Virus record (IMG/VR): IMGVR_UViG_3300045988_132725 | DNA: 64,000 nucleotides | Source: a virus | Reading direction: 5' to 3' (one strand) | Shown here: positions 1-64,000 of the stretch, one piece after another | How the letters are laid out: each line of letters starts with the position of its first letter | Numbering within the stretch: position 1 is the stretch's first letter | Translations under genes and position numbers: made by a program | The notes under the pieces: generated by a model | What the model was told of the DNA's origin: nothing | What the model saw: the letters and a program-made list of their open reading frames with translations, nothing else | The model's database searches: none

Positions 1-287
1 GGATTTCCGATACCTGTCATTGGGCCTCCTTGTGGAACGATGTACTTGAAACGATCGAACAGCTCGAACAATTCCTCCTCGCTCATCGGGTTCGGGTAAT
101 TTTTTTCGATTCTAGCTATTTCTCTCGCCAACCTCCAGTGCATATCAGTAGGGGTTTTCTCATAGATGTTACCATTGGAATCCTTTAAGGCATATTTGTT
201 TACCCACACCTTTGCGGCCAATTCATCACCATCAAAATAAATTTTTGAAGCCTCTAACGCTTCGTTAAAAGTAAAAACTTGATTCAT
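1..287 (-). CDS. nrdJ: Class II (adenosylcobalamin-dependent) ribonucleotide reductase, N-terminal fragment running off the window
   Basis: Absent from the ORF track because it is open at the window edge. Minus-strand ATG at 285-287. My translation MNQVFTFNEALEASKIYFDGDELAAKVWVNKYALKDSNGNIYEKTPTDMHWRLAREIARIEKNYPNPMSEEELFELFDRFKYIVPQGGPMTGIGN matches the conserved N-terminal block of class II RNRs. Confidence 0.7.
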   Translation of the reverse strand, partial: MNQVFTFNEALEASKIYFDGDELAAKVWVNKYALKDSNGNIYEKTPTDMHWRLAREIARIEKNYPNPMSEEELFELFDRFKYIVPQGGPMTGIGN

Positions 288-288
288 C

Positions 289-576
289 TTAGTTATTATG
301 TAAGTATTGATTAAAATAGTCTGCGATCTCGTTGAAATAATGTTTTGAGGAAACATATATTATACACTCCAAGATAAGGATCGTTGGCAGATCATCTTGG
401 TTCGGGAGCTTTTGTATTACTTGTCTGGTTATGAATCTGGCGATCATCTCTCCGGGGCGATCAAACCCTTGCGTGATACGAACAGCCTTGCAAACGCTCC
501 TGTATAATTCTTCAATTGAAAATCCTACCTTGCTTCCATCTTGCTTAATTACGATCTGATTTTGGTTCAATTGCAT
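289..576 (-). CDS. Stand-alone ATP-cone domain protein
   Basis: 95 aa. IVIKQDGSKVGFSIEEL ... EIADYFNQY follows the ATP-cone pattern (VIKRDG..E.F..eKI ... A.aY..Y). Its stop TAA (289-291) lies 1 nt before the nrdJ ATG. Confidence 0.55.
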   Translation of the reverse strand: MQLNQNQIVIKQDGSKVGFSIEELYRSVCKAVRITQGFDRPGEMIARFITRQVIQKLPNQDDLPTILILECIIYVSSKHYFNEIADYFNQYLHNN

Positions 577-1255
577 TATTCCCTTGTTGTGTTTTGGTGA
601 AGTTTTTTAAATAGTCTCTTAGTTCCTCCCTAAAGGTTGGGGTGTTATTAAAACCACAACATTTAGGTTCTCCGCAGATTCCTCCTCGATAGACACATTT
701 TCGAACCATCATAGAGGCCAGCTCTGGATCTTCCCTGCTTATCACATCCTTGATAGCCAAAAAGATTTGGCGTGTCTCCGTGGAAGCTATCAAGCATAAC
801 CGTACTTTTGACATATCGATCAGTGATTGTGCGTTTACCAAAATCGACAGATTGGTTAGTGCGTTTCTTCCAGCCCTATATTTCAACTCATCCAAAAGGT
901 CGTACATCTCTTTGACCTCTTCTTCCGCTCTGTGTTCCTCTGGGATGGCTATGATCTCCACTAATCTGTCAGCTATATACGGACATTGGTCTTTTGCTCC
1001 ATGACGATCGTTTCTCATGGTCAGCTGGAATTTCTCAATCCCTATATGATGACGTACCATGTGGGAAACGGCGAATAGTGGTGCGTTTTTGATCGTTATC
1101 CAAAATAGTTGTGTTCTGGCTGGTGAGTGTTCTGATTTATAGATACTCAATAAGCTTTGGTTGCTTTTACCGATGAAAGTGGACTCACACGCCTCAAGCA
1201 TCAAGTCTCGATCAGTTAATTTTCTAACGGTAACACTAAAATTTTTGTCTAGCAT
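545..1255 (-). CDS. Divergent ThyX-like (Thy1-fold) protein
   Basis: 236 aa. EHSPARTQLFWITIKNAPLFAVSHMVRHH and VNAQSLIDMSKVRL align with the ThyX core. The RHRxxS..S.RY signature is altered (RHHIGIEKFQLTMRNDR), and a C-terminal Cys cluster CVYRGGICGEPKCCG is present. Confidence 0.55.
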   Translation of the reverse strand: MLDKNFSVTVRKLTDRDLMLEACESTFIGKSNQSLLSIYKSEHSPARTQLFWITIKNAPLFAVSHMVRHHIGIEKFQLTMRNDRHGAKDQCPYIADRLVEIIAIPEEHRAEEEVKEMYDLLDELKYRAGRNALTNLSILVNAQSLIDMSKVRLCLIASTETRQIFLAIKDVISREDPELASMMVRKCVYRGGICGEPKCCGFNNTPTFREELRDYLKNFTKTQQGNNAIEPKSDRN

Positions 1256-2133
1256 TCTTGTAAATTATAGATTTTCCATTCTCTTTTGATTAGTTTTTTG
1301 ACATCGGTTTCAAATATCTTACAAGCGATCTCGTATAATTCTGGGATCATGTTCAGAACTCGATCGATGTAATCAATTTTGTTTTTGATCTCAGGTTTGA
1401 TGGCCTGTACTTTTTCACTATTGATTCTTCGATTAAGGCTCATATGGTATTTAAGCTCGAACTCTTTATAGAGCAATCGATATCTCTTTTGGAAATCAGT
1501 AGAGTTGTATCGAACAATTTGCGTGATCCTTTGGCGCTTTTCTGCCAATTCGATATCTTCAGTCAAACCCTCAATCACGTCTGATTTATGAGAGATAACT
1601 TCTTTCTGTTTTATATTCTCCGCTTGAAGAGCTTGTTTTTGTTTCTCTGACACAATAAGTGCTTCAAGCGCCTCTATGTAATTTTGAGGTAAGACAACAG
1701 CTGCTTTTTGCTTTTCTAACTCTAGCTCTTCCCATCGATCTATTATTTTTGCTCTTAGTTGGATATTATATCCACTAGCAAGAAGAAGACACGCTTTCTT
1801 ATTTAATTCATATTTAGGTCTTGTTTCTCCTTTTTTATCTATATATTCAGATATTTTGAAAATATATTCTGAAATCTTGTTTTGGGAAGTTGCAAAATTA
1901 TAAATAGCATCAATAGTTATATCGGATAGGTATTTATATTGTGTTCTATCAGATCTATGATAATCTTTCTTGATTTCATCAACGGGTACAGATCTGTACC
2001 CGTATGATTTGTTCAGATTATCAATTAGATTGCGTATATCTCGCATTACAATCTTATGTTCTTTGCCAGTTGTTTCCGCAATTTCAAGAGAACTCATCGT
2101 CTCTTTGATTGATAAATAATTCACATCATTCAT
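1249..2133 (-). CDS. Rha-family phage regulatory protein
   Basis: 294 aa. N-terminal SSLEIAETTGKEHKIVMRDIRNLI is the Rha motif. The C-terminal half is coiled-coil and antirepressor-like. Confidence 0.7.
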   Translation of the reverse strand: MNDVNYLSIKETMSSLEIAETTGKEHKIVMRDIRNLIDNLNKSYGYRSVPVDEIKKDYHRSDRTQYKYLSDITIDAIYNFATSQNKISEYIFKISEYIDKKGETRPKYELNKKACLLLASGYNIQLRAKIIDRWEELELEKQKAAVVLPQNYIEALEALIVSEKQKQALQAENIKQKEVISHKSDVIEGLTEDIELAEKRQRITQIVRYNSTDFQKRYRLLYKEFELKYHMSLNRRINSEKVQAIKPEIKNKIDYIDRVLNMIPELYEIACKIFETDVKKLIKREWKIYNLQEC

Positions 2134-2579
2134 TTGTTTTTTGATTTTTGAAAATAGTTAGTTGACACCGTGCATCTAATCTCATGCCGGTACAAACTTT
2201 ATAAAATATCTATGGTGGGGTCGAAAGATGGTAGGGTGCATCTTATCGTCAGTGTATAGGAGGGAATGAAACCGGGAATGCGTGAGTCAAATAGGATAAA
2301 ACGACAACGGAAGTATCTCCGTCAAAATTATTCGTTCCCGGTATTTTTTAAGCTCTAAGTCATAATCGTTCTCTTTTTTAGTTAACTTAATTTTGTAAAA
2401 AAAACATCCTTCCTCGAAAGAAAGTCTTGCAAAAGTATACGGAAGTTTTTTAATATACAAGCTTTATTTGAAAAATATTTCAATCATCAAAAAATCATTA
2501 TCTTAGATTTTAAAATGTCACTCCTCCTTCCATCCCTCTTCGGAGAGGGATTATAGGGAGAGGTTTTTATATTCTTTTA

Positions 2580-2594
2580 TTTACTTTACTTTAC
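2580..2594. repeat. (TTTAC)x3 tandem pentamer
   Basis: Read directly: tttac tttac tttac followed by tttg. Confidence 0.9.
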
Positions 2595-2608
2595 TTTGTG
2601 TACTTCGG

Positions 2609-2661
2609 ACGGAATTAATCGAGTTTCCTGAGGTAATAATCGAGTTATTGACGGAATTAAT
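2609..2661. repeat. Interleaved direct repeats ACGGAATTAAT (x2) and AATCGAGTT (x2), possible regulator binding array
   Basis: ACGGAATTAAT at 2609-2619 and 2651-2661. AATCGAGTT at 2617-2625 and 2638-2646. Confidence 0.6.
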
Positions 2662-2678
2662 TATTTGACCCTAGAAGA

Positions 2679-2712
2679 CGAAAAAAGGAGCACCTATAAA
2701 AAGATGCTCCTT
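2679..2712 (-). terminator. Intrinsic terminator after the 140-aa gene
   Basis: Stem AAGGAGCA / TGCTCCTT (2685-2692 / 2705-2712), with a U-run on the minus strand (plus-strand A-run 2679-2686). Confidence 0.6.
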
Positions 2713-2716
2713 GTTG

Positions 2717-3139
2717 TCATGAAAAAAATGTATCTGTCTTTTTTCTTTGTTCGATATAGCGTTTCATTTGGTTGCTCTGAAGACGTTCGTAATATTCTTT
2801 CTTTACTGGTGTCATTCGTTTTGGTTTGGAAGTACATAGCTTGTTCGTTTTGTACTCGTCCATATACCGATAGAATTTATTTTTTTGGAAGACTGGGTTA
2901 GGGGAAGCGAGCGTGATAGCTTCTATGATTTTCATCGTAGGTTCCGGAAAAACCCCTTTTGGGGTGGATGCCATGATCAGCTCATATTCGATCGGAGCCT
3001 CGTATTTCAAGAAGAAACCCAATTTAGTCTCATCAAAGTGCCTTTTTTTTCTGGTTCCCTTTGGCCTTCCTTGTTTTCCCGTGGGTTTCCCTTTCGTTGT
3101 TATTCTGATTCCGTTCTTCAGTAATGGTTTTGTTGCCAT
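2717..3139 (-). CDS. Hypothetical basic protein with AT-hook-like GRPKG motif
   Basis: 140 aa. N-terminus KGKPTGKQGRPKGTRKKR. No other recognisable domain. Confidence 0.5.
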   Translation of the reverse strand: MATKPLLKNGIRITTKGKPTGKQGRPKGTRKKRHFDETKLGFFLKYEAPIEYELIMASTPKGVFPEPTMKIIEAITLASPNPVFQKNKFYRYMDEYKTNKLCTSKPKRMTPVKKEYYERLQSNQMKRYIEQRKKTDTFFS

Positions 3140-3187
3140 GATTGCTTAAATGGTTCAAGTCGTTATTTATGTTGTATTTTCTCATGA

Positions 3188-5152
3188 TTATAAATATTCG
3201 TTAGCATTCGCTGGTTTTTGTTTGGTTACGTATGTACAGTGAAACCTAACCGCTCTTCCTTGTTTATCTGGCCAGTAATGTATTGGACAGGTAACAGTCC
3301 TATCATTAGCTTGACATTCCCACACAAGCCCGTAATTTATATCTTCCTTTCCAATTCCCGTGTTTATTGTACCGCATATATAAGTGGCTGGAGCACCAAT
3401 ACTGTTAGGGATCACAAACCAATTCCCCGCATTTCCTTTTGGCTCTATCATACCTCCAACCGATACTACACCTCCAACTTGTACGAATGTCAAACCATTA
3501 CCGGGTTGAGCCGTACAGATTCCAGTGGTTGATTTTAAAGCGTATTTTGTATCAAGCCCCTTCATTTCTTCTTGGACTATCTTACGAACCCCTTGATCCG
3601 CAGGAGAATCTCCTATCTTGGCTGCATCAATCAAGTTCCTTATCGCTGCCTTCTCCGTATCGGTTAATGTAGGTAAATCTTTAAGTTTCTCATTCTTCCT
3701 AAGATAAGCGGAATCGCATTCATTTTTGGAATACACGTTAAGGTTATTTCGTCCAACGGCCTTGTCTTGTACATCGCTAAGGTTATTGGCTGCTTTTAAG
3801 GCTCCACTTACAGCTTGGTTTATATCATCACCATTTGCGTAATCATCTGGGTTGATCCTATCGAGCTTGGCTTTGTACGTTGATGTGAAATTTTCGTCAG
3901 ACAATACCTTTCCGGATACAGCATTCACTTTCTTGTCCAATCCCTCATCGACATAGTTTTTAGAGGCATATTTAGATGAAAGTGTTTCTCCATTGTTTTG
4001 TAATTCTCCGACAACATTTACTTTAGTGCCTTGTAATGTGATATTTCCGCTTAAATGATGTTTGATTCTTAGATCATTCTGAGAGGTCTCAGAGAAACCT
4101 ACGGTTCCCATAATGACACCGTCCTTATCTTTCCACGCTATTGATTTTATATATGATGACTCTCCGTATTTATGGGCCGTATCACGGAAGACCAAGCCGA
4201 ACTCGTTTGTAGATTCCTCATTGATCGTGCAATACGAGTAGTTCATGTTCAACGCTCCGTCTGACCGGAACAATAATTTTCCCTTACCATTGTAGATATT
4301 GAGATGTCTTGGCTTGGTCGCTCCAGCATTATAACCGCTTCTATTGATATTTAAGGAACCATTTTCACTATTGTCAAAATAATTATAAATATCTGTCCCC
4401 GATATAAGTAATTCGCTAGTCCTTATCTCATTGGTCATTAATTCATTGATGGCCACGTTGCTTGGAGTAATCACCAGTTTCTCTATACCATCAGACATAA
4501 AACGTGTCACACCATCGAAACCGAACAACAGCTTACTTAACTCCTTGCCATTTTTCAAGAATGTGAATTGAGCGTTTCCTTCAGATGTTATTTTTTCTTC
4601 GATCTCAACTTGCTTATTTGGATTCTTGATCGAGAAGCTGGAATCATTGACAATATTCCCCTTTACATACAAGTCTTTCTCCATCACGATGTTTTTAGAG
4701 ATGGTTTGTTGTTCAAAGGAACTGTCGAGCGTTACGGCATACTTTCCAAAGAATTCATCCTTTAATCGAGGGATATAAGTACTTGTGATCTTGATATATT
4801 GTCGCCCATCTAATGGCATTTCACCAACCCCTTCGCATCCATACTCTATATATCCTAACTGTGTTGGGTTTTGAGCGTATGAAACATCATATGGCTCATT
4901 TTTTTCCACTATATAGAATGGAGTTGAAAGATCTATTGTCTTTCCTTCAAAGTGACGGATTTTTCCATTAATATATACATATCCTGCCGATATGCTTAAA
5001 TTCGTATTAGTCCCCGAAGTCTTGCAACCAGATACTATGAAATTCTTACATCCATCAAAAATAGATGCTAAGGACAGTGATAATTCTTGGAGACCGATAA
5101 AATCTTCTATATAGGTATACCGACCTCCTGTTTTTGCTACGTATTCTCTCAT
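3188..5152 (-). CDS. Tail fibre / receptor-binding protein
   Basis: 654 aa. It is the last gene of the baseplate-fibre block. It carries the fibre-shaft motif NNLSDVQDKAVGRNNLNVYSK, is Gly/Asn/Ser/Thr-rich, and its start overlaps the stop of the upstream gene. Confidence 0.65.
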   Translation of the reverse strand: MREYVAKTGGRYTYIEDFIGLQELSLSLASIFDGCKNFIVSGCKTSGTNTNLSISAGYVYINGKIRHFEGKTIDLSTPFYIVEKNEPYDVSYAQNPTQLGYIEYGCEGVGEMPLDGRQYIKITSTYIPRLKDEFFGKYAVTLDSSFEQQTISKNIVMEKDLYVKGNIVNDSSFSIKNPNKQVEIEEKITSEGNAQFTFLKNGKELSKLLFGFDGVTRFMSDGIEKLVITPSNVAINELMTNEIRTSELLISGTDIYNYFDNSENGSLNINRSGYNAGATKPRHLNIYNGKGKLLFRSDGALNMNYSYCTINEESTNEFGLVFRDTAHKYGESSYIKSIAWKDKDGVIMGTVGFSETSQNDLRIKHHLSGNITLQGTKVNVVGELQNNGETLSSKYASKNYVDEGLDKKVNAVSGKVLSDENFTSTYKAKLDRINPDDYANGDDINQAVSGALKAANNLSDVQDKAVGRNNLNVYSKNECDSAYLRKNEKLKDLPTLTDTEKAAIRNLIDAAKIGDSPADQGVRKIVQEEMKGLDTKYALKSTTGICTAQPGNGLTFVQVGGVVSVGGMIEPKGNAGNWFVIPNSIGAPATYICGTINTGIGKEDINYGLVWECQANDRTVTCPIHYWPDKQGRAVRFHCTYVTKQKPANANEYL

Positions 5153-5694
5153 TTTGGTTCTGATATTTTAATTTGAAATGTTTTGCCAGCGATCCTGTAC
5201 TCTTTGATCGTATTGGCTATCATGGGCACGAACTCCTCTTGTGGGATATTTATCTCTGGAACAGATATACTAAAGCTTGCCTTGTTGATGGTAAGATTCT
5301 CTTGCCGGTAATAAAACAGTTTGGGTTCCTCATCCGTTCCTATGACTGAATCCCAATCATCATCAATACTCCATACCGTACAAGGTGTAAGGTTTGGGTC
5401 TTTTTCTCTGTATATAGGAACGCCAATATCGATAGCGTCCTCGATTTCTATAGAATTATCCTTATCCACGAAATATTTTCTATATTTCTGATTCAAGTAC
5501 CATCTAAATAGGATCACTTGACTCGTCATGGATGCCTCGATCTTTTTCTCCCTTGCGAAATCAAGAAACTTGGAGTTGGTTTTTTGCAAGGGAGATACCA
5601 ACGACTGAAGGAATAGCACGTATTTTCTGTTCCTGAGAAAGTATGGAACAAGCATATTGACCAGCCTGTCAAAATTTATGGAATACCTGCTCAT
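5149..5694 (-). CDS. Baseplate-associated protein (hypothetical)
   Basis: 181 aa, translationally coupled (4-nt overlaps) between the J-like and fibre genes. Called by position only. Confidence 0.4.
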   Translation of the reverse strand: MSRYSINFDRLVNMLVPYFLRNRKYVLFLQSLVSPLQKTNSKFLDFAREKKIEASMTSQVILFRWYLNQKYRKYFVDKDNSIEIEDAIDIGVPIYREKDPNLTPCTVWSIDDDWDSVIGTDEEPKLFYYRQENLTINKASFSISVPEINIPQEEFVPMIANTIKEYRIAGKTFQIKISEPK

Positions 5695-6578
5695 AACGAA
5701 TCAACCTTTAATACGATAGATTCACGGAAGTTAGGAATATCCTTCTCTTCTCCCTCCTTGGATGATTCCCTAAGAAAACCAGAGCTTGCATATGTCATTC
5801 TTCCGACTCTCTTCTCCTCAGATTGGGTTCCATCGCTCTCATATGATACGATATACACCCCTTGTTGAGGTACAGCGTTTACGTCCATATATACGTCAGT
5901 TACATGCTCGACAGCCATCAAACAACTTACGATACTGGATACATAGATCGCCGAGTTGAATTTTGTCTCCATGATGAATTTGTTCAAGGCATCGTCAAGC
6001 GCACTTCTCATTGTCTCTTCCATTACGCTACCATCATAAAAGACAGTAAGTCGTGGAATGATTATATCGCCTTTCCTGCTAACCACCTCTATATAAGTCC
6101 CGGCGAACTTAATCTGATTGATATAAGCGGTAACTTGCGTCAATTGATCTTCAGTGAGAGGGGATAGTTTTCCGTTGGTTCCAGTGGCTACTTTCAAGAT
6201 GAGCTTCGTGTCAAGGCTCTGAGGATTGCTACTCTCTTGGTAAGATGCTTGCGTGATGATTCTTTTTGTCTCGTCTGTCTTTTCATACCCAAATCCCAAT
6301 CCGTCATCCTTAATTTTTAGTTTGTCACCATGTTGATATTTCAACGCTGCATTGACATAGTAGGAAGGAGTTCCATTGATCCTGTCCTTGATGATATCAT
6401 TGATATCAACAATAAACGTGTCCATGATTGTCTCGAAAGAATAGATAGCGGCCGAGACGAACCACGCTATCCCGTTAATGACGGATACTTTGGAATCGCT
6501 CTTGTATTCGGATAATTCAAGGCGCTTGTCCTTTTCCGCTACGATCTCTTTGTATATCTCATTTATGCTTCTTGCCAT
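5691..6578 (-). CDS. Baseplate J-like wedge protein
   Basis: 295 aa. Size, position and N-terminal pattern (SINEIYKEIVAEKDKRLEL..) resemble baseplate J / Mu gp47-type proteins. Confidence 0.45.
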   Translation of the reverse strand: MARSINEIYKEIVAEKDKRLELSEYKSDSKVSVINGIAWFVSAAIYSFETIMDTFIVDINDIIKDRINGTPSYYVNAALKYQHGDKLKIKDDGLGFGYEKTDETKRIITQASYQESSNPQSLDTKLILKVATGTNGKLSPLTEDQLTQVTAYINQIKFAGTYIEVVSRKGDIIIPRLTVFYDGSVMEETMRSALDDALNKFIMETKFNSAIYVSSIVSCLMAVEHVTDVYMDVNAVPQQGVYIVSYESDGTQSEEKRVGRMTYASSGFLRESSKEGEEKDIPNFRESIVLKVDSL

Positions 6579-6580
6579 TG

Positions 6581-7507
6581 TTAAATCGTATATGTTTTAT
6601 TGTTTAGGATTATTTTCCAAGGACCACTTGATTCCTTATGCTCGTTAACCAATACCCAGATAGCCTCCATCCCGCTTTTTGGATGGAGTAGGACATCCGG
6701 CTTCTTGTACTCTCCGGATGGCAATGTTGAGCCGACAAGATTTATGGTGCAATTCCTCCTTATCCCATAATTTTCGACAAGCCCGATAAGATACTTATCC
6801 ATGACACCAGACCCGATATTGCAATAACCTAAATTTATGGTGTGAGCATTTTTAAAACCGATGAGAGGGGAAAGGTCGTTAAGCCTGCATTTTGTGAATC
6901 CTACCTCTATTAATCCATTTGTGTCTACCATCTGCATGAAATCAATTCCTGACAGTTTCGTGGCCCCGTTGATCTTTATGGTTTCCATATGCAGGGGAGC
7001 GAAAGATAATATCTTGTTAGGATACAAGTCTGATAAGTCCAAATCATATAGTTTGAAATCACCGAACAATCTTATTCTCCTGTCTACGGTTGTATCGCTC
7101 GTAAGTATGTGACTGTAATATTTATAAGAGCTGGAAAGCGTTATTCTCTCGATCTCAGCATTGTCTCCCCAATCAACATATATATCACCCTCTCCAGAAG
7201 CGCTGATTCCTATCATCTTCTTGTCTGAGGAACAATATATTTGCATCCTTATATTGGTATGCTCTTTGAAATATATGTCACCAATCCTATTAGAGGGAAC
7301 GATATTGTTGCTTTTGTAATATTGAAGTACCGTTTGATCCTCGTAATAATATGGCGTATATTGTAACCTGTCGCCGCTTTTAATCTCAGAATCGATCGAT
7401 AGGGTAGGGTTGTTCACCATTAAATCCAGCAAGCCCTCTATCGATCCGTATAGAGATAACGCTACATCAAAAAGGTTCTGTCCTGTTTGTACCGTGTACT
7501 CAGCCAT
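6581..7507 (-). CDS. LysM-like N-terminal domain baseplate/tail protein
   Basis: 308 aa. YTVQTGQNLFDVALSLYGSIEGLLDLMVNNP ... GDRLQY matches the LysM / tail-protein-X pattern. Confidence 0.5.
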   Translation of the reverse strand: MAEYTVQTGQNLFDVALSLYGSIEGLLDLMVNNPTLSIDSEIKSGDRLQYTPYYYEDQTVLQYYKSNNIVPSNRIGDIYFKEHTNIRMQIYCSSDKKMIGISASGEGDIYVDWGDNAEIERITLSSSYKYYSHILTSDTTVDRRIRLFGDFKLYDLDLSDLYPNKILSFAPLHMETIKINGATKLSGIDFMQMVDTNGLIEVGFTKCRLNDLSPLIGFKNAHTINLGYCNIGSGVMDKYLIGLVENYGIRRNCTINLVGSTLPSGEYKKPDVLLHPKSGMEAIWVLVNEHKESSGPWKIILNNKTYTI

Positions 7508-7508
7508 G

Positions 7509-8162
7509 TTATATCTCCTCTCTCGCTTTAATGGCTATCTGTCCAGTTTCGGAGTCTATGTTAACTTCCTCGACAAACATCTTATCTCGGTTAAACTCCT
7601 CCTTGATCTTGATTCCTAAGCTGGAATCGTTAATATTACCGTTAAGGTATTCTTGGAGCGCTATCCCTGTAGTAGGATATTGATAGAGGTTCCCGGCGTA
7701 GCTTTTCAGTAGATAGGACTCGTTTTGCTCAAGCGACTCGCATAAGGATAGATCGTAAGAATACATGTCCGACACATACACTTGATTATCTATTAGATTG
7801 AAACAATAGCAGAATCGATCCGATATGACAGGGAGCGTGGATGCGTATACCTCTTTGTCATTTAAGTCCTTAACCGTATAATACTCGCTGTTGTCGATAG
7901 GGTTAAGGATCGGGTAAGCGTTATTGGACCCATCTATAGCCCAAAATGACATCTTTATCTTTTTATATTTCAAGCAAGCCGGGATATATACGCCAACACC
8001 TTCCTCCAAGTCATTATTCTGGAAGTTACTCTTGAATTGACACTTTCCATACAAATAATAATCATCCTCTTTCTCCCAAGAAAAATCAACCATATACCGA
8101 GGAGTCCTTTCCGATAGGGATAGGTCTCCGGTATCAAAATCTACCGCAATATCTGTTCTCAT
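7509..8162 (-). CDS. Hypothetical structural protein
   Basis: 217-aa ORF in the structural operon, preceded by the structural-gene box. Confidence 0.5.
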   Translation of the reverse strand: MRTDIAVDFDTGDLSLSERTPRYMVDFSWEKEDDYYLYGKCQFKSNFQNNDLEEGVGVYIPACLKYKKIKMSFWAIDGSNNAYPILNPIDNSEYYTVKDLNDKEVYASTLPVISDRFCYCFNLIDNQVYVSDMYSYDLSLCESLEQNESYLLKSYAGNLYQYPTTGIALQEYLNGNINDSSLGIKIKEEFNRDKMFVEEVNIDSETGQIAIKAREEI

Positions 8163-8175
8163 ATTCTTTATCGTT

Positions 8176-8191
8176 GTTTATTAAGATTAGG
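8176..8191 (-). promoter_or_regulatory. Structural-gene box (minus sense CCTAATCTTAATAAAC)
   Basis: One of seven related boxes. It lies about 20 nt upstream of the ATG at 8162 and immediately after a terminator. Confidence 0.4.
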
Positions 8192-8213
8192 TTATATATT
8201 GTTGTTTTGTTGA

Positions 8214-8252
8214 TACAAAAAAGGGGAGAAAAGCTTGTTCGCTAATCTCCCC
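8214..8252 (-). terminator. Intrinsic terminator
   Basis: Stem GGGGAGA / TCTCCCC (8223-8229 / 8246-8252), followed on the minus strand by a U-run. Confidence 0.65.
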
Positions 8253-8474
8253 ATGCCATAGTGGTCTTGGTTTTTTGATTAATCTACCCTTGCCTCCCCT
8301 GTTAAAGATGAATAAGTTAGTGGTGTTCGTTCACGCATATTACAGAACTCGTTTCGGTAGAACTGAGTATGTGAGACAACACTATCGTTCATTGCCTCGT
8401 AGATAGAAGTTGTAATTTACCTTAATAGTGAATGGGAAAAGAAGGTTGGATTTACACCAGTCGGTCTTTTAAAG

Positions 8475-8858
8475 TTAAGGTTGTGGTTTTTGGAGTGGTG
8501 CTTTAGGGATCGCCTTGCTGTTATCCACCAATTGGGCGCATTCATTGAACACACGTTCGACAAATTCCCATACGTCATCCGTGAACTCTTTCTCTGAGGC
8601 TCCCTCACAAGCCTCGTTAAGGTATTTGGCTAGGTCCTTGGTGATCTCCAACTCGATCGGGTTCTCTTGGTCTATCTGAGGATTCCAAGAGATAGATCCC
8701 GTTTCCTCGTCTTGCTTGATCTGGTACTTATCATTATCTTCCTCCGATAACTGTACTTGTTTCACCAGTTCTTTTTTCAAGTTATACGTCTTATAGTCCA
8801 CCGGTTTTTGTGGTAAAAGGTTCAAGAGATAGAACCTGTCTTTAACGAATAGTTTCAT
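8475..8858 (-). CDS. Hypothetical acidic protein
   Basis: 127-aa ORF with protein-like composition. The overlapping 63-aa ORF at 8417-8608 is judged spurious. Confidence 0.5.
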   Translation of the reverse strand: MKLFVKDRFYLLNLLPQKPVDYKTYNLKKELVKQVQLSEEDNDKYQIKQDEETGSISWNPQIDQENPIELEITKDLAKYLNEACEGASEKEFTDDVWEFVERVFNECAQLVDNSKAIPKAPLQKPQP

Positions 8859-9831
8859 TTCGGTATTAATTTATTGATTATCAGTATTTTGTTTTCTTTT
8901 CTCCCTTACGTTAAAACGCAGCATCCCCTTTATACCCTAGAGAAGAATGTCTCATTCAACCTTTAAGCACCTTAAGTACCAAAAAGACGTACTATCCCCC
9001 GGCATGGCTCGCATACCCCCAATAGTACCTTGAATGAATCCTCAAACTTCTCTCGACCCCATACAACACTTCCGTACCCCAAGCCTTGAACGTAATTAAT
9101 GTTTTCTTCCTGATTACTAACGACTCCTTCTACCAACCGACTCTACTGCTTCTTCCTCGCCATATCAAAGCTGGTAATTATCATAATCGCTTTCTGTCAG
9201 TTATAATCTACATCCGCTCCTTTGTCGCTCATTTACCTCATGGTGCTTAGATTGCGCAGAACGCTTTATTCTTCTCTAGGTTCCTGTTGTCAGGGTAGAC
9301 ATTGCAGGATTTTTTACTTCCCATGTGCAAATGGTTATATGGATGCCACTTTCCTTTGTTCCCACCTTACGGCGTGGACTGAGGGATATAGATCGCCTAT
9401 CTATTATTCGTAGATTCAGCGATCGCACAGGACTCAGTGTTACGGGTAGCGTCTCATTACTCATTCTACCCGCCTCCTATCGGTTTGTTTACCGCCAGTT
9501 TTCCGACCATTTTTAGGTTTGCCACGATGTCAATTCCGAGGCTCTCACCTCTCAACCCCTCCGCTGAAGGATTATTGTTTATATAAGAATAGGTTTTTTT
9601 TTGGAAAAGGTTTGAAAAAGAGAATGATTTTTTCAGATAAATGTTTAATGTGTTGATTATTAGTGATTTTTTGCTGCATATTAAGCATGGAATACCAAAT
9701 TTGGTAGATAAGCTTTGGAATATAAAAATATTCAAATAGGACTAAGAAGACTTTTTACTTCCTCGTTCTAAGATGAAATCCTCTCAAAAAAGCAATATGT
9801 CTAATTTGCTAGAAAATGTCCTTATGATTAT
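8859..9831 (-). other. ORF-free tract A (candidate long ncRNA or decayed gene)
   Basis: 973 nt with only short ORFs of non-protein-like composition. The plus strand is C/T-rich. A structural-gene box sits at 9577-9593 with no ATG after it. Several local hairpins are present. Confidence 0.4.
9577..9593 (-). promoter_or_regulatory. Structural-gene box (minus sense CCTATTCTTATATAAAC)
   Basis: Shares the 16-mer TTTATATAAGAATAGG with 53066-53081. Confidence 0.4.
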
Positions 9832-12800
9832 TTATAAATCGGTATCAATAAATCCTGTATTTCCTAATGAGTAAGTTTGTCCGTTAAAATCACGGATGTA
9901 AATTCCTCCGGCGGTAATAATTGTTTTTCTTATTATTTTTTGACTTGGGTTTGAATTCTCATATGCGATACCTTTGAGAACTATATATGGGGAATATTTT
10001 TCAAATATGTAACTTAAATCATTGTTACTTATATTGTTAATATTCATATAGTCTCTTGGCATTTTTATTTCCCATGTTGATTCAAATGTGTATTTACTGC
10101 TGTCATATATTGCTTCATTTTTGTAATATCCAGAAACCATTCCTGAATCAAGCCTATTATAATGGTTAGGGTCAAATTGTGATTCGATCTTTTGTCCTTC
10201 GTACATCGTCAATCCATTGCTCTGCGATAACTCCCATTTATTCGTAGATTTTATGGTTCCAGCACTATTGATAGATAAAATCCCATTATTTATGTTATTG
10301 GAGGATATTGCCCATCCACCGATCTTACCGCTTGTCGCTGTTACCTCTCCAGAGAAAGATCCACTGGCAGCTTCCAGCTTGCCTTTAAAATGTGCGTTAC
10401 CATCCATATCTATATAGAATTGCGGTGATCTTATGGCTGCTTGACTCCCATTACTATATAGCGTTATTCCAGAAGTAGAGAAACCTTCAGATGTTCTCTC
10501 GGTACCTGTATAGATACTGTTTCCGGTTATATTCCATTTACCGATCGTTCCTGTTACGGCGTTTATCTTTGATGTATCGACTGTTGCGTTCACCGTTACA
10601 TCTTTTCCGAATGTCACCTTACCTTCCTTATCCCATTTTATGTTTCCTTTCGCTAAGCATCCTGAGCCATCGTTACCAAGTCTCCAAAAGGTGTTTGTGT
10701 CTCCTGTAGAAGGATAAGTCTCTCCATCGACTATGGTCATTTTAGCGTGTGCGATAGTTCCATTTGAATCGATATAAATAACGGAATCAACCACTGAGCC
10801 TGTTACGCATTCATGTTTAAGACCTTTGTTTGTAATTTTCCAGCCTCCAATTAAACCACTGGTCGCTTCAATATTACCTTTAAAATAAGCGTTCCCATTA
10901 GTATCTATCCGAAAGTTCTTTGCTCTTATTGCTGCTAAGTTGGCTCCATCGCTATAGAATGTTATTCCAGACGTAGAAAATCCGTCAGATGTTTGTTTAG
11001 TTCCGGTGTAAAGATAATTCTCTTCTATCTTCCAGTTCGCCAACGTTCCTTTCTTTGTCGTGAGTTCAAGAGTGTTTATTATATCGGCTGTTATAAACTT
11101 GGCTTGCAAATCTTCTGTCTGTATACTGTCCGCTTTTAACGCTGCCGTTATGACTTGTTTAGCTTCAAGCGTTCCTGTATAGATGCCGGTTGAGGTTATC
11201 TTGGTCAATCGAGACTGGAGGTCTGCTTGTGACAATCTCCATTCCATAACGGTTTCTGAGTTTGTCAATATCATCGAGTTGTTTGTTATATAAAAAGTAC
11301 CCGCTGTCCCGAAACCAATGTAGATATACGAGGAGTCCATGCCTGTGAAGTTCTCTATCTCTACATTCGTCCATGTGTTTTTGGTAAGTGGTTTGGTGAC
11401 AATATTGTTATTGCTTGCCCCAAACTTGATGTACATGTTTGTATTTACATTTGAAAATATCCTGAACGCTAAACTAGCGGGATCGCAAATCTTATTGGTT
11501 GAGAATCTGACGCAATTTTGTGATACTGTTGAGTCTGTAGCTGAAGTAGAAGTGATACTTAACCATGTATTGACATATAAAGACAGGGTTATCCCATAAG
11601 TTGTTATTCCGGGAAACGTGTAAATGTTGGTTGTTTCGTCTTTTGTATACTCTTTGAAATCCGTATGTTTTATCTGGTTATCCATGATATCCTTGTATCC
11701 ATTATAGTCCATGTTTCCCCAACTTAGCACCACGTCCTCCCCGAACTCAATCTTTCCGGTGGATGAGTTGTATTTGATATATTGTTTGTCTGCGCCTAAT
11801 TGAGCGTTTCCCACGGAGTCAAGAAACCAAGTGTTCTTGCCTTTATTGAATCCATAGATACCATTGATTGTTCGTGTCACGTATCCTCCGGAAGGATTGG
11901 CTACCTTTAATGGAAGATTTCCTAACGCCAACCCTGTCAATGTTCCATCTGAGTTCTTTGTTCCAGCGAATATCTTAGGGGTTATAACTTGATTTCCATT
12001 GATCTCCGTCTTGTTGGTATTCCAATCATTGACCCAATCTAATAAGTTTGCATCTTTTCCGGGTTGGCCTATCTCTCCATCTTTTCCGAAATGACCTATT
12101 ACATGCGGGACGGAGGTCTTGCTGGTATTGTCCGTATATTTGATTACCTCATAGCCCCATAGATATGGTTTATCTTTGCTTATAACTTGTGAGTTGACGT
12201 TCGTGCTCCATCCAGAGGTACTGGTAGTGACTCCGGATGACGCTGTTGTTGCCAAATAATAGTTGGTTATGGAAGATATACCGTTACCAGTTGCTCCGGT
12301 ATCCCCATATACGCCTATGATTTGTACGCTCTCTTTTTTTGTGCCGTCCGAAAAGTTAATCCTCTCCTTGTTCCATAGGTATTTGTTCGTTGGTGTCATC
12401 TCTGGTATATTCCCATCCCATCCGGAAGGTGGGGTAGTTTTACTGGATGATACGGCGTACAGTTCTTCTATGGATAGAATCCCGATCCCGTCTTCTCCCC
12501 GTATGCCGTCAACCCCATTGTATACCTTATATACGCTAATCAGGTCGTAGTATTCTTTATTGTTGACGATAGCCGTATATTTGATAGATAGGTTGTTCTT
12601 CTGGCTCCAGATACTAGATGTATCGCTCAACAATAGAGAGGTAGAGGCGCTTCCTGCGCTAATCCAAAATCCATTGGGAGATAGGTATTCCCATTTCCTG
12701 CTCGTAGGAACGATATTTATCTCCTCGGCCTCTAAGGCTGTTATGTTGCTATCTACCGTACCATCCTTATCATAATAGAATACGTTTCTACCAGTGATTC

Positions 12801-14499
12801 TCACGCCCTTGCTTGAAAGATTATTTTGGGCCTCTTGGGTAAGATCTTCCCACCTAATCGTTACATCTTGTAATGTTATGGTGTCTTTTGTCCATGCGAA
12901 ACGACCATCTGCAAACTGTCCTGTTCCATCGCTTTTTATTATGAATGAATCGTTTCTGGAGCGTATAGAACCATCATCACAAAATCTCAGTAAGGGGTTC
13001 TGGATCGTACCACCTATACCTCCCTTGCATGCCCAAAAGCCATAGGATTCGCTGTCTTCAGATAATGTGTCATCTGTTGGTTGGTACTGGGTGGCATATT
13101 CTCCAAACTCAAGCTGAGGTGAGCAAACTATCAATTGCTCCGTAGTCTCGAATCTCATGGTAAGTTCGTTTGCAGTGGAATATACAGGGAATGTGGTCGT
13201 ATATCTACGCCATCCAGCCTCTATTTCGAAAGAGTCTATCAAGTTCGTGTTTTGATAGATCTTTACGGTTAAATCTTTTGTTCCCTTGATCCATATAGAG
13301 AAAGTGACAATCTTGTCTTTGTTCGCTGATGCCCAGCCCGCTTCCCTGCAAACCAACGTGTGCATATTTACGGTGGTAAACTTGTATGCGTTACCAATGC
13401 GTGCCGGTAGATTCTCATTGGTTAGTAGTGTTGCTGTGCCTTGAAAATCGCATTCAAGACTGTTTCGCATCAAGTTCTTCTGTATTCTTCCTGCATAGAA
13501 AGTACTGGAGAATCCATTCTCATCGCCAGCGGTTAACGTACCGGCTATACCAACGTTCTGGGTTGCGTAGAGGTTTTGGGAGTAGACACCATAACCCTTG
13601 AGCGTACCAAACACGGGATCTACTATTTGCCCGATTTTTCCGATGGTAGCCTTGTTTGCGTTCGTGAAATTGGCTATGTCGGATAACTTGATGATATTTA
13701 GCTCGGCGATATATACGGTCGTATAGGCTGGAACACCATCAAGAATGATTGAGAAACTTCTTGTGTCTCTTTGCGCTTGATCAATGTTCACCAGATGAAA
13801 CCTGTATTCCCATTCAGTCGATGCGCTAATGGTTCCCTCAGCCTCGTATTTGCTATCGTCCGTATATCCGAACTTGAATGGGAGAGATGCTATTGTCCAA
13901 CTTGCCTTGATCTTGTATGATATAACAACAACATTCTGGGTGTTCAATGTATCCTCGAAGGTTGTCTTTATCCTTGCGTTTCCAGATGATGCCTTGCTGA
14001 TGGAGAATACACGATAAGCGCCATCAAGGTATTTCTCATAAGAGCATGAGCTTCCGGTATTAAGGATTGCGTTATATTTATCCTTGGATGCTGTATTAGG
14101 GGTGTTTCCCGGCAAGAAAGGGATACACAACGATTTCTCGGTTCCAAGTTTGTCAAGAACACTCATATAAGGCGCTTCAGAATCACTTGCCGTTAAGTAT
14201 AAGGCTCCGCTTCTGTCTGCGTTGAAAAGATTGGTCATCCTTGCGAAATCCAACACTTGATCGCTGGAGGGAATATCTCCGTCTAGCAATGCTCCCACGA
14301 AATAAGGCGAATCCTCCAGTACCCCGTTCTCGTTGGCGATCTTATCTATTCCTGTATCGAGAACAGCCATCAAGCTGTATATAGTATTCTTTCCGTCAAA
14401 ATATTGTCTTCTGACGATATCCCCGGCTTGTAATCCTTGTATTTTCTTTGATTTAGGATCGATAGAGATCTTGTACTTCGTATAATTGATTAATGACAT
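9832..14499 (-). CDS. Giant tail fibre / host-specificity protein
   Basis: 1555 aa with an internally repeated C-terminal module (TSxGFSTSGIT.YS..AAIR...F.ID..GNA.FKG..EA.SG..GGW.I). Follows the baseplate genes. Confidence 0.7.
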   Translation of the reverse strand: MSLINYTKYKISIDPKSKKIQGLQAGDIVRRQYFDGKNTIYSLMAVLDTGIDKIANENGVLEDSPYFVGALLDGDIPSSDQVLDFARMTNLFNADRSGALYLTASDSEAPYMSVLDKLGTEKSLCIPFLPGNTPNTASKDKYNAILNTGSSCSYEKYLDGAYRVFSISKASSGNARIKTTFEDTLNTQNVVVISYKIKASWTIASLPFKFGYTDDSKYEAEGTISASTEWEYRFHLVNIDQAQRDTRSFSIILDGVPAYTTVYIAELNIIKLSDIANFTNANKATIGKIGQIVDPVFGTLKGYGVYSQNLYATQNVGIAGTLTAGDENGFSSTFYAGRIQKNLMRNSLECDFQGTATLLTNENLPARIGNAYKFTTVNMHTLVCREAGWASANKDKIVTFSIWIKGTKDLTVKIYQNTNLIDSFEIEAGWRRYTTTFPVYSTANELTMRFETTEQLIVCSPQLEFGEYATQYQPTDDTLSEDSESYGFWACKGGIGGTIQNPLLRFCDDGSIRSRNDSFIIKSDGTGQFADGRFAWTKDTITLQDVTIRWEDLTQEAQNNLSSKGVRITGRNVFYYDKDGTVDSNITALEAEEINIVPTSRKWEYLSPNGFWISAGSASTSLLLSDTSSIWSQKNNLSIKYTAIVNNKEYYDLISVYKVYNGVDGIRGEDGIGILSIEELYAVSSSKTTPPSGWDGNIPEMTPTNKYLWNKERINFSDGTKKESVQIIGVYGDTGATGNGISSITNYYLATTASSGVTTSTSGWSTNVNSQVISKDKPYLWGYEVIKYTDNTSKTSVPHVIGHFGKDGEIGQPGKDANLLDWVNDWNTNKTEINGNQVITPKIFAGTKNSDGTLTGLALGNLPLKVANPSGGYVTRTINGIYGFNKGKNTWFLDSVGNAQLGADKQYIKYNSSTGKIEFGEDVVLSWGNMDYNGYKDIMDNQIKHTDFKEYTKDETTNIYTFPGITTYGITLSLYVNTWLSITSTSATDSTVSQNCVRFSTNKICDPASLAFRIFSNVNTNMYIKFGASNNNIVTKPLTKNTWTNVEIENFTGMDSSYIYIGFGTAGTFYITNNSMILTNSETVMEWRLSQADLQSRLTKITSTGIYTGTLEAKQVITAALKADSIQTEDLQAKFITADIINTLELTTKKGTLANWKIEENYLYTGTKQTSDGFSTSGITFYSDGANLAAIRAKNFRIDTNGNAYFKGNIEATSGLIGGWKITNKGLKHECVTGSVVDSVIYIDSNGTIAHAKMTIVDGETYPSTGDTNTFWRLGNDGSGCLAKGNIKWDKEGKVTFGKDVTVNATVDTSKINAVTGTIGKWNITGNSIYTGTERTSEGFSTSGITLYSNGSQAAIRSPQFYIDMDGNAHFKGKLEAASGSFSGEVTATSGKIGGWAISSNNINNGILSINSAGTIKSTNKWELSQSNGLTMYEGQKIESQFDPNHYNRLDSGMVSGYYKNEAIYDSSKYTFESTWEIKMPRDYMNINNISNNDLSYIFEKYSPYIVLKGIAYENSNPSQKIIRKTIITAGGIYIRDFNGQTYSLGNTGFIDTDL

Positions 14500-14503
14500 A
14501 AGT

Positions 14504-16189
14504 TTATGGTATTGTTGTTACTTTATCTGCGCTACATGAGTCACTTACCCAGAGAGAGCCGTTGACTACGCTTATTTTTTGGATCTCAAGCTCGTAAACT
14601 CTCATTTTCTTACGGATCACGGCCTCATCTACGGTTAACTCTACATTTCCTGTATCTAGCTTTTTCCTGATCGCCCATCCCTCTCCAGCGAAACCGGTAG
14701 AGAATCTTTCGGATGATAAATTGTCCATAAAATAGGAATCTCCGTAATGTCTAATCCCAATTCCGGTTGTTCCATCAACATCTACGACATTGACTAGGTG
14801 AGTGTTGTCGGTAAAGAATAGCGTATTATCGGAAAGTCTGGTTGTCGATTCAGTTATACCGATAAAGTCTTTTGCCTCTATAGGGTTGTTGAACGTGAAA
14901 AAATCAGCGGTTGAGCCTATAAATACGCTCTCGCTGTTTCGGGATTGATCTTGGTAAATAGATGTTGATTGCCCGATATTGATAGTAGTTCTATGCGTGG
15001 CATTGTATTCTCCTCTCATGTACTTGGCTTCCAATCCGATTCCGTATGTGTCAGCTGATATGAATGGGCCAGTATCATCCCCGAATCGTAATTTTTCGTG
15101 GATAACGACAGAACTTTCAGCGGTACTGAGAAGCTTATTACCGAATCCATACCCAGCCTCAAACGTGTTCATGAAAGAGGCGTTGCCAAACTTATCGATT
15201 AGATTGTGGTCTCCAGCATAGGTAGTAAGGGTATTCCATAGCCGTATATTGGTGGTACTATCATCTCCACTTCCTAGTATCAATGAGCCGCCTATAGATG
15301 ATAGCTGGATATTATTTTCTGAAGGACATCCAAGAACATCTTTTTTGTCGATCTTGATCTTATATGTCTTACCTAGCTCAATATCTCCGTTAACCTCCAT
15401 GTTTTCATCATCATTGATATATAGGATGACATTGTTATTGGATCCAAGCTCAACTTTTTGTAAGGAGGTTAGAAGTCCTTTTAGCGTACTGTTGCCTTCC
15501 ACAAGCAAACTGCCTTTCACGTTCGAGTTCTTCATCGTCCAATCGATATCTTCCTTATTGGAATTACCGGCGTGATAGACGGTATTGCTGGAATAGGTAA
15601 AGGAATCGTTGGATACACTGAGGCTATTGGCGTTCAGTGTTCCGGTTATTTGTATGCTCGATTCCTTGAAATCAACAATATTTCCTCCATCTATCTCTAG
15701 TATTTCTTTTTTGTCACTGTCTCTGGAAAAATGATTGAATAATATCTTATTGTCGATAAATAGGTTATGGCTATCTATTTTAAGTTTTTCTTCAATCGAT
15801 ATGTACTGATCTTTTATGATAGCTCCTTCCTTTTCTTGCTTGGTTTGGAAGAATATTTTACCATCTTCTCCAGTTTGAAACCCGAATAACGTACCTAGCC
15901 TTCCAGACATGTTATCTCCTGTCTTTTTGACGAAAGTACCTAGTTGAGGCTCGGAAGGCTCGCTGGTTCCTATGCAGTTCGCTATGGGAGAGGCGAGGTT
16001 ATAGGCGGCATTCTTTATCTTGTTATTGATCACTATTTGATCCTGTTCTGGTAAACCTTCGAGAGCATCGCCTTGACTACTTTTGATACTAGCATAAAAA
16101 CTTTCATACAAGTTTTTACAAACCTCTGATCCTGCCAAATCTGGCATATCAATAAGCCCTTTGTTAGGGTCTATTATCTCTTCTGCCAT
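14504..16189 (-). CDS. Tail fibre / baseplate-distal structural protein
   Basis: 561 aa, Asn/Gly/Ser/Thr-rich, sitting between the spike and the giant fibre. Confidence 0.5.
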   Translation of the reverse strand: MAEEIIDPNKGLIDMPDLAGSEVCKNLYESFYASIKSSQGDALEGLPEQDQIVINNKIKNAAYNLASPIANCIGTSEPSEPQLGTFVKKTGDNMSGRLGTLFGFQTGEDGKIFFQTKQEKEGAIIKDQYISIEEKLKIDSHNLFIDNKILFNHFSRDSDKKEILEIDGGNIVDFKESSIQITGTLNANSLSVSNDSFTYSSNTVYHAGNSNKEDIDWTMKNSNVKGSLLVEGNSTLKGLLTSLQKVELGSNNNVILYINDDENMEVNGDIELGKTYKIKIDKKDVLGCPSENNIQLSSIGGSLILGSGDDSTTNIRLWNTLTTYAGDHNLIDKFGNASFMNTFEAGYGFGNKLLSTAESSVVIHEKLRFGDDTGPFISADTYGIGLEAKYMRGEYNATHRTTINIGQSTSIYQDQSRNSESVFIGSTADFFTFNNPIEAKDFIGITESTTRLSDNTLFFTDNTHLVNVVDVDGTTGIGIRHYGDSYFMDNLSSERFSTGFAGEGWAIRKKLDTGNVELTVDEAVIRKKMRVYELEIQKISVVNGSLWVSDSCSADKVTTIP

Positions 16190-16992
16190 TATTTTACTTT
16201 TACGGTTTGTGATAGAAATGAATTACACTCGGAGAGGAACGATGTGAAATTAGCGAGATTGATGATTGGCATCGTCCCTAGCATGGTAGGGGTGGTTATC
16301 TTTGAGCATTCGGTTATGAATTTCATCATGAGGGTCACAAGCTGCGTACCCAATACCGCTGGCTCTGTCGCTCCCTCTCCGATATTTATTGTTTTCCCCT
16401 CCAGTGTTACCCCAGATGGATCGATCTTTTCATACGAGCCTTCTACGGTATCCTTTATTTGGGCCTTATCGATCTCTCTTTTGGACGATCCTATCTCTGA
16501 TGTTATCTTGTCGGGAGCGATGGTTTGAGTGGCTGAGTCGGTCTTGTTCGAGACCATAGAGGTTATTGATGAGTTGGTATATGTGGTTTTGCTCTTGTTC
16601 CCGTCATCTTCCAATTCGTTATAGTCAACCTCATCGTTAGGAGTTTCGCTGGTGACTCCTATATTTACTTCTTTGGTTGAGATGATATTGTAGGTATCGA
16701 TATGGGAGAAGGATAAGATAGAGGCGTTACCGGTTCCTACCGCCCATAATACTGTCACGTCAGACTTGATGGTAGGAATAGTCATCTGGCCCTTGCTTAA
16801 TCCGGGAATGGCATTCAATGGAATTTCTGGTATCCTTACCGTCCCATCCATGGAAATGAAATCTATGGTTCCTATGACTCCATTATCTCCCGGCGTATAT
16901 TTGGCTACAAAGCCGTGCAATATCATCAAGTTATTCTCCGGGGCCTGTACGATCCGTCTCAGCGCTTCTGATAGTTTGTTCTGGTCTGCCAT
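16189..16992 (-). CDS. Baseplate spike-like protein (Mu gp45 / P2 gpV position)
   Basis: 267 aa, start and stop coupled with both neighbours. Called mainly by position. Confidence 0.4.
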   Translation of the reverse strand: MADQNKLSEALRRIVQAPENNLMILHGFVAKYTPGDNGVIGTIDFISMDGTVRIPEIPLNAIPGLSKGQMTIPTIKSDVTVLWAVGTGNASILSFSHIDTYNIISTKEVNIGVTSETPNDEVDYNELEDDGNKSKTTYTNSSITSMVSNKTDSATQTIAPDKITSEIGSSKREIDKAQIKDTVEGSYEKIDPSGVTLEGKTINIGEGATEPAVLGTQLVTLMMKFITECSKITTPTMLGTMPIINLANFTSFLSECNSFLSQTVKVK

Positions 16993-18245
16993 TATTTATC
17001 GCTTAATTTATATGGTATCTTTAATTTTTGCCTATACCCCTTTACCCCGAAAGTCGTTATTACCTCGCTTACCACGTAAGTTCCGTTTCGCTCGGGATTG
17101 AGGTTATCCGTCAGCCGTATCTTGCATCCAGCTTGTAATCCAAAATCACCGAAGATCGTAAGGTCTCCATCGATTCCGGTCTGGGATATCTCTCCGAATT
17201 TCGCTTCAGCATTCTTGATAAGAGTGTCACGGTTGACGTTATATTCATGAAAAGTACGAATATTATAAGCAGAAAGATCGATTTTGGTGTTCTTGCCGCC
17301 GTATTGGTTCGTGAGATTGTTGTTTTTGTCATATTCTGATAATAAAGTGTTCTTTAACTGGTTCTTACTTATCTTTGTCTCATTTACTACTTGAAATTTA
17401 GAGAGATCTTTAGGATCTCTTCTTATTGTAGCCTTGAACATTGAGTTGTTGGGGTACAAGGCTATCGCTTCCAAGGCGATGAGTGCTGGATCTAATTTGT
17501 GGATGGATAAATTATCCTCTGCCACGTTCTCATCAAACTCTATATCATAAGGAGTATCCGGCATGTCTTTCAGTAACGATTCAGAGGTATTGACAGAAAA
17601 GAATGTTCTGCCTATAGCTAGATGAGGAATACCGTTATAATTTCTCATATAACACATGATACCCCATTTCTTGAACCTGTTCAATATATCCGCTGCCGTA
17701 CAGCTTTGTGGATAGATAATCTGGCCTATCTCCATGTTCATCTCTTTCGTGCTGGGGTGAAGCTCTATTCCAGTGCCTTTCAGTATCGTTGGTACAAATT
17801 CATTTATCTTGGTACCTTTTGCGCTGGTTTTTATCGGATCTAGCGCTGTCTGCTTTAATATATATCCCATATCCTCACATTCAAGGGTGAAAGGATTTCC
17901 TGAAACGATAGAGGTTATGTATCCATCGAACATCGTTTTGAGATTCTCGTCTATTCCGTAGCAAAGTTTTATATTGATACGCTTGCCTCTTTTGAACAAG
18001 CTATCCTTGTCGCCCATAAGCTTGACCTCTCTGGTTCCGAACTCGTCTTTCAAAGAGGACTTGACCGTGATCTGTCTCGTGAACTCTACGGTGGCCGAAT
18101 TTATGAGTGTCTGATAGGAGTCTTTGATCTGGAGATTGACAACCTCGTTGACAGTGACCTTATTTAAGATGTTCAGTTTATCGTTAGGATCTTCGTCCCC
18201 TATTGTGATGAGACAATTCAGTATGCTTAAGCCATGTATTTCCAT
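16992..18245 (-). CDS. Baseplate hub protein (P2 gpD / Mu gp44-like)
   Basis: ORF trimmed to the internal ATG at 18243-18245 (MEIHGLSIL...), which overlaps the upstream stop as TAATG. 417 aa. Called by position after the tape-measure-proximal gene. Confidence 0.45.
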   Translation of the reverse strand: MEIHGLSILNCLITIGDEDPNDKLNILNKVTVNEVVNLQIKDSYQTLINSATVEFTRQITVKSSLKDEFGTREVKLMGDKDSLFKRGKRINIKLCYGIDENLKTMFDGYITSIVSGNPFTLECEDMGYILKQTALDPIKTSAKGTKINEFVPTILKGTGIELHPSTKEMNMEIGQIIYPQSCTAADILNRFKKWGIMCYMRNYNGIPHLAIGRTFFSVNTSESLLKDMPDTPYDIEFDENVAEDNLSIHKLDPALIALEAIALYPNNSMFKATIRRDPKDLSKFQVVNETKISKNQLKNTLLSEYDKNNNLTNQYGGKNTKIDLSAYNIRTFHEYNVNRDTLIKNAEAKFGEISQTGIDGDLTIFGDFGLQAGCKIRLTDNLNPERNGTYVVSEVITTFGVKGYRQKLKIPYKLSDK

Positions 18246-19288
18246 TATATCCAGTTTTGTAATTGAATGAATTGTTTGGGGTTGAACTTGCGTAGATAAT
18301 CCTTTAAGCTGGCCTTGGAAACAACTTGCTCTGGGTTGGCGGCTAACCAAGCCTCACGTTTGGCGATCTCCTCTTGCATCATTTGTTTTGCGGATAAAAT
18401 CTTTTGTTTCTCTCCCTCCTCATATTTCAATGCCTCCGTATTTCTCTCGAACACTGCGTTAATCGTGTAATTCTGGACATTTGAGAATCCTATGGCTTGT
18501 GGTAAATCATAGGATAGTATTAGGATGGTATTGACCTCAAACATATCGAGGTATGGGGATTGACATGTTACCACGTCCTTATGCTTCAATATCTTTATCA
18601 AGTCCATGACCTCTTTTGTCGGATATACGTCTTGGTAGGGACTGACTATCTTCCCGGTGATGGTGATATTATAGTCCCCTCCAGAGATATATTCCTTACG
18701 TGTGAGATCCCGACCTTGTACCTTGGTCAACAGGATATTCTTTTGCTCGGAGAGCTTGATAACCGCATGTCCATCGAAGAATTGATAATTTTCGCTTCCG
18801 TCCTTTATTTGAAGCTGTATGTAATGCCTGATAGGAGTTCCATCCAATCCTTTCTCTTGCAGTAAATTGACTGGGGTATTAGCTTCGACCAGTTTCTTGA
18901 TATTGCTATCCCTGTCAAATAGATTGTATCTGGTTTGAAGTTTGTAGTCTGGGGAACCGTTAACGATCTCATCAGCCATTCTTAATGCCGCTTGTTTTGT
19001 CCTCCAAGTAACAATACGCTCTATGATCCTTGCTTTTTTCTGAAGGTAGGCTTTTGGGTTTCTAGCTAGATCAATGATATTGATTCGAGGGATATAGGTA
19101 AGAACCGATGATGGGTCTTTGCCTTTATATAATTCCCCCAATACCCTTTTTATGGCATGATTCTCGTAGTCCTTGGGTTTAAGTGGGGGGAGTGTTTTTT
19201 TCGATAACTCGTTGGCTACGCTTGCGAATATCCTTGGTGTTGGATTTTCAGGTTTAATCGTAGATTCTATGATACTTAGTTTTTCCAT
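18245..19288 (-). CDS. Tail protein following the tape measure (Mu gp43 position)
   Basis: 347 aa, coupled to the tape-measure stop. Called by position only. Confidence 0.4.
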   Translation of the reverse strand: MEKLSIIESTIKPENPTPRIFASVANELSKKTLPPLKPKDYENHAIKRVLGELYKGKDPSSVLTYIPRINIIDLARNPKAYLQKKARIIERIVTWRTKQAALRMADEIVNGSPDYKLQTRYNLFDRDSNIKKLVEANTPVNLLQEKGLDGTPIRHYIQLQIKDGSENYQFFDGHAVIKLSEQKNILLTKVQGRDLTRKEYISGGDYNITITGKIVSPYQDVYPTKEVMDLIKILKHKDVVTCQSPYLDMFEVNTILILSYDLPQAIGFSNVQNYTINAVFERNTEALKYEEGEKQKILSAKQMMQEEIAKREAWLAANPEQVVSKASLKDYLRKFNPKQFIQLQNWI

Positions 19289-22182
19289 TAGCTGTATGAT
19301 ATTTCAAAATCCTTTACTGCGTCTATCATTACTTGCGTTACTTTTTCTTTGAAGGTCTCCATATCCTCTTCGTTGGTTGAGTTTACATTGATACTTCCAA
19401 TGAGGGATTGGATATTGATAGTGATTATCTTGGGTTGTGTTCCGGAAGTCTTGCCTACTCCGCTATAGGCGCTATTTCCACCATTACCATTACCTCCATT
19501 TTCTGCTCCACTTGCATCTCCTTCTATTCTTATATCTTTCGTGGAGCGAAGCTCGGACATGTCAAATAAATCCTTGATATCACCTAGCGCTGAGATCAAT
19601 GGATTCAAGAACCATGATTTTACCCCAGAGTTTCTAAGTGCGGTCATTGCGGATTTGGACGTGTTCGTTGCTGCTTCCTTGTCGTTATATACGATATCGC
19701 CAGATGGCGCTATTATATGATACCCTAGCGATTTTTGGCTTAGATCGTAACCCGTGAAATTCTTGATGAAGTCAATGGCCTCGTTGCTGCTTACAGGTAA
19801 CCCACTTGCTATCTTTAGCTGAAGGTCCATGATCTCTTTTAATGAGCCAAGCCCTATATCGATGGATTTATTTACGGCCTCCGTGAATTGCTTTGTCTTG
19901 CTTTCCGTATCTGCGTTAAGTTGGTTGACGCTGTCTAATATAGTTACTCCCCTTGACCTTTCCTCATCGGTGAGATTGATATATGGACCGAAATTGTATT
20001 TGTAGGATTTCTTCTGGTTTTCCATGTCATCGATAAGATCAATATAAACCGACTTGATCTTGTCTTTCCCTAAATCCTCCATTCCAATGGATGCCATGAG
20101 ATATTGGTTGGCTATTTTCGATCCTTCCAAGTCTCCCCGTTCGGACATAGCTCTTATGTATTGCGGATAGACGCTACTTTCCCCATTGAACATCATGTTC
20201 TTTGTTCCAAGATCATATCCTAGAAAATCATAGTATTTTGTTCCAGAAAGGGCTTTCTTTGCGTTATTGTTTCCATTATCGGAGCTGTCATCGTCCTTAT
20301 CCTTGAATACGGGCAGCAGATTTTCATATTCTTTCTTTATTGACTCGCTTACCGCTTGCGTTGTCTTCCCTGCCCCATATACACCTATTCCCAAAGAGGC
20401 TAAAGCGGTAACGGCTGCGGTTACTATTGCTGGTATTCCTCCTATGGCCGCTAGCAATCCTCCTCCAATAGCAGATCCAACCCCACCGGCTCCTCCTATG
20501 GCGGTTGTCAATGCGCTAGCCCCTCTAGCGGTATTAAAAAGACCTTTTGCCATAGGAGTTATGGCCGCTACGATTTTTGATATCTTCTTGAATAGTACCC
20601 CTCCAATTACAAGATATTCTAACCAATTCCAATTTTCGGATACCCATGTAGATACTCCAACCAATGCTTTTGTTAATGCGACCAATCCTGTGGCTACATC
20701 TTTGAACATCTGAGCTGTTCCCGGTTGCTTCAATAATAAGACCAGATCGTCCAGTCCTTCCTTGATGACAGGGTTATAAGCCTCGAACACGGTCATACCT
20801 GTTTCCGTGAACTGAGACGTGACCTTGTCCCATTTCCCCTTGATGGTATCTTGTTTTTTGGAAGCTATGTTATCAGCCAGACCTCCGGAGTAGATTGAAT
20901 TTTGTATTAATTCCGGAAGTTTCATCAACTCGGCGAATACGTTGTTAGCAGCGTTTCCACCGATTTTATCAAATAGTTTGGTCAGGTCTTGTACGCTGGC
21001 ATCGTTAGACTTGAGCTGGGAGAATATGTCAAATAACGATCTTAATTTGGTCTTTCCTGTTGCCTTGTCTAGCTCATATAGCTGGATGTTGTATTTTTTC
21101 AAGACCTCAGTTCCCTTTTTTGTAGGATTCAATAATCTTGTCATCATCGCTCGTAAGGCTGTACCCGCAACCGTACCTTTCAATCCGGCGTTTCCTAGCG
21201 CCCCGATAGCGGCAGTCGCTTCATTGAAAGAGATCTTGGCCATACTCATCATGGGAGCTGCGAATTTCATGGCTTCACCCATTTCCAATACATTGGTATT
21301 TGTGCTGGTGGTAACGCTCGTAAGGATGTCCGCTATCTGTGGCATTTTGGAGCTATCCAACCCATAAGCGGTCTGGATGTTCGTTACTATATCTGCCATC
21401 CTATCAAGTGGAGCGTCACCAATGATAGCGAGATTGGCGATAGGTTTTATGGAATTATTGATATCCTCGATATTTAAGCCTGCCATACCTAGGTATTTGG
21501 CTGCTCCCGCAACCTCGGTCGTAGTGAACTTTGTATCGACACCAACCTTACGGATATTCTTTGACATATCAGAGAATCGCTGATCGAACGTGGTGATGTC
21601 CTTGTCCGTGGCTTTAAGGATACTCTGCACCGTTGTCATGATATTCTCATATTCAGCTGCATCCTTTACAATACTCATGGTTCCCATACCGATAGCGGCG
21701 GCACCAATCATGTTCGGGAAAGGGAATCCTGCTGCGTACATGACATCCGCAGCCCCAAATAACCCTTTCGCCCCGCTGCCAAAGCCACGTGCAGCTCTGT
21801 TGTTGCCATTTTTAGGGACATAGTTTCTATTTTTCCTACCCGGAATAGAGGTTGTTGATCCGGTCGTGGTATTGGTCGTTTGGTTAACCTTGGTATTGAT
21901 AGTGACCGTTTTTCCCTTGATCGTGTTGATGTGAGATTGAAGGTCTTTTAACTCTTTCTTTATGCCATTATCAATACTGAATTTAATCTTCTTAGGTCTT
22001 GTGCCAGTGATTCTATTGAGACTTACAAAAGCAGCGTTGACTTTTCCAATCTCTTTTCTCAATGTTTCTAGGGAGGTTATGATGGGAGGGATAGTCCTTT
22101 GAATCGTGCTTTGAAAATCACTGATATTTTTAGAAGCTTGCGCCCCGTTGATGTCTATATTGTACCTGACGTTGTAATCCAT
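19288..22182 (-). CDS. Tail tape measure protein
   Basis: 964 aa. Core block GEAMKFAAPMMSMAKISFNEATAAIGALGNAGLKGTVAGTALRAMMTRL is typical of tape-measure proteins. A Gly/Ala-rich hydrophobic segment is also present. Confidence 0.9.
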   Translation of the reverse strand: MDYNVRYNIDINGAQASKNISDFQSTIQRTIPPIITSLETLRKEIGKVNAAFVSLNRITGTRPKKIKFSIDNGIKKELKDLQSHINTIKGKTVTINTKVNQTTNTTTGSTTSIPGRKNRNYVPKNGNNRAARGFGSGAKGLFGAADVMYAAGFPFPNMIGAAAIGMGTMSIVKDAAEYENIMTTVQSILKATDKDITTFDQRFSDMSKNIRKVGVDTKFTTTEVAGAAKYLGMAGLNIEDINNSIKPIANLAIIGDAPLDRMADIVTNIQTAYGLDSSKMPQIADILTSVTTSTNTNVLEMGEAMKFAAPMMSMAKISFNEATAAIGALGNAGLKGTVAGTALRAMMTRLLNPTKKGTEVLKKYNIQLYELDKATGKTKLRSLFDIFSQLKSNDASVQDLTKLFDKIGGNAANNVFAELMKLPELIQNSIYSGGLADNIASKKQDTIKGKWDKVTSQFTETGMTVFEAYNPVIKEGLDDLVLLLKQPGTAQMFKDVATGLVALTKALVGVSTWVSENWNWLEYLVIGGVLFKKISKIVAAITPMAKGLFNTARGASALTTAIGGAGGVGSAIGGGLLAAIGGIPAIVTAAVTALASLGIGVYGAGKTTQAVSESIKKEYENLLPVFKDKDDDSSDNGNNNAKKALSGTKYYDFLGYDLGTKNMMFNGESSVYPQYIRAMSERGDLEGSKIANQYLMASIGMEDLGKDKIKSVYIDLIDDMENQKKSYKYNFGPYINLTDEERSRGVTILDSVNQLNADTESKTKQFTEAVNKSIDIGLGSLKEIMDLQLKIASGLPVSSNEAIDFIKNFTGYDLSQKSLGYHIIAPSGDIVYNDKEAATNTSKSAMTALRNSGVKSWFLNPLISALGDIKDLFDMSELRSTKDIRIEGDASGAENGGNGNGGNSAYSGVGKTSGTQPKIITINIQSLIGSINVNSTNEEDMETFKEKVTQVMIDAVKDFEISYS

Positions 22183-22205
22183 GTTATAGGCTTTGGTTAT
22201 TGTTT

Positions 22206-22222
22206 GCTTAATAAAGAATAGC
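22206..22222 (-). promoter_or_regulatory. Structural-gene box (minus sense GCTATTCTTTATTAAGC)
   Basis: About 30 nt upstream of the tape-measure ATG and directly after a terminator. Confidence 0.4.
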
Positions 22223-22242
22223 TTGAAGCGTAAAGACTTGAT

Positions 22243-22281
22243 TAAAAAAGAAAACCCCCACCGACATCACGTCGATAGGGG
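22243..22281 (-). terminator. Strong intrinsic terminator between chaperone and tape measure
   Basis: Minus sense CCCCTATCGAC gtgat GTCGGTGGGGG followed by TTTTCTTTTTT. Confidence 0.7.
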
Positions 22282-22305
22282 CCTAGAGAGGAATATATAA
22301 AGTAG

Positions 22306-22853
22306 TTAAGAAAAAAGCCTAACTGATGATGTGGCTATGACTTGGTTATGTAACCACAAAGCATCGTTGGCGATCAATGCGAAATCTTCGTCTGATATCG
22401 TGGATAGATCTACGCTGGGAAAGTAATGACGGACGAGGGCTATATATTGTCTTAGCCACTCATCACCCCTTACTTGCCAGCGATCGAGAAATTTGCGACC
22501 TTGGCTTGGCGAGAGCCAATGATATTAACCAGTTTTGCGGACAAGCCATATAAGAACAATGAATCATCGTCCACTAGTTCCTTATCTCCTTGGATAAACG
22601 TGTCACGTGCCAATGATCGGACGGCTGCGATCTCATCCTTCTTCTGTAATTGTGCGAACTTACTGAACGCAACGAAATCCGGTTCTCTGAAATAAGCGAT
22701 ATACACTTCCTTGTCATCGTACTCGTCACCAAATACTACGATAGGATAGACTCTTTTGTTTTTCTTGGGGTCTTGTTTTCTGATTTCCTCTAAGGTTTTC
22801 TTGATAGTTTCTTCTTGTGCTAATGTAAGCTCTTTGCTTTCTTCCATTTCCAT
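22306..22853 (-). CDS. Tail assembly chaperone, -1 frameshift (G-T type) product
   Basis: The -1 frame is open from 22515 down to the TAA at 22306-22308 and has no start codon. It encodes KFLDRWQVRGDEWLRQYIALVRHYFPSVDLSTISDEDFALIANDALWLHNQVIATSSVRLFS. Confidence 0.6.
22470..22853 (-). CDS. Tail assembly chaperone (zero-frame product)
   Basis: 127 aa, acidic, located between the tube and the tape measure. Confidence 0.65.
   Translation of the reverse strand: MEMEESKELTLAQEETIKKTLEEIRKQDPKKNKRVYPIVVFGDEYDDKEVYIAYFREPDFVAFSKFAQLQKKDEIAAVRSLARDTFIQGDKELVDDDSLFLYGLSAKLVNIIGSRQAKVANFSIAGK
22488..22494 (-). other. Slippery heptamer A_AAT_TTC for -1 programmed frameshift
   Basis: Minus-strand AAATTTC in X_XXY_YYZ phase (codons GCA AAT TTC = A N F), 8 codons before the zero-frame stop. 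Confidence 0.55.
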
Positions 22854-22873
22854 AATATATACTTTGTTTGGTT

Positions 22874-22892
22874 GTTTATGAAAGAATAGAGG
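22874..22892 (-). promoter_or_regulatory. Structural-gene box (minus sense CCTCTATTCTTTCATAAAC)
   Basis: About 30 nt upstream of the chaperone ATG. An upstream CAAAC element lies about 20 nt further 5'. Confidence 0.4.
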
Positions 22893-22918
22893 GGATTTTA
22901 GAAAAAAGTTTGATTAAA

Positions 22919-22965
22919 ATATATCTCTTGACTAGTCATGCTGTATTCCTAATCAAGAGATATAT
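22919..22965 (-). terminator. 13-bp perfect hairpin closing the glycosyltransferase cassette
   Basis: ATATATCTCTTGA (22919-22931) pairs with TCAAGAGATATAT (22953-22965). TTTAAT follows on the minus strand. Confidence 0.55.
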
Positions 22966-22970
22966 GTAGG

Positions 22971-23426
22971 TTATTTTATTTCCTTAGATATACTTAAACG
23001 ATATTGAAATTCATCTACCAATCTTTTAATGGCTTGCTCCATAGGATCTTCTATATCTAAAATATCTTTCTCGTAAATGATTTTATCAGAGATATCAGAT
23101 AACATCCAAGTTCCATATGGTGCTACACATGCTGAATGGGAGAAATAGCCCGTTAACATTGTGTTATCAATAAGAACAAATGGATGGAATAAAATGGTAT
23201 TACATTCAAATAGCTTGAATCTGTTTTGATCTTCAGCTTTTAAAGAATTTTTTATTGACTTAAACGCTTTGATATTAGTTCGTAATTCTATAAGTAAATC
23301 TTCTTCACTATATTCCCCTTTACGAAGAATACCCGCATAACCATTAAAATGATCATTATGAAACTTTACTAATTCTTCAGTAGGAAAAATTACATTAACT
23401 TCTGACTTGTCGTTCTTTTGAATCAT
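22971..23426 (-). CDS. Hypothetical protein, partner of the glycosyltransferase
   Basis: 151 aa, A+T-rich, overlaps the upstream gene by 32 nt. No confident domain. Confidence 0.5.
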   Translation of the reverse strand: MIQKNDKSEVNVIFPTEELVKFHNDHFNGYAGILRKGEYSEEDLLIELRTNIKAFKSIKNSLKAEDQNRFKLFECNTILFHPFVLIDNTMLTGYFSHSACVAPYGTWMLSDISDKIIYEKDILDIEDPMEQAIKRLVDEFQYRLSISKEIK

Positions 23427-24822
23427 TCTCTTGCAAGTAATCTCCTGTTTTAGAATAATAAGGATAGATTATTGCGTCTAACCATATCCGTTTACAAGCT
23501 TTTTTCAATAAATGTGTTGAACCATAGTTCTCATGCGGTGTAACTACTTTTATCATATATCTAGAATTTAAAGGTTTTACAATTTCTTTTTCTCCAATAT
23601 CACAGAGGAAACTTATGCAGATTTTTTTCCAGCTATATTTTTTTGTTAGCATTTTTTTTAGGGATGTAGCATATTCTTTCCATTTTGATTGTTGATTATT
23701 GATAGTTTTAATGGCTTCACTGACATTTTCCAAGTCTTGTTGCGAAAATATTGTTTTTCCATCTCCTTTTATTTCTATTGGGTATACATATTTAGCGGCT
23801 TGGTTGGCAAAACTATCATCTAAAAATTCATATAAACCAGAATTTTTGGAAACAACCAAAGGAATACCAGCAGCAATAGCTTCCCAGCCAGCTAAACCAA
23901 AACCTTCATGGATAGAAAGCATAAGTGCGACAGTACTTCGTTTTAGCAAAGTAAAAATTTCTTCTCGATCCTCCTTATATGGGACTATATTATACAACGA
24001 TTGACCTTCTCCAAGATTAAAAATGTTTAATTGACTTGAAATATGATTTTTAATATCTTGAATCTTTGATTTATCAAGATCTTTTTCTAATCCTACTAGT
24101 TCTACTTTAGAGTCGTGATAGAAAGCTCCTTCTCCACATTCTAGAATAGCTTTCTTTAAAGCGCAAACCGTTAGGCTAAATAATTTAATATAGTCTGTGT
24201 TATATTCTAGTCTGCCTGTACATACCCCTATAAATTTATTAGGTAATTTTTGATTGCTTTTAATTTCAGGCAATCCCGGTATGAACATCTTACATTTGCT
24301 TTTCTGTTCATCATCTACAAGATCCATTGCTGATTTATACAATTTAGGACCTACACCAAAAATAATATCGGCATTACTAAATATTATTTCTTGCCTTGAT
24401 TTTTTATAAGATGATTTGTAAGGGTCAAAATTAATTTTAAACGGTTCATAGCTTTCATATGACATATGATGGAAAGCTATGAATTTACTGTTATACTCTG
24501 ATTGAAACTTACATTCATAGGCAATTTTTCCTGAAATTACATCATGCCCAATAAAGTAGTTCTTAGCATCTTCTCCATTAATAGATTTTAGAATGAATGG
24601 AACAAAGGCATCACTAAACTCTTGTGACTTTAGGTTTATAATTTTAATACCTTTGCCTTCTGCGTCTTCTAATCCTGCTTTGTCTATATTTAATACTACA
24701 CAATAAAGAGATAGATCTTCCAAATCCAATTTTGCTAGCGAACACAGTAAATCATAATTGAAAGAATTTATGCCTCCTTTTTGAGTACCCCATGAGTCTG
24801 TCAAAGAAATAATGTTAACCAT
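23395..24822 (-). CDS. GT-B fold glycosyltransferase (GT4-like) with about 70-aa C-terminal extension
   Basis: SLTDSWGTQKGGINSFNYDL (N-terminal GT4 pattern) and STVALMLSIHEGFGLAGWEAIAAGIPLVVSKNSG (the E-x-FG...EA.A.G.P motif). Start trimmed to the ATG at 24820-24822 because a -7 box lies at 24845-24852. Confidence 0.7.
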   Translation of the reverse strand: MVNIISLTDSWGTQKGGINSFNYDLLCSLAKLDLEDLSLYCVVLNIDKAGLEDAEGKGIKIINLKSQEFSDAFVPFILKSINGEDAKNYFIGHDVISGKIAYECKFQSEYNSKFIAFHHMSYESYEPFKINFDPYKSSYKKSRQEIIFSNADIIFGVGPKLYKSAMDLVDDEQKSKCKMFIPGLPEIKSNQKLPNKFIGVCTGRLEYNTDYIKLFSLTVCALKKAILECGEGAFYHDSKVELVGLEKDLDKSKIQDIKNHISSQLNIFNLGEGQSLYNIVPYKEDREEIFTLLKRSTVALMLSIHEGFGLAGWEAIAAGIPLVVSKNSGLYEFLDDSFANQAAKYVYPIEIKGDGKTIFSQQDLENVSEAIKTINNQQSKWKEYATSLKKMLTKKYSWKKICISFLCDIGEKEIVKPLNSRYMIKVVTPHENYGSTHLLKKACKRIWLDAIIYPYYSKTGDYLQENDSKERQVRS

Positions 24823-24844
24823 GATACTTAGATTTAAGAATAAA

Positions 24845-24852
24845 CAAATATA
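24845..24852 (-). promoter_or_regulatory. Host-type -7 box TATATTTG (TAnnTTTG)
   Basis: Plus-strand caaatata. About 23 nt upstream of the glycosyltransferase ATG. Confidence 0.5.
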
Positions 24853-24961
24853 GTGAATAGATGATAGATTATCCATGAATTTTCATTTATTCGACATGGT
24901 TATGTTTTATAACATGGAAATTTGTTTTGTTTATAGATTTGTAGTCTATCAGAGGGTTATA

Positions 24962-24998
24962 AATAAAAAAAGGGGAAACAAAGTATATCTGTTTCCCC
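24962..24998 (-). terminator. Intrinsic terminator after the tail tube gene
   Basis: Stem GGGGAAACA / TGTTTCCCC (24972-24980 / 24990-24998), with an 8-nt U-run on the minus strand. Confidence 0.7.
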
Positions 24999-25015
24999 TT
25001 AATCTACTATTATAA

Positions 25016-25462
25016 TTATGTCCTAGGATCGATTCCTCCCGGATTAAGATCGAATTCCTTAGAAAGATCCGTGTCATCTTGTTTTGCTTCCATACCATCC
25101 TCAGAGAAGATACACTTCTGTAAGGTGGTTGTCACTGTTCGTCCGTCATCTGGATGTGCGAAATGAACGATCAAATCAAACTCTCCAAGTCCCATCAACG
25201 TACCATCCGGAGAAGCTTCTTGGAACATTACCTGCGTGGCGTAATCAAGCTCGATGGAGGCTGTGTATGTCCAATTGCCGTAACCTCGTGAGATTGGTTG
25301 GGAACCGATACCATAGTTGCTTTCTACTTTTCTTTTCCTTTCCCATTTTACGGCCTTGATTCCATAGATCGCCTCGGACGATGAGGCGAACCCGAAATTG
25401 ACCTCGATCATGGACCAATCATAAGCACGGCCATTAATAAGTGTCGTAGTACTATCTGCCAT
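25016..25462 (-). CDS. Tail tube protein
   Basis: 148 aa, immediately downstream of the sheath-sized gene. Size and position fit contractile tail tubes. Confidence 0.55.
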   Translation of the reverse strand: MADSTTTLINGRAYDWSMIEVNFGFASSSEAIYGIKAVKWERKRKVESNYGIGSQPISRGYGNWTYTASIELDYATQVMFQEASPDGTLMGLGEFDLIVHFAHPDDGRTVTTTLQKCIFSEDGMEAKQDDTDLSKEFDLNPGGIDPRT

Positions 25463-25473
25463 ATGTGTTGTTT

Positions 25474-26757
25474 TTAAGCGTTAGTTAAAGCGAATCCTTC
25501 CTCTACGATGATCTTTGATGTCACGCCTACTGGAACGATTGCGTATGTTATCTTTAATGTATCGGTCAATAGAATGTTTTGGTTTGAAGAGACCAATACG
25601 CTATATCCGGAGATCTCGCTATTACCTTCCATCGTGCTTAGGATGTTCTTGACAACATTTTGGTATTTCTTGATCTCGATCTCAGCCAGATATCCGGTTT
25701 TAGGATTAACCAGTACAGGTGAGTTCAAATAGGGAAGGAGGGCGTTTCTAATCGCACGCCTTGATTTATCGATGGCTCTGTTTCTGGCGATGGTCCTATA
25801 ATCACCATTGGAGCAAGTCCTGTCTTTTGAGAAATAAGTACCATTTGCTCTTCCTGCGTATTTGATAGGGAAGACATATCCTTTTTCCTCAATCTCGTCA
25901 ATTTGTGCTGGAGCCAATGCCTCGAATTGCAACATGCTGACAAAATCCTCTCCAGTGTCGTTAAGTTCTATATTACCGAACCCGAACTCGATCTCGCTCA
26001 TATGTTTGGAAGTCAGGTTGAATTGGTTTACCCAAGCGATAGACTCACACACCTTTGCTTCCGCTACACAACCCAAGGCCACGCCTACGCAACCGATAGA
26101 AGAGTGCTTTGGGTTCTCGATTTGCATTTGTCTTAATAGCTCGGATTTACCTTGCCCTAACAATGCTGTCACACGTGGAAAATCTCCTATGCAAGATGGG
26201 ATCTTTACCAAATCAATGGTCTTGATAGATCCCGTGGAATCTGCGGATGTGGAGTTAGCTGTTAATAATACTGATAACGGACGGTGCTCGTTAGCTAGCT
26301 CTTCGGCGATCGTATTGATATCGGCCACTAGATTTAGCGAATAATCATCTTCTGAGCTGGATGCTACAGACCAAATGTTTTGTGATGTCCAGATTCCTAG
26401 CTGCTTAATATCTCCTTTAGCTACAGACTGGATGGTCTTGATTGCGTTCCAGTTCTTTGAGCAATCGGCGAACATTACATATAATGACCCATCCGGTTTC
26501 ATGCGGAAAAACTCTGAGATATGAAAATAAGGGATACCATAGAGAAAGTTTGATTTATCTTTTTCAAATTCAGTAATACCTAATGTCACAGCCTCGTTAA
26601 CGGAGAACAACTGGATAACGTCCCCGATTTTTACGTTAGAGGGCATCTGCGTATCGGTTGGGATGTCAAAGATCAATCCGCTGATATGATCGTTACCAAC
26701 AGAGGTTGGTGTGAGATTGCCGTCTTTTCTGATGAAAGATACTGTTCCTATTGCCAT
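25474..26757 (-). CDS. Tail sheath protein
   Basis: 427 aa, located between the head genes and the tube gene. Called by size and position. Confidence 0.55.
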   Translation of the reverse strand: MAIGTVSFIRKDGNLTPTSVGNDHISGLIFDIPTDTQMPSNVKIGDVIQLFSVNEAVTLGITEFEKDKSNFLYGIPYFHISEFFRMKPDGSLYVMFADCSKNWNAIKTIQSVAKGDIKQLGIWTSQNIWSVASSSEDDYSLNLVADINTIAEELANEHRPLSVLLTANSTSADSTGSIKTIDLVKIPSCIGDFPRVTALLGQGKSELLRQMQIENPKHSSIGCVGVALGCVAEAKVCESIAWVNQFNLTSKHMSEIEFGFGNIELNDTGEDFVSMLQFEALAPAQIDEIEEKGYVFPIKYAGRANGTYFSKDRTCSNGDYRTIARNRAIDKSRRAIRNALLPYLNSPVLVNPKTGYLAEIEIKKYQNVVKNILSTMEGNSEISGYSVLVSSNQNILLTDTLKITYAIVPVGVTSKIIVEEGFALTNA

Positions 26758-26760
26758 GTT

Positions 26761-27054
26761 TTATTTTTTATGATAGGGATTTTGATATAAATGAGCGTTC
26801 GGGTACTGGATCGTATAAGCTCCACCCTTATTATCAATATAAAGTTCCTCGTATCCAGTGTACATTTTCAATATCTTGTTGATATTATCTGGAATGATCT
26901 GGGGAGTTGGTTCTTGAAGGGTCTTTAGGGGAGCGCTCTCTTCCATGCCTTCAATCTTATCGCCAGTCAGTTCAATGATTGGCGCTTCTTCTGTAATTGT
27001 GGTTTGCAGAGACTTTTCGGTAATCTCTTCCGCTTCTTTCTTGATTCTTGCCAT
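26761..27054 (-). CDS. Hypothetical head-associated protein
   Basis: 97-aa ORF between capsid and sheath. Confidence 0.45.
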   Translation of the reverse strand: MARIKKEAEEITEKSLQTTITEEAPIIELTGDKIEGMEESAPLKTLQEPTPQIIPDNINKILKMYTGYEELYIDNKGGAYTIQYPNAHLYQNPYHKK

Positions 27055-27127
27055 TTTAATATTATGTATATAAAAAAAGGAGCGAGACTTGGCCTCGCCC
27101 CTTATCGGTTTTGGTTATTGTTTGGTC

Positions 27128-28156
27128 TTATGCTTTGGCGGTCAGTTTATACGCTGTCCAAACTACGATCTCTGCCGGACGTACGATATTAACATCCATC
27201 TTCATTCTCATCTGGAAGAAGTATAGCTCAGAGTTGGCTTGTAAACGATCGATCTTCAATACCTCCGTATCATTGGCATAATCAACGCCCATCCATAAGT
27301 TAGAGTCCATTCCGGTACTGAAATTACCAAGAACGATAGTGCTCTCCGGAATGCCTACGATAGGAACGATTCTCTTACCCTTGAACATATATTTGTTGAC
27401 TTGGGTATTGTCGTTGTACTTGTATTGTTTGGATGTTACGTATTGATCATACAAGTCCCAAGAGGCCCAGTCCATGATGTAAACCAGATTGTTCTTTCTG
27501 ATCTGGTAAGGACATTTCTGCCACATCGTGTACATGGCAGATTCGATCTTCTCGCCAGTATCCAATTCTGTATTACCAGCCAATACCGCAGTTTCTCCAT
27601 TGATACTTTCCTTTAGGTTGGCCAAGATACGATAGATAGCTCCATCGAAATACTTATAGGAACCCGCTCCCAGATCAACGCCGTTTGTCGGTTTTGTCAA
27701 CGTATCCGTGATAGCCGCAGTTCCACCCTTTACGGATTGCCAAATAGCGTCCCCGATAAAGGCGTTCTTCTTGTCCATCAACAATCGTAACATCGTTGCC
27801 TGTACTTTCGGGTCAAGCTCACGGAATACTAAATTACCATCCGGTTGAGCGAACATCCAGTATTTCTCGAAGTCACGAGGATTGAACTCTAGATAAACCA
27901 TGAAATCCTTCGGTTCCAAATAACGTTCACGGAACGTGTATGTTCCTTTGGAATCTGTCGGGCTTGTTGGGGTTGGTTTGTTATCTTGGATGATCTCACC
28001 TAAACTTACGGAAGGAAGGGTGTATTTGTATTGGATACCACTCTTGATATGGATCAAACCCTCCTTATAGGTATCATTGCCTTGGGCGGTATAGGTCAGC
28101 AGGTCCTCTAGGACTTCACCTGCGTATGAGTTTTGTGCAAAAGTTACACTTGCCAT
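27128..28156 (-). CDS. Major capsid protein
   Basis: 342 aa, directly after the protease-scaffold gene. The N-terminus MASVTFAQNSYAGEVLEDLL... is typical of capsid genes of this phage type. Confidence 0.6.
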   Translation of the reverse strand: MASVTFAQNSYAGEVLEDLLTYTAQGNDTYKEGLIHIKSGIQYKYTLPSVSLGEIIQDNKPTPTSPTDSKGTYTFRERYLEPKDFMVYLEFNPRDFEKYWMFAQPDGNLVFRELDPKVQATMLRLLMDKKNAFIGDAIWQSVKGGTAAITDTLTKPTNGVDLGAGSYKYFDGAIYRILANLKESINGETAVLAGNTELDTGEKIESAMYTMWQKCPYQIRKNNLVYIMDWASWDLYDQYVTSKQYKYNDNTQVNKYMFKGKRIVPIVGIPESTIVLGNFSTGMDSNLWMGVDYANDTEVLKIDRLQANSELYFFQMRMKMDVNIVRPAEIVVWTAYKLTAKA

Positions 28157-28187
28157 AAATTAATTATTAAGGTTTTAGTTATTGTTT

Positions 28188-29540
28188 TTACTTAAGTGAC
28201 CCAAAAGTGAAGTCCTTGCCAACGACAGCCTCTACCTGTTCGGCCATTTTAGCCTCTACCGTATGGACACTATCTTTCACTTTTTCCACATTATCCTTGT
28301 CGTTTTCAATCTCTGTGGAGATCTTATCTCTGGCTGGGATAGAATCCAACGTTGCCTTAGCCAAATCAAAATTCTTCATCGCCATGTCCATCCAGTTCTG
28401 TTTAGCTGAATCCTCGATCTTACCGGCTTGAATAGCGTCTTGGACCATAGATGCGATTTTCTGGTTCATAACCTCTTTCTCAGCATCCTTGTAAGTTTTC
28501 AATTCTGCTTTAACATTTTCTAGCTCTTTAGTCAGGTTCTGGTTCTTGGTGATCTCTCCCTCTTTCTCGATTTTCAAGGAATCGATAGTCTTGTTAGCCT
28601 CCGTTAATTTATTCTCGACACCAACCAATTCCGTGATTCGTGCCATGACTTGTGAGACCTCTGTTTTTTCCTTGAAACCAAGAGAAGCGACAACAGCACC
28701 AAAATTGAAATCAATAGTCTTGTTTTCTTCCATGTTATTTGTCTTGGTTTTATTTTCTACTTCCGTAGGTTCTTGTTTGTTTTTATTAAGATTAGAGATA
28801 CTATCATCTAAAGGTTTATTTACCTTATTTAGAGTGTCATTAAGCGATAGCTCATTGCAAACAGAGGTGATTGTGTTCTGGAGGATATGGCTGTCTGTAA
28901 TGCCCTCTATTGCGTTCTTGACTTTCTCTATTTTCTGTTTTGAGGTCTTTATCACGTTCTCCGCTGGGATGATGCCCGCCTTAACCGCATCTTCAGCCGT
29001 GAAGAACGTACCATCGGAATCTTCCTTGCCAGACATGATCTCCTTTACCTTGGTCTTGTTGAACCCCCATCTCTTCATGTAGATCATCTCGATCTGTTGC
29101 CGGAAGGCTTTCACGTAATCAGGTTCCTCGGTTTTGGCCTTTGTCTTGCATCCGTCTTCGGTGTTGCACTTATCGTCTTGATCGGAAGCAGTATTGAAAG
29201 GGTTGTGGACCATTAGGATCGCATAATCCCTCATTAGAGATTTGTCTCCTGCGGCCCAGATAATAGAACCCATAGAGGCGGCTAGACCCTCGTTTATACA
29301 TTCCGTGGGAATCGATGAGTTTCTGATCACTGAGAACATACTCATACCATACAAAACAGAACCACCTTCACTATTAATGAGGATCCTGATCTTGCTTGGT
29401 TTTATGTAGCTCTCTATCCATAAGAACTCTGAGTTGAATGCGTTGGCACTATACTCGTTTACGGCATCAAAGAATCGAATGTCGCAAACTTCATTGGTTT
29501 TGGCTTCTCCAACGACATATTTGAATTTTGTCGTATCCAT
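28188..29540 (-). CDS. ClpP-family (S14) prohead protease fused to a coiled-coil scaffold domain
   Basis: Protease motifs EGGSVLYGMSMF, GLAASMGSIIWAAGD (Ser) and MVHNP (His). The C-terminal 250 aa is Glu/Lys-rich coiled coil. Confidence 0.8.
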   Translation of the reverse strand: MDTTKFKYVVGEAKTNEVCDIRFFDAVNEYSANAFNSEFLWIESYIKPSKIRILINSEGGSVLYGMSMFSVIRNSSIPTECINEGLAASMGSIIWAAGDKSLMRDYAILMVHNPFNTASDQDDKCNTEDGCKTKAKTEEPDYVKAFRQQIEMIYMKRWGFNKTKVKEIMSGKEDSDGTFFTAEDAVKAGIIPAENVIKTSKQKIEKVKNAIEGITDSHILQNTITSVCNELSLNDTLNKVNKPLDDSISNLNKNKQEPTEVENKTKTNNMEENKTIDFNFGAVVASLGFKEKTEVSQVMARITELVGVENKLTEANKTIDSLKIEKEGEITKNQNLTKELENVKAELKTYKDAEKEVMNQKIASMVQDAIQAGKIEDSAKQNWMDMAMKNFDLAKATLDSIPARDKISTEIENDKDNVEKVKDSVHTVEAKMAEQVEAVVGKDFTFGSLK

Positions 29541-29559
29541 CGTAAGTTGTTTTGGTTTA

Positions 29560-29575
29560 GTTTATTAAGATTAGC
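29560..29575 (-). promoter_or_regulatory. Structural-gene box (minus sense GCTAATCTTAATAAAC)
   Basis: About 25 nt upstream of the protease ATG. Confidence 0.4.
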
Positions 29576-29633
29576 TGAAACTACGCTTGTTAGTTTTATG
29601 TCTCTTTAAACGTGGACTTTTGGATTTCAAAGA

Positions 29634-32006
29634 TCATGAAAGTACACGATTATAATTCCTATAGGTTACTTTAGAACTTGTATTTACAGGAAGCTCTATC
29701 ACTAGTTCAATTGTGTATATATCAATTTGAGTATTATTATTACCTGCTAATGAAGTATGGGTGGTGGTAAATATAAATGTTTCTCCAAAATTTATACCAC
29801 TGGTAAACCTATAGAACCCCAGTCCTTCAAACACATATAAAATAATGTTTCGTTTGTTTTCAAAGGCCGTTTTGATTTCATTATATCTAGCTTCTGTTAT
29901 AGTAAATGTTTGTTCTCCGGTTCCTCCAGAGATATCCAAATAATCAATAATATAATCAGAGCTGACAGGCTTATAGCTTCCGTTATCCATCAATGCTTTA
30001 GATCCATCACCGTTGGTTTTTAAAGTTAAGCCGCATGAGGTTGGATTATTTCCATCCGACACTACAGAAGAGATCGATAACCCATTACTGCCTCCGGCTA
30101 TCGTGCTTGCGTATGCGATCATGCTACATGCTTTTGTAGTCGCATCCACGGACATACCTACTAAATATTGAGGATATTGAGGTAATATACCGTTGATGAG
30201 CATATCAACGCTACTTGTTGTTCTTGTTATGACACCTTTGTCATAGCACATTCCTATACCTTCATTTATAAATTCTTCGGTTACGGAAAAGAAATAAGTT
30301 TTATCTATCTCTGGGGTAGCCGCAACCAATATATCCCATTCCGCTTGCGTGACCGTTCCCCCTTCACCTGCGTCTCCAATTCTTTTAAATATATCGCTAA
30401 CCCCCGGTTTTAACATCGTATTCACCGTGCTCCAATTACCTTTTCCATCAAGGAATTTCGTAGCGTCATCTGGTAGGACATTAACAATACCATTTTGCGT
30501 TGTTGAGACTTTTGGTAAAAAGCGATAGGTTCCGTCATTCGCTAAAAACATATCACTAGATCCATCTGTGGAAATAACACCGTTATCAGCGCTGCAAGCG
30601 AGCGTATATTTTGTATCTTGTTTTTGAATTTCTATAATAATATCTTTGGCATCTGAGTGTAATGAACCAAATATACATTGGGCAAATTCTGGGCCGTAAC
30701 ACAGCCCGTATACGCAATCTGCGGTTATATATACTCCGATATCCGCTTGGCTGTATTTTACCTTTATGCTTTCATTGTTTTTTATGGCATTCCAAATATC
30801 ATTGAATTGAGTTTCTGTTATGGTTTCTGGAGTTGTGCCCCCTACCATGTCGATATATTCTATCAATAAGCATTCTTTCTCCGGTGTATATCCCAAGGCT
30901 GATGTGATATTGCTTTTAGTTATGGAGATGGTGCCAGAGCTATTCGTTATGTTAGCACCTGTCTTAACACCACCCAGTATTGACCCTGTGGCTGTTGGTA
31001 GCGTATAAGTCGTATCCTTATAATAAGGGACACCTCCAATAATAGGACAAGTAGTATAACCTGAAACGTTGGTGACAGAAGAACCATTTTTTACCAAACC
31101 AGTGCTTCCATTAGCGCCAACCACGCTATATGTGGTGTTGTTATCCGCTCCCCATACAGCCGTACCATCTGAACCCCATCGAAGGATCTGACCGGATGCT
31201 CCACCTGCTGGGATATGTTTGTTTCCTGATGTTGTGGGATGAATGTAATTGTTCGCCCCTGTCGCTATGCCATCTAATTTATTCTTATCTGAGGCTGTCA
31301 TTAGTCCAGACTTAGAACCATTTGCTCCATTAATATAAAATGAGCTGTTGCTGGTTGCCCCACTACTGGAATTTATTTGATGTATGAGAAATTTAATCTT
31401 ATCCTCTTCATATTCTATTGATGGAGTTTGATCTATAACCCAACCGATTCTTGATAGTTTGTCTTTTTCGATTGTAGTATAATCATTAGCGCTTAACCCT
31501 TTTCCGGATACCTTATCAACTTTGTTTCCTAACGCTGTGTTTATAACCTTACTTTGCACAGGATTCGTACTTGTCGAGCTTAATGAGCTATCAACGGTTA
31601 TTGGGGACGGGATTTCGGGCAGCTGGGATAACGGAATCTTGCCGCTAACAAGATCTGCCTTTGTAGCTAACGCACCATCAACATAAGCCTTGTTGACATC
31701 GACAGTAGGGATAGTAGGTTTATTGGATAAGTCATTATAACTACCTGTTTTTGCGACATTGGATAATCCTGTTATCTCTGACGCTGAATAAGATGGCTTT
31801 GTGGCATTTTTTGCCCATGCGCTAACATCCGATGCTGGACGTGAGTCGCTTAATCTAGGATCATCTTTTTTGACATATGTTCCATCATGAGTATGAGATA
31901 CTATTTCGCCAGTAAGAACATTCTCAATGGTTTCTTTTGTTATCTCATTGCTTGATAATATTTTAATTTGCGTATTACTGATTACTTTATTCCCTTGTTT
32001 TATCAT
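29634..32006 (-). CDS. Fibre-like structural protein (head-module fibre cluster)
   Basis: 790 aa. Carries fibre repeats SGKGLSANDYTTIEKDKLSRI and SYNDLSNKPTIP. Confidence 0.55.
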   Translation of the reverse strand: MIKQGNKVISNTQIKILSSNEITKETIENVLTGEIVSHTHDGTYVKKDDPRLSDSRPASDVSAWAKNATKPSYSASEITGLSNVAKTGSYNDLSNKPTIPTVDVNKAYVDGALATKADLVSGKIPLSQLPEIPSPITVDSSLSSTSTNPVQSKVINTALGNKVDKVSGKGLSANDYTTIEKDKLSRIGWVIDQTPSIEYEEDKIKFLIHQINSSSGATSNSSFYINGANGSKSGLMTASDKNKLDGIATGANNYIHPTTSGNKHIPAGGASGQILRWGSDGTAVWGADNNTTYSVVGANGSTGLVKNGSSVTNVSGYTTCPIIGGVPYYKDTTYTLPTATGSILGGVKTGANITNSSGTISITKSNITSALGYTPEKECLLIEYIDMVGGTTPETITETQFNDIWNAIKNNESIKVKYSQADIGVYITADCVYGLCYGPEFAQCIFGSLHSDAKDIIIEIQKQDTKYTLACSADNGVISTDGSSDMFLANDGTYRFLPKVSTTQNGIVNVLPDDATKFLDGKGNWSTVNTMLKPGVSDIFKRIGDAGEGGTVTQAEWDILVAATPEIDKTYFFSVTEEFINEGIGMCYDKGVITRTTSSVDMLINGILPQYPQYLVGMSVDATTKACSMIAYASTIAGGSNGLSISSVVSDGNNPTSCGLTLKTNGDGSKALMDNGSYKPVSSDYIIDYLDISGGTGEQTFTITEARYNEIKTAFENKRNIILYVFEGLGFYRFTSGINFGETFIFTTTHTSLAGNNNTQIDIYTIELVIELPVNTSSKVTYRNYNRVLS

Positions 32007-32692
32007 AAGGCTTGGTTTATTTTTGTATCTCCTATAAAAATTTGATTGATAACTTGCTCTCCAACGAATCCGATCGGTAACATTAATTCAAGAACTATAC
32101 ACCCCGGAGATGGAGAGGTTGGGGCGCTACCTCCAGAGCCTGCGCTTGCTTTTCCATAAGACGTGGTATATTCACATGAAAAGATAGCGTTAGGGGGCGT
32201 ACTATTAGGAACTCTTCCTCCAGATGGAGCTTTCGGGTCGTGCCAGTTATGTATAACCATTATAGCACCTTCAGCTTTATTGGCTCTACCGGTTCCTCCT
32301 GTGCCTCCATCTCCATTACCTCCAAAAGCGCTTGCATTCGTACCATTTTCCCCGTTTCCTCCATTGTAGGCTTTGAGCGTAAACTTATTCGATGAGACTT
32401 TTGCTCCATACGTACCGTCATCGTTCGTGTATTCAAGTTTAATGTTATCCGAATATTTTATCGAAGATGATACGCATAAAACTCCTCCGTTCGCTCCTGC
32501 ACCTCCAGCTCCTCCTTTATATAAACCCCACCCATTTCCGGCGTTTCCTCCCATTCCTCCTTTTCCTATACACCATATATTTACGGAATACGATGCGGAT
32601 GGTATGTTGGGTAACATCTGGAATAGATCTCCCAACGTACCTGAATATATGACAGAGGAACTATCATCGATAGGGTGTATACTTTTTCTCAT
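32003..32692 (-). CDS. Glycine-rich protein
   Basis: 229 aa. GKGGMGGNAGNGWGLYKGGAGGAGANGG and GGNGENGTNASAFGGNGDGGTGGTG tracts. Coupled to both neighbours. Confidence 0.55.
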   Translation of the reverse strand: MRKSIHPIDDSSSVIYSGTLGDLFQMLPNIPSASYSVNIWCIGKGGMGGNAGNGWGLYKGGAGGAGANGGVLCVSSSIKYSDNIKLEYTNDDGTYGAKVSSNKFTLKAYNGGNGENGTNASAFGGNGDGGTGGTGRANKAEGAIMVIHNWHDPKAPSGGRVPNSTPPNAIFSCEYTTSYGKASAGSGGSAPTSPSPGCIVLELMLPIGFVGEQVINQIFIGDTKINQAL

Positions 32693-32693
32693 A

Positions 32694-33890
32694 TCAATCC
32701 TTTATTAAATATATAGTGTTAGTGTCATGAGGAATTATTGAACCATATTCTTCTATTGTTCCGATCCAAATATTGAATCCGGAGAATGGGTTCACGTCCG
32801 TGATAAAACAAATCCAGCTAGGATCGATTTCTCCCGTGCTAAACTGGGTATCGTATTCCGATTGAGTGCCAACCCAGTCATATACCCGATTTGTGGACGA
32901 GATAGTATTTTTGTTCGTTGTTCCTGTCACGGCCCATTTAGATTGAGACTTATCGATACTGGTTTGATCTATATCTTGTTCCAAAATGACATTTGGTTTG
33001 TTTAATATTTGGGCACTACCTGCTATGGCGTTCCAATCAGCGTTGACATTAACCTCTGCGTTTGCGGCAATGCTACTTAACTTGTTTTTTTCCTCATTAG
33101 TGTAGTCATTCGTGGATAATCCCTTACCAACCTCTTTGGGAACATATTTGTTATCATTCTGTTCCGTTGTACTATATGCGGATAAATCGATAGCGGTATT
33201 TCCTATCAGCTCATATTTATCATCGATCCATATATATTCATTGTGAAAATCAGTGTTTCTTCCATCGCTTTTAGGAACCAAGTAAATGATGCCCTTTTGA
33301 CCAATTGAGGGTAGGGTAGAGACAACCGATATGTCAAATCCTACTATTTTACCAATTTGCTCATTGGTGTATTGTTTCGAGGCGTTTAGCGTGTCCGATA
33401 TTTGTTGCCGTAAGACACTGTCATCAAAAATGGTATCGGTAAATTTAGCGTTGGATGGAACATCGGAATTTACAGTATGTCCATTAACGGTGCTAGAATT
33501 TCCACCGTCCGCTGGCAAGGATGAAGGGAAATCAGATATTTGGCTCTTGGTGTGGGTGTGGGCATCTGGCGTGAACTTCGAGGGTTTATTCTTAATGTAA
33601 TCTTTGGCCGATGTGTTTGTTTGATTCCAGTCTGGTTGAACTTGGGTAATGGAGGCGATAAAATCTTCTTCTGTACCAGAGTTTCCTTGATCTAACCAAG
33701 ACTGATAAGTGGATTTGGACATCAATGCCCAAGACTCACCTTCGGATGGGACTTCGTTGGTATTGTTATTGATTAAGCTGGCCCAAGAACCGCCGTTATA
33801 AGAAACAACGTCTTTTTGTTCGTATGTGGTGAAGGAGTTCCATTCCCCCTTATTAATATAGGCGATCCTACCTAAATCTATAATTGGCAT
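32694..33890 (-). CDS. Fibre-like structural protein
   Basis: 398 aa. PDWNQTNTSAKDYIKNKP, NADWNAIAGSAQILNKPN and GKGLSTNDYTNEEKNKLSSI repeats. Confidence 0.55.
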   Translation of the reverse strand: MPIIDLGRIAYINKGEWNSFTTYEQKDVVSYNGGSWASLINNNTNEVPSEGESWALMSKSTYQSWLDQGNSGTEEDFIASITQVQPDWNQTNTSAKDYIKNKPSKFTPDAHTHTKSQISDFPSSLPADGGNSSTVNGHTVNSDVPSNAKFTDTIFDDSVLRQQISDTLNASKQYTNEQIGKIVGFDISVVSTLPSIGQKGIIYLVPKSDGRNTDFHNEYIWIDDKYELIGNTAIDLSAYSTTEQNDNKYVPKEVGKGLSTNDYTNEEKNKLSSIAANAEVNVNADWNAIAGSAQILNKPNVILEQDIDQTSIDKSQSKWAVTGTTNKNTISSTNRVYDWVGTQSEYDTQFSTGEIDPSWICFITDVNPFSGFNIWIGTIEEYGSIIPHDTNTIYLIKD

Positions 33891-33907
33891 GTTATCGTAT
33901 TTTTGAA

Positions 33908-35530
33908 TTAATTATCTGGAATATTGATTATTAGATGACCATCGCTGTTAATCATTAAATTCTCAAAGAAATAACGTCCAGTGTTAACCGCCATCGTCTC
34001 CTTTTGCTCCGGTGTCAAGTCCTCCCAAGTATAAGGATCTCCCTTTTGCCCTTCCAAACGACCATGATCCTGCCAGCCACTCTCTCCATCAGATCCTTTA
34101 CCCCAGAAATAATAGTTGTATGGTTTTTGGGTTCCAACAGCGCAACATCCGTTTATATCGGATCCGTCCGGTATGGCGGTGCTTAGGTCATCAAGCGTGT
34201 CATATGTGGCATGTATATTGAAAGAGGTTCCAGACTTACCTTTAGGGACAGATATATTGATCGCATAAATCGGGTTACCGCTACTGTCAACGCCGGATTC
34301 TGAAAGAGATACATTGGCTGGCACGTCCGGTTCCGAGGAGACAACATTACCTATGATAAATTGAGGTGTCTTTCCAGAGAAACCCCTCATACCGGACATG
34401 TCCACCAGATAATCGAAACCTTCTGACGTGCGCACATAAAGTTTTCCTGTATCCTCAACCTCTACGTCCCCATTGATAACCACGAACTTACCTTCTGGCA
34501 CGTTGTCCTTGTTATTGTTCATCTCAGGGATAGAGGGAAACGTCCTAAATATATTGAACGCTTCTGGTCGTAGACATATATCCAGCTTGTTATAGGATTG
34601 AGTGGAACGATCCCATTGATACACGTAAAAATCGGTCCCTACATAGTTTGGATGGTTCGCCACGTCAAGGGCCAAATCCTTGGCTGTGTTGGTCTCATTG
34701 ACAATCTGGGAGTACTCGGATTTTCTGTCAGATTCAGCTTGGGCACGTAATGTTTCCGCATTTATTCTGGAGGTTTCCTCGTTAACTCTCGCTTGCTCTC
34801 TCTGGACCCTTTGAGTCTCCGATTGTTCCCGTTGTTGCTCGGCTATCTTCCTTGATTCCTCGTTGCTTATACGTATAGTCTCTTGCCGCTTACGTTCAGT
34901 CTCGCTGCTCAACCTGTCTTGCTCGGACATATCTCGTTTCGCCTCCTCATCACTAATTAAGTTATTTAATGCTTCAATATTATTTAACGCATTATTTACC
35001 AGATTTATAACAGTCTCGCATTGGGCAGCGGCATCTATGGCTGGTTTTTGAAGGAGGGCTATCTCTTGCTCAGTAAAATCTGAGAAATGGAACTTGATCT
35101 CGTTTTTCTGCTCCTCGGTTAATTTATCGTAGCTGAGGGAAATATCCTTCGTGGGGACCAATAACTTGTATGCGGAATCCGGCTCCCTGTTATATTTAGC
35201 CTCTATACCTTCAGTGGTATACCTTAATATCGGATAGTCGCCGCTAACAACTCCACAATCGAAAGTAAGCCCATTCGAGAAAGAGATTATAAGGTGTTGG
35301 TTATTGATCTCGATGTGGGTAATGGAGCTATAGACTTTTGCCTCATCTATAAAACCATCTGTCGCATTGACGATATTTTCCGCACTCACTTGATAATCGG
35401 TTTCTGTATGGTTAATGTTAGAGACTGACATCAATCTTATCTTGGGTGACTGAACGATGGAATACCATTCGCCCTTATTGGGGATTTGATCAATTGAATG
35501 CCAGACCTTATTTGTTGAAGGTTTACTCAT
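33908..35530 (-). CDS. Coiled-coil fibre-like structural protein
   Basis: 540 aa. Central Glu/Arg heptad-like tract EEAKRDMSEQDRLSSETERKRQETIRISNEESRKIAEQQREQSETQRVQREQARVNEE... Confidence 0.5.
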   Translation of the reverse strand: MSKPSTNKVWHSIDQIPNKGEWYSIVQSPKIRLMSVSNINHTETDYQVSAENIVNATDGFIDEAKVYSSITHIEINNQHLIISFSNGLTFDCGVVSGDYPILRYTTEGIEAKYNREPDSAYKLLVPTKDISLSYDKLTEEQKNEIKFHFSDFTEQEIALLQKPAIDAAAQCETVINLVNNALNNIEALNNLISDEEAKRDMSEQDRLSSETERKRQETIRISNEESRKIAEQQREQSETQRVQREQARVNEETSRINAETLRAQAESDRKSEYSQIVNETNTAKDLALDVANHPNYVGTDFYVYQWDRSTQSYNKLDICLRPEAFNIFRTFPSIPEMNNNKDNVPEGKFVVINGDVEVEDTGKLYVRTSEGFDYLVDMSGMRGFSGKTPQFIIGNVVSSEPDVPANVSLSESGVDSSGNPIYAINISVPKGKSGTSFNIHATYDTLDDLSTAIPDGSDINGCCAVGTQKPYNYYFWGKGSDGESGWQDHGRLEGQKGDPYTWEDLTPEQKETMAVNTGRYFFENLMINSDGHLIINIPDN

Positions 35531-36482
35531 TGTTATTTCTTTTTGTGTAAACTATAATATCCTTGACCGCATTGACCCCGTTTGGTGTCGTGACGAGTAT
35601 TTGACAGTTTCCGGTCTTGATCCCGGTTATAATGCCGCTTTGGGTGACAGTCGCTATGGACGTATCAGAGGAAGCGAAACTTATGTTCTTGTTGGTTGTG
35701 TCATCTGGAGAGAACAAGACTGTCAAGACCATTTGCTCTCCAGCTTCTAATCGATTGTCTTGTGGTAATATCTGGATGGCATCGGGACTAATTATACCGT
35801 CATCGATCGTGGATGATTCATTATAGGCAGGCTCTGTCACGTCTTCCTTATCATCTGGAACATCACTATGGTTGGTGAATGGAGGAGTGATGACCTTTTT
35901 CTTGATCCAGTCGGCATACTTGTAGCTTGATGTTATCCTGAAATATATTTCATAATCAAGCCAGTACGCTTGCAGCATATTAGTGGATTGTGGCATGTCA
36001 AAGTACATCAAGTTGCATCGTTCCTGAAGTGCCTCCTCTTCCTCTTTTGCATCTTGGATAGCCTTGTTCAATCTCTCCGCTATATAAAATGGATAAGTCT
36101 CCCAATTCACGTGCTGGTTGTCTAGCTTGTTGAGGATAAACCTTATACGGATGGTACCACGACCTTCCCCGATACGTTGCTGGGCCACCAGAAAATGAAC
36201 ATTCGTAAATCGTATAAAACAAGCAGGAAAAACGGTCTCGTATTCAGTATTGGTTTTACTCATGATTCTCTCGAACTGACCGGTATCTATGGCTATTGTT
36301 TTAAAAAGGGGAGGACTTTCCATATTACCCTCTTCTTCCTTCACGGTAAGGATTGCTCTTTTGATAGCTTGAAATACATCGCCTAATGTGTTCTCATTGT
36401 CTGTAAGCTCACTATTGTCTTGCTCATCAGAACTTCCTTCGCTTTCTTTCGTTAAGAGTCTTGGTTTGTATTTTTTTATCAT
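35523..36482 (-). CDS. Protein with C-terminal bacterial Ig-like (Big_2) domain, probable capsid decoration
   Basis: 319 aa. IQILPQDNRLEAGEQMVLTVLFSPDDTTNKNISFASSDTSIATVTQSGIITGIKTGNCQILVTTPNG matches the Big_2 pattern. Confidence 0.6.
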   Translation of the reverse strand: MIKKYKPRLLTKESEGSSDEQDNSELTDNENTLGDVFQAIKRAILTVKEEEGNMESPPLFKTIAIDTGQFERIMSKTNTEYETVFPACFIRFTNVHFLVAQQRIGEGRGTIRIRFILNKLDNQHVNWETYPFYIAERLNKAIQDAKEEEEALQERCNLMYFDMPQSTNMLQAYWLDYEIYFRITSSYKYADWIKKKVITPPFTNHSDVPDDKEDVTEPAYNESSTIDDGIISPDAIQILPQDNRLEAGEQMVLTVLFSPDDTTNKNISFASSDTSIATVTQSGIITGIKTGNCQILVTTPNGVNAVKDIIVYTKRNNNE

Positions 36483-36949
36483 ATGATGCTTTTTAATAAG
36501 TTATATAGTATCAGTTGCGCTTTAAGCTCAACCAAAGGGGAGTCACCCATGAATTTACGTTGGATGTTTGGAGGCCATGTTCCTGTGGGATCGTTATGGA
36601 AGGCTGCGTAACTTTTAAATGCGTCATTTCTTCTTCCATTAGCACGGAACTTGTTTTCATCCGTATAGATCATCAACCCTCCTCCTTCGTATAGTTGGTA
36701 GGAGATAGAATCTTTCAAATCCCCCGTTTCGTTCATTAACTCATGATGATAACGATGTTCGTTTTTTCTAAGAGGCCAAAATCTACCATTGTCGCCGGGA
36801 GCTTTCTTTAGGTCAAACGACCTCTTAAATTCCTTGACATATTCTTCCCCTATTTTCAGCTTGGCCTTAAATAAGCCAGACGCAAATTTGCTAGGGACTA
36901 TTTTCCATTGATTTAGCATGTCTTGAAAAGTGATATCTATACCATTCAT
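36479..36949 (-). CDS. Hypothetical head morphogenesis protein
   Basis: 156-aa ORF coupled to the MuF-like gene. Confidence 0.45.
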   Translation of the reverse strand: MNGIDITFQDMLNQWKIVPSKFASGLFKAKLKIGEEYVKEFKRSFDLKKAPGDNGRFWPLRKNEHRYHHELMNETGDLKDSISYQLYEGGGLMIYTDENKFRANGRRNDAFKSYAAFHNDPTGTWPPNIQRKFMGDSPLVELKAQLILYNLLKSII

Positions 36950-37767
36950 GTCAAATTGTATTTGGATTTGATGCTTGATGATATGTTTTTCATGGATTGA
37001 ATAAGATTCTTATCCACGGTGAAGTATGGGTGATCCTCTCCGAATATAGCTCCACCCTTCGCTAGGTTTTGCTTGAACACAGGATTAACTGCTTTATCTA
37101 TAATAGAACTTATATCGGGAACATCCATATAGTTGGGTCTCGTAAATGATTCCACCAAGTAACAACGGCATCTCCAATCGATAGGGGGGATCAGCCATTC
37201 AGGAAATTGAGATTTAGGATAGCTAAGTCCTTCCAGCGCACGATGAGAGTCACGAACACGCTCGTCCCCTTGTGTCATAAACATAAGGGTTGTCTCCTCT
37301 GGTAAAGTTATCCACCATGCTGCTATAAATGAAGCGTAGTCTATGTCCTTATTTTCGGTCTTGGCGTATACATTATTATATAGATAGAAGATCTCTTCCG
37401 GACCGCTATCCTCGTCTTGCTCCTCTATATCCATATATACTTGAGTCTCCTCTGCCGTGGCAAAATCAATCAAGTTGTCCAAAGCCGCAACGAGAGCTTT
37501 CCTTCTCTCGATCTCTGAGGGCGTTAGATATGTCTCGTTGTGATTTCTTACTATATCCAGCGCCTCGTTAAAATCTATACCAAACCTTCTCACGCAATGT
37601 CCAAAAGCGAACATGGCCCGAGCCTCGACAATGTCTTGAAACTCCTCTAGGTCTATGGTCTGGTTGTCGAATTTATCTAATAGTTGCTCGAACAAGAACA
37701 ATAAATACTCGTACTCTTTCTCGGTCTCATCATTAATTTTAGTCTCATCGAATATCTCGTCTTCCAT
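36946..37767 (-). CDS. Mu F-like minor head protein
   Basis: 273 aa. QGDERVRDSHRALEGLSYP and IDWRCRCYLVE are the Phage_Mu_F signature. Confidence 0.8.
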   Translation of the reverse strand: MEDEIFDETKINDETEKEYEYLLFLFEQLLDKFDNQTIDLEEFQDIVEARAMFAFGHCVRRFGIDFNEALDIVRNHNETYLTPSEIERRKALVAALDNLIDFATAEETQVYMDIEEQDEDSGPEEIFYLYNNVYAKTENKDIDYASFIAAWWITLPEETTLMFMTQGDERVRDSHRALEGLSYPKSQFPEWLIPPIDWRCRCYLVESFTRPNYMDVPDISSIIDKAVNPVFKQNLAKGGAIFGEDHPYFTVDKNLIQSMKNISSSIKSKYNLT

Positions 37768-39106
37768 TCATGACCTCCTGTAAATAGTTCGCTACGCTAC
37801 TGCTGCTCCTTCTCCTATAACGTCTTCTGGATGCAGGGGCAACAGTACCCATTGATCCACCAGCCACCACGTTATCCTTATCATCGACTTTACCGTCATC
37901 ATTTATATCGTTCCATCCAGCGGGATTATTAAACTGCTTCTTTACAACAACACCAAATTCCTTTGCGATCTCGTCTGGTTCTATCTCATATTTATCTGAA
38001 AGAAAATCGTAAAGATCTATCTTGCTCTCAACGCTCATCTCCAATCCTCCGGAATATTTAAATTCCAGTCCATTCTCAATATATCCCATAGCTACTAGCC
38101 GTGGAATAATCTCCTCGTTCATGGCATTCTCAATATATTCCCGATAGACCTTGATGCGGTCTCGGAAAATATCTTGGTGGGCTTTAGTTGATCCTACATA
38201 GGATTGTGTCGCTCCAGCCATAGACTCAGAACCTAGAATCAAATTTGACACCTCGGCGTTAACTAGCTCGATAAGGCTCGTATAAATCTTCTCGCTATTG
38301 GACATAGTAAAAGCCTTGATGTCTATGTCATCATTTAATCCCGTCACGATAACACGATTGGTTGCGGCAGATGCGATATCGTTGGCTAGTCTATTTCGAT
38401 CTCCAAGATTCTCACTCTCCGATTTACCATGGATAATAGGTTGTCCATATGTATGGCTGAAATTTATGTAGTTAGCCAACGTGAATTTCTTGGCGAGAAT
38501 CAATGGAGTAGTGGCTGAGAACAAGCCTAGATCACCAGAGTTTATAAGGATATAGTTCTTCTTATATTTAGGAGTCTCAAGGTCCCAATTAGGAAGCCAT
38601 ATGCCTTGACGTTTCAATACGGTCTTTTGTTCAGGCAATACATTGCGGCGTTCGATGAGATTCACGTCATTCAGTTTTCCTGTAATAGGATCGATTGTTG
38701 GATTAATCTCAATCAACGTATAACCATACAATTTAGATTCAGCAATGCCTTTGATGATCTTGATGAATTGGCTCCCTTGTATTTTCTTCGTAGCCTCCAC
38801 ATCACGGACATATTGACCATTAGCATTTTGTCTTGCCAACATATATCTTTCTCCGATAATCTGGGACTCCAATGTCTCTAAGACACTTCTTATGTGAGCG
38901 TCCTGTTGTACACATGCCTCATATAAGTCGATCAATCTTGATCTATCATCCAAGATCACTCCCTTGACAACTTGAGAGCGAGTCGATTTATATCTGCAAT
39001 TCCTTTCGATCTCGGACACATATTCCTGTATGGTCTTTTTGCTTGTCCGGAAGATACTCTCTAAGGTTTGCGAGTCTATTTTCCCTTGATTTATATTCTT
39101 GTCCAT
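37745..39106 (-). CDS. Portal protein (Mu gp29-like)
   Basis: 453 aa, immediately upstream of the MuF-like gene, with an Arg/Ser-rich C-terminal tail. Called by size, position and composition. Confidence 0.65.
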   Translation of the reverse strand: MDKNINQGKIDSQTLESIFRTSKKTIQEYVSEIERNCRYKSTRSQVVKGVILDDRSRLIDLYEACVQQDAHIRSVLETLESQIIGERYMLARQNANGQYVRDVEATKKIQGSQFIKIIKGIAESKLYGYTLIEINPTIDPITGKLNDVNLIERRNVLPEQKTVLKRQGIWLPNWDLETPKYKKNYILINSGDLGLFSATTPLILAKKFTLANYINFSHTYGQPIIHGKSESENLGDRNRLANDIASAATNRVIVTGLNDDIDIKAFTMSNSEKIYTSLIELVNAEVSNLILGSESMAGATQSYVGSTKAHQDIFRDRIKVYREYIENAMNEEIIPRLVAMGYIENGLEFKYSGGLEMSVESKIDLYDFLSDKYEIEPDEIAKEFGVVVKKQFNNPAGWNDINDDGKVDDKDNVVAGGSMGTVAPASRRRYRRRSSSSVANYLQEVMNGRRDIR

Positions 39107-39117
39107 TAGGTTTTAGT

Positions 39118-39136
39118 TATTTATGAAGAATAGAGG
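39118..39136 (-). promoter_or_regulatory. Structural-gene box (minus sense CCTCTATTCTTCATAAATA)
   Basis: About 22 nt upstream of the portal ATG. A second CCTCTATT lies about 30 nt further 5'. Confidence 0.4.
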
Positions 39137-39379
39137 CATCTTAAGTGAGTTGTTTTGAAATAGAGGTTCTATGATATTATCCAATATATATTCAAATGCC
39201 TATTTTGTTTGTTTTGTTAAACACGATATTAATATACTTAAACGTTTCTGTGGCATTACATATAAGTGATGAATAATTTTATATATCGTGTATTTATATT
39301 TTATGTGCTAATAATTAGATGGATATAAATTTATAATAAAAAATATATGTAATAGTTTGTCAGTATAAAAATAGATGTA

Positions 39380-39387
39380 TATCTTTG
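39380..39387 (+). promoter_or_regulatory. Host-type -7 box TATCTTTG for the rightward early operon
   Basis: A TAnnTTTG match 50 nt upstream of the ATG at 39437, inside a 330-nt A+T-rich divergent region. Confidence 0.45.
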
Positions 39388-39436
39388 CATCGTATTAATA
39401 ATAACAATAAATAAAAAGTATGAAAACTGAAAATTA

Positions 39437-39982
39437 ATGTACGGTTTTAATTACTTTAGCGTTCAAGGAAACTTTCGGTCCATTAACGATAGGGGACAGG
39501 AGGAAAACGCTAAAGAGCTATTTTTAACTGAATCAGCAAATTTTTGTGATGCTGAAACCACGGTCTCGGAACTGCTAAAAGAGACTACTCAATTTCCGGA
39601 TACTATTGATATCCCAAAGATCAATAGACTGGATAAGGTGAAAAACTTGCTATATAGGGATATTCTTCAAGTTGAGAAATCAGAGAAGAAAGGCTATATG
39701 GAGTATTCAATTGATAAGGAAAACGGTGTGATATTGTTTTCCGCAAAGGTGCAATTCGAGGAAATATCGGGAAACAAGGTCAAAACCACAACCGAAATTT
39801 ATCTCGTTCCGGCTAAATCTACCTCAGAGGTCGAGAAGCACCTTAAGGCTCATTTAAAAGATAGTGTATTTGATTACAAGATTCCGGATGTGAACGGGAC
39901 TAAGTTCGATACCATATTGGTATTGGAAGAGACACATCGAGATCTGGTGAAGGATTATGATCTGATTAAAAATAGATTATAA
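39437..39982 (+). CDS. Hypothetical protein (two similar halves, possibly DUF4494-like)
   Basis: 181 aa. The family assignment rests on weak memory only. Confidence 0.4.
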   Translation: MYGFNYFSVQGNFRSINDRGQEENAKELFLTESANFCDAETTVSELLKETTQFPDTIDIPKINRLDKVKNLLYRDILQVEKSEKKGYMEYSIDKENGVILFSAKVQFEEISGNKVKTTTEIYLVPAKSTSEVEKHLKAHLKDSVFDYKIPDVNGTKFDTILVLEETHRDLVKDYDLIKNRL

Positions 39983-40428
39983 TGTACATTCCTCAGTATT
40001 TTGAGGTTCAGGAATTAGTATGCCCTCATGTTTGCAATAAGTGGGGGCATAATCCGAACTTCATCTGGAGCTTCTTTGATCCCCATTTACTTGAAACACT
40101 GGACTTTCTGAGAGAAAAACTAGGGAAACCTATTTTTGTAAATAGCTGGTCTATAGGGGGAAGCTTGTCACAACGAGGTCTTCGTTGTAATCTATGTGAT
40201 CTGGTTAGATCTAAAACCAGCATGTCTAAAATATACATGAGTTCGCACATCTTGGGAAAAGCTTGTGATTTTGATGTTAAGGAAATGAATGCGGCAGCGG
40301 TCCGTAATTGGATCATGCTTCATGCCTCGGAACTTCCATATCCAATATCACTGGAGGATGGCGTATCGTGGGTACATCTAGATATGCGTGAACAAGGTAA
40401 TAAAAAAATCTATCTATTTAAAGCGTAA
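39982..40428 (+). CDS. Peptidase M15-family cell-wall hydrolase (endolysin)
   Basis: 148 aa. SSHILGKACDFD and WVHLD are zinc-ligand motifs of M15 D-Ala-D-Ala / L-Ala-D-Glu peptidases. Confidence 0.75.
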   Translation: MYIPQYFEVQELVCPHVCNKWGHNPNFIWSFFDPHLLETLDFLREKLGKPIFVNSWSIGGSLSQRGLRCNLCDLVRSKTSMSKIYMSSHILGKACDFDVKEMNAAAVRNWIMLHASELPYPISLEDGVSWVHLDMREQGNKKIYLFKA

Positions 40429-40431
40429 AAA

Positions 40432-40851
40432 ATGAGCACTAAACATAATTTCGAGGCTTGGTATCCTGAGTTACCAGATTTATTATTCGGTCAAGTGATG
40501 GGAGTATCCGTATTCAACGCTACGGCTTTTATGAACAACAGAGAAGTAGATCAATTTCAATGCAGCATTGATAATTATAAGGAAACTTGCTCTGTTATTA
40601 TTGATCTATACGCAAGAAAATTGGGACTTGATAGTCCGGAGCAATTGTTTTTGACTGATGATAATGGAGACACTATGATCCACGAGGTTCTCGCCTTCTC
40701 CTTTGTTGAGTATATTGATCCTGCGTTCTCTGTCTATATGCACGATAGGATGCACGAGCTGTTCTACAACGGGATGGTAGTATCTGATAACTATTTGGCA
40801 GTAGCCGCTAAGAGAAGGTTGCCGAAATCGGTACTGGAAAAATTGGTATAA
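40432..40851 (+). CDS. Hypothetical protein
   Basis: 139-aa ORF in the operon. Confidence 0.45.
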   Translation: MSTKHNFEAWYPELPDLLFGQVMGVSVFNATAFMNNREVDQFQCSIDNYKETCSVIIDLYARKLGLDSPEQLFLTDDNGDTMIHEVLAFSFVEYIDPAFSVYMHDRMHELFYNGMVVSDNYLAVAAKRRLPKSVLEKLV

Positions 40852-40861
40852 GTATCGTAAG

Positions 40862-41227
40862 ATGGCAAGACCTATAGGATTAGGACCAGAAGTAAATACG
40901 GTCCTAATCTTTGAACCTAATTTTAACTTGATAGCCATTGTATCTAATTCGTATCAAGCGGCTAAACTAACAGGGTCATATCAACCAGCTGTACACATGG
41001 CGATAAAGGGTGGATTAAAAACTACGAATAGCTTGTATTTTAGATCGGTACCTCCCAATATGGAAGTCTATATTTCGGACTTGTATTCATTAAAATTACA
41101 AGAGTTTGACCAAATGTGTGGATTGGAGAGATCCTATGAAACCCCAGAGAGATTATTAAACAGAGCAAAGAAGTATAACAAGGAAACAACTATTAAGAAA
41201 AATGACAAACGTAAGAATCTTAAATAA
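40862..41227 (+). CDS. Small DNA-binding-like protein (NUMOD1/IENR-type helix motif)
   Basis: 121 aa. SNSYQAAKLTGSYQPAVHMAIKGGLKTTNSLYFR resembles homing-endonuclease-associated DNA-binding modules. Confidence 0.4.
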   Translation: MARPIGLGPEVNTVLIFEPNFNLIAIVSNSYQAAKLTGSYQPAVHMAIKGGLKTTNSLYFRSVPPNMEVYISDLYSLKLQEFDQMCGLERSYETPERLLNRAKKYNKETTIKKNDKRKNLK

Positions 41228-41648
41228 ATCAAATAATTCAAACCCTGCGTATGAGACACTAGGATCATCTGGAATGGATGTAAGAGCTTTTTGTGAAGAA
41301 AGTATAGTGATTGAGCCGAACCATAGGGCACTAATCAAGACAGGACTTCATGTTGGATTACCGACAGACTATGAGATCCAAGTAAGACCAAGGAGCGGTT
41401 TGGCGCTGAAGAAGGGTATAACAGTTGTCAATACTCCGGGGACAGTGGATGAATCTTATAAAGGCGAGATAGGTATAATTCTCATAAATCATGGAGATGA
41501 GCCTTTCGTGGTCAACAGTGGTGATCGCATAGCCCAGTTGGTATTGCAAAAAGTCCCTAAGATCAATTGGATTCCGGTTGATACTATAGAAGAATTGGGA
41601 GAGTCGGAAAGAGGAGAGAGTGGCTTTGGTCATACAGGTGTGCAGTAG
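41202..41648 (+). CDS. dut: dUTP diphosphatase
   Basis: 148 aa. GSSGMDVRA, RSGLALKKGITVVNTPGTVDESYKGEIGIILINHG, GDRIAQLVL and ERGESGFGHTG are the five dUTPase motifs. Confidence 0.95.
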   Translation: MTNVRILNKSNNSNPAYETLGSSGMDVRAFCEESIVIEPNHRALIKTGLHVGLPTDYEIQVRPRSGLALKKGITVVNTPGTVDESYKGEIGIILINHGDEPFVVNSGDRIAQLVLQKVPKINWIPVDTIEELGESERGESGFGHTGVQ

Positions 41649-41672
41649 TGTTAAATCTAATATGTAATAATT

Positions 41673-42449
41673 ATGGAGAATAAAGTAGTATTATCAAAAA
41701 ATAGTAACAGTGATGAAATCAAAGCGTATTTCTTAGAGGTGTCCAGATTATCCAAATCTAATGAAGAGTTTCCTGTGGATTTGGATGATGTATGGCCTCT
41801 TGTCTATGAAAGAAAAGACAACGCTGTTAAGTCTTTAATCAAATATTTTATACAAGGTATTGATTATCAATTAATCCGCCAAAAAGCGGATCAGCCAACA
41901 GGCAGTAAATATGTAAATAAATATTTCATAACATCATCATGTCTTGAATTTTTTATCGCTCGCAAGATTCGTACTGTCTTTGAAATCTATCGGCAGGTTT
42001 TTCATAAAGCAGTTATCAACTTGTCCTTGCCTAATTTTGAGGACCCTGTTGAAGCCGCCTTAGCTTGGGCTGAACAATATAAAGAGAAACAATTAGCACT
42101 TCAGAAAATAGAAGAGGATAAACCCAAGGTTGAGTACTATAACGAGATGGTAGAGAACCGTGATTACTTTACCATATCTTCTATTGCGATTGAGCTGAAA
42201 GTGACAGCAGCCAGTTTGAATAAGTTCCTCTTGGATACTGGATGGTTTACTAAAAAGTTCAGCATTATTATCGCCGATGATGAGCACAAGAGTTGGCAAT
42301 GTGATGTTCCTTATTATCAAACCAAAAAGGATGGAACAAAATACGTAATGGCATCTCTAGTAAGATGGAGTAAGAAAGGCAGAGAGAATATCATTAAACT
42401 TTGGAAGTCTAACAATCAAAAACAAGAAAACGATGTTGAATTATATTAA
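41673..42449 (+). CDS. KilAC-domain antirepressor-like protein
   Basis: 258 aa. EDKPKVEYYNEMVENRDYFTISSIAIELKVTAASLNKFL is the KilAC/ANT C-terminal pattern. Confidence 0.65.
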   Translation: MENKVVLSKNSNSDEIKAYFLEVSRLSKSNEEFPVDLDDVWPLVYERKDNAVKSLIKYFIQGIDYQLIRQKADQPTGSKYVNKYFITSSCLEFFIARKIRTVFEIYRQVFHKAVINLSLPNFEDPVEAALAWAEQYKEKQLALQKIEEDKPKVEYYNEMVENRDYFTISSIAIELKVTAASLNKFLLDTGWFTKKFSIIIADDEHKSWQCDVPYYQTKKDGTKYVMASLVRWSKKGRENIIKLWKSNNQKQENDVELY

Positions 42450-43680
42450 GAATATCATAAAGAGAGGGAGTTTTGAGTTCGCTGGAAACAGCGTAATGTA
42501 TATAATCAACAGCGTAGACAATATGATGTGGTTCAGATTGTCGGATATATGCTCCGCTATAAATGTAACGGATTGGTGTAATCCTAAACACAAGAACTAC
42601 TTGATGGGTAAGGGCAAGCTGGATAATAAGCGAAGGATTTTATTCACCCAATCCAAAGTGTACGCTTGGGGAATCAACGAAGAGGATGTTGTTTGGTTAT
42701 TGGAGGAATATGCGGAGACCAATTCCACTAGAGCTGAGTGTGCCTCTAGACTATTGAACATTATCAAAAAATTTATTGAGAGAGAAAAAGGAGCGGAGAT
42801 GAAAGTGGAAGGACCAAAAGAAACAAATAATGTATCAAGCTATAAAAAAGAACTAACTAATTTTCCGGGTATATTTAATTATAATGGGAACAATATAACC
42901 TTTAAGACTGTCAACAACACAGTGATGGTCAATGCTACAGAAATGGCAAAAGGTTTTGACAAAAGATTTCCTGATTGGATACGATTGAAGTCCACAAAAG
43001 AATTTCTATATGTATTGTCTACCATAAAAAATAAGAATAATAGTCGTCGTGCAGATCTGCACGACGGTATTCAATATGTTAGTTATAAAGAACTTAAATT
43101 CGTTATGTCAGGCGCAAAAGAAAATCATAGCCTTATTTTAATTTCTCAAGGAGGTCAAGCGCAGGGAACGTGGATGCACGAGGATGTAGCTTTGGAGTTC
43201 GCTCGTTGGTTAGCTCCTGAGTTTGCTATCTGGTGTAACGACAAGATTAAAGAGTTAATCACAACAGGAACTACATCATTATATAACAACGTTAATTTTG
43301 GCGGTTTCCCCATCCCTCAGAAATTCTCTGATGCTCTTATTTTATCCGCTCATCTACAGCAGAAGGTAGAGGAACAGGAAGCCAAGATCGAAGAGGATAA
43401 ACCGAAGGTGGAATACTACTCTGGTATGGTAGAGAATCGAGATTATTTTACCACTACGACTATCGCTACGGAATTGAGAACGACATCTCAAGTATTGAAT
43501 CAATTCTTATGTAACAAGGGGGTATTGACCGGAAAATCTGGTAACTGGAAAGTAACAGATGAGCATCAAACCTTATTGTCACCTTCTCCGTTCAAATCAA
43601 TCATTAGATGGAATCATGAGGGTCGAACATTGATACACCAGCTTTGGGAAGAAAAAGTAGAAGAGTTAGTAGAAGCTTAA
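42433..43680 (+). CDS. Bro-N / KilA-N / KilAC multidomain antirepressor-like protein
   Basis: 415 aa. KilA-N block NATEMAKGFDKRFPDWIRLKSTKEFL...GTWMHEDVALEFARWLAPEFAIWCNDKI. C-terminal EDKPKVEYYSGMVENRDYFTTTTIATEL. Confidence 0.75.
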   Translation: MLNYIKNIIKRGSFEFAGNSVMYIINSVDNMMWFRLSDICSAINVTDWCNPKHKNYLMGKGKLDNKRRILFTQSKVYAWGINEEDVVWLLEEYAETNSTRAECASRLLNIIKKFIEREKGAEMKVEGPKETNNVSSYKKELTNFPGIFNYNGNNITFKTVNNTVMVNATEMAKGFDKRFPDWIRLKSTKEFLYVLSTIKNKNNSRRADLHDGIQYVSYKELKFVMSGAKENHSLILISQGGQAQGTWMHEDVALEFARWLAPEFAIWCNDKIKELITTGTTSLYNNVNFGGFPIPQKFSDALILSAHLQQKVEEQEAKIEEDKPKVEYYSGMVENRDYFTTTTIATELRTTSQVLNQFLCNKGVLTGKSGNWKVTDEHQTLLSPSPFKSIIRWNHEGRTLIHQLWEEKVEELVEA

Positions 43681-43736
43681 TAATAACCACGTCCACCCTT
43701 CCTTTTCGGATTGGTGGACACTAAAACTATCACAAA

Positions 43737-44012
43737 ATGGAAAAATACGAATTAAAAGAAAACAACACTTATTATTACAAACATCATTTATATGTCGTAA
43801 TAAATATAGGAAGACAGAAAATGGAAAATGGAGCATGGGAAGATTGTGTTATCTATAAACGTGAAGACGCTCCTAAAGATCCATTAGAGCAAAAGATGTT
43901 CGTAATAGCAATATATGATTTCTTGAAGAATTTTGAAACACTGGAGTACGTAAGACCCAGTTTGTATACCGGAAACATTGTGGCGAACGGAATAATATTT
44001 AATGCAAAATGA
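43737..44012 (+). CDS. Hypothetical protein
   Basis: 91-aa ORF. Confidence 0.4.
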   Translation: MEKYELKENNTYYYKHHLYVVINIGRQKMENGAWEDCVIYKREDAPKDPLEQKMFVIAIYDFLKNFETLEYVRPSLYTGNIVANGIIFNAK

Positions 44013-44251
44013 AAATTGTAAAAATACGAGTTGGTAAGGTGCTCGATCTTGTTACGAATGAATTATTGTATAATGTAGAATTTAAATTCGAGAACCAACG
44101 CAGATTCACTGGATATTCAATTGAAAATTGGAAGGATATATGGGACGCAAAGTTAGCTATCCAGATGCACGATAGAGGAACGACCACATTTCATAAAGTA
44201 GGAGCAGATAAGAATGGCAAAATTTTTATGTCGAGTAAGATAGAACAGTGA
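44009..44251 (+). CDS. Hypothetical protein
   Basis: 80-aa ORF coupled to both neighbours. Confidence 0.4.
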   Translation: MKIVKIRVGKVLDLVTNELLYNVEFKFENQRRFTGYSIENWKDIWDAKLAIQMHDRGTTTFHKVGADKNGKIFMSSKIEQ

Positions 44252-45153
44252 ATGTTTTATCTCTCTTTGATGGGATCAGTTGCGGAAGACTGGCTTTGGA
44301 AAGAGCTGGCTTCACGTCCATCAAATATTATGCTAGTGAGATAAGCACAGCAGCCATTACCGTGAGTGAACATAACTATCCAGATCTCATAAGGCTGGGA
44401 GATGTTCAAAATTGGAAGGATTGGGATATAAATTGGAACAGCATTGATTTGCTAATAGGGGGAACGCCGTGCCAAGGTTTCAGCTTTGCTGGTAAGCAAT
44501 TAAACTTTAATGACCCAAGAAGTAAGCTCTTTTTCGTTTATCTGGATATTCTCAACCACATCAAATCATTAAATCCTAACGTAAGATTTCTTCTTGAGAA
44601 TGTGAAGATGAAGCGAGAGTATCAAGACATAATTTCCAAATCTCTAGGAGTAGAGCCTATTATGATTAATTCTTCTTTGGTCTCGGCTCAAAATAGAAAA
44701 AGAAATTATTGGGCAAACTGGGGTATAAAGCAACCTCAAGACAAGGGCATACTTTTAAGTGATATCGTCTTGGATGGTATCGTTGAAAAGGATAAAGCTT
44801 ATTGCCTTACATGTAGATCGGGGAACGCTAGGGATTATTTTAAGAAGCATCAAAGTAATATAGCGTTTATTCCTTCTTCTTCTGGAGAATACAAGATTGA
44901 AAATGGAAAGATCAATATCGTGTTTAAAAAGTCGCCAGATCAAAACGCTTATACCTTTGACGTAAATATACCGGATGGGAGATACAATATTAGACCTCTC
45001 TCTCCTGTTGAATGCGAACGTTTACAAACATTGCCAGACCATTATACTTCTAGTGTTGGGATAACAGAGAGATATAATCAATTAGGCAATGGCTGGAGCG
45101 TAGATACGATTACACATATTTTAAAAGAACTAAAATCACAAGAACAATCATGA
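44248..45153 (+). CDS. dcm: DNA (cytosine-5)-methyltransferase
   Basis: 301 aa, GTG start. Motifs LSLFDGISCG (I), GGTPCQGFSFAGK (IV), LLENV (VI), QTLPDHYT and LGNGWSV (X). Confidence 0.9.
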   Translation: MNVLSLFDGISCGRLALERAGFTSIKYYASEISTAAITVSEHNYPDLIRLGDVQNWKDWDINWNSIDLLIGGTPCQGFSFAGKQLNFNDPRSKLFFVYLDILNHIKSLNPNVRFLLENVKMKREYQDIISKSLGVEPIMINSSLVSAQNRKRNYWANWGIKQPQDKGILLSDIVLDGIVEKDKAYCLTCRSGNARDYFKKHQSNIAFIPSSSGEYKIENGKINIVFKKSPDQNAYTFDVNIPDGRYNIRPLSPVECERLQTLPDHYTSSVGITERYNQLGNGWSVDTITHILKELKSQEQS

Positions 45154-45731
45154 GCGAACAAATAAGCGTATATACATTTGAAGATGTAACTACTCACATG
45201 AAAAATGAAATCCATTATTTTATCACTATAGATAATGAGATTTTTTTGAATTTGAAAGACGTAGCTATTGGATTAGGGTTTGAAAGAATCCAAAGTATTA
45301 ATGGTAAAGAGTATCGATCAATTAGATGGGGGAACATTAAAGGCTATCTGTCACAAGTAAATGATATGACAAATGTAGATCTAATAGATAGCAATACATA
45401 TATTTCTGAATCTGATTTTTATGGGTTAGCTGTGATTGCCAGATCTAAAACAGCAATGGATTTTAAGCATAAGATGGCTAAAATATATATGCCTGATATC
45501 AGAAGAAAGAATGACGATATTAGATTTAACTCTCTCAATAAGAAAGAACATTGTAGCGATCAGTCTTTGAATAACAAAACAATATCGATCAATATTTCTT
45601 CATTAATCAGTAATCTTATAATCACCGACACTCAAGCTGATAATGCTGTTGAGATCATTGAACATAAAATACGCATGGCTTTAGAAAATATCGTAAAAAC
45701 ATACTCAATCAATCAAAATGAACAATATTGA
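45150..45731 (+). CDS. Bro-N domain protein
   Basis: 193 aa. The N-terminus YTFEDVTTHMKNEIHYFITIDNEIFLNLKDVAIGLGF resembles the Bro-N pattern. Confidence 0.5.
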   Translation: MSEQISVYTFEDVTTHMKNEIHYFITIDNEIFLNLKDVAIGLGFERIQSINGKEYRSIRWGNIKGYLSQVNDMTNVDLIDSNTYISESDFYGLAVIARSKTAMDFKHKMAKIYMPDIRRKNDDIRFNSLNKKEHCSDQSLNNKTISINISSLISNLIITDTQADNAVEIIEHKIRMALENIVKTYSINQNEQY

Positions 45732-47670
45732 ACAACAAATCTACGATAAAATAGTAGGAGCAAACAAGGAGTACCGGCAAGGTACTCCTATCATGTCAGA
45801 CCTTACCTATGACGTATTGGTTGACGAACTAAGATTCATCAATCCGGATCATGAGTGGTTTAAAAAGGTGGAACCGGGGATGGATATTGCGGGTCGGAAA
45901 GTAAAACTACCGTTCCCGATGAGATCGTTGGATAAAGTGAAGACTTTTGAGGAGCTATGTCTGTGGTTTGGTAAAGTCGGCATAGGACCAAATGACGATG
46001 TGGTTATCACTCCAAAATATGATGGTATTAGCTTGTTATGTAATGAGAATGACTGGATGACATATTCCAGAGGTGGTAGCGACAATGAAGGGATGGACTG
46101 TAAGCGACATATGGATCTAATGTCCTCTGTATGGCATCATGACAATGCTCCTGTTGAATATACCTTTGGCGAGGCTATTATCCCAAAATCAATATGGAAA
46201 GATAATTTCGAAGGTAAGATAAATCCATTGAACGGTCAACCATATAAATCTGCTAGGAACACTGTGGCTGGGTTATTTAGGCGGGACGATCCACCCTCAG
46301 AATTACTTAAACACGTATATTTTATGCGCTATGGAGCTTTTGGGGAAGGGGTTGATAATTTTGATAGCTATATGGATCTCCTTAACCACATGGAAGCATC
46401 ATTTGTTTATGTGGCAGGAAGATACCATACATTTGCCAGTTTTTTGGATACCTTGTTTCTTAAAGAGTTATTTGATGATTGGAGTCAAGATTTCGCTATT
46501 GACGGTCTTGTTATCTACGTGAACGATATGAGACGCTGGAAAGAGATTGGCCGTCACTCATCAACGGGTAATCCTCAGTGGGCAATTGCCTATAAGCCGG
46601 AGGAGTTTACGGGCGCTGAGATCACCACTGTTCAATCCGTCAATTGTAAGGTGTCTAAATCCGGATGTCTAAAACCTACCGTGGCTGTTGACGCTGTAGA
46701 GCTGGAAGGAGCCACTATCGATAACCCTACAGGATATAACGCTAAGTTCTGTTTCGACAAAGGTATTGGCGTTGGAGCTGAGATAAGAATAATCAGGTCT
46801 GGGATGGTTATACCAAAAATCCAAGACGTAATTTGCCCTGTATCCAATGATGTCGTGGAGAAGGCTTTTAAATTCTGTCCTTCATGTGGAAAGGAAACGG
46901 TCTGGAATAATTCCTTGGTTGAGCGTATGTGTCCAGACCCGCTTTGTCCCGGAAGATTATTAGCTAAGTTGATTTACTTCTGCGAGAAGTTGGAGTATGA
47001 TGAGATAGGAGAGGAAACCTTGAAGGCGATCTTTAACTCCGGGATCGAGTCTCCGGGAGATCTTCTTCATACGGATCTTTCAACGCTACAGAAGATAGAT
47101 GGCATTGGTTACGATACCGCTAGCAAGATCATAGAGAAGAACCGAGGCATTTTTGATGATGGTGTTTCTCTCCCTAAGTTAATGGAAGCATCCGATTGTT
47201 TTGATGGAATAGGAGAGAAGAAGGCAACAATCTTATTGTCTAATGTAGATAATGTGACCTTGAGGTTATGGATCTCTGGAGAATTAACATTGGCTGGATA
47301 CTTAGTGATGACAAAAATCATGTCTATGACAAAAGGGGTAGGCGATAAGATGCTAGATGAGTTCTCGAACAAGTGTCAAGGTTTTGTTGAGTGGGTGAGG
47401 GGGAACGAGATCCCTATTGCTTGGGAGAAAGATGAGCCTTTGGGAACATCATTATCCGGAGTGAAGATTTGTTTTACCGGTATCCGAGACAAACAGCTAG
47501 AAGCGAAGATCACGAAAGCTGGTGGTACTGTGTCTGGATCGGTTAGTAAAAATACCACTTATCTGGTTGCTGACGATGTAAATTCCAACTCAAGCAAGGC
47601 TGATAAAGCTCGATCGTTAGGGATACCAATAATATCGATTTGTGAACTAAATGAAAAAGTAAACTTATAG
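45718..47670 (+). CDS. ligA: NAD-dependent DNA ligase
   Basis: 650 aa. Adenylation motif TPKYDGISL, Zn finger CPSCGKE...CPDPLCPGR, and C-terminal BRCT (KICFTGIRDK...YLVADD..SSKADKARSLGIPII). Confidence 0.9.
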   Translation: MNNIEQQIYDKIVGANKEYRQGTPIMSDLTYDVLVDELRFINPDHEWFKKVEPGMDIAGRKVKLPFPMRSLDKVKTFEELCLWFGKVGIGPNDDVVITPKYDGISLLCNENDWMTYSRGGSDNEGMDCKRHMDLMSSVWHHDNAPVEYTFGEAIIPKSIWKDNFEGKINPLNGQPYKSARNTVAGLFRRDDPPSELLKHVYFMRYGAFGEGVDNFDSYMDLLNHMEASFVYVAGRYHTFASFLDTLFLKELFDDWSQDFAIDGLVIYVNDMRRWKEIGRHSSTGNPQWAIAYKPEEFTGAEITTVQSVNCKVSKSGCLKPTVAVDAVELEGATIDNPTGYNAKFCFDKGIGVGAEIRIIRSGMVIPKIQDVICPVSNDVVEKAFKFCPSCGKETVWNNSLVERMCPDPLCPGRLLAKLIYFCEKLEYDEIGEETLKAIFNSGIESPGDLLHTDLSTLQKIDGIGYDTASKIIEKNRGIFDDGVSLPKLMEASDCFDGIGEKKATILLSNVDNVTLRLWISGELTLAGYLVMTKIMSMTKGVGDKMLDEFSNKCQGFVEWVRGNEIPIAWEKDEPLGTSLSGVKICFTGIRDKQLEAKITKAGGTVSGSVSKNTTYLVADDVNSNSSKADKARSLGIPIISICELNEKVNL

Positions 47671-47702
47671 ATATTAATTGAGTGTTTTAGAATGTAAAAA
47701 TG

Positions 47703-47740
47703 CAGTGTATGAATCATAAGATTTTGATACACTGTGTTTT
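47703..47740 (+). terminator. Intrinsic terminator after ligA
   Basis: Stem CAGTGTAT / ATACACTG (47703-47710 / 47727-47734), followed by tgtttt. Confidence 0.55.
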
Positions 47741-47753
47741 ATGGTTGAAAAAT

Positions 47754-47785
47754 TTTGTTTGTTATATAAGTAATACATACCTTCG
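47754..47785 (+). promoter_or_regulatory. Host-type promoter (TTTG -33, TACCTTCG -7)
   Basis: TTTG at 47754-47757 and a -7-like TACCTTCG at 47778-47785, spaced 20 nt, upstream of the recombinase-like pair. Confidence 0.45.
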
Positions 47786-47816
47786 CATCAGAATGAAACA
47801 AAAATAGATTGAAATT

Positions 47817-48413
47817 ATGGCAAAGAAAGGTGTATTGACAACAGCGGATTATCTTCCATTTAAGGAGTATAAGGAAACAATGTCCAAACTTCATCGTGAT
47901 GGCTATTATCGTGATGAGCTTTATTTTATTCTAGCGTATACAACAGCTCTTCGTGTATCGGATTTACGCATGTTAAAATGGGAAGACGTGTTAAATAAGA
48001 CATGTTTGGTCGTTACCGAGAAGAAAACTAAGAAGACCAGACCTATACCATTCAATGATGAGTTTAGAAAAATCGTGTCTGAGCTGTATGAATTATTAGG
48101 ACATCCATACAAGGGTTGGTACATTTTTGAAGGGAACAAGCAACAACCTATGAGTATCCAACATATCAACCGTAGGCTGAAAGATATCAAGGAGAGATAT
48201 GACTTATCCATTGAGAATTTCTCTACCCATACGTTTAGGAAAACATTTGGGCGTAATTACTATGAGACGAGAGGAAAAACAGAGGAGGCCCTTATCCAGC
48301 TGCAAAAGGTATTTAATCATTCCAATGTAGGTATCACTTATGTATATATCGGCATTAGAAATGACGAGATCAACGACTTTTACAAAAACATTAAATATAG
48401 AGACGATGATTGA
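47817..48413 (+). CDS. Short tyrosine recombinase (catalytic domain only)
   Basis: 198 aa. TALRVSDLRMLKWEDV (Arg), HTFRKTFG (H-x-x-R) and NHSNVGITYVY (His, Tyr). No N-terminal core-binding domain. Confidence 0.7.
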   Translation: MAKKGVLTTADYLPFKEYKETMSKLHRDGYYRDELYFILAYTTALRVSDLRMLKWEDVLNKTCLVVTEKKTKKTRPIPFNDEFRKIVSELYELLGHPYKGWYIFEGNKQQPMSIQHINRRLKDIKERYDLSIENFSTHTFRKTFGRNYYETRGKTEEALIQLQKVFNHSNVGITYVYIGIRNDEINDFYKNIKYRDDD

Positions 48414-49008
48414 TTTAAAAAAGAACAAGGGAAACTACCTAACGTACGATGAATATAGAATTACGCTGGATAGGTTAAGGATGGATCGTATGTGCATTGA
48501 GGAGTTATTTTTCGTGCTGGCTTTCTACACGGGATTAAAACTGTCAGATCTACTTTCCCTCAAATGGAGTGATGTTTTGGACAAGGATGAATTCATATGG
48601 ATCAAAACCAATCCGTGCAAGAGGACATTTGCGTTATCGTGGAAAGGACAGGATGTGCGTTCCCGATTGTCATATTTACATGAAGAACTTGGCTCTCCGG
48701 AAAAGGATCGATATGTATTTGAGACGAAAACAGGAAGACATTGTCATAACTCGTTTATTGATGAGTTACTGAAAAGGGTAAGAGATAAATATGATTTACC
48801 GGTAAAGCCTCTATACGCAAGCAGCTTTAGATTAACCTTTTGCCATCATATATATGAGACCGAAGAAAGAAAAGTAAAGGCTATCGCCTTCTTGGATTCA
48901 TATGTTAGCGGTAAAACTGTTGACATAGCCACTAATGGAAGACATATCCCTAGCGAGGAGATAGAAGATGCTTTAAAATCAATGAATATAAAATATAGAA
49001 ATGACTAA
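48406..49008 (+). CDS. Degenerate tyrosine-recombinase-like paralog
   Basis: Start trimmed to ATG 48406 (an ATGA-type overlap with the upstream stop). TGLKLSDLLSLKWSDV has Lys in place of the catalytic Arg. SSFRLTFC has Ser in place of His. Confidence 0.55.
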   Translation: MIDLKKNKGNYLTYDEYRITLDRLRMDRMCIEELFFVLAFYTGLKLSDLLSLKWSDVLDKDEFIWIKTNPCKRTFALSWKGQDVRSRLSYLHEELGSPEKDRYVFETKTGRHCHNSFIDELLKRVRDKYDLPVKPLYASSFRLTFCHHIYETEERKVKAIAFLDSYVSGKTVDIATNGRHIPSEEIEDALKSMNIKYRND

Positions 49009-49288
49009 AGAAGAGTACTATCAAGTTTTAAAGGATCTGGAGGAATTCTATGATCAAAAGAGAACTGAGTTAATGAAAGATTATGCCAGATCCAATTGCC
49101 CTTACAGTGTAGGAGATATCTTGAAGGATCATATGGGAATAATTAGAGTTGAGCGTATTGAATGCTATTTGACAGATCCTCCACAATGTATGTTTTATGG
49201 AACTGAGCTAACTATTAAGTTGGTTCCAAATAAAAAGAACACAAAGAGAGAAATGTATCAGACAAATGTTATAGAGAAAGTAAGATGA
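49001..49288 (+). CDS. Hypothetical protein
   Basis: 95-aa ORF coupled to the upstream gene. Confidence 0.4.
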   Translation: MTKEEYYQVLKDLEEFYDQKRTELMKDYARSNCPYSVGDILKDHMGIIRVERIECYLTDPPQCMFYGTELTIKLVPNKKNTKREMYQTNVIEKVR

Positions 49289-49298
49289 GAACATTGTT

Positions 49299-50126
49299 AT
49301 GGGAACGATGATTGACAAAATGGAAGATCCCGATTTCTCTCGGATCATTAAAGTTAGAGAGGAAAATGATAAGCAGTTGGTGTCTGCGAGAGAGTTGTAT
49401 GAATTTATAGATGGCAAGGAACGATTCACTAGATGGATCGGACGCATGTTTGAGTATGGTTTTGTGGAACATGTTGATTATGAGGCGGTGAACATTTTCG
49501 TACAGTGCCAAAACGGTATTGGTGGTACCAATAAGATGGATTATGCTCTGACAATTGATTGCGCCAAGCAAATAGCGATGCTTCAAAGAAACGCACAAGG
49601 ACAACAAGTAAGAGCGTATTTTATTAAATGTGAAGAGTTACTAAAGGAGAAGTTGAAGAAACAAGAGCTTGTTCTTCCGAAAGATTATCCTTCGGCGTTA
49701 AGAGCCTTGGCCGATGCTGAGGAAGAGAAAATGAAGGCGCTGGAGATAGCAAAGGAAAATGAGCTGAAGGTGAAGGAGCGTGACAAGTATATCAAGTCTA
49801 ACCATCACAAGGTCGATTTCTATGATGATTGCGTATATGAGGATGATGAGACCACTTACGACATGAATGGAGCGGCAAAGATCGTAATGGCCAAATATAA
49901 CAAGGGAAGAAACACGATGATGGATATTCTCAGATTCTACGGGGTATTGATGCAGGACAATCTTCCTTACGAGAAATATATAAGATCCGGCTATTTTACC
50001 GTTAAGATCACGAAACCAAAAGATAAGTTCGGGAACCCTAAGACTTGTAAGTCTACTATCGTGACAAGTAAAGGTGTTACGTTCCTGAAGAAGACGATAG
50101 ACAAATACTATAGTGAGTTCTCGTAA
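49299..50126 (+). CDS. AntA/AntB-type antirepressor with KilAC-like C-terminus
   Basis: 275 aa. QLVSARELYEFIDGKERFTRWIGRMFEYGFVEHVDYEAV is the AntA pattern. Confidence 0.7.
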   Translation: MGTMIDKMEDPDFSRIIKVREENDKQLVSARELYEFIDGKERFTRWIGRMFEYGFVEHVDYEAVNIFVQCQNGIGGTNKMDYALTIDCAKQIAMLQRNAQGQQVRAYFIKCEELLKEKLKKQELVLPKDYPSALRALADAEEEKMKALEIAKENELKVKERDKYIKSNHHKVDFYDDCVYEDDETTYDMNGAAKIVMAKYNKGRNTMMDILRFYGVLMQDNLPYEKYIRSGYFTVKITKPKDKFGNPKTCKSTIVTSKGVTFLKKTIDKYYSEFS

Positions 50127-50134
50127 AAAAATAA

Positions 50135-50170
50135 GCCCCATCTACTTGCTAGCGGATGGGGCTTTCTTGT
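50135..50170 (+). terminator. Intrinsic terminator ending the rightward operon
   Basis: Stem GCCCCATC / GATGGGGC (50135-50142 / 50155-50162), followed by TTTCTTGT. Confidence 0.75.
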
Positions 50171-50256
50171 GGATTTATGTGAAGTAAAGTCTAACTATTG
50201 CAAATGAGGCTTTTATATTAGTTCTTGAATGTATAAAAAGAAATGTTCTAGCAGAA

Positions 50257-51375
50257 TCAATCTTTTTCAGGCTTGATATGCTCTGATGGGTCAAGAGATC
50301 TTAACTTAAGTAAAAAACTAAAATGTTCTTCTAATTCTTTACTTTTTTTTGTGTCTTCTATTTTAAATTTTTCGGTTGATTCTTTAAATTTCTTTATTGA
50401 TTTTGTGATTTCTCTTCTAAAACGAAGTAATGGAACAAATAAAGGGAAAAATAGTCCGCTAAAGATAGCAAAAGATATAGACGATATTAGAGCAAAAGTT
50501 TCATTGAAAATAAGTTCTTTGTCTAATAATACATTATATAAGATGGAAAGTATCGATATTGATAATAAAATCAGTGTAAAATGAATCAAATTGAAGTAAT
50601 GAGTAAATATACTAGCTCCTTTCTTTTTAAATTTAAAAATAGCTCCTATAGCCAAGACAATAATGGCTAATACATAAACAATTGTCATAGACCATGATCC
50701 TAAAAAAGGTAATAATCCAATAACAAAAGTAGATAATATTAAAGAAAAGAGTATTTTAATACAAGTCGTAAGTTTAAATTCATATAATATATCGCCATTG
50801 GAAGGATTTCTTTCCTTTATAGAAATCCAATAATAACTCCATATATATAACCAATATATAAAAGATGTAATAGAAACTAAACTTACTGTATCAATGCACC
50901 ATTTTATAGCCCCCCAAAAACAATCAAATATAAAAATAAATATACAAAATAAAAATGAATAAAAGAAAGAAGACAAAAATTCAGGTGCTTGGGTTATATT
51001 TTTGTATAAATTATCAACATTATCCCTTAAAGTAAAATAACTTGTTTGATATTCAACAGTTAAGAACTGTAGCTCGTTTACCAAGCTAAGCATTTCTTGT
51101 TTACGTGGATTATTTTCTTCTTTTGATTTAGCAATAGCACTATAGAGAACTTTATAATTACGCTTTTTTAAAACATCTACAAAATTATCCCCTTCTCTGC
51201 TTAAAAACGCTTTAGTCCGTTTGCAAATAATTAACAATAAATTTTGTATAAAATTATTGCTGTTTTTCTCGATGTTGTCAGATCCAAAAAAACATAAAAC
51301 AGCTAAAGTCATTATTGAACCTAAAAAAGTTGCACTATTTCCACTAAGAAAAGTGCATAATAGTACTAGAAGCAT
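50257..51375 (-). CDS. Multi-pass membrane protein (about 7-8 TM), candidate effector
   Basis: 372 aa, very A+T-rich. Has hydrophobic helices (FLSSFFYSFLFCIFIFIF, IVYVLAIIVLAIGAIF and others) and a charged C-terminal tail. Confidence 0.6.
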   Translation of the reverse strand: MLLVLLCTFLSGNSATFLGSIMTLAVLCFFGSDNIEKNSNNFIQNLLLIICKRTKAFLSREGDNFVDVLKKRNYKVLYSAIAKSKEENNPRKQEMLSLVNELQFLTVEYQTSYFTLRDNVDNLYKNITQAPEFLSSFFYSFLFCIFIFIFDCFWGAIKWCIDTVSLVSITSFIYWLYIWSYYWISIKERNPSNGDILYEFKLTTCIKILFSLILSTFVIGLLPFLGSWSMTIVYVLAIIVLAIGAIFKFKKKGASIFTHYFNLIHFTLILLSISILSILYNVLLDKELIFNETFALISSISFAIFSGLFFPLFVPLLRFRREITKSIKKFKESTEKFKIEDTKKSKELEEHFSFLLKLRSLDPSEHIKPEKD

Positions 51376-51378
51376 GTC

Positions 51379-51939
51379 TCAATTAATGATTTTGTGTGAT
51401 GAAAGTAAAAGGCTTTGAAACTGTTTCTTTAATGCTTCAGTGTTTTTAGTGTCATTAAAATTTGCGAAAGCAGAATGTTCTTCTGCTCCTAATTCTCTTC
51501 TATATTTATTGTCATCACCGATTGAAAAATGAAATTCAGGTTTTAGTTCGCTGTCTAGTTTATAAACTAGAACCTGCCCTTCAGCTATTTTATCCTTTAT
51601 TAAAGGACTAATATTTGTTGCTAAGTCTTCTATAAAGCTATGTTCTTTTTTTTCTAAAATAATGGAAAGTTTTCCTCCTCTATTTAAAAAATGAGTAATT
51701 TGGTCGTATAGTGGCTGCATAGGGTTATAATCCCCTTCTGTAACTTCTTTATCTACTTTTTCAGCAAAACTAGTTCTGAAGAGAGAACCTTCACCGCAAA
51801 GCATATCGATTTCATTGGAGTGCCTAAAAATCTCTTTCATTATTATAGCATTATGTGATCTGTCAGCATTCCACATTAATTCATTTCTTTTGCTGTTTGC
51901 AATAGTCTCTATCTCGACATTATACTCTACTAGACTCAT
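51379..51939 (-). CDS. Cytosolic protein with possible PLD/Nuc-like fold lacking the motif Lys
   Basis: 186 aa. The order of blocks AIIMKEIFRHSNEIDMLCG, LNRGGKLSIILEKKE and FHFSIGDDNKYRRE..AFANFND parallels Nuc-type PLD domains (HxK..D..GS.N), but reads HFS rather than HxK. Confidence 0.3.
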   Translation of the reverse strand: MSLVEYNVEIETIANSKRNELMWNADRSHNAIIMKEIFRHSNEIDMLCGEGSLFRTSFAEKVDKEVTEGDYNPMQPLYDQITHFLNRGGKLSIILEKKEHSFIEDLATNISPLIKDKIAEGQVLVYKLDSELKPEFHFSIGDDNKYRRELGAEEHSAFANFNDTKNTEALKKQFQSLLLSSHKIIN

Positions 51940-51959
51940 TTTCTCTAAGTTTGGACGTG

Positions 51960-51967
51960 CAAATTTA
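51960..51967 (-). promoter_or_regulatory. Host-type -7 box TAAATTTG
   Basis: Plus-strand caaattta, 21 nt upstream of the ATG at 51939. An ATTGCA-N8-ATTGCA repeat lies just upstream. Confidence 0.5.
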
Positions 51968-51989
51968 AATAAATAATTTGATATTGCAA

Positions 51990-53117
51990 TCTCTACATTG
52001 CATTAAAATCAAAATACATTGGGAGTTATCTTGGTTTTTTTATGTTCTTGGGCATAATTTGTTTTTGTTAAGAATATGGCTTCGCCTTTACCCCTCCGAT
52101 AACATCCCTCAGCAACGTAGTTGAAGCTTAACTATAACTACTACCTTATATGACATATACAGTATATACTACTGTTACTATATAAGGTAATACCTATTTA
52201 CAGGATATTACAAGATTGGTTCGATATGGGTTGATACAAGCTTCTTACCTAAAACTACGGCGATAAGAGGACTTGGTTGACTAATCTAGATATCAATCAC
52301 CATATCCGAGCATTCTACGACACTTCCGCCCCTCCACCTATGTAAGCAACTTCGTTCATAAAAGGATAACCGTTCTGTTGGCCAAGTAGTAGGGAACTCT
52401 TGTATGCTACTCGTTTTAAACAGATCGGCGGCGCTTGGTCTCCTTTCCTCCATGGATAAACCAGAATAGGAACAGCGAGATTGCAAACGTCAGAGCCTTG
52501 GTTGACCTGTTTCCAATTACTAGGATACGTCCAGTTACGGATGCGAATCATAGGATTTTTATTTGTCTTCGGTCACTCGTTTACCGGCTCTCGGTTGATG
52601 TTATCGGAGTTCGGGTTGTCAGGCGTAAGACATAGCCCTAGATTATACCACCGATAAACGAGCGTTCGTAAATACTCGATCTTTTTGTTAGATTTTTGTC
52701 AATCTGGGAGAAGAGAGGCACGACATTGCAGCCTTGTCTTAAAAACTCCCGTAAGGTTTGTTTTATATTCTCCAGCATCCCTCAACGCAGGAGAAGTAGA
52801 ACGGTTATTTATTCCCGGATACTAATTTTTCTGACTCGAATCTACATCAAGTTTCTGTCTGCCAATAGCTGTATCAAAGCTGGGATAAGGAACAAGATCC
52901 TCTAACTCATCCCGGAAAGCATTAATAAATGCCGATTGAGGATATTTCCGCTATTGTATCGTCACCAAGGTATAACTATCGACCAACCGGTTAGGATTGA
53001 CCCACATGATAGACATGGAGCAATGGGATAGGGTACAAAGCGTCCAGACCTTCGGATTTGAAGGTTTTATATAAGAATAGGCTGATTTGATCAAAAAGGG
53101 TTTGTGGTTGTTTGATA
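51990..53117 (-). other. ORF-free tract B (candidate long ncRNA or decayed gene)
   Basis: About 1.1 kb with only 66-78-aa ORFs on either strand. A structural-gene box sits at 53064-53081 with no ATG after it. A 10-bp inverted repeat lies at 52142-52189. Confidence 0.4.
53064..53081 (-). promoter_or_regulatory. Structural-gene box (minus sense CCTATTCTTATATAAAAC)
   Basis: Shares a 16-mer with 9578-9593. Flanks are also similar (GAAGG on one side, AAAAGG(G)TTTG on the other). Confidence 0.4.
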
Positions 53118-53687
53118 TTAATTCGTTACGGAAACAATAATACCTACTGCTTCCATATCACTTATAGTTTGCCTAGCTTCATCTAGCGTACTTCCATGAT
53201 ATAAGTGATCTGCAATGATATTTAATTTAAAAGATATGCCTCTATGTCCATTACTTATAAAGTCAATAAGAGCTTGACCACAAGCAGGACATGGGCTTTT
53301 AGATACTCTCATAATTAACGATAAAGTTCCGCTGGCATCAGTACCTTCATCGTCAATGGAATGATCTATAAATGATTGAATGCCAGCTATTGCCTCCGTT
53401 TCTGCATGGACTCCATCTTCACTTATGCCTGTGCCTATTACAACTTCATTGCCATCATCTTCATTTATAAAGGAAACCTGAGCATAAGTAGTATATCCTG
53501 TACTTGATGATTCTTCTGTTGTGATGAGTCTATTGTAAATAAAATCGCCTTGAATACAATCTCCATTGATCCCGGAAATTAAATTATACTGTCGTGTGGC
53601 AGACTCCCTATTATCCATTTGGTATTTGGGATGATTTGTATTGTTTGGAGAAAGTCTGCTTATTGCATTTTCTTGGTATGAATACAT
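53118..53687 (-). CDS. Zinc-dependent deaminase, AID/APOBEC-like
   Basis: 189 aa. Has VHAETEAI ... SKSPCPACGQALIDFISNGHRGISFKLNIIADHLYHG. The H-A-E and P-C-x-x-C motifs are 35 residues apart. The post-PCxxC helix-strand pattern resembles APOBEC (SPCxxCA..l..FIs....l.I...r.Y). Confidence 0.7.
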   Translation of the reverse strand: MYSYQENAISRLSPNNTNHPKYQMDNRESATRQYNLISGINGDCIQGDFIYNRLITTEESSSTGYTTYAQVSFINEDDGNEVVIGTGISEDGVHAETEAIAGIQSFIDHSIDDEGTDASGTLSLIMRVSKSPCPACGQALIDFISNGHRGISFKLNIIADHLYHGSTLDEARQTISDMEAVGIIVSVTN

Positions 53688-53703
53688 TTGGTTCGTTTTA
53701 AAT

Positions 53704-53982
53704 TTATGGATTATTCTTCTCTCCTCGCCCCTCTTCTCTTCTCACCAGTTTCCCGTCACTTCCAGCCAAGAACTTCTCGCTGATGCCTTGCTTCTCTGAT
53801 TTAATGGGAATGGTAACTATGTTGGTTTGTCTTCTGGCGAATATCGGAGCTACTTGGTAAAGAATCTCTATCGCCTCATCCATTGACAGGTAATAATTAC
53901 CAGCGTATAGACCGAAGAAGTGACCTTGATCTCCTCTTGATATCTTGTGGTAATAGTTCCTCTGTAAGGCAATATTTCCCAT
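53704..53982 (-). CDS. Small protein co-transcribed with the deaminase
   Basis: 92-aa ORF 17 nt upstream of the deaminase gene. No recognisable domain. Confidence 0.45.
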   Translation of the reverse strand: MGNIALQRNYYHKISRGDQGHFFGLYAGNYYLSMDEAIEILYQVAPIFARRQTNIVTIPIKSEKQGISEKFLAGSDGKLVRREEGRGEKNNP

Positions 53983-54000
53983 CGAGCGATTAGTTTACCG

Positions 54001-54008
54001 CAAAGTTA
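54001..54008 (-). promoter_or_regulatory. Host-type -7 box TAACTTTG
   Basis: Plus-strand caaagtta, 19 nt upstream of the ATG at 53982. Confidence 0.5.
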
Positions 54009-54098
54009 ATGAAAGTGTCTTAGAAAGCAAGGAAATGGGCTATATTTTGATTTTTTCTTCAAAAATATTGATGATTATCAAATATACTTTCGAAAAAA

Positions 54099-54129
54099 TT
54101 TGTCATGATGGTTTTAATTCATAATTTCG
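54099..54129 (+). promoter_or_regulatory. Host-type promoter (TTTG-N19-TAATTTCG)
   Basis: TTTG at 54099-54102 and TAATTTCG at 54122-54129, upstream of the lipoprotein ATG at 54148. Confidence 0.5.
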
Positions 54130-54147
54130 CACGAAAAAATTGTTAAC

Positions 54148-55110
54148 ATGAAGCGATTGTTGTTTTTGCCCTTGTTGGTATTATGTTTATCTGGATGTAT
54201 GATGGAAGAGTTGGACAAGGAGTCTCCAGTTCAAGAAGCGAAAGAATATCTCGTGCCTATAAAGATGGCGGGGGAGATATTGGAGATAGAGGAAGGGCCA
54301 TTGACGAAAGCTGGAGAGAACAATGATTTGTATGGGTTTCAGATAAATAGTAAGAAGGCTGGAGAGACATCTTATTCTCCTTATGCCTATGGTTTGTTTG
54401 ATGATATAAGTGACGTGAAGGTTAAGTTGATTAGTGGTGCTGAGTATGAGTTTGTTTGTACTATGGTGAGGGATGGGAAGAGTAAGATTTGGGGAATTAA
54501 TCATGCCGGCCAAGGCACACCTTTTAAAATGAACTTAAATAACTATAATGAATTTATATATGATACAAAAGACTCTTATGAGAATGATTTTAAAAGGGGA
54601 CTCACTGAGGTTGGTATGGAGTTATATTATGTTATTCCCAATACAGATCGTTACTATGGAACCATAGATAAAATTGATCCATTATCTGCTTCTTCTTTAT
54701 CAATAAATATGAAAAGAGTTGTCTTTGGGTTGAAATGTATTGCTGATGGGCTTACGGAAGGGGAGCTTAAAATACGTGTAATGAAATATACATCTGACGA
54801 TTCTCCTTATTTATCTATTAAGACTCGTGGCGATCAATCCGTTGAAGAAATATATACTTTTGATTCTTTTTACTTGGACGATAACGGAGACCTATCTCGT
54901 GCATACACTTTAGAAGTTACCCATATACACGTAGATAATACACAAGAGATAATAGTAAATGAGTATATGACTTTTAAACGCAATAAGAAAACCATTGTTA
55001 CAATTAAGATCAAGAAGAGTAATGGTGATACGGGTACTAAAGGAGTAGATGTTGTGTTAGACGATACCCCAATGACTGATGGAGATAAAGTGGTAATAGA
55101 CGGCAAGTAA
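54148..55110 (+). CDS. Lipoprotein
   Basis: 320 aa. Signal peptide MKRLLFLPLLVLCLSGC with lipobox LSGC. The mature part is predicted beta-rich. Confidence 0.75.
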   Translation: MKRLLFLPLLVLCLSGCMMEELDKESPVQEAKEYLVPIKMAGEILEIEEGPLTKAGENNDLYGFQINSKKAGETSYSPYAYGLFDDISDVKVKLISGAEYEFVCTMVRDGKSKIWGINHAGQGTPFKMNLNNYNEFIYDTKDSYENDFKRGLTEVGMELYYVIPNTDRYYGTIDKIDPLSASSLSINMKRVVFGLKCIADGLTEGELKIRVMKYTSDDSPYLSIKTRGDQSVEEIYTFDSFYLDDNGDLSRAYTLEVTHIHVDNTQEIIVNEYMTFKRNKKTIVTIKIKKSNGDTGTKGVDVVLDDTPMTDGDKVVIDGK

Positions 55111-55135
55111 TAAACCAAACATAGCTTTAAAATAG

Positions 55136-55170
55136 GGCGAACATCGTTAAATCTGGTGTTCGCCTTTTTT
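55136..55170 (+). terminator. Intrinsic terminator after the lipoprotein gene
   Basis: Stem GGCGAACA / TGTTCGCC (55136-55143 / 55157-55164), followed by TTTTTT. Confidence 0.75.
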
Positions 55171-55315
55171 GTATTAAATGGCTAGAATAAGGAGCAAATT
55201 GGCACTGGGATAGAGAATTTAGGGAAAACGGGGCTTGAGGATTTGGTTCCCGGAAAATTTTTGGAAACAGATATATGCATTTTTATATATAGGAAAGAAG
55301 ATTGTTGGGATGGAT

Positions 55316-55345
55316 GGCAGATGGTTAAGAGGCAGTTGGTTAAGG
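55316..55345. repeat. Tandem 15-mers GGCAGATGGTTAAGA / GGCAGTTGGTTAAGG (iteron-like)
   Basis: Read directly. 13 of 15 positions are identical and the copies are adjacent, embedded in a purine-rich ORF-free tract (55200-55560). Confidence 0.7.
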
Positions 55346-55834
55346 GTGGAAATACTGGATGGGAAAATGAGAGAATTTACATATAGGCAAAGGTGTGCTT
55401 CCAGTGTATAAAAACTGTTTTTGATTTCTGGAAGGACAACCTAGGTTAGGGGAGGTGTTTGGAAGGGTAAAAACGGGACTTGAAAATAGGGACCGGCAAC
55501 ATGTATGGTATCCGCAACGCAAAGGTAACCCTCCCTCTTCTTTTTTGCCTTTTTCGTCCTGTTTGATCATTAATTAATGATTTATTTATGAATATAATAT
55601 CTGATTATCAGTATGTTATGTAAATAAGTTCACTAATATAGAAAGTGAACTTTTTGATAAAGGTGTATTAGTTGACTAGTACACTAGTAAGGTGTATAAT
55701 GTCATGTTTGTATAAAATATGACATTATGTCATGTTATTTTGTCATGTGATGATTCGCTTTAGTAAGTTGCTTACTAAAAGTAACTATTGTCTTATTTGC
55801 ATTAGTTCTTTTGCCTATATAATGTACGTGTATA

Positions 55835-56182
55835 TTATTCTTTATTGTCCTGTATCGCTTTCCTAATAGCTTCAGCGAATTTAGGATGTAAATGTATTTC
55901 GTTTTCCTCTATGATAACTAAATTATCACTTAAACTAGTATGCTTTGTATTATCTGTCTGATTATCAATATTATCAGGGGTAAACACTTGTTCGCCTAAT
56001 AGTTCATTAAATGTGCTTTTTGTATATTCTCTTAAACTACATAACTGTTTGATTGATAGTGTATTTATGTCTCTATCTAGTATGGTGGATATTGTACTTT
56101 TATTAATCCCTAATACATTTGATAAATCTATATTAGTAATATCGTACTTAAATCGTATGTCTCGTATAGTGTTCATATCCAA
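55835..56182 (-). CDS. XRE-family helix-turn-helix regulator
   Basis: 115 aa. ITNIDLSNVLGINKSTISTILDRDINTLSIKQLCSL matches the HTH_XRE pattern. Confidence 0.65.
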   Translation of the reverse strand: MDMNTIRDIRFKYDITNIDLSNVLGINKSTISTILDRDINTLSIKQLCSLREYTKSTFNELLGEQVFTPDNIDNQTDNTKHTSLSDNLVIIEENEIHLHPKFAEAIRKAIQDNKE

Positions 56183-56269
56183 TATTTTACGTATTAATAT
56201 GTAGTGTATAAACGTTAAATACGTGTTAATGAATGTATTTTCCGTTTTTAATCTAAAAAGCCGTTACAT

Positions 56270-56310
56270 CTTTGCACTGTGATCAAGAAACAACGGTTAC
56301 TTAGATCACA
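56270..56310. promoter_or_regulatory. Conserved 21-nt box plus inverted repeat TGTGATC-N19-GATCACA (operator candidate)
   Basis: CTTTGCACTGTGATCAAGAAA at 56270-56290. Inverted-repeat arms at 56278-56284 and 56304-56310. Confidence 0.5.
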
Positions 56311-56343
56311 AAGTTCTTTGTCTTATTGATAACAGCGTAAAGT

Positions 56344-56535
56344 TTAGTCTTTTAATTCAGTACCTATTAATTCTTTGTACGGTATGTTAGTGAGTTCATG
56401 AATTAACATAACCTCTTTGATACTGCGATCTAGCAAATTATCATATTTGCGTAAATTAGACGTATCACATTTGAGTTTATAAGCAATGTCTAATTGCTTA
56501 ATATTATGTTTTTTAAGTAGCTCTCTAAAAGTCAT
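56344..56535 (-). CDS. Small XRE-like helix-turn-helix regulator
   Basis: Trimmed to ATG 56533-56535 (MTFRELLKKHNIKQLDIAYKLKCDTSNLRKY...). The longer ORF would run through the operator and promoter. Confidence 0.55.
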   Translation of the reverse strand: MTFRELLKKHNIKQLDIAYKLKCDTSNLRKYDNLLDRSIKEVMLIHELTNIPYKELIGTELKD

Positions 56536-56617
56536 ACAAAAACCAATTAATATTATTAAACAACTAATTAACATTCTTTTTACATGTAAAATTGCACATG
56601 TGAAAAATAACATGTTA

Positions 56618-56667
56618 CTTTGCGCTGTGATCAAGAAATAAAGATCACACCCTAACAGCTGTTAGGG
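56618..56667. promoter_or_regulatory. Second copy of the 21-nt box with TGTGATC-N10-GATCACA, plus 18-bp palindrome CCCTAACAGCTGTTAGGG
   Basis: CTTTGCGCTGTGATCAAGAAA at 56618-56638. Inverted-repeat arms at 56626-56632 and 56643-56649. Palindrome at 56650-56667. Confidence 0.5.
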
Positions 56668-56671
56668 TTGA

Positions 56672-56702
56672 CAAATATACTGAAATATTGATTATAAACA
56701 AA
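56672..56702 (-). promoter_or_regulatory. Host-type promoter (minus sense TTTG-N19-TATATTTG)
   Basis: Plus-strand caaatata at 56672-56679 and caaa at 56699-56702. The palindromes lie just downstream of the predicted transcription start. Confidence 0.5.
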
Positions 56703-57508
56703 AGGTATGTAATGAGTTTTAGCGTATTGTTTTACCTGTTATCCGAAAAACTAACATAACATTGCATATTTAACAGGTTTTTGTAAGATTAATAAGTAGG
56801 TATTTGAGAAGTTGAAAGCAAGAAATAAAGGTTTAACCTTTACGATATTGCAGTGAAGTTGTGATGTATTGAGAATTAAAACAACGGTTAGACCGTTCCT
56901 AGTGTGATAGGCTAGGATAATGATCTTTGACGTATTGAGTGCTAAAAGTACAAATAGATAGCACATAGTTCAGCTGTATTATTGAAATATATCTTTTATA
57001 TTGGTTTCCGATATTGTAAGATATGTGTATAATATATAGCCTTATGAAAAACCTTGTAAGATAGCATTTATTTATACGCTATGAATGTTTTGTAAAACGG
57101 TAACTAAATGTAATGAACTTGAAAAGGAATATTCCGGGATAGATTTGTCGGAATGTCTGGGTGAAACCAGTTTGTACGGGTAAGGTACGCTTTAATCAAT
57201 CGGTTTGGTTTTAGAACGGCTTTACTTACAATTCGGGAATGATAGGCTGTAGTCTCGTATATATATGAGGTGAATCATATCTATATCTCTATTCATTCCC
57301 AGTATTACACAACTATTGTAACTACGAAATAATTGTGTCTTTTCGGATGGACTACCGACACGAAATACTAGAATCGTAACTTTAGTATTTGGGTGTGTCT
57401 TCCAGTGACTTTAAACTTACAACGGCGCAAAGATACTGAAAGAATTTGTTCGATACAAATGTAGTTCGCAAATTTTTATAAACAATTTAATTATAGGAGG
57501 ATTATATT

Positions 57509-58153
57509 ATGACTACAAATGAGACTATCAATCAGAATGTGGATTTTACAGTAGAACAAGTAAGAAATATTCTTTACGGCTGTATGGATAATTGCCAACG
57601 TATTTTCAAGAAATACGATTTGGAAGATTACGCTAATTGGGGAATCGCACAAAAGAAGGAATATTTTGGCGGTAAGGTAGTGATATTTACGTCTACCAGA
57701 GCTTATGTGATCCAAGACATTTCAGTGGACACTAGCGAAGATCTTGCCAACGGTATCTGGAAGGCATGGAAATCTATGTTCATACTTTCCGCATCATTAG
57801 CGAAAGTGAAGCAAAATATTAAGGAAATGGGGGGATCTATGCCTTCTTTAATGCCAGTGAAGGGTGTTGTTTCTATGTATAACGCTGAAGGAATCAATAT
57901 CTTTTCCAGTGATCTTTATGGTGATTGCGCCGACAATATCAGATTTACCCCGAAATCAAAGGATATAAAAGAGGCTGGCAAACCTAAAGAGGTGCGTGAT
58001 TGTGGATTCCGTCAAGCCAAGGCTATGTTTACGTTACTTGGCGCTGATAAATTGATTCGTCAATATAGATACGAGAAAGAAGAACCGAAAACTGTAATTC
58101 CCGCACTTCCGGAGACCGTGATCGAAGAAGCGGAAGCTATCGTTCTAAATTGA
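57509..58153 (+). CDS. Hypothetical protein
   Basis: 214-aa ORF preceded by an unusually strong Shine-Dalgarno sequence (taggagga, 7 nt before the ATG). Confidence 0.5.
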   Translation: MTTNETINQNVDFTVEQVRNILYGCMDNCQRIFKKYDLEDYANWGIAQKKEYFGGKVVIFTSTRAYVIQDISVDTSEDLANGIWKAWKSMFILSASLAKVKQNIKEMGGSMPSLMPVKGVVSMYNAEGINIFSSDLYGDCADNIRFTPKSKDIKEAGKPKEVRDCGFRQAKAMFTLLGADKLIRQYRYEKEEPKTVIPALPETVIEEAEAIVLN

Positions 58154-58302
58154 TATAATTGTAGACGTACCTTGAGAAATATGTAAGGGTGTAATGTATC
58201 CGTGTGGATAATTACGCCCTTATTATATCTATCTTGTAAAAGCATCCGCAATTATGTGGGTGCTTTTGTGTATATTATGTATATTTGCGAAAAATAAAGA
58301 AT

Positions 58303-58620
58303 ATGGCAACGATAGTATTGGAGAAAAAACGAAAGAACATAGATTTACCAGTGGAAACATTGAAAAAGTTGTCTATCATGGCAGCATCACAGGGTAAAAG
58401 TTTAAAAGCGTTTATAGAAAATATTTTGATAGCAAAAGCCGATACTCTGGACGTGCAAGTTTCATTGAATCCCAGTCCAAGTAACGACCCGTGGTTTGAC
58501 AACCCGAAAAACGTGGCTGCTGTAACACGAGGTATTGAGGATTTAAAACAGAAAAAAGTTGTATCTATGAATCTCGGTGAATCTTTGGATGATTTTCTTA
58601 ATCGTGTAGAGCATGTATAA
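58303..58620 (+). CDS. Antitoxin (YefM-like C-terminus) of the YoeB module
   Basis: Start at ATG 58303, because the -7 box TATATTTG at 58280-58287 overlaps the longer TTG-start ORF. The C-terminal NPKNVAAVTRGIEDLKQKK resembles YefM. Overlaps the toxin gene by 8 nt. Confidence 0.6.
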   Translation: MATIVLEKKRKNIDLPVETLKKLSIMAASQGKSLKAFIENILIAKADTLDVQVSLNPSPSNDPWFDNPKNVAAVTRGIEDLKQKKVVSMNLGESLDDFLNRVEHV

Positions 58621-58885
58621 AATAGAATTTACTAAAGAAGCTATTAAAGATGCTTCAAGATTACGGAAGTCGGATATGCAATCTTATAAGAAGCTTGATA
58701 AGTTAATAAATGAACTGAAAGAACACCCTACCACAGGCACGGGGCAAGTGGAGCAATTGAAAGGGAGTCTTTCGGGATATTGGAGCAGACGAATAAACAA
58801 TCAACACCGAATAATCTATTCCATACATGAAGAAATTGTAACGGTGGAGGTTGTATCGGTTGGAGGTCATTACGGAGATAAATAA
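58613..58885 (+). CDS. yoeB: YoeB/Txe-family toxin (mRNA interferase)
   Basis: 90 aa. GQVEQLKGSLSGYWSRRINNQHRIIYSI...GGHY parallels E. coli YoeB ([26 protein letters not shown]...YHY). Confidence 0.85.
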   Translation: MYKIEFTKEAIKDASRLRKSDMQSYKKLDKLINELKEHPTTGTGQVEQLKGSLSGYWSRRINNQHRIIYSIHEEIVTVEVVSVGGHYGDK

Positions 58886-58992
58886 TATACAAACATAAAA
58901 ATAAAGCACTCACAAATTTCGTGGGTGCTTTTTTCATAGGCGCTTGCATGGTGCATGAATAACTTTAAGGGAGAAAATTAAATCATAGATTT

Positions 58993-59226
58993 ATGGAAGA
59001 AAGAATAATAAACAGACTATGCGTTATTATATTCGCGAACGCAGCATTTACATTGATCGGATGTTATGTAGTGTATCTCTTTTTGAAAGATATTGAAAAT
59101 ACCCTACATGAAAAGATACAAGATTTATCCGATACTTTAAAACAAATGCAATGGGAGAAAGATCTGAAAGAAGCAACAGAAATGCTTTTCGGAAAAAGCA
59201 AAAATGATACCATAATACATATTTAG
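58993..59226 (+). CDS. Small single-pass membrane protein
   Basis: 77 aa with an N-terminal hydrophobic helix LCVIIFANAAFTLIGCYVVYLFL. Confidence 0.4.
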   Translation: MEERIINRLCVIIFANAAFTLIGCYVVYLFLKDIENTLHEKIQDLSDTLKQMQWEKDLKEATEMLFGKSKNDTIIHI

Positions 59227-59258
59227 TATTAGACTGTGTATTATATCTACATGAATAA

Positions 59259-59834
59259 TTACAGGGTTGGAAGTTCAAGTATAAAATGAATAATAATAGA
59301 TGAATTTGGAATGTTTTCTAAATCTTGAATGTACTGAATTTTCTCATCTTTACTAATTTTAAAATCTTCAACATTTCTGTTTTTTTTGAGAAAATTCAAA
59401 ATTTGATTGGAATATATTTCACACAATTGATCTTTTTTTGCGATTTTTGCATGTTTTATGGCTTGTACAAAACAGTTAAGGGTATCGGAATATTGCATAA
59501 TTAAAGCTTTATATTGTCCCATTACATACATTGACATACTATATGTTGCGTGAAAAGATTTATCGTCAAGTTCCATTATTTTAATAGCTAATTGATCCTG
59601 TAAAGTTTTAATGCGCTCATTAATTCTTTTGTCTATTGTCATTGCGGAGTATATTTGACCACCAAGTGCTATTGCGGAAGCTATTCCAATAATCCCGATC
59701 GCACCGGTCCAGATCCACGTTAACAACTGATCTGTAAAGATAAAAGGTTCACATCTGATAAAGGACGAACACAATGAAATTGCGGATATTGCTATAGCTA
59801 TGATTGATAGCCAATTAGCTTTAAGATACTTCAT
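59259..59834 (-). CDS. Membrane protein (2 TM) with cytosolic helical domain
   Basis: Trimmed to the internal ATG 59832-59834 (MKYLKANWLSIIAIAISA...). A+T-rich. Confidence 0.45.
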   Translation of the reverse strand: MKYLKANWLSIIAIAISAISLCSSFIRCEPFIFTDQLLTWIWTGAIGIIGIASAIALGGQIYSAMTIDKRINERIKTLQDQLAIKIMELDDKSFHATYSMSMYVMGQYKALIMQYSDTLNCFVQAIKHAKIAKKDQLCEIYSNQILNFLKKNRNVEDFKISKDEKIQYIQDLENIPNSSIIIHFILELPTL

Positions 59835-59922
59835 ATACTTTATTTTTAACTGCAAAAATAATGAATTGGGGTGACTTCGGGAAATCGGTACGCTCATATT
59901 ATACCTCAAAATTCACAAAATC

Positions 59923-60099
59923 ATGAAAAGAAAGAACAAGAAGCAAAAATTCCAGACGGTAAGAATCCGTCTGGATAAGAGAATGTTGACAGAGAAAGAC
60001 GTTATAAGGATCATTCAACGTGAACTTATTGATCCAAAAGATGAAATCGATCGGATAGTGGCTGAGTCTGTGCGTCAATTTGAGCTTGAATATCCATAA
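59923..60099 (+). CDS. Small basic protein (below the ORF-track cutoff)
   Basis: My translation is MKRKNKKQKFQTVRIRLDKRMLTEKDVIRIIQRELIDPKDEIDRIVAESVRQFELEYP (58 aa). Preferred over the antisense 118-aa ORF at 59899-60255. Confidence 0.35.
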   Translation: MKRKNKKQKFQTVRIRLDKRMLTEKDVIRIIQRELIDPKDEIDRIVAESVRQFELEYP

Positions 60100-60230
60100 G
60101 TGCTTTTGATTTGGAACGTATGAAGCAAGAATCTGTACGCCTATATTTTGTATAGTCGTAAACATTTTATATATTTGAAAACAAAAAAGATATACCAATA
60201 ATAAGCGAGTTTTTCGGAATAATTGTAACT

Positions 60231-60449
60231 TTGCGTTTCTTGGATCACAATCCACCGCATTTTCATGCTAGATATGGATCGCAGAAAGTTTTGGTTGAAA
60301 TTGAAAACGGGATTATTCGTGGCGAAATGTCTGAGCGGGCTTTACGGTTGATCTTGGAATGGCTTGATTTACATCGTGAGGAACTGAAAATCGCATGGGA
60401 AAAAGCGGCAAGTGGCAATGATCCGGGAAAAATTGAACCATTAAAATAG
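60231..60449 (+). CDS. DUF4160 family protein (start uncertain)
   Basis: LDHNPPHFHARYG is the DUF4160 signature. The family-typical N-terminal strand (ISEFFGIIVTLRF) is encoded in frame upstream (frame open from 60162) but has no ATG/GTG. Confidence 0.7.
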   Translation: MRFLDHNPPHFHARYGSQKVLVEIENGIIRGEMSERALRLILEWLDLHREELKIAWEKAASGNDPGKIEPLK

Positions 60450-60456
60450 TAATGTT

Positions 60457-60699
60457 ATGTTTACGGAAGTTGTACAAGCTAATTACGTGGATGGATACCG
60501 TATAGCGGTGTTGTTCAATGACGGGGTCAAGAAAATCGTGGATTTCACGAACCTGTTAAAAAGGAATATGCCGGTATTTAAGCCTCTGGAGAACATAGAC
60601 CTGTTTAAGAAATTCACAGTAACAGATACTTTAGAGTGGGATAACGGAAACATTGATATAGCTCCAGAGTATTTGTATGAGAATGGGGTTAAGGTATAA
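60457..60699 (+). CDS. DUF2442 family protein
   Basis: 80 aa. YRIAVLFNDGVKKIVDF ... LEWDNGNIDIAPEYLYENG is the DUF2442 pattern. This family is the usual partner of DUF4160. Confidence 0.8.
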   Translation: MFTEVVQANYVDGYRIAVLFNDGVKKIVDFTNLLKRNMPVFKPLENIDLFKKFTVTDTLEWDNGNIDIAPEYLYENGVKV

Positions 60700-60705
60700 G
60701 TAAAT

Positions 60706-60816
60706 ATGGGATTAATAGTGACATTCGGTTTTGTTAGCGTAGTCTCTTTATGTGTGATTACGTGGGGAATATTTGAGATCCATAAAATGAACAAGAAAAA
60801 AGAGCGATATTCGTAA
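60706..60816 (+). CDS. 36-aa hydrophobic peptide (tentative)
   Basis: My translation is MGLIVTFGFVSVVSLCVITWGIFEIHKMNKKKERYS: one TM helix plus a basic tail. Confidence 0.25.
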   Translation: MGLIVTFGFVSVVSLCVITWGIFEIHKMNKKKERYS

Positions 60817-60829
60817 AATTACATTGTAT

Positions 60830-61003
60830 ATGAAAACTGGAGACAAAGCAAAGGTTAGTCCTGTGCTTACGGGATTGTCCGAATGGATAGAAGGCGTGAT
60901 TATTAAAATTCGCAACAACCCGTTTACAGGGCTGGAAATTGCCGTAAAAGATGCTTGTGGGCGTGTCTTTTTCGGTGAGTCTAAATATTTTCAACCCGTA
61001 TAA
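60830..61003 (+). CDS. 57-aa protein upstream of vapD (possible partner)
   Basis: My translation is MKTGDKAKVSPVLTGLSEWIEGVIIKIRNNPFTGLEIAVKDACGRVFFGESKYFQPV. Its stop lies 2 nt before the vapD ATG. Confidence 0.4.
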   Translation: MKTGDKAKVSPVLTGLSEWIEGVIIKIRNNPFTGLEIAVKDACGRVFFGESKYFQPV

Positions 61004-61005
61004 TC

Positions 61006-61284
61006 ATGTTTGCGATAGCTTTTGATATGGTCATTTCAGACCTTAAACAAAATTACGGGGATCCGTATAATAATGCTTATTTTGATATTAGTAACATAAT
61101 GGAGAAGTATGGATTTTATAGGGCACAAGGGAGCTTGTATCTAACAGAGAATAGAGACATGGCAAACCTGTTCCGTGCTATTGAGGCTTTGAAGAAAACG
61201 GAGTGGTTCAGAAAATCAGTACGTGACATAAGAACATTTAGGGTAGAGGATTGGTCAAACTTCACGGATTTTATGAAAGAATAA
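61006..61284 (+). CDS. vapD: VapD (Cas2-superfamily endoribonuclease)
   Basis: 92 aa. MFAIAFDM...YGDPYNNAYFDISNIMEKYGFYRAQGSLYL...WFRKSVRDIRTFRVEDWSNFTDF matches the VapD family pattern. Confidence 0.8.
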   Translation: MFAIAFDMVISDLKQNYGDPYNNAYFDISNIMEKYGFYRAQGSLYLTENRDMANLFRAIEALKKTEWFRKSVRDIRTFRVEDWSNFTDFMKE

Positions 61285-61377
61285 TATTTTGCAATATATT
61301 GTAGTCAAATCAAAGCATGAAGGCGTTTGCGAGAGATCGTAGGCGCTTTTTTTTATGCCTAAAAATCAAGGAATAAT

Positions 61378-61611
61378 ATGAAAACAAATCTTACATCTGG
61401 TTTAATTGTCGCTATGGTAGAGCTTGCGAAATCTAACAACTATTGTGGTTGTATGCAATATTCGCTAACTCATGATTTATGTTTCTCGTGCGGTTTTAGT
61501 GCTAGTAATGTAAAGTTACTTAGTGCCCTTGTATCCGTATGTCTCGCTTCAAAGGTAAGTTTTGAGGTGAGTTATTCGGGACTTGGAGCCGTGAATTTTA
61601 GATGCGAATAA
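61378..61611 (+). CDS. Hypothetical Cys-rich small protein
   Basis: 77-aa ORF. Confidence 0.35.
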   Translation: MKTNLTSGLIVAMVELAKSNNYCGCMQYSLTHDLCFSCGFSASNVKLLSALVSVCLASKVSFEVSYSGLGAVNFRCE

Positions 61612-61614
61612 TAA

Positions 61615-61810
61615 AATAACTCCCCTTACCGGTCTATGATTCCGGTTGAAAATCGTTGAAGATTATAAGGGGACACTTCAGAGAAAGCCGAGAGGATTGC
61701 GCACATCCTACCAATATTAAGTATAGCGATCCCAGAGTACGTCAGGGGCGTTTGAACGTGACTTAACTGTTACGGCTCGGGATTGCTATATCCTTTCTTC
61801 TAGGATTGCG
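61615..61810 (+). other. Highly structured intergenic leader (candidate cis-regulatory RNA or sRNA)
   Basis: Nested helices can be read directly: CCCCTTA...TAAGGGG enclosing ACCGG-N9-CCGGT; AGGAT-N7-ATCCT; a long stem ATAGCGATCCCAGAG...CTCGGGATTGCTAT; and ATCCT-N7-AGGAT. Confidence 0.4.
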
Positions 61811-61856
61811 GAGTTGATATTGAGAGTAATAAATTAAAATAAAAGGAGAAAATAAT

Positions 61857-62081
61857 ATGAAGACGATACTATTAATGATTATGGGGCTTATTTGCTTTTG
61901 TGCGGTAAGTAGTTGGGAGTATTCTACCACTTTGGAGGAGAGAATGAATACTATTCCGGATTCGGTTTATGAGTATATAATATTGAAATTGGGAGACGAT
62001 GCTACAAATTCTCAAATTCTCTCATACTATGATAACCATAGAATTGAATGCGATCAAATAGAACTAGAGAATATGAATTAG
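61857..62081 (+). CDS. Small secreted/membrane-anchored protein
   Basis: 74 aa with N-terminal signal-like MKTILLMIMGLICFCAVSS. Preceded by an AAGGAG Shine-Dalgarno sequence. Confidence 0.45.
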   Translation: MKTILLMIMGLICFCAVSSWEYSTTLEERMNTIPDSVYEYIILKLGDDATNSQILSYYDNHRIECDQIELENMN

Positions 62082-62096
62082 ATAAAAAAGAAAACA

Positions 62097-62771
62097 ATGA
62101 AAAGAGAAGAAAATGCACTGATTTATGCTGATTGTAAATATAAGATTGGCGAGTTTGTATACGTTTTTGAGATGTTTGAGATCAAGAGAAGAAAGATATT
62201 GTCTATAACCTTTGGAGATAGCGCCCAGACATTAAAGAGAACCAGATTCGAGGAAGATCGGCATATTAAAAACGAGAAAGAGGTTTCTTATGTGTTAACT
62301 ACATATGAGACATATCATGAGAGTGAGTTATTTAAGACAAGGTTGGAGCTAGAGAATGGGCTGTTAAAATCTTTATTGCCTCAGCTTTGCGCAAGCTCTA
62401 TCTTGGAAATGATTAATGGCAATCAGGTTGTAAGAGAGACCATTATTAATCTTGCCATGTCCGAGAATATGAATATAATTAAGGCGAAAATCAAGAAAGA
62501 GGAAAAACCTAAGATCCTAAAAGAGATATACGCTGAGGAATTACCGAAAATTAGGGAAGAAATAGAACAAAAAGAACGCCCTAAGATTGTCGAGCGAATT
62601 ATACAGGAGGAAACGGCTATCATGGCTGATAAAATTACAAAGGAAATTAAAACTGAATCTTACAATAATGGTTGGGAGAATGGTTATGCGGAGGCTATCA
62701 AGAAAGTCAAGAATGATATTCCCAGTCAAATAAATGACTTAGTGGCGAACGTATTTGGATTAGTATCATAA
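62097..62771 (+). CDS. Hypothetical protein with Lys/Glu repeat tract
   Basis: 224 aa with a central KEEKPKILKEIYAEELPKIREEIEQKERPKIVERI periodic tract. Confidence 0.45.
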   Translation: MKREENALIYADCKYKIGEFVYVFEMFEIKRRKILSITFGDSAQTLKRTRFEEDRHIKNEKEVSYVLTTYETYHESELFKTRLELENGLLKSLLPQLCASSILEMINGNQVVRETIINLAMSENMNIIKAKIKKEEKPKILKEIYAEELPKIREEIEQKERPKIVERIIQEETAIMADKITKEIKTESYNNGWENGYAEAIKKVKNDIPSQINDLVANVFGLVS

Positions 62772-62782
62772 AAATTATAGTC

Positions 62783-63037
62783 ATGTCAGATAACAAGTTA
62801 GACGTAACGGTCATCCAGAAACCCGATCAATCATATATGGTCGCAATCACTTATATACATCTGGATCGCAACAAGGATAAAGAGAAGAGACAAATGGTAA
62901 GCGAGACAACCTATCGTTGGAACTCTCGATCAAAAGAGGTTATAGATTTCCTCAAGTTTAAGCGCACGAAAGTATTTTATTCCCAAGTTCGTGCCATGTG
63001 CAAGCATTACGGGCAAAGGGAATTTAGGAGGTATTAA
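62783..63037 (+). CDS. Hypothetical protein
   Basis: 84-aa ORF. Confidence 0.4.
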   Translation: MSDNKLDVTVIQKPDQSYMVAITYIHLDRNKDKEKRQMVSETTYRWNSRSKEVIDFLKFKRTKVFYSQVRAMCKHYGQREFRRY

Positions 63038-63149
63038 AGTAACGTGTCATAGATAATAATTAAATTGTTTATTGTGGCGGCTGGTTCGTGAGAATAGGCC
63101 GTTTAAAAAGATATTGTGTGTTTTTTATGGTATTATTTAGTAGTGTTTG

Positions 63150-63184
63150 CCACGATTGTCTGAGAAGATAGTCGTGGTTTTTTA
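63150..63184 (+). terminator. Intrinsic terminator
   Basis: Stem CCACGA / TCGTGG (63150-63155 / 63172-63177), followed by a T-run. Confidence 0.6.
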
Positions 63185-63266
63185 TTCTCTAATCGTGAAC
63201 ATGGGAGGGAGGTACGTATGTCATTCGATTGACATTAGAGAGCTTAATAATAAAATAGGATGTGAT

Positions 63267-63968
63267 ATGAAAACAATTTATTTAAGTCTGTATAAGTTCG
63301 ATGAATTATCGAAGGAAGCTCAACAAAATGTAATAGAAAAAGAGCGATGGAATATAATGTGGCAGTGTATGGATTGTTATGGTTCAGACTATAAAGCATC
63401 TTTAGAAAAGTTTGATACGTTGATGGGTACTGAGGCTTGTGATTATAGTGTTGATTATAGTGGTTACGATTTTAATTACAAAATCAATGATATGGTTATA
63501 TGTGTAAATCCTATTGATTGCGACAAGGATATTTACCCTAATAATTTATGTGGAAAATTATTGTTTAGGTATATCAATAACAATATTATGCCATATATCA
63601 CGAAGGGGAAATATTATTCTACAGGTAAATATATAGATGGAAAATATAATTACAAATGTAGGCGCAGTCGAGTAATGTTGGAATACAAAGACAATTGCCC
63701 ATTAACAGGGATGTGCTATGATTTTTATCTTCTTAAACCAATAATTGATTATTACGACACTTGGTGTACTTACCCGGAGAATTTTTCTTTAGAGGATCTA
63801 ATAGAAAAATGTTATAATAGTTTTTTCAAGACTTGGCATGAGGAATATGAGTATTGGGCTGATGATGAAGATGCGATACGTGAAGAGCTTCATTATAATC
63901 AGTATGAAGATCGACTCTATTATGAGAATGGGGATGTATATGTTGGACCATTAAATGAAATAGCATGA
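63267..63968 (+). CDS. Hypothetical protein
   Basis: Trimmed to ATG 63267 (MKTIYLSLYKFDELSKEAQQNVIEKE...), because the longer ORF would begin inside the terminator at 63150-63184. Confidence 0.5.
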   Translation: MKTIYLSLYKFDELSKEAQQNVIEKERWNIMWQCMDCYGSDYKASLEKFDTLMGTEACDYSVDYSGYDFNYKINDMVICVNPIDCDKDIYPNNLCGKLLFRYINNNIMPYITKGKYYSTGKYIDGKYNYKCRRSRVMLEYKDNCPLTGMCYDFYLLKPIIDYYDTWCTYPENFSLEDLIEKCYNSFFKTWHEEYEYWADDEDAIREELHYNQYEDRLYYENGDVYVGPLNEIA

Positions 63969-64000
63969 AAACACAAGAAGAATATGCTCGTGAGATTGAT
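63965..64000 (+). CDS. Start of a further ORF (runs off window)
   Basis: ATG at 63965 overlaps the previous stop (ATGA). It reads MKTQEEYAREID... Confidence 0.3.
   Translation, partial: MKTQEEYAREID

Follow-up and report, generated by a model that had tools for sequence, protein, structure and literature searches.

A gap in the tail-gene array

What does a phage keep in a stretch of its tail-gene array that holds no gene? The region at 8859-9831 is the biggest gap in the minus-strand gene array of the window (the whole 64-kb stretch of viral DNA that was analysed), and its context is that of a phage. The original prediction described this tract as free of ORFs and purine-rich in the minus sense, and both descriptions hold: no ORF on either strand exceeds 89 aa, and the minus-sense core is 61% purine (29% G, 16% C). 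The accompanying statement that the structural array is otherwise back-to-back is not strictly correct, as the remaining gaps in the array measure 370, 312, 287, 139 and 117 nt. The features that we recognize in and beside the tract are collected in Table 1.

Table 1. Features of the tract and of the region downstream of it (positions in the window)
Feature	Positions	Strand	Remarks
AT-rich spacer	9615-9831		After tail-fibre stop codon; 27% GC; outside the RNA
Bipartite promoter-like box, CAAACC-N17-TATTCT-TATATAAAC	9577-9614	-	Homology of all lineages begins here
Structured non-coding RNA core	8900-9576	-	nhmmer and covariance-model matches in five lineages; covarying helices; folding z-score
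5' terminal hairpin P1, UAAUCCUUC-AGCG-GAGGGGUUG	9553-9574	-	Directly after the box
5' domain	9378-9499	-	Three helical parts; R1 covariance model
Central domain	9055-9347	-	Long-range helix GGCAUCCAUAUAAC (9347-9334) / GUUGUAUGGGGUC (9067-9055)
3' domain	8937-9055	-	Closing helix GAGAGA (9054-9049) / UCUCU (8943-8937)
A-rich linker (61% A)	8859-8899	-	Variable among lineages except for a CUAAUAAUCAA-like motif
127-aa ORF	8475-8858	-	Always follows the RNA; 112-127 aa across lineages
Intrinsic terminator (predicted), GGGGAGA...UCUCCCC + U6	8217-8252	-	After the 127-aa ORF
Second box copy, CAACAA-N17-TAATCT-TAATAAAC	8176-8213	-	13 nt 5' of the ATG of the 217-aa gene

Not all of the tract is of interest. 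The stop codon of the upstream (tail-fibre) gene lies at 9832, and the AT-rich spacer that adjoins it could not be aligned even among the closest relatives. These ~210 nt are plain spacer, and they are excluded from the RNA described below. A palindrome that had been listed among the hairpins of the tract is indeed present at 9693-9706, but it falls within this unconserved spacer, outside the RNA.

Homologues and secondary structure

Homologues of the tract were recovered with a DNA motif and neighbouring proteins and were confirmed by BLAST, nhmmer and a covariance model. They form five lineages of related metagenomic phages with pairwise nucleotide identities of 51-100%. The carriers are ~100-kb Bacteroides-type phages of one clade (about 25 contigs), and in the five lineages the adjoining 217-aa protein is only 44-54% identical to that of the window. 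Absence from relatives had been named as an outcome that would refute the idea of a functional tract; instead, the core is kept in all five lineages, whereas 9615-9831 is not. The RNA is ~680 nt long here and 620-760 nt in the other lineages, with about 55 extra nt after the first hairpin in lineages A, B and D, and its 3' limit is uncertain, lying between 8885 and 8914. Each genome region has a single copy of it, and the locus is the same throughout. The order of box, RNA, A-rich linker and ORF is kept in every locus, and the RNA was not seen apart from the ORF in any of them.

The alignment supports an elaborate fold. In a model of 123 pairs and 24 helices, 95.2% of cells are paired and 51 pairs have compensatory changes, compared with 35-40% and 6-13 when the partners are slid. 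A 94-pair model has 96.8% of cells paired (36-41% when slid) and 44 compensatory pairs (5-13 when slid), values reached by none of 500 shuffles. The covariation is limited to five lineages because the family itself is narrow, and it comes without a significance test of the R-scape type. Invariant G-U pairs (e.g. columns 110:141 and 155:195) are workable on the minus strand only, which identifies this as the RNA strand. The folding z-score is -4.6 for the minus strand of the core (8900-9576) and, for the whole tract, -2.6 (minus strand) and -0.8 (plus strand), with 20 shuffles each. A large structured RNA was one of the two explanations originally offered for the tract, and it is strongly supported by a sequence conserved in five lineages, by dozens of compensatory changes and by the failure of the controls. 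We have little doubt that the minus strand encodes a genuine conserved structured RNA.

Its architecture can be followed from the 5' end. The P1 position holds a hairpin in every lineage, with a different sequence in each. The 5' domain consists of a small hairpin, CGG-UAAACAAA-CCG, a helix GCGGGUAG/CUACCCGU with the conserved 16-nt loop AAUGAGUAAUGAGACG, and an ACUGAG/CUCAGU helix enclosing the GAUCGC/GCGAUC and AUCUA/UAGAU helices; the covariance model R1 scores 135 bits at this domain and matches RNA-bearing loci only. The central domain is closed by the long-range helix and contains a second long one, CAUUUGC.CAUGG / CCAUG..GUAAAUG (9333-9321 / 9243-9230); the two have 5-7 compensatory pairs each. 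The domain also contains a hairpin at 9309-9282 and an arm, CUGA/UCAG plus GCGAU/GUCGU (9200-9110), that ends in a variable hairpin found in every lineage. The interior of the 3' domain holds two variable hairpins and a GAAUG-AGA-CAUUC hairpin; evidence for this domain includes helix 21, with 3 compensatory pairs and 96% of cells paired. A conserved GGGWAUAAAGGGG follows it. The hairpins that had been read from the single sequence fared unevenly against this model. For GGGTAG/CTACCC, 7 of 8 pairs have compensatory changes. By reading, the CCAC/GTGG stem is kept in another lineage in the form CUUC/GAAG, whereas the GUAA cap is not. The proposed ATAGAT-N5-ATCTAT hairpin has to be given up, as these nucleotides pair within two other covarying helices and the sequence of lineage C (CAGAUAGGUUGCCAAUAU) is unable to fold in this way.

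The other explanation originally offered was a decayed protein gene, to which we add one decoded with a reassigned stop codon. The position of the tract is that of a small ORF in relatives: in all RNA-less relatives examined, an ORF of 95-109 aa (phrog_29137) fills this slot, which lies between the tail-fibre gene and the small downstream ORF. The composition, too, is purine-rich like that of the neighbouring mRNAs. However, the tract has no similarity to the slot protein, and a tblastn search of the tracts of seven lineages with the slot proteins of 95 and 109 aa found nothing. All six frames contain several stops of every type, no ORF is common to the lineages, and their 51-100% identity is kept without a reading frame. 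Substitutions are compensatory across helices and not codon-patterned. Recoding is rejected, since no frame opens under any single stop-codon reassignment (each has at least two of every stop type); moreover, ARAGORN found no suppressor tRNA, and no tRNA or tmRNA gene of any kind, in the 64-kb window. With no conserved ORF and no tblastn remnant, at least with the slot proteins as the only queries, we reject the decayed gene and regard a coding origin of either sort as scarcely credible.

The transcription unit

The promoter-like box lies 218 nt inside the tract and follows the pattern CAAAC(C/T), 17-19 nt, then TA(T/A)TCT and TnnATAAAC. The long form of the pattern has 2 matches against 0.02 expected and is therefore not random. 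A box shared with the structural genes, as originally proposed, is thus real, but clear copies stand 13-21 nt 5' of three gene ATGs (22853, 8162 and 29540) and not of five. It had also been stated that no gene follows the box in the tract. A gene does follow, 718 nt downstream, although the stretch between the two is indeed without an ORF. The box before the 217-aa gene is arranged in the same way in locus L027. Upstream contexts of the RNA vary by locus (tail fibre, protease, MACPF/LytTR or radical SAM), yet the homology among lineages starts exactly at the box whatever the context, and in L089 the box is immediately preceded by a terminator hairpin. A transcription start at the box near 9577, as originally suggested, agrees with this boundary and with the 5' hairpin that follows the box in every lineage, but this is an inference and not a measurement. 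The promoter role of the box is likewise inferred, with no transcription measured. If the box is taken as a phage late promoter, as the presence of the same box before late structural genes may indicate, the RNA would be made together with the tail genes, late in infection.

At the other end, the ORF follows the RNA without an intervening intrinsic terminator in most lineages; in lineage C the 3' end of the RNA has a weak hairpin and a run of U4-5. A terminator after the ORF was found in four of the five lineages, with equivalents of the one in the window at loci L027, L099, L101 and L096; a terminator scan of L089, L090, L094 and L026 found none. This terminator is predicted to end an RNA+ORF transcription unit, without 3'-end data. 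Since no terminator lies between them, the simplest transcript consists of RNA and ORF together, an arrangement compatible with a cis-acting leader as well.

The ORF downstream of the RNA starts at an ATG of its own, has full-length homologues and belongs to a large family of ~107-aa proteins in Bacteroidota phage tail modules. Its AlphaFold2 model is helical (pLDDT 87.7). Comparison with Pfam, NCBIfam, PHROGs and PDB sequences gave uncharacterised viral proteins only, as did Foldseek searches of the model against PDB and BFVD, which revealed no informative fold. One homologue, WP_289090839.1, is labelled "RNA-binding protein" at NCBI; we found no evidence supporting that label.

The main rival to the function proposed below is a giant cis-acting 5' leader, which would respond to a bound factor or to a signal of late infection by setting the transcriptional read-through, translation or stability of the 112-127-aa ORF, and perhaps also of genes beyond the terminator. 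The RNA lies between the promoter-like box and the ORF, in most lineages with no terminator between, and the two are always adjacent, so that the position expected of a riboswitch or leader, in the 5' untranslated region of a gene, is met in every locus. The weak hairpin and U4-5 run of lineage C could act as an attenuator. However, 620-760 nt and ~24 helices amount to several times any known bacterial leader or riboswitch, and the same ORF family is present in hundreds of phages without such a leader. In all lineages, the A-rich linker has a higher predicted openness than the RNA itself (unpaired probability 0.51-0.74 vs. 0.37-0.43) and no conserved sequestering helix is evident; this is only weak evidence against an expression platform, with the start region of the ORF predicted to be moderately open in all lineages and a weak hairpin with a U run present in lineage C alone. 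Finally, the next gene has its own box. We consider a cis-acting leader unlikely on balance, but it is the alternative that has to be taken seriously.

Searches for known families

No Rfam 15 family matched the tract at gathering score in a scan of the whole window, and none matched at E up to 10, either in 8300-10300 or at five homologous loci (lineages C, D and F). The scans at E≤10 covered six representative loci from four of the five lineages, lineage B being left out. The cmscan check advised in the original prediction thus turned up no catalogued family at the tract, in the window or at the five homologous loci. A blastn search (distant mode) of 50,697 GenBank phages gave no match to the tract, and neither nhmmer nor a covariance model detected the RNA in the two closest GenBank phages, BS-TP1 and MT835494. 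Motif scans of IMG/VR returned lineage A only, plus chance matches. No host prophage with the RNA was found in GTDB species representatives, where a contig scan gave chance matches only, and the literature searched contains no description of it. As far as such comparisons can tell, the RNA belongs to no catalogued family and is new.

The same scans bear on a mobile or self-splicing ribozyme, i.e. an ORF-less group I or II intron, or its relic, inserted after the tail-fibre gene. The size would fit an ORF-less intron, and the RNA is an insertion relative to RNA-less relatives. In addition, the L089 copy lies just after a terminator hairpin, and class C group II introns favour such sites. However, no Rfam intron model matched at E up to 10 (six loci in four of five lineages, lineage B excluded), and reading the sequence revealed no domain V-like hairpin. 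The RNA starts with AAUAAUCC or CCUUCG, and not GUGYG, directly after a promoter-like box common to ordinary genes. The flanking genes are complete, with their own stop and start codons, and therefore leave no exons to join, and the single copy per genome region is always at the same locus. A group I intron in particular is rejected, with RF00028 unmatched and no interrupted gene. An intron of any kind seems very improbable.

A retroelement template or guide RNA (a DGR template-repeat RNA, a retron RNA or a UG27-type array) was also considered, as the tail module of Bacteroides phage BS-TP1 lies next to a reverse transcriptase and a gene for an Avd-like four-helix bundle, and Bacteroidota phages commonly carry UG27 reverse-transcriptase systems that include ncRNA arrays (bioRxiv 10.64898/2026.09.22.753630). 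Yet no stretch of the tract of at least 50 nt recurs on either strand of the 64-kb window, even with adenine mismatches allowed, and a repeat search of 1-20000 found no repeat families; the RNA is a single non-repetitive unit. A DGR template/variable repeat pair was rejected, since the adenine-tolerant scan gave self matches only. No reverse transcriptase domain was detected in the 38 window ORFs scanned against Pfam, and there is none among the called genes adjoining the RNA in related loci, although the rest of each phage genome lay outside these scans. We hold a retroelement RNA to be very unlikely.

The window contains a second ORF-free tract, of 1.1 kb (51940-53064), headed by a box copy at 53101-53065. 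It was rejected as a paralogue, having no collinear similarity and no covariance-model hit. Long non-coding RNAs driven by late promoters may nevertheless recur in this phage group, as this second box-headed tract suggests.

A proposed function

We propose that the tract encodes a ~680-nt structured non-coding RNA of the ROOL/GOLLD kind, made late in infection and acting in trans, and give this statement as a whole a probability of roughly 0.55. The RNA would be the 5' part of a short RNA+ORF transcript made late in infection, and would act in trans as a stable particle by virtue of its fold, whether as a protein scaffold, a self-assembling RNA or a catalyst, and not mainly as a switch for the small ORF. 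Support for this reading comes, among other things, from the ORF family, which occurs in hundreds of phages without such a leader, and from the downstream 217-aa gene, which has its own box. To our knowledge, bacterial cis-regulators reach roughly 300 nt, and the RNA described here, with ~24 helices and nested long-range closures, is far larger and more complex. Its transcription start, 3' end and stability are all inferred, as there are no expression data, and no partner protein, ligand or target has been identified for a trans-acting role. The biochemical activity of the RNA cannot be read from its sequence. It is conceivable, but quite doubtful, that the RNA took over the job of the 95-109-aa slot protein, in tail or tail-fibre morphogenesis, or as a virion component; it could also form a self-assembling RNA cage late in infection.

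Very few RNAs of bacteria or phages are known to exceed 500 nt and to have an elaborate fold that is conserved; they are OLE, GOLLD, ROOL, the HEARO/omega RNAs and a few others. Such large RNAs have historically proved to be ribozymes, guides or unusual self-assembling particles. The new RNA adds a cleanly delimited transcription unit, consisting of promoter-like box, 5' hairpin, RNA, small ORF and terminator. Its carriers are close to the isolated Bacteroides phage BS-TP1, which lacks the RNA, and sister phages with a small protein gene in its place provide a natural contrast. Novelty, a delimited unit, a tractable setting and this contrast together make the function of a large phage RNA directly testable.

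Comparison with known RNAs

Like HK022 put, EAR and riboswitches, the RNA lies just 3' of a promoter-like element and heads a transcription unit that contains a terminator. Leaders of these types are 70-300 nt long with 2-6 helices, whereas there are ~24 helices in ~680 nt here, a separate box precedes the gene beyond the terminator, and no known aptamer was matched. The phi29 pRNA is likewise a phage-encoded structured RNA made alongside structural genes, and demonstrates that RNA can serve as a functional component in the assembly of virions. It is a ~174-nt RNA of DNA packaging encoded near the genome end; no relation in sequence or structure to the present RNA is expected. By analogy with it, a role in morphogenesis could be imagined for the RNA described here, but this is pure speculation.

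The closest counterparts are ROOL and GOLLD, phage or prophage RNAs of 600-800 nt whose function is unknown and, in the case of GOLLD, whose expression rises at lysis (PMC12286853). GOLLD (RF01998) resembles the present RNA in being large and phage-borne, in having a 5' part that varies more than the rest, and in its presumed late expression, which here is inferred from the late-gene box. However, there is no covariance-model match to GOLLD, the RNA is smaller than most GOLLD RNAs, and no tRNA lies inside or beside it. ROOL (RF03087), at about 600-660 nt, is also phage- or prophage-encoded, with many helices, conserved loops and long-range closures, and, as here, has no known associated protein and no known function (PMC12286853). 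It differs in that its covariance model matched none of the lineages scanned (gathering score for the window, E up to 10 at the loci), and no tRNA island is nearby. The present RNA sits in a tail-gene array directly 5' of a small ORF, and its carriers are Bacteroidota gut phages, whereas ROOL is found in Bacillota or rumen organisms. Even so, the general criteria that ROOL and GOLLD share are met by the new RNA: phage origin, a length above 500 nt, a conserved structure of many helices and the absence of an ORF.

Conservation and folding of the non-coding tract

The interval between the tail-fiber stop codon and the ATG of the 127-aa ORF (8859-9831) holds no convincing ORF, as originally predicted. 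Its longest ORFs, on both strands, reach only 54-89 aa, and no single stop-codon reassignment would open a gene, several TAA, TAG and TGA codons being present in all six frames. No gap in the minus-strand array is longer, but the array is not otherwise gap-free as first thought, since further gaps of 117-370 nt are present. The core (8900-9576) is indeed purine-rich in the minus sense (61% purine; G 29%, C 16%), with a GC content of 45% vs. about 40% in adjoining genes. Its minus-strand folding z-score was -4.6 relative to shuffled controls; for the whole tract, z-scores were -2.6 (minus strand) and -0.8 (plus strand).

In close relatives, first retrieved from IMG/VR and public metagenomes via the 127-aa protein, identity to the tract is 97-99% starting at about 9621 and extending into the ORF, and the conserved block starts CTTTTTYAAACCTTTTCC...CCTATTCTTATATAAAC. 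The tail-fiber end is just about 78% identical, and the spacer at 9622-9831 does not align at all among them. The 14-bp palindrome TACCAAATTTGGTA, initially listed among the hairpins, sits in this AT-rich spacer, which is found in this genome alone and is not kept even where a relative's RNA is 98% identical; the palindrome lies outside the RNA. Diverged homologs were reached through homologs of the 127-aa protein and the next (217-aa) protein, and in all of them the element, located with nhmmer and BLAST, immediately precedes an ORF of 112-127 aa. Five lineages of related phage contigs carry the RNA: A (the window and about 10 contigs), B (L027, L057), C (L026, L094, L099-L103), D (L089, L090, L092) and F (L096, L097). 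Pairwise identities are 51-100%, and the 217-aa proteins of the other lineages are merely 44-54% identical to that of the window.

RNAalifold, applied to a 15-sequence alignment, predicted 94 pairs; compensatory changes occur in 44 of these. In an independent count, with the 3' partners slid by 1-3 columns as a control, standard pairs occupied 96.8% of cells vs. 36-41%, compensatory pairs numbered 44 vs. 5-13, and the covariation score was 0.44 vs. 0.04-0.10; none of 500 column shuffles matched the observed values. A fuller model of 123 pairs in 24 helices gave 95.2% paired cells vs. 35-40% and 51 compensatory pairs vs. 6-13, conserved pairing that bears out the large structured RNA put forward in the original prediction. 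A number of pairs are G-U throughout the 15 sequences; on the opposite strand they would be C-A, which places the RNA on the minus (gene) strand. On this comparative evidence, the tract core is a structured RNA. Hairpins are kept at equivalent places in the variable regions. Among those first read by eye, GGGTAG/CTACCC was confirmed, and two covarying helices take the place of ATAGAT/ATCTAT. The CCAC/GTGG stem persists, reading CUUC/GAAG in lineage C, but its GNRA cap is not conserved.

Coordinates of the RNA, its neighbors and other features
Feature	Position	Strand	Remarks
Tail-fiber gene	9832-14499	minus	1555 aa
Palindrome	9693-9706		14 bp
5' hairpin			directly after box; every lineage, sequence different in each
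5' domain	9499-9378	minus	
Central domain	9347-9334 / 9067-9055		closed by 13-bp long-range helix; encloses two more multi-helix arms
3' domain	9054-9049 / 8943-8937	minus	closed by GAGAGA/UCUCU
Conserved GGGWAUAAAGGGG			after 3' domain, before A-rich linker
A-rich linker			3' end of architecture
Small ORF	8475-8858	minus	127 aa
Intrinsic terminator	8252-8217		3' of small ORF
SDH/ClpP-type protease; MACPF plus LytTR regulator; radical SAM plus DUF697	L089:1-2449, L090:1-2466, L097:321-2280		upstream of box
Glycosyltransferase gene	23395-24876	minus	'GT4-conflict' (PF20706, E = 2e-66)
Phage_integrase ORFs	47817-49008	plus	198 and 222 aa
Second ORF-free tract	51940-53064		1.1 kb
Box copy	53101-53065	minus	heads second tract
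Deaminase gene	53118-53687	minus	189 aa

Genomic setting

Directly 5' of the RNA is a bipartite box, CAAAC(C/T), 17-19 nt, then TA(T/A)TCT and TnnATAAAC, which also stands 5' of the ATGs at 22853 and 29540. Homology starts at the box in every locus, despite an upstream gene that varies by locus and may be a tail fiber, a protease, radical SAM, or MACPF plus LytTR; L089 has an intrinsic terminator immediately 5' of the box. The Bacteroides promoter consensus is TTTG/TAnnTTTG, and since the box does not fit it, we infer a phage-specific late promoter. An intrinsic terminator was found 3' of the small ORF in four of the five lineages, and the short unit runs box, RNA, small ORF, terminator. In the window and L027, another box copy follows the terminator, 13 nt 5' of the next gene's ATG. 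Unrelated cargo genes, some on the opposite strand, cluster in a hot spot just upstream of the box. In this region of L027 (L027:9905-10944), the small ORF's ATG is ATA, and an extra 193-aa ORF stands between small ORF and terminator; L057 retains the ATG.

Searches of the window and of lineages C, D and F against Rfam 15 gave no match, whether the cutoff was the gathering score or E up to 10, so that the scan suggested with the original prediction identified no known family. An intron was rejected, as the element starts at a box common to ordinary genes, matches no Rfam intron model in the loci scanned and lies between genes that are complete. A template of a diversity-generating retroelement (DGR) was also rejected: no segment of it was repeated elsewhere in the window, even with adenine mismatches allowed, and a scan of 38 window ORFs revealed no reverse transcriptase. 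Only about 25 contigs make up this narrow family (human gut metagenome is the label of at least some), which limits statistical power and probably accounts for the missing Rfam entry and for our finding no description in the literature searched.

The phage encodes a portal of the Mu type along with a tape-measure protein and a ClpP-like protease. Neither of the GenBank entries most closely related to it, Bacteroides phage BS-TP1 and the human-fecal contig MT835494, carries the RNA. BS-TP1 (PQ571274.1), the nearest isolated phage, has a three-gene cassette just upstream of its tail genes (12-2658), comprising an Avd-like four-helix-bundle gene, a reverse transcriptase and a DUF4376 gene, that looks like a DGR.

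The family of the 127-aa ORF comprises 510 protein clusters, mostly of about 107 aa, from Bacteroides/Alistipes-associated contigs. Its protein model is a confident helical fold (pLDDT 87.7) with no informative structural or family match. Two 107-aa homologs (P0089, WP_289090839.1; P0099, WP_300104030.1) bear the NCBI name 'RNA-binding protein', for which we found no NCBIfam, Pfam, PDB or fold support; if the name is right, an RNA-protein pair is suggested.

Four RNA-less contexts were compared (L111, L115-117, L118-121 and L122-125). Their gene order is gapless: tail fiber, a 95-109-aa ORF, the 106-108-aa ORF, then 225-233-aa and 310-aa proteins. In all RNA-less relatives examined, the 95-109-aa ORF sits exactly at the RNA's place (e.g. 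L115:3666-3995); both such ORFs scanned match phrog_29137, of unknown function. A covariance model of the RNA's 5' domain found no RNA in any of the four contexts, and the RNA-bearing loci checked have no ORF of that size in the slot; therefore, RNA and ORF appear to be alternative, mutually exclusive occupants of this slot. A decayed gene was first offered as the alternative to an RNA; a decayed copy of this slot protein was rejected, since no remnant of that protein was found in the tract.

Other features of the genome

A further box copy, with the 5' hairpin CCUUC-AAAUCC-GAAGG behind it, stands at the head of a second ORF-free tract (longest ORF 78 aa). Three IMG/VR contigs (L112-L114) share this tract at 96-98.6% identity; for the adjacent 186-aa protein, identity in two of them is just 89%. 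The tract matched nothing in Rfam, its folding z-score is weak (-1.7), and it shows no homology to the first RNA, of which it is not a paralog; it may represent another long non-coding RNA. Immediately upstream lies a gene whose product contains AID/APOBEC-like cytidine deaminase domains, with matches to several APOBEC families of Pfam (E about 1e-6). Elsewhere, a glycosyltransferase gene lies within the structural-gene array, and two ORFs overlapping in different frames both match Phage_integrase and may represent a split or frameshifted tyrosine recombinase.

Possible mode of action and relation to known RNAs

By inference, the RNA would be transcribed late from the box and would act through its fold. 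Its mode of action is likewise inferred, and we put the chance of a trans-acting stable RNA (scaffold, self-assembling particle or catalyst) at slightly better than even, about 0.55. A giant cis-acting leader is a serious rival, if on balance a less likely one: no terminator separates RNA and ORF, and the two were never seen apart. Predicted start-site accessibility did not discriminate between these readings. To our knowledge, however, known leaders are far smaller than this RNA of about 680 nt and have far fewer helices, and a size and helix count so far above theirs favor a trans-acting RNA. So do the expression of the ORF family elsewhere without the RNA and the following gene's possession of its own box. 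Action in trans is favored, finally, by ROOL and GOLLD, the sole comparable objects, both of which are stand-alone RNAs carried by phages (PMC12286853). In the loci scanned, the RNA does not match the ROOL or GOLLD covariance models, the single membership criterion that could be applied, and it differs from both in lacking their association with tRNA, no tRNA gene being found near it. It is therefore a new class among the large ornate phage RNAs of unknown function.

Follow-up and report, generated by a model that had tools for sequence, protein, structure and literature searches.

Organization of the Locus

The two-gene cassette described here is hosted by a myovirus-like prophage of gut Parabacteroides, contained in IMG/VR record IMGVR_UViG_3300045988_132725 (the window, meaning the whole stretch of 64,000 nt that was analysed). 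It is composed of gene A (51379-51939, minus strand), an ORF coding for a soluble protein of 186 aa, and gene B (50257-51375, minus strand), an ORF coding for a membrane protein of 372 aa. Both ORFs exist with the coordinates and lengths given in a preliminary description of this DNA, although the spacing between them, described as 4 nt, is actually 3 nt (TGA gac ATG). The same description called this region the most A+T-rich of the window, and its GC content (0.282; 0.319 for A and 0.262 for B) is the minimum among all 1.68-kb stretches of a window that averages 0.384. Both genes are under purifying selection, with a dN/dS of 0.23 for A and 0.23 for B. The cassette, of approximately 1.7 kb, carries its own promoter and its own terminator, and its placement as a moron, accessory cargo within the prophage, holds.

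Sequence inspection places a Bacteroidetes-type -7 box (TAAATTTG, 51960-51967, minus strand) at a distance of 28 nt from the gene A start codon, on its upstream side, in agreement with the promoter that had been proposed, and this box is identical across related prophages. Of 21 independent loci, 14 have the corresponding TAnnTTTG word 15-120 nt 5' of gene A, compared with 1.8 +/- 1.2 (maximum 6) in 500 shuffles. A direct repeat, TGCAAT-N8-TGCAAT (51983-52002, minus strand), covers the -33 region and is a possible operator; on the plus strand it reads ATTGCA-N8-ATTGCA, as previously noted, with hexamers at 51983-51988 and 51997-52002, both of which are kept in the related prophages (L001-L003) with a single change in the spacer. 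The 1.15-kb stretch further upstream has no Rfam match, no tRNA and an unremarkable folding energy when considered as RNA, and its blastx matches, when it is considered as a decayed gene, are confined to its own lineage. Neither this non-coding stretch nor the phage backbone found a match by blastn against phages.

RNA folding identifies an intrinsic terminator of the A-B transcript (50125-50164, minus strand), formed by a 10+3-bp hairpin (50133-50164) followed, on the minus-strand transcript, by U7 (50125-50131). The hairpin has a dG of -20.7 kcal/mol (z -4.65) on the minus strand and of -20.2 kcal/mol (z -3.58) on the plus strand, where it lacks a proper U tract. Because the U7 tract lies on the minus-strand transcript, the hairpin is primarily the cassette's own terminator, and not simply that of the convergent early operon to which it had been attributed; it may also stop this plus-strand operon, being bidirectional at best. 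Similar hairpins lie 3' of gene B in several other loci.

Protein A: A PLD Fold with a Variant Residue Set

The AF2 model of A (pLDDT 91.7, pTM 0.89) matches in the PDB, using Foldseek, TrmBL2 (3e-8), F13 (1.6e-6) and Nuc (3.6e-6), with a probability of 1.0 for Nuc, NucT, Zucchini, PLD3/4, Streptomyces PLD, F13 and TrmBL2; cardiolipin and phosphatidylserine synthases are also among the matches, and those in BFVD are viral PLD-domain proteins. According to its predicted structure, A is a cytoplasmic protein with a PLD-superfamily fold, which bears out the PLD/Nuc-like fold that had been guessed from the sequence. This relationship is a structural one: the Pfam PLDc models give no sequence-level match to A, and only one distant relative is matched, at E 0.0015. 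Searches of A against Pfam, PHROGs and NCBIfam gave nothing meaningful, a profile of A against PDB sequences gave noise only, and no DNA-binding or autoregulatory domain was found by Pfam scan or Foldseek.

HKD enzymes are recognized by an HxK(x)4D motif, in which the lysine lies two residues past the catalytic histidine, and they also have a phosphate-binding GSxN element and two motifs that are joined by dimerisation. A does not show the HxK(x)4D motif. The F-H-F-S-I-G-D-D stretch reads as previously reported (H137-F-S139-I-G-D142-D), and the absence of the motif lysine extends to the whole family: position 139 is T, S or A, also M, C or L, and is K in none of 154 relatives. The family has instead its own signature (N24, H29, H137-F-[TSA], D142, R147 and E149), in which R147 is kept in all 154 relatives, N24, H137 and E149 in 153 each, and H29 in 145. 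H137 is located at the start of a beta-hairpin, in the place of the HKD histidine; R147 and E149 sit on the return strand of this hairpin, and N24 and H29 are near the N-terminus. The near-invariance of N24, H29, H137, R147 and E149 argues for a working variant site, and the reading of A as a decayed pseudo-enzyme is rejected on account of this residue set. The preliminary description had left the choice between a variant and an inactive phosphodiesterase: the first part stands and the variant site is predicted to be functional, whereas an inactive enzyme is unlikely. In a possible arrangement, H137 would be the nucleophile, R147 on the neighbouring strand would stand in for the motif lysine and E149 would orient the histidine, a spatial relation taken from the secondary-structure register of the predicted model and not from its coordinates.

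A family of approximately 800 clusters (at 50% identity) surrounds A. The Pfam family DUF7931 (PF25559) is matched by 8 of 67 distant relatives (best E 3.9e-9) and by 1 of 57 in another set, and among curated sequence families it is therefore the closest one; the literature searched holds no mention of it. The A protein of the window does not match the DUF7931 HMM even at E <= 10, and its closer relatives likewise fall below the model, so that, judged by sequence comparison, it is related to this family and is not a member by model.

Protein B: A Membrane Protein Facing the Cytoplasm

B is predicted to be an inner membrane protein with seven TM helices (1 + 6), its N-terminus outside and its C-terminus inside. 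A charged, helical insert of approximately 100 aa lies on the cytoplasmic side between TM1 and TM2, and the protein ends in a charged, lysine-rich cytoplasmic helix of approximately 57 aa. The preliminary description, which had proposed 7-8 TM segments with a charged cytosolic insert and tail, was thus accurate, with seven helices and both soluble parts found. Counts of lysine plus arginine in 12 diverse homologues (25-46 in cytoplasmic segments vs 0-3 on the other side) fit this orientation. About half of the residues of B (the insert, two loops and the tail) face the cytoplasm, where nearly all of its soluble mass is found, and its periplasmic segments are merely 4-20 residues long, with 0-3 K+R.

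The AF2 model of B, built from an alignment of 9 sequences, is all-helical and only moderately confident (pLDDT 74.6). At this level of confidence, Foldseek found no fold relative in the PDB (best E 0.14); a profile of B gave no match to PDB sequences beyond noise, and there was no match in Pfam, PADLOC, PHROG or NCBIfam. A relationship with transport or metabolic proteins, which the preliminary description had set as a refutation test, was not detected by Pfam, PDB fold or PDB sequence comparison. Comparison with Wzy, Wzx, acyltransferase_3 and GtrC-like proteins gave no Pfam or fold match, and the large periplasmic loop of Wzy or GtrC-type enzymes is absent from B. The possibility that B is a Wzy polymerase, a flippase or an acyltransferase is rejected on the basis of this topology and the absent homology.

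Pairing and Extent of the Two Families

Searches for related loci, which included a 15-sequence alignment as query, found a B-type membrane gene directly 3' of every A homologue in the approximately 29 independent lineages with enough DNA, always in the order A then B, on the same strand and with a median gap of 6 nt. This survey of co-occurrence had been set beforehand as a refutation test, and the two families were always together. The pairing holds at A identities as low as 23%, and the partner in the branch that diverges most, though shorter (4 TM), is still related to B (hhalign 87.5%, E 3.6e-6). Pairwise identities of A and B are correlated (Pearson r 0.91, Spearman 0.52), and B evolves faster than A (identities of 16-22% for B vs 23-34% for A). 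The pair is present in hundreds of Parabacteroides distasonis contigs and spans eight or more Bacteroidales families or lineages, and is a widespread, horizontally mobile and uncharacterised Bacteroidales module.

Genomic Settings and Mobility

The GC content of the pair is below that of its flanks in 18 of 18 loci, and in otherwise near-identical prophages the divergence of the cassette allele exceeds that of the backbone 20-30-fold (dS 0.15-0.21 vs 0.007). In most lineages the pair lies between housekeeping genes or in capsule loci, and it can be found alone between pyk and pta, OTCase and mgsA, or guaB and dprA. Phage settings are three (the window and loci L025 and L052). Viral collections seldom include the pair: IMG/VR has only 2 such loci, each belonging to this phage lineage, and tblastn found neither A nor B in 50,697 GenBank phage records, nor A in plasmids. 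Around six islets no direct or inverted flanking repeats were found, and the flanks of 20 loci share nothing except promoter-like A+T-rich words.

A coupled two-gene low-GC unit with its own promoter, scattered singly and without mobility genes, would fit a selfish toxin-antitoxin or addiction pair with no role in defence, in which A would neutralise a membrane-damaging toxin, B, or the roles would be exchanged, and a cell that lost the pair would die. Antitoxin-then-toxin is a common gene order, and the cassette, with a small soluble protein first and a membrane protein second, follows it. This explanation is nevertheless improbable: strictly conserved, enzyme-like residues such as those of A are unusual for a mere antitoxin, A has no DNA-binding or autoregulatory domain, and there are neither flanking repeats nor any other trace of a route of spread. 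Many toxin-antitoxin systems are defence systems, so this alternative overlaps with the explanation that we prefer, a defence module (see below).

Co-oriented capsule operons harbour the pair between an epimerase gene and Glycos_transf_4 (L022-24) or between Hexapep and GT2 genes (L027-28, L057-59), and in L061 it is found where an EPS locus ends. These settings, within or at the end of capsule/EPS loci in roughly 4 of 29 lineages, raise the alternative of an envelope or capsule role, in which A would be a PLD-type phosphotransferase or lipid-head-group enzyme active on the cytoplasmic side of the membrane and B its membrane scaffold, the two modifying a lipid-linked glycan intermediate or a membrane lipid; carried by a prophage, such a pair would bring about lysogenic conversion of the cell surface, and superinfection could be blocked by this change itself. 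Capsule/EPS loci account for just a few per cent of Bacteroides genomes, the PLD superfamily covers lipid synthases and transferases (cardiolipin and phosphatidylserine synthases being among the Foldseek matches of A), and low-GC prophage cargo genes that change surface glycans, as this cassette would, are familiar in other phages. However, most lineages have the pair far from polysaccharide genes. An identical A protein (P0178) lies beside different glycosyltransferase sets in L022 and L024, and A is therefore not bound to a single glycan structure. Cassettes found in capsule loci retain their own TAnnTTTG box and flanks of 100-180 nt, as insertions do, and a PDC-M01 candidate is inserted in the same capsule locus, so that capsule loci act as insertion sites. 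B, moreover, has nearly no periplasmic surface and does not resemble Wzy, Wzx, acyltransferase or Gtr proteins. An envelope role is, on balance, fairly unlikely.

In Phocaeicola vulgatus the pair is inside a T6SS locus, right after tssF/tssG, in an integrase-bearing insertion, with a Lipase_3-like putative effector encoded upstream. Bacteroidales accumulate orphan immunity genes on mobile elements, and the pair could be an acquired interbacterial immunity system. It would then shield the membrane from toxins with which competitors target lipids or membranes, type VI effectors and secreted pore-formers being examples. This is very unlikely, since the T6SS setting is found in only 1 of approximately 29 lineages, where the pair is inserted together with HEC-02 and an integrase, B is almost unexposed to the periplasm, where such toxins act, and A is cytoplasmic and enzyme-like.

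Defence Context and Proposed Mechanism

No match to A or B was found in PADLOC-DB v2 at E <= 10 (including Rex, Kiwa, Zorya, the Abi families and the PDC and HEC candidates), and validated defence proteins show no homology to either in PADLOC, PHROGs, Pfam or NCBIfam; the earlier statement that the pair is no named system is upheld by all four collections. The literature searched describes no Bacteroidales system that combines a PLD-fold protein with a membrane protein. As a raw count, PADLOC candidates adjoin the pair in 4 of approximately 29 lineages (HEC-02, PDC-M01, PDC-M26A-like and PDC-S27): HEC-02, complete and with the integrase, adjoins it in the T6SS locus, a complete PDC-M01 is two genes away from the pair elsewhere, and PDC-S27 is also found close to the pair. 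The adjacent slot varies among the prophages, being occupied by an APOBEC-like deaminase, by a PDC-M26A-like, McrBC-like pair or by an unknown gene. Among 100 neighbour proteins (raw counts), three are AAA_15/21 ATPases, one is an Eco57I methylase and three are integrases, and the majority are encoded by housekeeping or polysaccharide genes.

From this gene context, the explanation that we prefer, plausible but somewhat short of probable, is that the cassette is a self-contained mobile two-gene conflict module, which in the prophage would be cargo for phage exclusion or defence. As to how such a module would work, A would dock on the cytoplasmic face of B, and it is possible, if doubtful, that B is a membrane anchor or a sensor of infection-linked envelope events and A the phosphodiesterase effector, whose target would be nucleic acid or phospholipid. 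The preliminary description had assigned the roles the other way round, as a small sensor or enzyme with a membrane effector; in this polarity A would sense a phage product and open B, so that the membrane potential would collapse and infection be aborted. This latter scheme is unlikely, and the polarity with B as anchor and A as effector is the more likely of the two: the roles may be reversed with respect to that description, as A is better conserved and enzyme-like and B is faster-evolving.

Bacteroidales dominate the human gut, and their phage-resistance repertoire has been mapped mainly via homology to systems of Proteobacteria and Firmicutes. The A-B cassette has no named relative and moves among prophages, a T6SS insertion, capsule loci and bare chromosomal sites. 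Were it a defence system, the cassette would represent a new design of enzyme and membrane partner and a candidate explanation of phage host range in gut communities; were its role in the envelope, the pair would be a PLD-fold enzyme system of a new kind. Either way, the invariant N/H/H/R/E site offers five residues that make its function directly testable.

Comparison with Known Systems

The PLD-fold proteins closest to A are the single-domain proteins Nuc (from pKM101), NucT and Zucchini/PLD6, and the non-catalytic domains of this fold in TrmBL2/TrmB (C-terminal domain), FAM83 (DUF1669) and vaccinia F13. A resembles them in structure (Foldseek E from 3e-8 to 1e-4, TM-score up to 0.68 on the side of Nuc) and, like Nuc, is a single domain of approximately 180 aa. 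It differs from HKD enzymes in having no HxK(x)4D and in adding the invariant N24, H29, R147 and E149 beyond the canonical motif, and it is always paired with a polytopic membrane protein.

RexAB of lambda is a prophage abortive infection system composed of soluble RexA and the membrane protein RexB. Like the A-B pair, it is a two-gene accessory module of a prophage that combines a soluble cytoplasmic protein with a polytopic inner-membrane protein. In contrast, there is no Pfam or PADLOC homology between the two systems, A has a PLD fold, and B has seven TM helices with large cytoplasmic helical parts.

Another case is the San Juan system, obtained by metagenomic selection and acting through abortive infection, which is composed of sjdA (DUF4760) and sjdB (with four TM) (bioRxiv 10.1101/2025.02.28.640651). 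Homology is ruled out, A not matching the DUF4760 of sjdA. The San Juan system is an analogue in architecture only: as in the A-B pair, one of its two genes encodes a soluble protein whose function is unknown and the other a partner with several TM helices.

In Kiwa (KwaAB) and in Zorya (ZorAB plus a nuclease; summarised in PMC11890865), a membrane-embedded sensor is joined to a cytoplasmic effector. The PADLOC models of these systems match neither A nor B, and gene order, sizes and folds differ. By analogy, however, the logic favoured here for the A-B pair would be similar, with a membrane protein that anchors or senses and a cytoplasmic, possibly nuclease, partner. It is conceivable, as a speculative extension, that this cassette is the founding member of a large, new family (approximately 800 clusters) of immune modules coupled to the membrane in gut Bacteroidales. 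In such a family, a PLD-fold enzyme whose phosphate-binding basic residue has shifted to the neighbouring strand (H...R.E instead of HxK) would be held and regulated by a rapidly evolving partner with seven TM helices, which would signal at the inner membrane that a phage is attacking, a solution like that of the unrelated Kiwa and Zorya that would have been reached independently.

Layout and signals of the cassette

Both genes lie on the minus strand, gene B at 50257-51375 (372 aa) and gene A at 51379-51939 (186 aa), where the preliminary description had placed them, although the gap between them is 3 nt (TGA-gac-ATG) and not the 4 nt that it had counted. The GC content of the cassette is 0.282 (A 0.319, B 0.262) versus 0.384 for the window and is the lowest among its 1.68-kb stretches, in agreement with the earlier impression that this is its most A+T-rich stretch. 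A promoter box, TAAATTTG (51967-51960, minus strand), is located 28 nt upstream of the ATG of gene A and is preceded by the repeat TGCAAT-N8-TGCAAT (52002-51983, minus strand; ATTGCA-N8-ATTGCA on the other strand); both elements had been recognized previously and are kept in related prophages. The hairpin assigned before to the early operon is also present between the convergent genes (50133-50164; dG -20.7 kcal/mol, z -4.65), but its U7 tract is on the minus-strand transcript and, therefore, it is the terminator of the cassette itself, at most a bidirectional one.

The prophage and the surroundings of the cassette

The window carries the tail sheath, tape measure, portal and head protease genes of a myovirus-like prophage that is also found integrated in Parabacteroides distasonis chromosomes, and it matches part of a 68.9-kb IMG/VR contig with complete identity across the matched stretch. 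Directly 5' of gene A there is an ORF-poor stretch of 1.15 kb (51968-53117) that accompanies the cassette in all related prophages and whose alleles share 98-100% identity in the centre (about 52300-52900), more than those of A or B. Searches of this stretch for Rfam families, tRNAs and matches in phage records found none, blastx gave no match outside its own lineage, and its folding energy is unremarkable (z -0.8 and -0.5).

The slot just beyond the cassette (window about 53100-55100) is variable in this prophage lineage and alternates among three types of cargo: an AID/APOBEC-like deaminase, a PDC-M26A-like AAA_5 ATPase together with a DUF2357/PDDEXK_7 protein (McrBC-like; 3882-6772 in the related locus L003), and a gene for a 538-aa protein without family match (5150-6766 in locus L001). 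The deaminase gene of the window (53118-53982, minus strand; Pfam APOBEC3, SNAD4 and NAD1, E about 1e-6), which may be a piece of defence or toxin cargo in its own right, is split into 92 and 189 aa and so is probably disrupted there; the related prophages L002 and L004-L006 have it as an intact ORF of 311 aa.

On the other side of the cassette, an Ant/KilA-type anti-repressor gene (49299-50126, plus strand; PHROG 63, 3.5e-41) has no counterpart in prophages L001-L006, which are otherwise almost identical, and the mosaic junction falls right at the terminator of the cassette. The early operon ends with two overlapping short ORFs with Phage_integrase matches (47817-48413 and 48340-49008, plus strand; 198 and 222 aa) that look like a split or degenerate tyrosine recombinase. 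Other low-GC regions are an island within the tail-gene block (23395-24876, minus strand; GC about 0.30), formed by a 493-aa ORF with C-terminal matches to PHROG 'glycosyltransferase' cargo (moron) families, and the kilobase bins 56001-57000 (0.284) and 59001-60000 (0.311), which belong to the regulatory or accessory region. An ORF for a weak CI-repressor-like HTH protein (55835-56182) lies just upstream.

Protein A is a variant PLD-fold protein

Protein A has no match among Pfam, PADLOC, PHROG and NCBIfam models. A confident AlphaFold2 model built from ten homologues (pLDDT 91.7, pTM 0.89) was assigned by Foldseek to the PLD superfamily with probability 1.0, so the Nuc-like fold guessed before was right. 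The matches include the C-terminal domain of TrmBL2 (3e-8), vaccinia F13 (1.6e-6), Nuc (3.6e-6, TM-score 0.68 on the Nuc side), FAM83 DUF1669, Zucchini, NucT, PLD3/4 and PLD-type restriction enzymes, as well as viral PLD-domain proteins in BFVD. When 1.84 billion representative proteins were searched with a profile, 797 relatives came up, 143 of them at E <= 1e-10; each is a stand-alone protein of about 170-230 aa. Among 67 distant members, Pfam DUF7931 is matched by 8 (best E 3.9e-9), and one has a weak match to PLDc_2.

N24 (153 of 154 aligned relatives), H29 (145), H137 (153), R147 (154) and E149 (153) are almost invariant. The position of the lysine of the canonical HxK(x)4D motif (H137+2) is occupied by T, S or A and by K in none of the 154, so the motif lysine is indeed missing. 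The DSSP strands of the model (138-141 and 145-149) point to a hairpin in which S139 would be opposite R147 and H137 opposite E149, and on that reading, which depends on a predicted register without coordinates, the basic residue would have shifted to the neighbouring strand. With or without this hairpin, the strict conservation of these residues speaks in favour of a working variant site and against the inactive phosphodiesterase that had been considered.

Protein B is a membrane protein facing the cytoplasm

Protein B matches no Pfam, PADLOC, PHROG or NCBIfam family and no PDB sequence, and its moderately confident model (pLDDT 74.6) has no relative among PDB folds (best E 0.14). It is composed of an N-terminal TM helix, a helical insert of roughly 100 aa, six further TM helices and, at the C-terminus, a long charged helix, which narrows the 7-8 TM segments proposed before to seven and retains the charged insert and tail. 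In 12 homologues (down to 16% identity), there are 25-46 Lys+Arg on the insert, the tail and loops 3 and 5, versus 0-3 on the N-terminus and loops 2, 4 and 6, a distribution that indicates an N-out, C-in topology with about half of the protein facing the cytoplasm. This topology fits a partner of a cytoplasmic A. It is unsuitable for Wzy, GtrC or a similar periplasm-acting enzyme, since the periplasmic segments have just 4-20 residues. Conservation is largely limited to an N-terminal S-x-T-F-x-G...T-L-x-V-L-C and to an acidic residue at the outer end of TM2.

Pairing, distribution and mobility

Close and distant A homologues were gathered from genome, metagenome and assembly collections. In all the lineages with enough downstream DNA (about 29, with A identities down to 23%), the next gene on the same strand codes for a B homologue (HMM E 3e-6 to 1e-115), which answers the question of co-occurrence raised in the preliminary description. 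The partner in the most divergent branch (L047, L050 and L054; truncated in L019-L021) is a shorter 4-TM protein in the same layout that is related to B (hhalign 87.5%, E 3.6e-6). The median A-to-B gap is 6 nt, and the pairwise identities of A and B are correlated (Pearson 0.91, Spearman 0.52), A being the slower-evolving member. The hosts are Parabacteroides, Phocaeicola, Bacteroides, Prevotellaceae, Rikenellaceae, Dysgonamonadaceae, Tannerellaceae and Muribaculaceae.

The GC content of the pair is below that of its flanks in 18 of 18 independent loci (e.g., 0.37 vs 0.58 in L014), 14 of 21 loci have a TAnnTTTG box 15-120 nt upstream of A (1.8 +/- 1.2 in shuffled sequence), and several loci have a hairpin 3' of B; no flanking repeats or end motifs common to the loci were found around the pair. 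Between the window and prophages L001-L006, the backbone is 98.3-99.8% identical and the cassette just 92.7-94.7%, with a dS of 0.15-0.21 versus 0.007 for the ligase gene, a difference that indicates exchange of the cassette allele through recombination. The dN/dS (0.23 for A and 0.23 for B) is that expected of real genes under purifying selection. A-B is, thus, a conserved two-gene membrane-associated module that has its own promoter and terminator and moves horizontally. A purely selfish toxin-antitoxin pair is a rather improbable description of such a module.

Genomic contexts

The pair is found in prophage or phage-like contexts in the window, in L025/26 and in L052/53, where it lies on the opposite strand beside an endolysin gene. 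It is rare in viral collections: the two IMG/VR loci that carry it both belong to the phage of the window, and a search of GenBank phages and plasmids found none. Elsewhere it forms solitary islets among housekeeping genes (pyk|pta, OTCase|mgsA, oxidoreductase|radical SAM, guaB|dprA). Among 100 neighbouring proteins surveyed from 18 loci there are three integrases, three AAA_15/AAA_21 ATPases and one Eco57I-type methylase, the rest being mostly housekeeping or polysaccharide genes. Defence-type neighbours include the PADLOC candidates HEC-02 in L007 (components A 6.8e-90, B 2.1e-25) and PDC-S27 in L013, and the alternating cargo of the slot beyond the cassette in the prophage lineage of the window is counted with them. 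The HEC-02 locus is a Phocaeicola vulgatus locus (9832-12489; also L008-L012) in which A-B, a complete HEC-02 and a tyrosine integrase directly follow tssF/tssG of a T6SS locus; further T6SS genes (TssD/Hcp) follow the integrase in L010, so this set reads as an insertion inside the T6SS locus.

The pair also lies in capsule or EPS loci (L022-24, L027-28/L057-59 and L061). These polysaccharide loci, roughly 4 of about 29 lineages, support an envelope or capsule function, which is nevertheless unlikely: an identical A protein is tied to two different glycosyltransferase sets, the cassettes retain their own promoter box, the capsule locus of L022 has also received an unrelated defence candidate (PDC-M01, complete and two genes upstream of A-B; A 2.7e-87, B 2e-42), and B has almost no periplasmic surface. 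The first three of these observations suggest that capsule loci are insertion sites. The PDC-M01 genes, which encode an AbiJ_NTD3 + AAA_21 ATPase and a 290-aa partner, are co-oriented in a Bacteroides capsule operon (L022/L023, 2045-4922) and missing from the otherwise related L024; capsule loci appear to gather cassettes of this kind.

Possible function and comparison with known systems

The reading that we favour, tentatively, is that A-B is a defence or exclusion module. It draws on the position of the pair as prophage cargo in a variable slot, the recurrence of defence candidates beside it, the exchange of its alleles, its scattered occurrence at low GC and an architecture parallel to that of known systems; context and architecture thus fit the defence system proposed in the preliminary description, whose function is kept here as a possibility. 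A role in interbacterial immunity seems very improbable. In a defence or exclusion module, B would be the anchor or sensor and A would be the effector, a phosphodiesterase, an assignment favoured because A is conserved and enzyme-like and B evolves fast without active-site-like conservation; the opposite polarity suggested before, with A as sensor and B as pore, is less likely.

No named system, Pfam family or paper on the pair was found in the literature and databases, DUF7931 being a distant link, so it had rightly been left without a name. It forms a large family of relevance to the gut that lends itself to direct testing. Mobile conflict-type modules of two genes, one of them for a membrane partner, are a known kind, to which A-B belongs; what appears new from its sequences is the combination of a variant PLD-fold protein with a membrane protein without detectable relatives. 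Its architecture parallels those of RexAB, of Kiwa/Zorya and of the recently described San Juan system, an abortive infection system composed of a DUF4760 protein and a 4-TM protein (bioRxiv 10.1101/2025.02.28.640651), with which it shares the layout but no homology.

Follow-up and report, generated by a model that had tools for sequence, protein, structure and literature searches.

What is the role of a gene-free tract of about 1 kb that lies between two gene cassettes of a phage, and does it belong to either of them? The analysis covered a window of 64,000 nucleotides (the whole stretch of DNA studied here, IMG/VR record IMGVR_UViG_3300045988_132725). We suggest that this tract (tract B) probably encodes a structured non-coding RNA of ~1.0 kb, that the phage is a temperate one of Bacteroidales (probably of Parabacteroides), and that a second tract of the window (tract A) encodes a paralogue of ~0.7 kb, each predicted to be read on the minus strand and preceded by a promoter-type module. 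Transcription, its strand and late timing, the exact ends and the function of the tract RNAs are what we infer from the sequence comparisons described below.

Tract B is a self-contained non-coding block (window ~52,072-53,104). The absence of open reading frames (ORFs) reported in the initial annotation was confirmed: the longest ORFs between 51940 and 53117 are of 66-78 aa, all three kinds of stop codon are scattered in every one of the six frames, and a Pfam search of the tract in any frame gave no match at E up to 1. In relatives these mini-ORFs are frameshifted or have lost the start codon, the indels are not multiples of three, and frameshifted homology, which would have pointed to a decayed ORF, was looked for in the tract and not found. 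The composition difference that had been noted by eye was reproduced, with a G+C content of 42-44.5% in tract B, compared with 25-32% for the cassette on its left and 36-39% for the deaminase. Neither tract showed tandem or multi-copy direct repeats, iterons or terminal repeats; a 16-nt direct repeat that resembles the box (52061-52076 versus 53064-79) lies at the left end of tract B, off the conservation boundary, and was dropped. The predicted RNA body of tract B (52072-53065, minus strand, ~1.0 kb) has its putative 5' end at or just past the box described below and its putative 3' end at the conservation boundary (52072-52079). No canonical terminator was found at this 3' end by a scanner that allows short loops only and that missed a real terminator after the 127-aa gene downstream of tract A, confirmed by direct folding. 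The TAAATTTG motif of the next operon, noted before, lies on the minus strand ~22 nt upstream of the ATG at 51939. A Bacteroidetes housekeeping promoter consists of TTTG near -33 and TAnnTTTG near -7, and the TAAATTTG near 51,960 fits this consensus. The view that tract B is not merely the leader of that operon is upheld by this separate promoter and by the variation of the downstream contexts among relatives.

Tract B was detected at 96-98.5% identity in ~20 related contigs and at 88% in contig L174, with the flanks swapped for unrelated cargo. The core of tract B is 98.2-98.5% identical versus 92.7-94.7% for the adjacent genes (for tract A, 99.1-99.2% versus 93-98%), and the tract is still 96-98% identical where the neighbouring 320-aa backbone protein is only 44-60% identical. 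The homology of tract B is broken off at 53104 and ~52072-52079, beyond which the genes differ, and mosaic junctions fall on the two edges of each tract. The right cargo slot (53105-53766, outside the RNA) carries the APOBEC-like deaminase in the window and a 540-aa, 287-aa, 381-aa or 437-aa gene in relatives. The left cargo slot (50171-52071, also outside the RNA) carries, in the window, genes of 372 aa and 186 aa behind a TAAATTTG promoter of their own and other genes in L126, L137, L174, L175, L177 and L179, and it is absent in L129, where 154 nt are present instead. Tract B is thus retained in relatives that have exchanged or lost the flanking cassettes, a point on which its original description could have failed. 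Across these alignments it is the cassettes that vary and the tract that stays the same, and the predicted RNA is best placed as a fixed element of the phage backbone. An antitoxin-like or guide-like RNA component had been considered conceivable at this position. According to covariation and conservation, an RNA is probably encoded, but its partnership with the flanking cassettes is contradicted by a tract kept at 96-98% while the cassettes are replaced or absent. Besides selection, recent spread by recombination may account for part of the very high identity that tract B shows among otherwise diverged phages.

The box TTTATATAAGAATAGG has exactly two matches in the window (allowing up to two mismatches), 9578-9593 and 53066-53081, both on the plus strand. 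Its flanks are related as reported (GAAGG 1 or 7 nt to the left, AAAAGG(G)TTTG 11-12 nt to the right), and the distance from the box end to the stop of the deaminase ORF (53118-53687, minus strand) is 36-37 nt. The box was initially regarded as a special opener of the two tracts, and this view is not supported: the 16-mer is the downstream core of a bipartite promoter-type module, CAAAC-N17-23-TATTCTT-N1-2-ATAAA, that also precedes the portal and the tail-chaperone/tape-measure operons. The pattern CAAAN-N17-23-TATTCTT-N1-2-ATAAA occurs four times in the window, always on the minus strand, versus 0.01 copies expected by chance. The tract B module (53066-53104, minus strand) reads CAAACC-N19-TATTCTTATATAAA and includes the box at 53066-53081; homology with relatives stops exactly at 53104. 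For the tract A module (9578-9614, minus strand) homology with relatives stops at 9621. The third copy (22875-22912, minus strand) is preceded by a terminator hairpin and lies 21 nt upstream of the ATG of ORF 22470-22853, a homologue of which is also preceded by the module in the relatives L149 and L154, and the fourth (39120-39157, minus strand) lies 14 nt upstream of the ATG of a Mu-type portal gene (37745-39106). The last two copies lie shortly upstream of late structural operons, and the other two head tracts A and B.

We suggest that the module is a candidate phage-specific promoter. It has no match to the sigma-70 consensus, and neither of the Bacteroidetes housekeeping elements (TTTG / TAnnTTTG) was found in CAAACC-N17-19-TATTCTTATATAAA on the minus strand. 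The presence of the same module before the portal and tail-chaperone/tape-measure operons suggests that the tract RNAs are co-expressed with late genes. Phage late promoters that depend on a phage sigma factor or activator are similar in being bipartite motifs of fixed spacing, on one strand, before structural operons; likewise, the module often follows the terminator of the preceding unit, and relatives encode a sigma factor (BS-TP1 has its own). They differ in that the two best copies of the module head units without an ORF. The module and the R1 domain described below are absent from BS-TP1 (first 50 kb) and from MT835494. The bare 16-mer has 66 matches in the viral collection, mostly chance, and the box with GAAGG gave two chance matches only in cellular genomes. 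Boxes beside tRNA genes in L036, L039 and L055 precede a canonical sigma-70-like promoter and are probably coincidental. In L142, which has no genes in common with this phage, a box lies 1 nt from tRNA-Met, which is a weak lead.

Covariation is strongest in tract A. The predicted RNA body (8925-9577, minus strand, ~0.65-0.7 kb) is followed by the 127-aa ORF (8475-8858) and by a terminator at ~8217-8252 (minus strand) that folds at -21.2 kcal/mol (z = -4.4). Downstream of tract A, the window, L143 and L144 all have the 127-aa gene or a homologue. The genes that flank tract A have homologues in BS-TP1 that are immediate neighbours of each other, and therefore tract A and the 127-aa gene are an insertion and not a decayed diversity-generating retroelement (DGR). 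Divergent homologues of tract A with 82% and 65% identity were available, and 41 of the 199 predicted pairs are double-compensated versus 8.2±2.4 in shuffles (0/500) and 2-8 in slid controls, a count that depends mainly on these two sequences. When pairs were taken from tract A of the window alone, 12 were kept by a double change in L144 (slid controls 0-4) and 28 in L143 (slid controls 6-14).

A relationship between the two tracts had been suspected, and it is borne out by a covariance-model match together with a common covarying central architecture. The model R1, built from tract A copies only, has its best non-self match in the window at 52570-52668 (minus strand) over the full model length, although the score is modest (21.4 bits, E ~1e-3, with rough calibration). 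R1 finds tract B in all relatives tested, with one match per tract. Independent minimum free energy folds of A and B have the same central architecture, and in unconstrained folds of both window tracts, L144 and L143 the central domain is closed by a helix at the same position, the sequence of which differs in B. On the best reading of these models, the two tracts are paralogues that belong to an undescribed family of structured RNAs of 0.7-1.0 kb. Short motifs of A and B used as search patterns (GTTGTCAGG...AGACAT; TACRACACTTCCG...) gave chance matches and close relatives only.

The predicted tract B RNA can be followed from its 5' end. The small hairpin CCTTC-GGATTT-GAAGG (53049-53064) noted earlier is found, with a folding energy of -7.2 kcal/mol (z = -2.0) as minus-sense RNA; its CCUUC/GAAGG stem is invariant in relatives, while the loop is AAAUCC, AGAAAC or AACUUC (minus sense). 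The tract A counterpart is CCUUC-AGC-GGAGG, which requires a U.G pair and therefore works best in the minus sense, and in L143 it is ACUUC-AGAAGA-GAAGU, with the closing pair changed on both sides. The next element is a variable 5' arm (52956-53030, minus strand) of 28 nested pairs that occurs as two alleles with 75-80% mutual identity and is 100% paired in all copies. Three pairs of the arm are compensated on both sides between the alleles (slid controls 0-1), and its inner hairpin GGUCAAUC/GGUUGGUC, which needs G.U pairs, is lengthened in allele 2 by a 4-nt insertion. The conserved domain common to tract A (52570-52681, minus strand) comprises the 5' strand of the closing helix, the outer helix CUCGUUUAUCGG/CCGGUAAACGAG and the bipartite hairpin GGG-CUA-UGUC-loop-GACA-A-CCC, in which an upper-stem U-A pair is replaced by C-G in L174. 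Further downstream, the segment 52300-52342 (minus strand) contains a GGGG-CGGAAGUG island, common to tract A and invariant in L143, together with UCGUA-G-AAUGCUCG, the 3' strand of the closing helix that acts over long range. Near the 3' end, a long A+U-rich hairpin (52134-52197, minus strand) changes in length among relatives only in its loop. It contains the inverted repeat TACCTTATAT/ATATAAGGTA (52142-52151, 52180-52189) around ATATAC-A-GTATAT, correctly recognized before, which folds at -23.6 kcal/mol (z = -4.9). A closing helix between the CAAACCUUUU motif and a 3'-terminal AAAGG(GG) is possible, but it shows no base variation and is at odds with the reading of the module as a promoter; it was not adopted.

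The first alignment of tract B was too invariant for covariation, and the signal is weaker than in tract A: 7 double-compensated pairs versus 1.3±1.0 in shuffles (0/500) and 0-2 in slid controls, contributed mainly by one divergent sequence. Perfect long-range complements of 13 nt and 11 nt are present in tract B. L174 breaks ~37 of the 305 predicted pairs, and the global fold of tract B is therefore only approximate. Sliding-window folding energies (z-scores) are unremarkable over most of the tract and uninformative.

Watson-Crick covariation is blind to strand, and the minus strand is proposed from other features of the models. The consensus fold of tract A has -144.7 kcal/mol on the minus versus -109.1 kcal/mol on the plus strand, 199 versus 160 pairs and 42 versus 32 compensated pairs, and that of tract B has -271.8 versus -235.2 kcal/mol. 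The G.U-dependent hairpins form in the minus sense only, and an unbiased count of interior non-Watson-Crick pairs mildly favours the minus strand (46 versus 33). The minus strand also carries all four modules and every late gene nearby. We infer that the tract RNAs are read in this sense.

The comparison with known RNA families and systems identified no class to which the tracts could be assigned. No window match to Rfam 15 families (including GOLLD, ROOL, OLE, introns, RNase P, tmRNA, 6S and riboswitches) was detected at gathering thresholds, and relaxed Rfam searches of tracts A and B gave only noise (E 0.2-8.5, far below gathering scores). ARAGORN detected no tRNA or tmRNA gene in the window or in any of the tract-bearing loci tested. 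Neither group I nor group II intron models matched, and both tracts are flanked by complete genes, each of which has its own start and stop. The tandem repeats of a ToxI-like type III toxin-antitoxin system or a CRISPR-like array are absent in both tracts, and the neighbouring cassettes are exchangeable.

Large phage RNAs of the GOLLD and ROOL type are the closest parallel. The likeness includes the large size (0.6-0.8 kb for these families, 0.7-1.0 kb here), the phage or prophage origin, the many covarying helices around long-range closing helices, a G+C content above that of the surrounding A+T-rich DNA and the absence of an associated protein that would explain them. GOLLD is reported to increase with phage production, which is paralleled by the late-type module of the tracts. 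The tracts differ in having no sequence or structure match in Rfam 15 and no adjacent tRNA genes, in the host phylum (Bacteroidota versus Bacillota or lake and rumen taxa), and in being paired as paralogues in one genome, each with the same module and between cargo-exchange slots. UG27 reverse transcriptase (RT) systems of Bacteroidota prophages have intergenic arrays of ~0.9 kb, with extra units in neighbouring intergenic regions; the array is adjacent to an RT of 380-450 aa with small and large accessory ORFs, its units of ~135-167 nt form a hairpin with an asymmetric internal loop, a basal hairpin and a pseudoknot, and the RNA templates short cDNA hairpins (bioRxiv 10.64898/2026.09.22.753630). 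The tracts are similar to these arrays as gene-free structured RNAs of ~1 kb in prophages of the same host phylum, with structure conserved, sequence little conserved between copies and extra copies in other intergenic regions. However, no RT, sORF or bORF is found beside either tract or in the window, and, compared with the published description, the consensus fold is predicted as one nested architecture with helices that span ~300 nt, and tandem ~150-nt units are probably absent. The DGR of BS-TP1 (RT and Avd) is located in the tail-fibre gene region, where the window has tract A, and DGRs include a structured non-coding template RNA. The tracts differ from a DGR in having no RT, Avd or template/variable repeat pair; no similarity to these was found in or near either tract, and no direct repeat links either tract to any gene of the window.

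Several other explanations have to be weighed against a free RNA gene. The tracts might be long structured 5' leaders, cis-regulatory parts of mRNAs the fold of which controls translation or stability of the downstream gene. The same module precedes protein-coding genes elsewhere, tract A always precedes the 127-aa gene or its homologue with the first strong minus-strand terminator only after that gene, and tract B ends without a canonical terminator, all of which would fit a leader. We nevertheless regard it as unlikely, as tract B is 96-98% identical across at least five different downstream contexts, and in the window a host-type promoter of its own precedes the downstream cassette. In L129 tract B lies only 154 nt from the 3' end of a convergent gene, so that there is no downstream gene for tract B to lead. 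For tract A, with its terminator only after the 127-aa ORF, a role as a long leader is conceivable. We know of no bacterial leader of 0.7-1.0 kb with a closed multi-domain fold. It is less probable still that the tracts serve a protein machine, for example an RT system (UG27, DGR), as its RNA partner or template, with the genes of that machine in another part of a genome of ~100 kb. No RT (RVT domain) was found among the 39 window ORFs scanned against Pfam, the window being ~64 kb of a genome of perhaps ~100 kb, and none is on record for the genes called beside tract B in nine further loci; RT, Avd or repeat similarity is also missing in or near the tracts, which are predicted to have a single nested fold and match R1 once each. 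In favour of such a partner are the part of the genome outside the window, the DGR with RT and Avd of BS-TP1 and the occurrence of UG27 systems in Bacteroidota prophages (bioRxiv 10.64898/2026.09.22.753630).

A role at the DNA level, as a scaffold for recombination and cargo exchange, a replication origin, or a packaging or attachment region, would make the tract edges crossover points and the palindrome a site of protein binding or unwinding. The mosaic junctions at both edges, the A+T-rich palindrome inside the inverted repeat and the integrase-family genes ~3 kb away are consistent with it. Compensatory changes in many separate helices are, however, unexpected for a DNA site, no iterons or repeat arrays are present, and contigs of 120-340 kb contain the tract whole and in a collinear arrangement, so that it is not the attachment site. 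Crossovers at shared promoter or terminator sequences, as known from phage mosaicism, suffice to explain the junctions, and we give the DNA-level role only a slim chance. The least probable explanation, and one that is effectively refuted, is a decayed or unconventionally decoded protein gene, whether a pseudogene, a gene with stop reassignment or a remnant of the retroelement that BS-TP1 has at the position of tract A. Stop-codon reassignment occurs in some Bacteroidota phages, minus frame 2 has few TAA codons, and the Avd and RT genes of BS-TP1 lie downstream of the large DGR target gene gp27. Against this, no single reassignment opens more than 199 codons (the longest such frame, of 392), all stop types occur in all frames, and the Pfam search up to E = 1 was negative. 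A tblastn comparison with RT, Avd and the proteins next to them in BS-TP1 likewise found nothing similar, and a tract with broken mini-ORFs and indels out of multiples of three is more conserved than its intact neighbours.

A gene for a structured RNA remains the preferred explanation, and it would operate as follows. Minus-strand transcription would be driven from the module (CAAACC, a 17-19-nt spacer and TATTCTTATATAAA), with expression alongside the late genes, possibly via a phage sigma factor like that of BS-TP1. The transcript would start at the box or directly after it; a short stabilising hairpin would come first, followed by the fast-evolving arm and then by the conserved multi-helix core closed by the long-range helix; for tract B it may end with the A+U-rich hairpin near 52,080-52,200. 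Accessory genes for defence or anti-defence are exchanged in the slots on both sides, with breakpoints at the edges of the promoter-plus-RNA unit. Our guess is that the tract RNA is a product of lytic growth that functions on its own, as a stable RNA or an RNA-protein particle similar to GOLLD and ROOL, with no cassette partner. More speculatively, A and B may be the founding members of an undescribed class of large multi-domain phage RNAs of gut Bacteroidales, expressed from a dedicated promoter during lytic growth and acting alone as RNA-only or RNA-protein assemblies comparable to GOLLD/ROOL, with a rapidly diversifying 5' arm that tunes specificity; their near-invariance among phages that differ elsewhere and their place as anchors between the cargo slots would then point to a role central to the phage life cycle or to accessory-gene exchange. 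We hold this wider hypothesis tentatively, as somewhat below an even chance.

To our knowledge, very few bacterial or phage RNAs longer than ~500 nt have complex conserved folds (GOLLD, ROOL, OLE and a handful more). The known large ornate RNAs have each become a target of structural and functional work. A new family, if true, would be an independent example from abundant human-gut Bacteroidales phages with a genetically tractable host group, and it would offer two paralogues per genome, a defined promoter-type signal, a natural fast-evolving arm and natural neighbour-swap variants. If the tracts were not transcribed, the finding would be an unusually conserved non-coding DNA module, and the covariation would then still need explaining. 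The module defines a candidate late-promoter motif for this phage lineage, and the two slots beside the RNA are shown to be cargo-exchange hot spots, which aids the reading of similar loci in other phages.

The 540-aa neighbour of tract B was followed as a route to divergent copies of the tract and led to an unrelated chromosomal ATPase operon. Among the cargo of the slots are the APOBEC-like deaminase and a Sel1-like gene, of which a distant homologue lies in a chromosomal ATPase operon.

We consider it likely that tract B, the ORF-free block of about 1 kb at window ~52,072-53,104, is a structured-RNA gene of ~1.0 kb on the minus strand, headed by a phage promoter-type module, paralogous to the smaller tract A (body 8925..9577, minus strand) and belonging to a family undescribed in the sources available to us. 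The initial annotation had reported an ORF-free tract here, and from the start codon of the 186-aa ORF at 51939 as far as the deaminase stop codon at 53118 nothing longer than 78 aa was found. All three stop types are present in all six frames of tract B, so no gene opens when one stop is read as sense. Six-frame translations had no Pfam match even at E = 1, the indels among relatives are of 1, 2 or 4 nt, and frameshifts disrupt the ORFs of 78 and 66 aa in 9 of 11 copies. We therefore rejected a gene in disguise and detected no frameshifted homology indicative of a decayed ORF. The mini-ORFs of tract A lost start codons or gained stops in two divergent loci, L144 and L143. No similarity to the Avd/RT proteins of phage BS-TP1 was detected in either tract, and no DGR-type repeats, iterons or tandem repeats were found. 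The 16-mer box TTTATATAAGAATAGG is identical at 9578-9593 and 53066-53081 and occurs nowhere else in the window; the small hairpin (53049-53064), the palindrome-enclosing inverted repeat (52142-52189) and the TAAATTTG motif ahead of the 186-aa gene lie where they had been annotated, and the contrast in composition holds (G+C 42-44.5% in tract B vs 25-32% on its left side and 36-39% on its right).

Tract B is retained in about 20 related contigs, as a block between exchanged genes. The homology with the window always stops at 53104, 23 nt past the box, and at the other edge starts only at 52072-52079 in several contigs. The right slot, occupied in the window by the deaminase gene, holds in relatives a 540-aa Sel1-like gene on the opposite strand or genes of 287, 381 or 437 aa. 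In the left slot the 372-aa + 186-aa cassette is absent from L129 (154 nt there) and replaced by unrelated genes in L126, L137, L174, L175, L177 and L179. The tract B core is 98.2-98.5% identical, compared with 92.7-94.7% for the adjacent genes, and is still 96-98% identical where the neighbouring 320-aa protein is only 44-60% identical. The initial annotation had thought an RNA component of the flanking cassettes conceivable; since these are swapped or missing while the tract stays constant, tract B is not a component of either.

The right-slot gene of the window (53118-53687, minus strand) encodes a 189-aa AID/APOBEC-like cytidine deaminase, matching several Pfam APOBEC-clade models at E about 1e-6, and a distant homologue of the Sel1-like gene is found in a chromosomal AAA_15/AAA_21 ATPase operon. 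Further along, 55111-57508 is a region of ~2.4 kb and 27-29% G+C with one ORF of at least 100 aa (55835-56182, minus strand) and a 31-nt direct repeat at 56270 and 56618; its counterpart in relatives carries assorted small genes, including ParE/YoeB-type toxins, DUF4160/DUF2442 pairs and a Cas2-like ORF.

The RNA structure is most clearly seen in tract A, for which L144 (82% identical) and L143 (65%) were reached via the adjacent 127-aa protein. RNAalifold on the six-sequence alignment predicted 199 pairs, 41 of them double-compensated, i.e. kept through change on both sides, vs 8.2±2.4 in 500 shuffles (none reaching 41) and 2-8 with the partners slid; 95% of paired cells can pair, vs about 40% when slid. 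Because this consensus was derived from the same alignment, the window sequence was also folded alone, and double changes kept 12 of its pairs in L144 (slid 0-4) and 28 in L143 (slid 6-14). On this covariation, tract A most likely specifies a structured RNA.

Tracts A and B had been suspected to be related, and the comparison agrees. Two islands conserved among the tract A copies, AUGUCU.ACCCUGACAAC and GGGG.CGGAAGUG, recur in tract B with their order and relative positions unchanged. Independent folds of the window's two tracts and of L143 give an outer helix (CAUUU.../...GUAAAUG in A, CGUUUAUCGG/CCGGUAAACG in B) enclosing a bipartite hairpin whose stems differ yet stay paired (lower stem UCCUG/CAGGA, UCUCG/CGAGA or GGG/CCC; upper stem UGUC/GACA vs UAAC/GUUA). 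When a covariance model was trained solely on tract A copies, its top match in the window other than tract A itself was tract B (52570-52668, minus strand), over the full model (21.4 bits, E about 1e-3), and this model matches tract B in every relative tested. Unconstrained folds of the central domain in four sequences place a long closing helix at the same position in all, formed in tract B by unrelated sequence. Within tract B, the 5' arm occurs as two alleles that differ at ~25% of positions; none of its 28 pairs is lost, three being maintained by double change, and a hairpin of this arm requires G.U pairs. With the L174 copy (88% identical) added, tract B has 7 double-compensated pairs vs 1.3±1.0 in shuffles (0/500) and 0-2 for slid partners; about 37 predicted pairs are disrupted in L174, which makes the fold of the full 1 kb a draft. 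Taken together, tract B is most likely a paralogue of tract A.

Alignment of the box regions detected a longer shared element, in minus sense CAAACC, a 17-19-nt spacer and TATTCTT(A/C)TATAAA. The window has four matches to CAAAN-N17-23-TATTCTT-N1-2-ATAAA vs 0.01 expected, all on the minus strand: one ahead of tract A, one ahead of tract B, one that immediately follows a terminator hairpin and lies 21 nt upstream of the ATG of ORF 22470-22853, and one 14 nt upstream of the portal gene ATG. In L149 and L154, true relatives whose structural genes are collinear and 50-80% identical in amino acids, the gene homologous to ORF 22470-22853 is preceded by the module. The module departs from the Bacteroidetes housekeeping consensus. 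Since BS-TP1 has a sigma factor of its own, a phage-specific promoter is plausible, and we regard the module as a putative one; regulatory sequences that are short and common to several phages lend themselves to crossovers, which would explain mosaic junctions at the module edge.

The minus sense is favoured as the transcribed strand by consensus fold energy (-144.7 vs -109.1 kcal/mol for A, -271.8 vs -235.2 for B), by the tract A counts (199 vs 160 pairs, 42 vs 32 compensated), by hairpins requiring G.U pairs and by the shared minus orientation of all four modules and the surrounding late genes; an unbiased count of interior non-Watson-Crick pairs (46 vs 33) puts it only mildly ahead. The tract B 5' end probably coincides with the box or lies directly beyond it, and a short hairpin with a fixed stem and a variable loop comes next. 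The 3' end is placed tentatively at the conservation boundary, where no canonical terminator was found.

Further sites were noted elsewhere. A fifth module core, TATTCTTTCATAAA (61270-61283, minus strand), lacks a clear CAAAC element and is followed by ~475 ORF-poor nt (60795-61270), which could be another ORF-less unit, or the core a weak promoter. In the unrelated metagenomic contig L142 (2027-2116) the identical 16-mer, followed by an A-like sequence, lies 1 nt from a tRNA-Met gene that is the first of three arrayed tRNA genes on the opposite strand; the box-type core may drive stable-RNA genes in other phages. In L149, a 114-kb relative, an ORF-free stretch of ~690 nt (8932-9620) upstream of the module, compared with tracts A and B by BLAST only, contains CTGTGAAGACCGTCAG twice.

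Rfam 15 gave no matches. By analogy, the closest in kind are GOLLD and ROOL, large ornate phage-borne RNAs (PMC12286853, PMC5737381), alike in size, multi-helix architecture, phage location and unknown function, and unlike in sequence, fold, host phylum, tRNA association and copy number. A catalogue of 10,006 viral RNA motifs spans only 29-151-nt motifs (PMC10690425) and could at most include sub-hairpins of the tract A/B RNA. UG27 reverse-transcriptase arrays, which occur in Bacteroidota prophages (bioRxiv 10.64898/2026.09.22.753630), were a serious candidate; we consider them unlikely, as no RT was detected beside either tract or in the 64-kb window and the predicted fold does not resemble an array of ~150-nt units, UG27 being compared by description. 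The window is probably shorter than the whole phage genome, and a distant RT is conceivable.

What probability we withhold from a structured-RNA gene is shared by an RNA partner of a retroelement encoded elsewhere, a long cis-acting leader and a DNA-level element. Downstream of tract A come the 127-aa gene and, about 220 nt past it, a strong intrinsic terminator (~8217-8252, minus strand; GGGGAGA...UCUCCCC then U6, -21.2 kcal/mol, z = -4.4), suggesting that tract A and this gene form one transcription unit and making a joint or processed transcript possible. Favouring the structured-RNA gene, we guess that tract B would be expressed in lytic growth as a free-standing RNA or RNA-protein particle.

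The 127-aa protein has no detected family and only four homologues in 5.8 billion proteins. Homologues of tract A's flanking genes are directly adjacent in BS-TP1, so tract A with the 127-aa gene is an insertion, not a remnant; BS-TP1 carries a DGR (Avd + RT genes) in the same tail-fibre gene region. Tract A is 99.1-99.2% identical among relatives vs 93-98% for neighbouring genes, and its homology ends 28 nt past the box, beyond which the spacer that follows the tail-fibre gene varies, as does the C-terminal part of that gene. Among otherwise close relatives, 9622-10872, comprising this spacer and the C-terminal third of the 1555-aa gene, is replaced or highly diverged; receptor-binding-domain swapping adjoins the tract A module. 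Minus-sense tract B RNA could pair with tail-fibre mRNA, 52840-52874 and 52198-52227 being 71-73% complementary over 30-35 nt to 11402-11436 and 10107-10136, at the level of chance inverted repeats in the window.

The window encodes a tailed phage with a Mu-type portal, head protease, tape-measure and tail proteins, two small integrase-family ORFs, DNA ligase, cytosine methylase and several antirepressors. Among characterised phages, the temperate Bacteroides phage BS-TP1 (111.7 kb, portal 64% identical; PMC12694917) is the nearest relative. This kinship, the Parabacteroides names of one neighbouring gene's homologues and the embedding of related copies in contigs of 120-340 kb point to a prophage of gut Bacteroidales. 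The integrase-family ORFs (47817-48413 and 48340-49008, plus strand; 198 + 200 aa) overlap and are kept as a pair in all relatives fetched, so a sequencing frameshift is not the cause; it would be unusual for a tyrosine recombinase to be split or to have two subunits. The structural gene block contains a 493-aa 'GT4-conflict' glycosyltransferase (23395-24876, minus strand; Pfam E = 2e-66).
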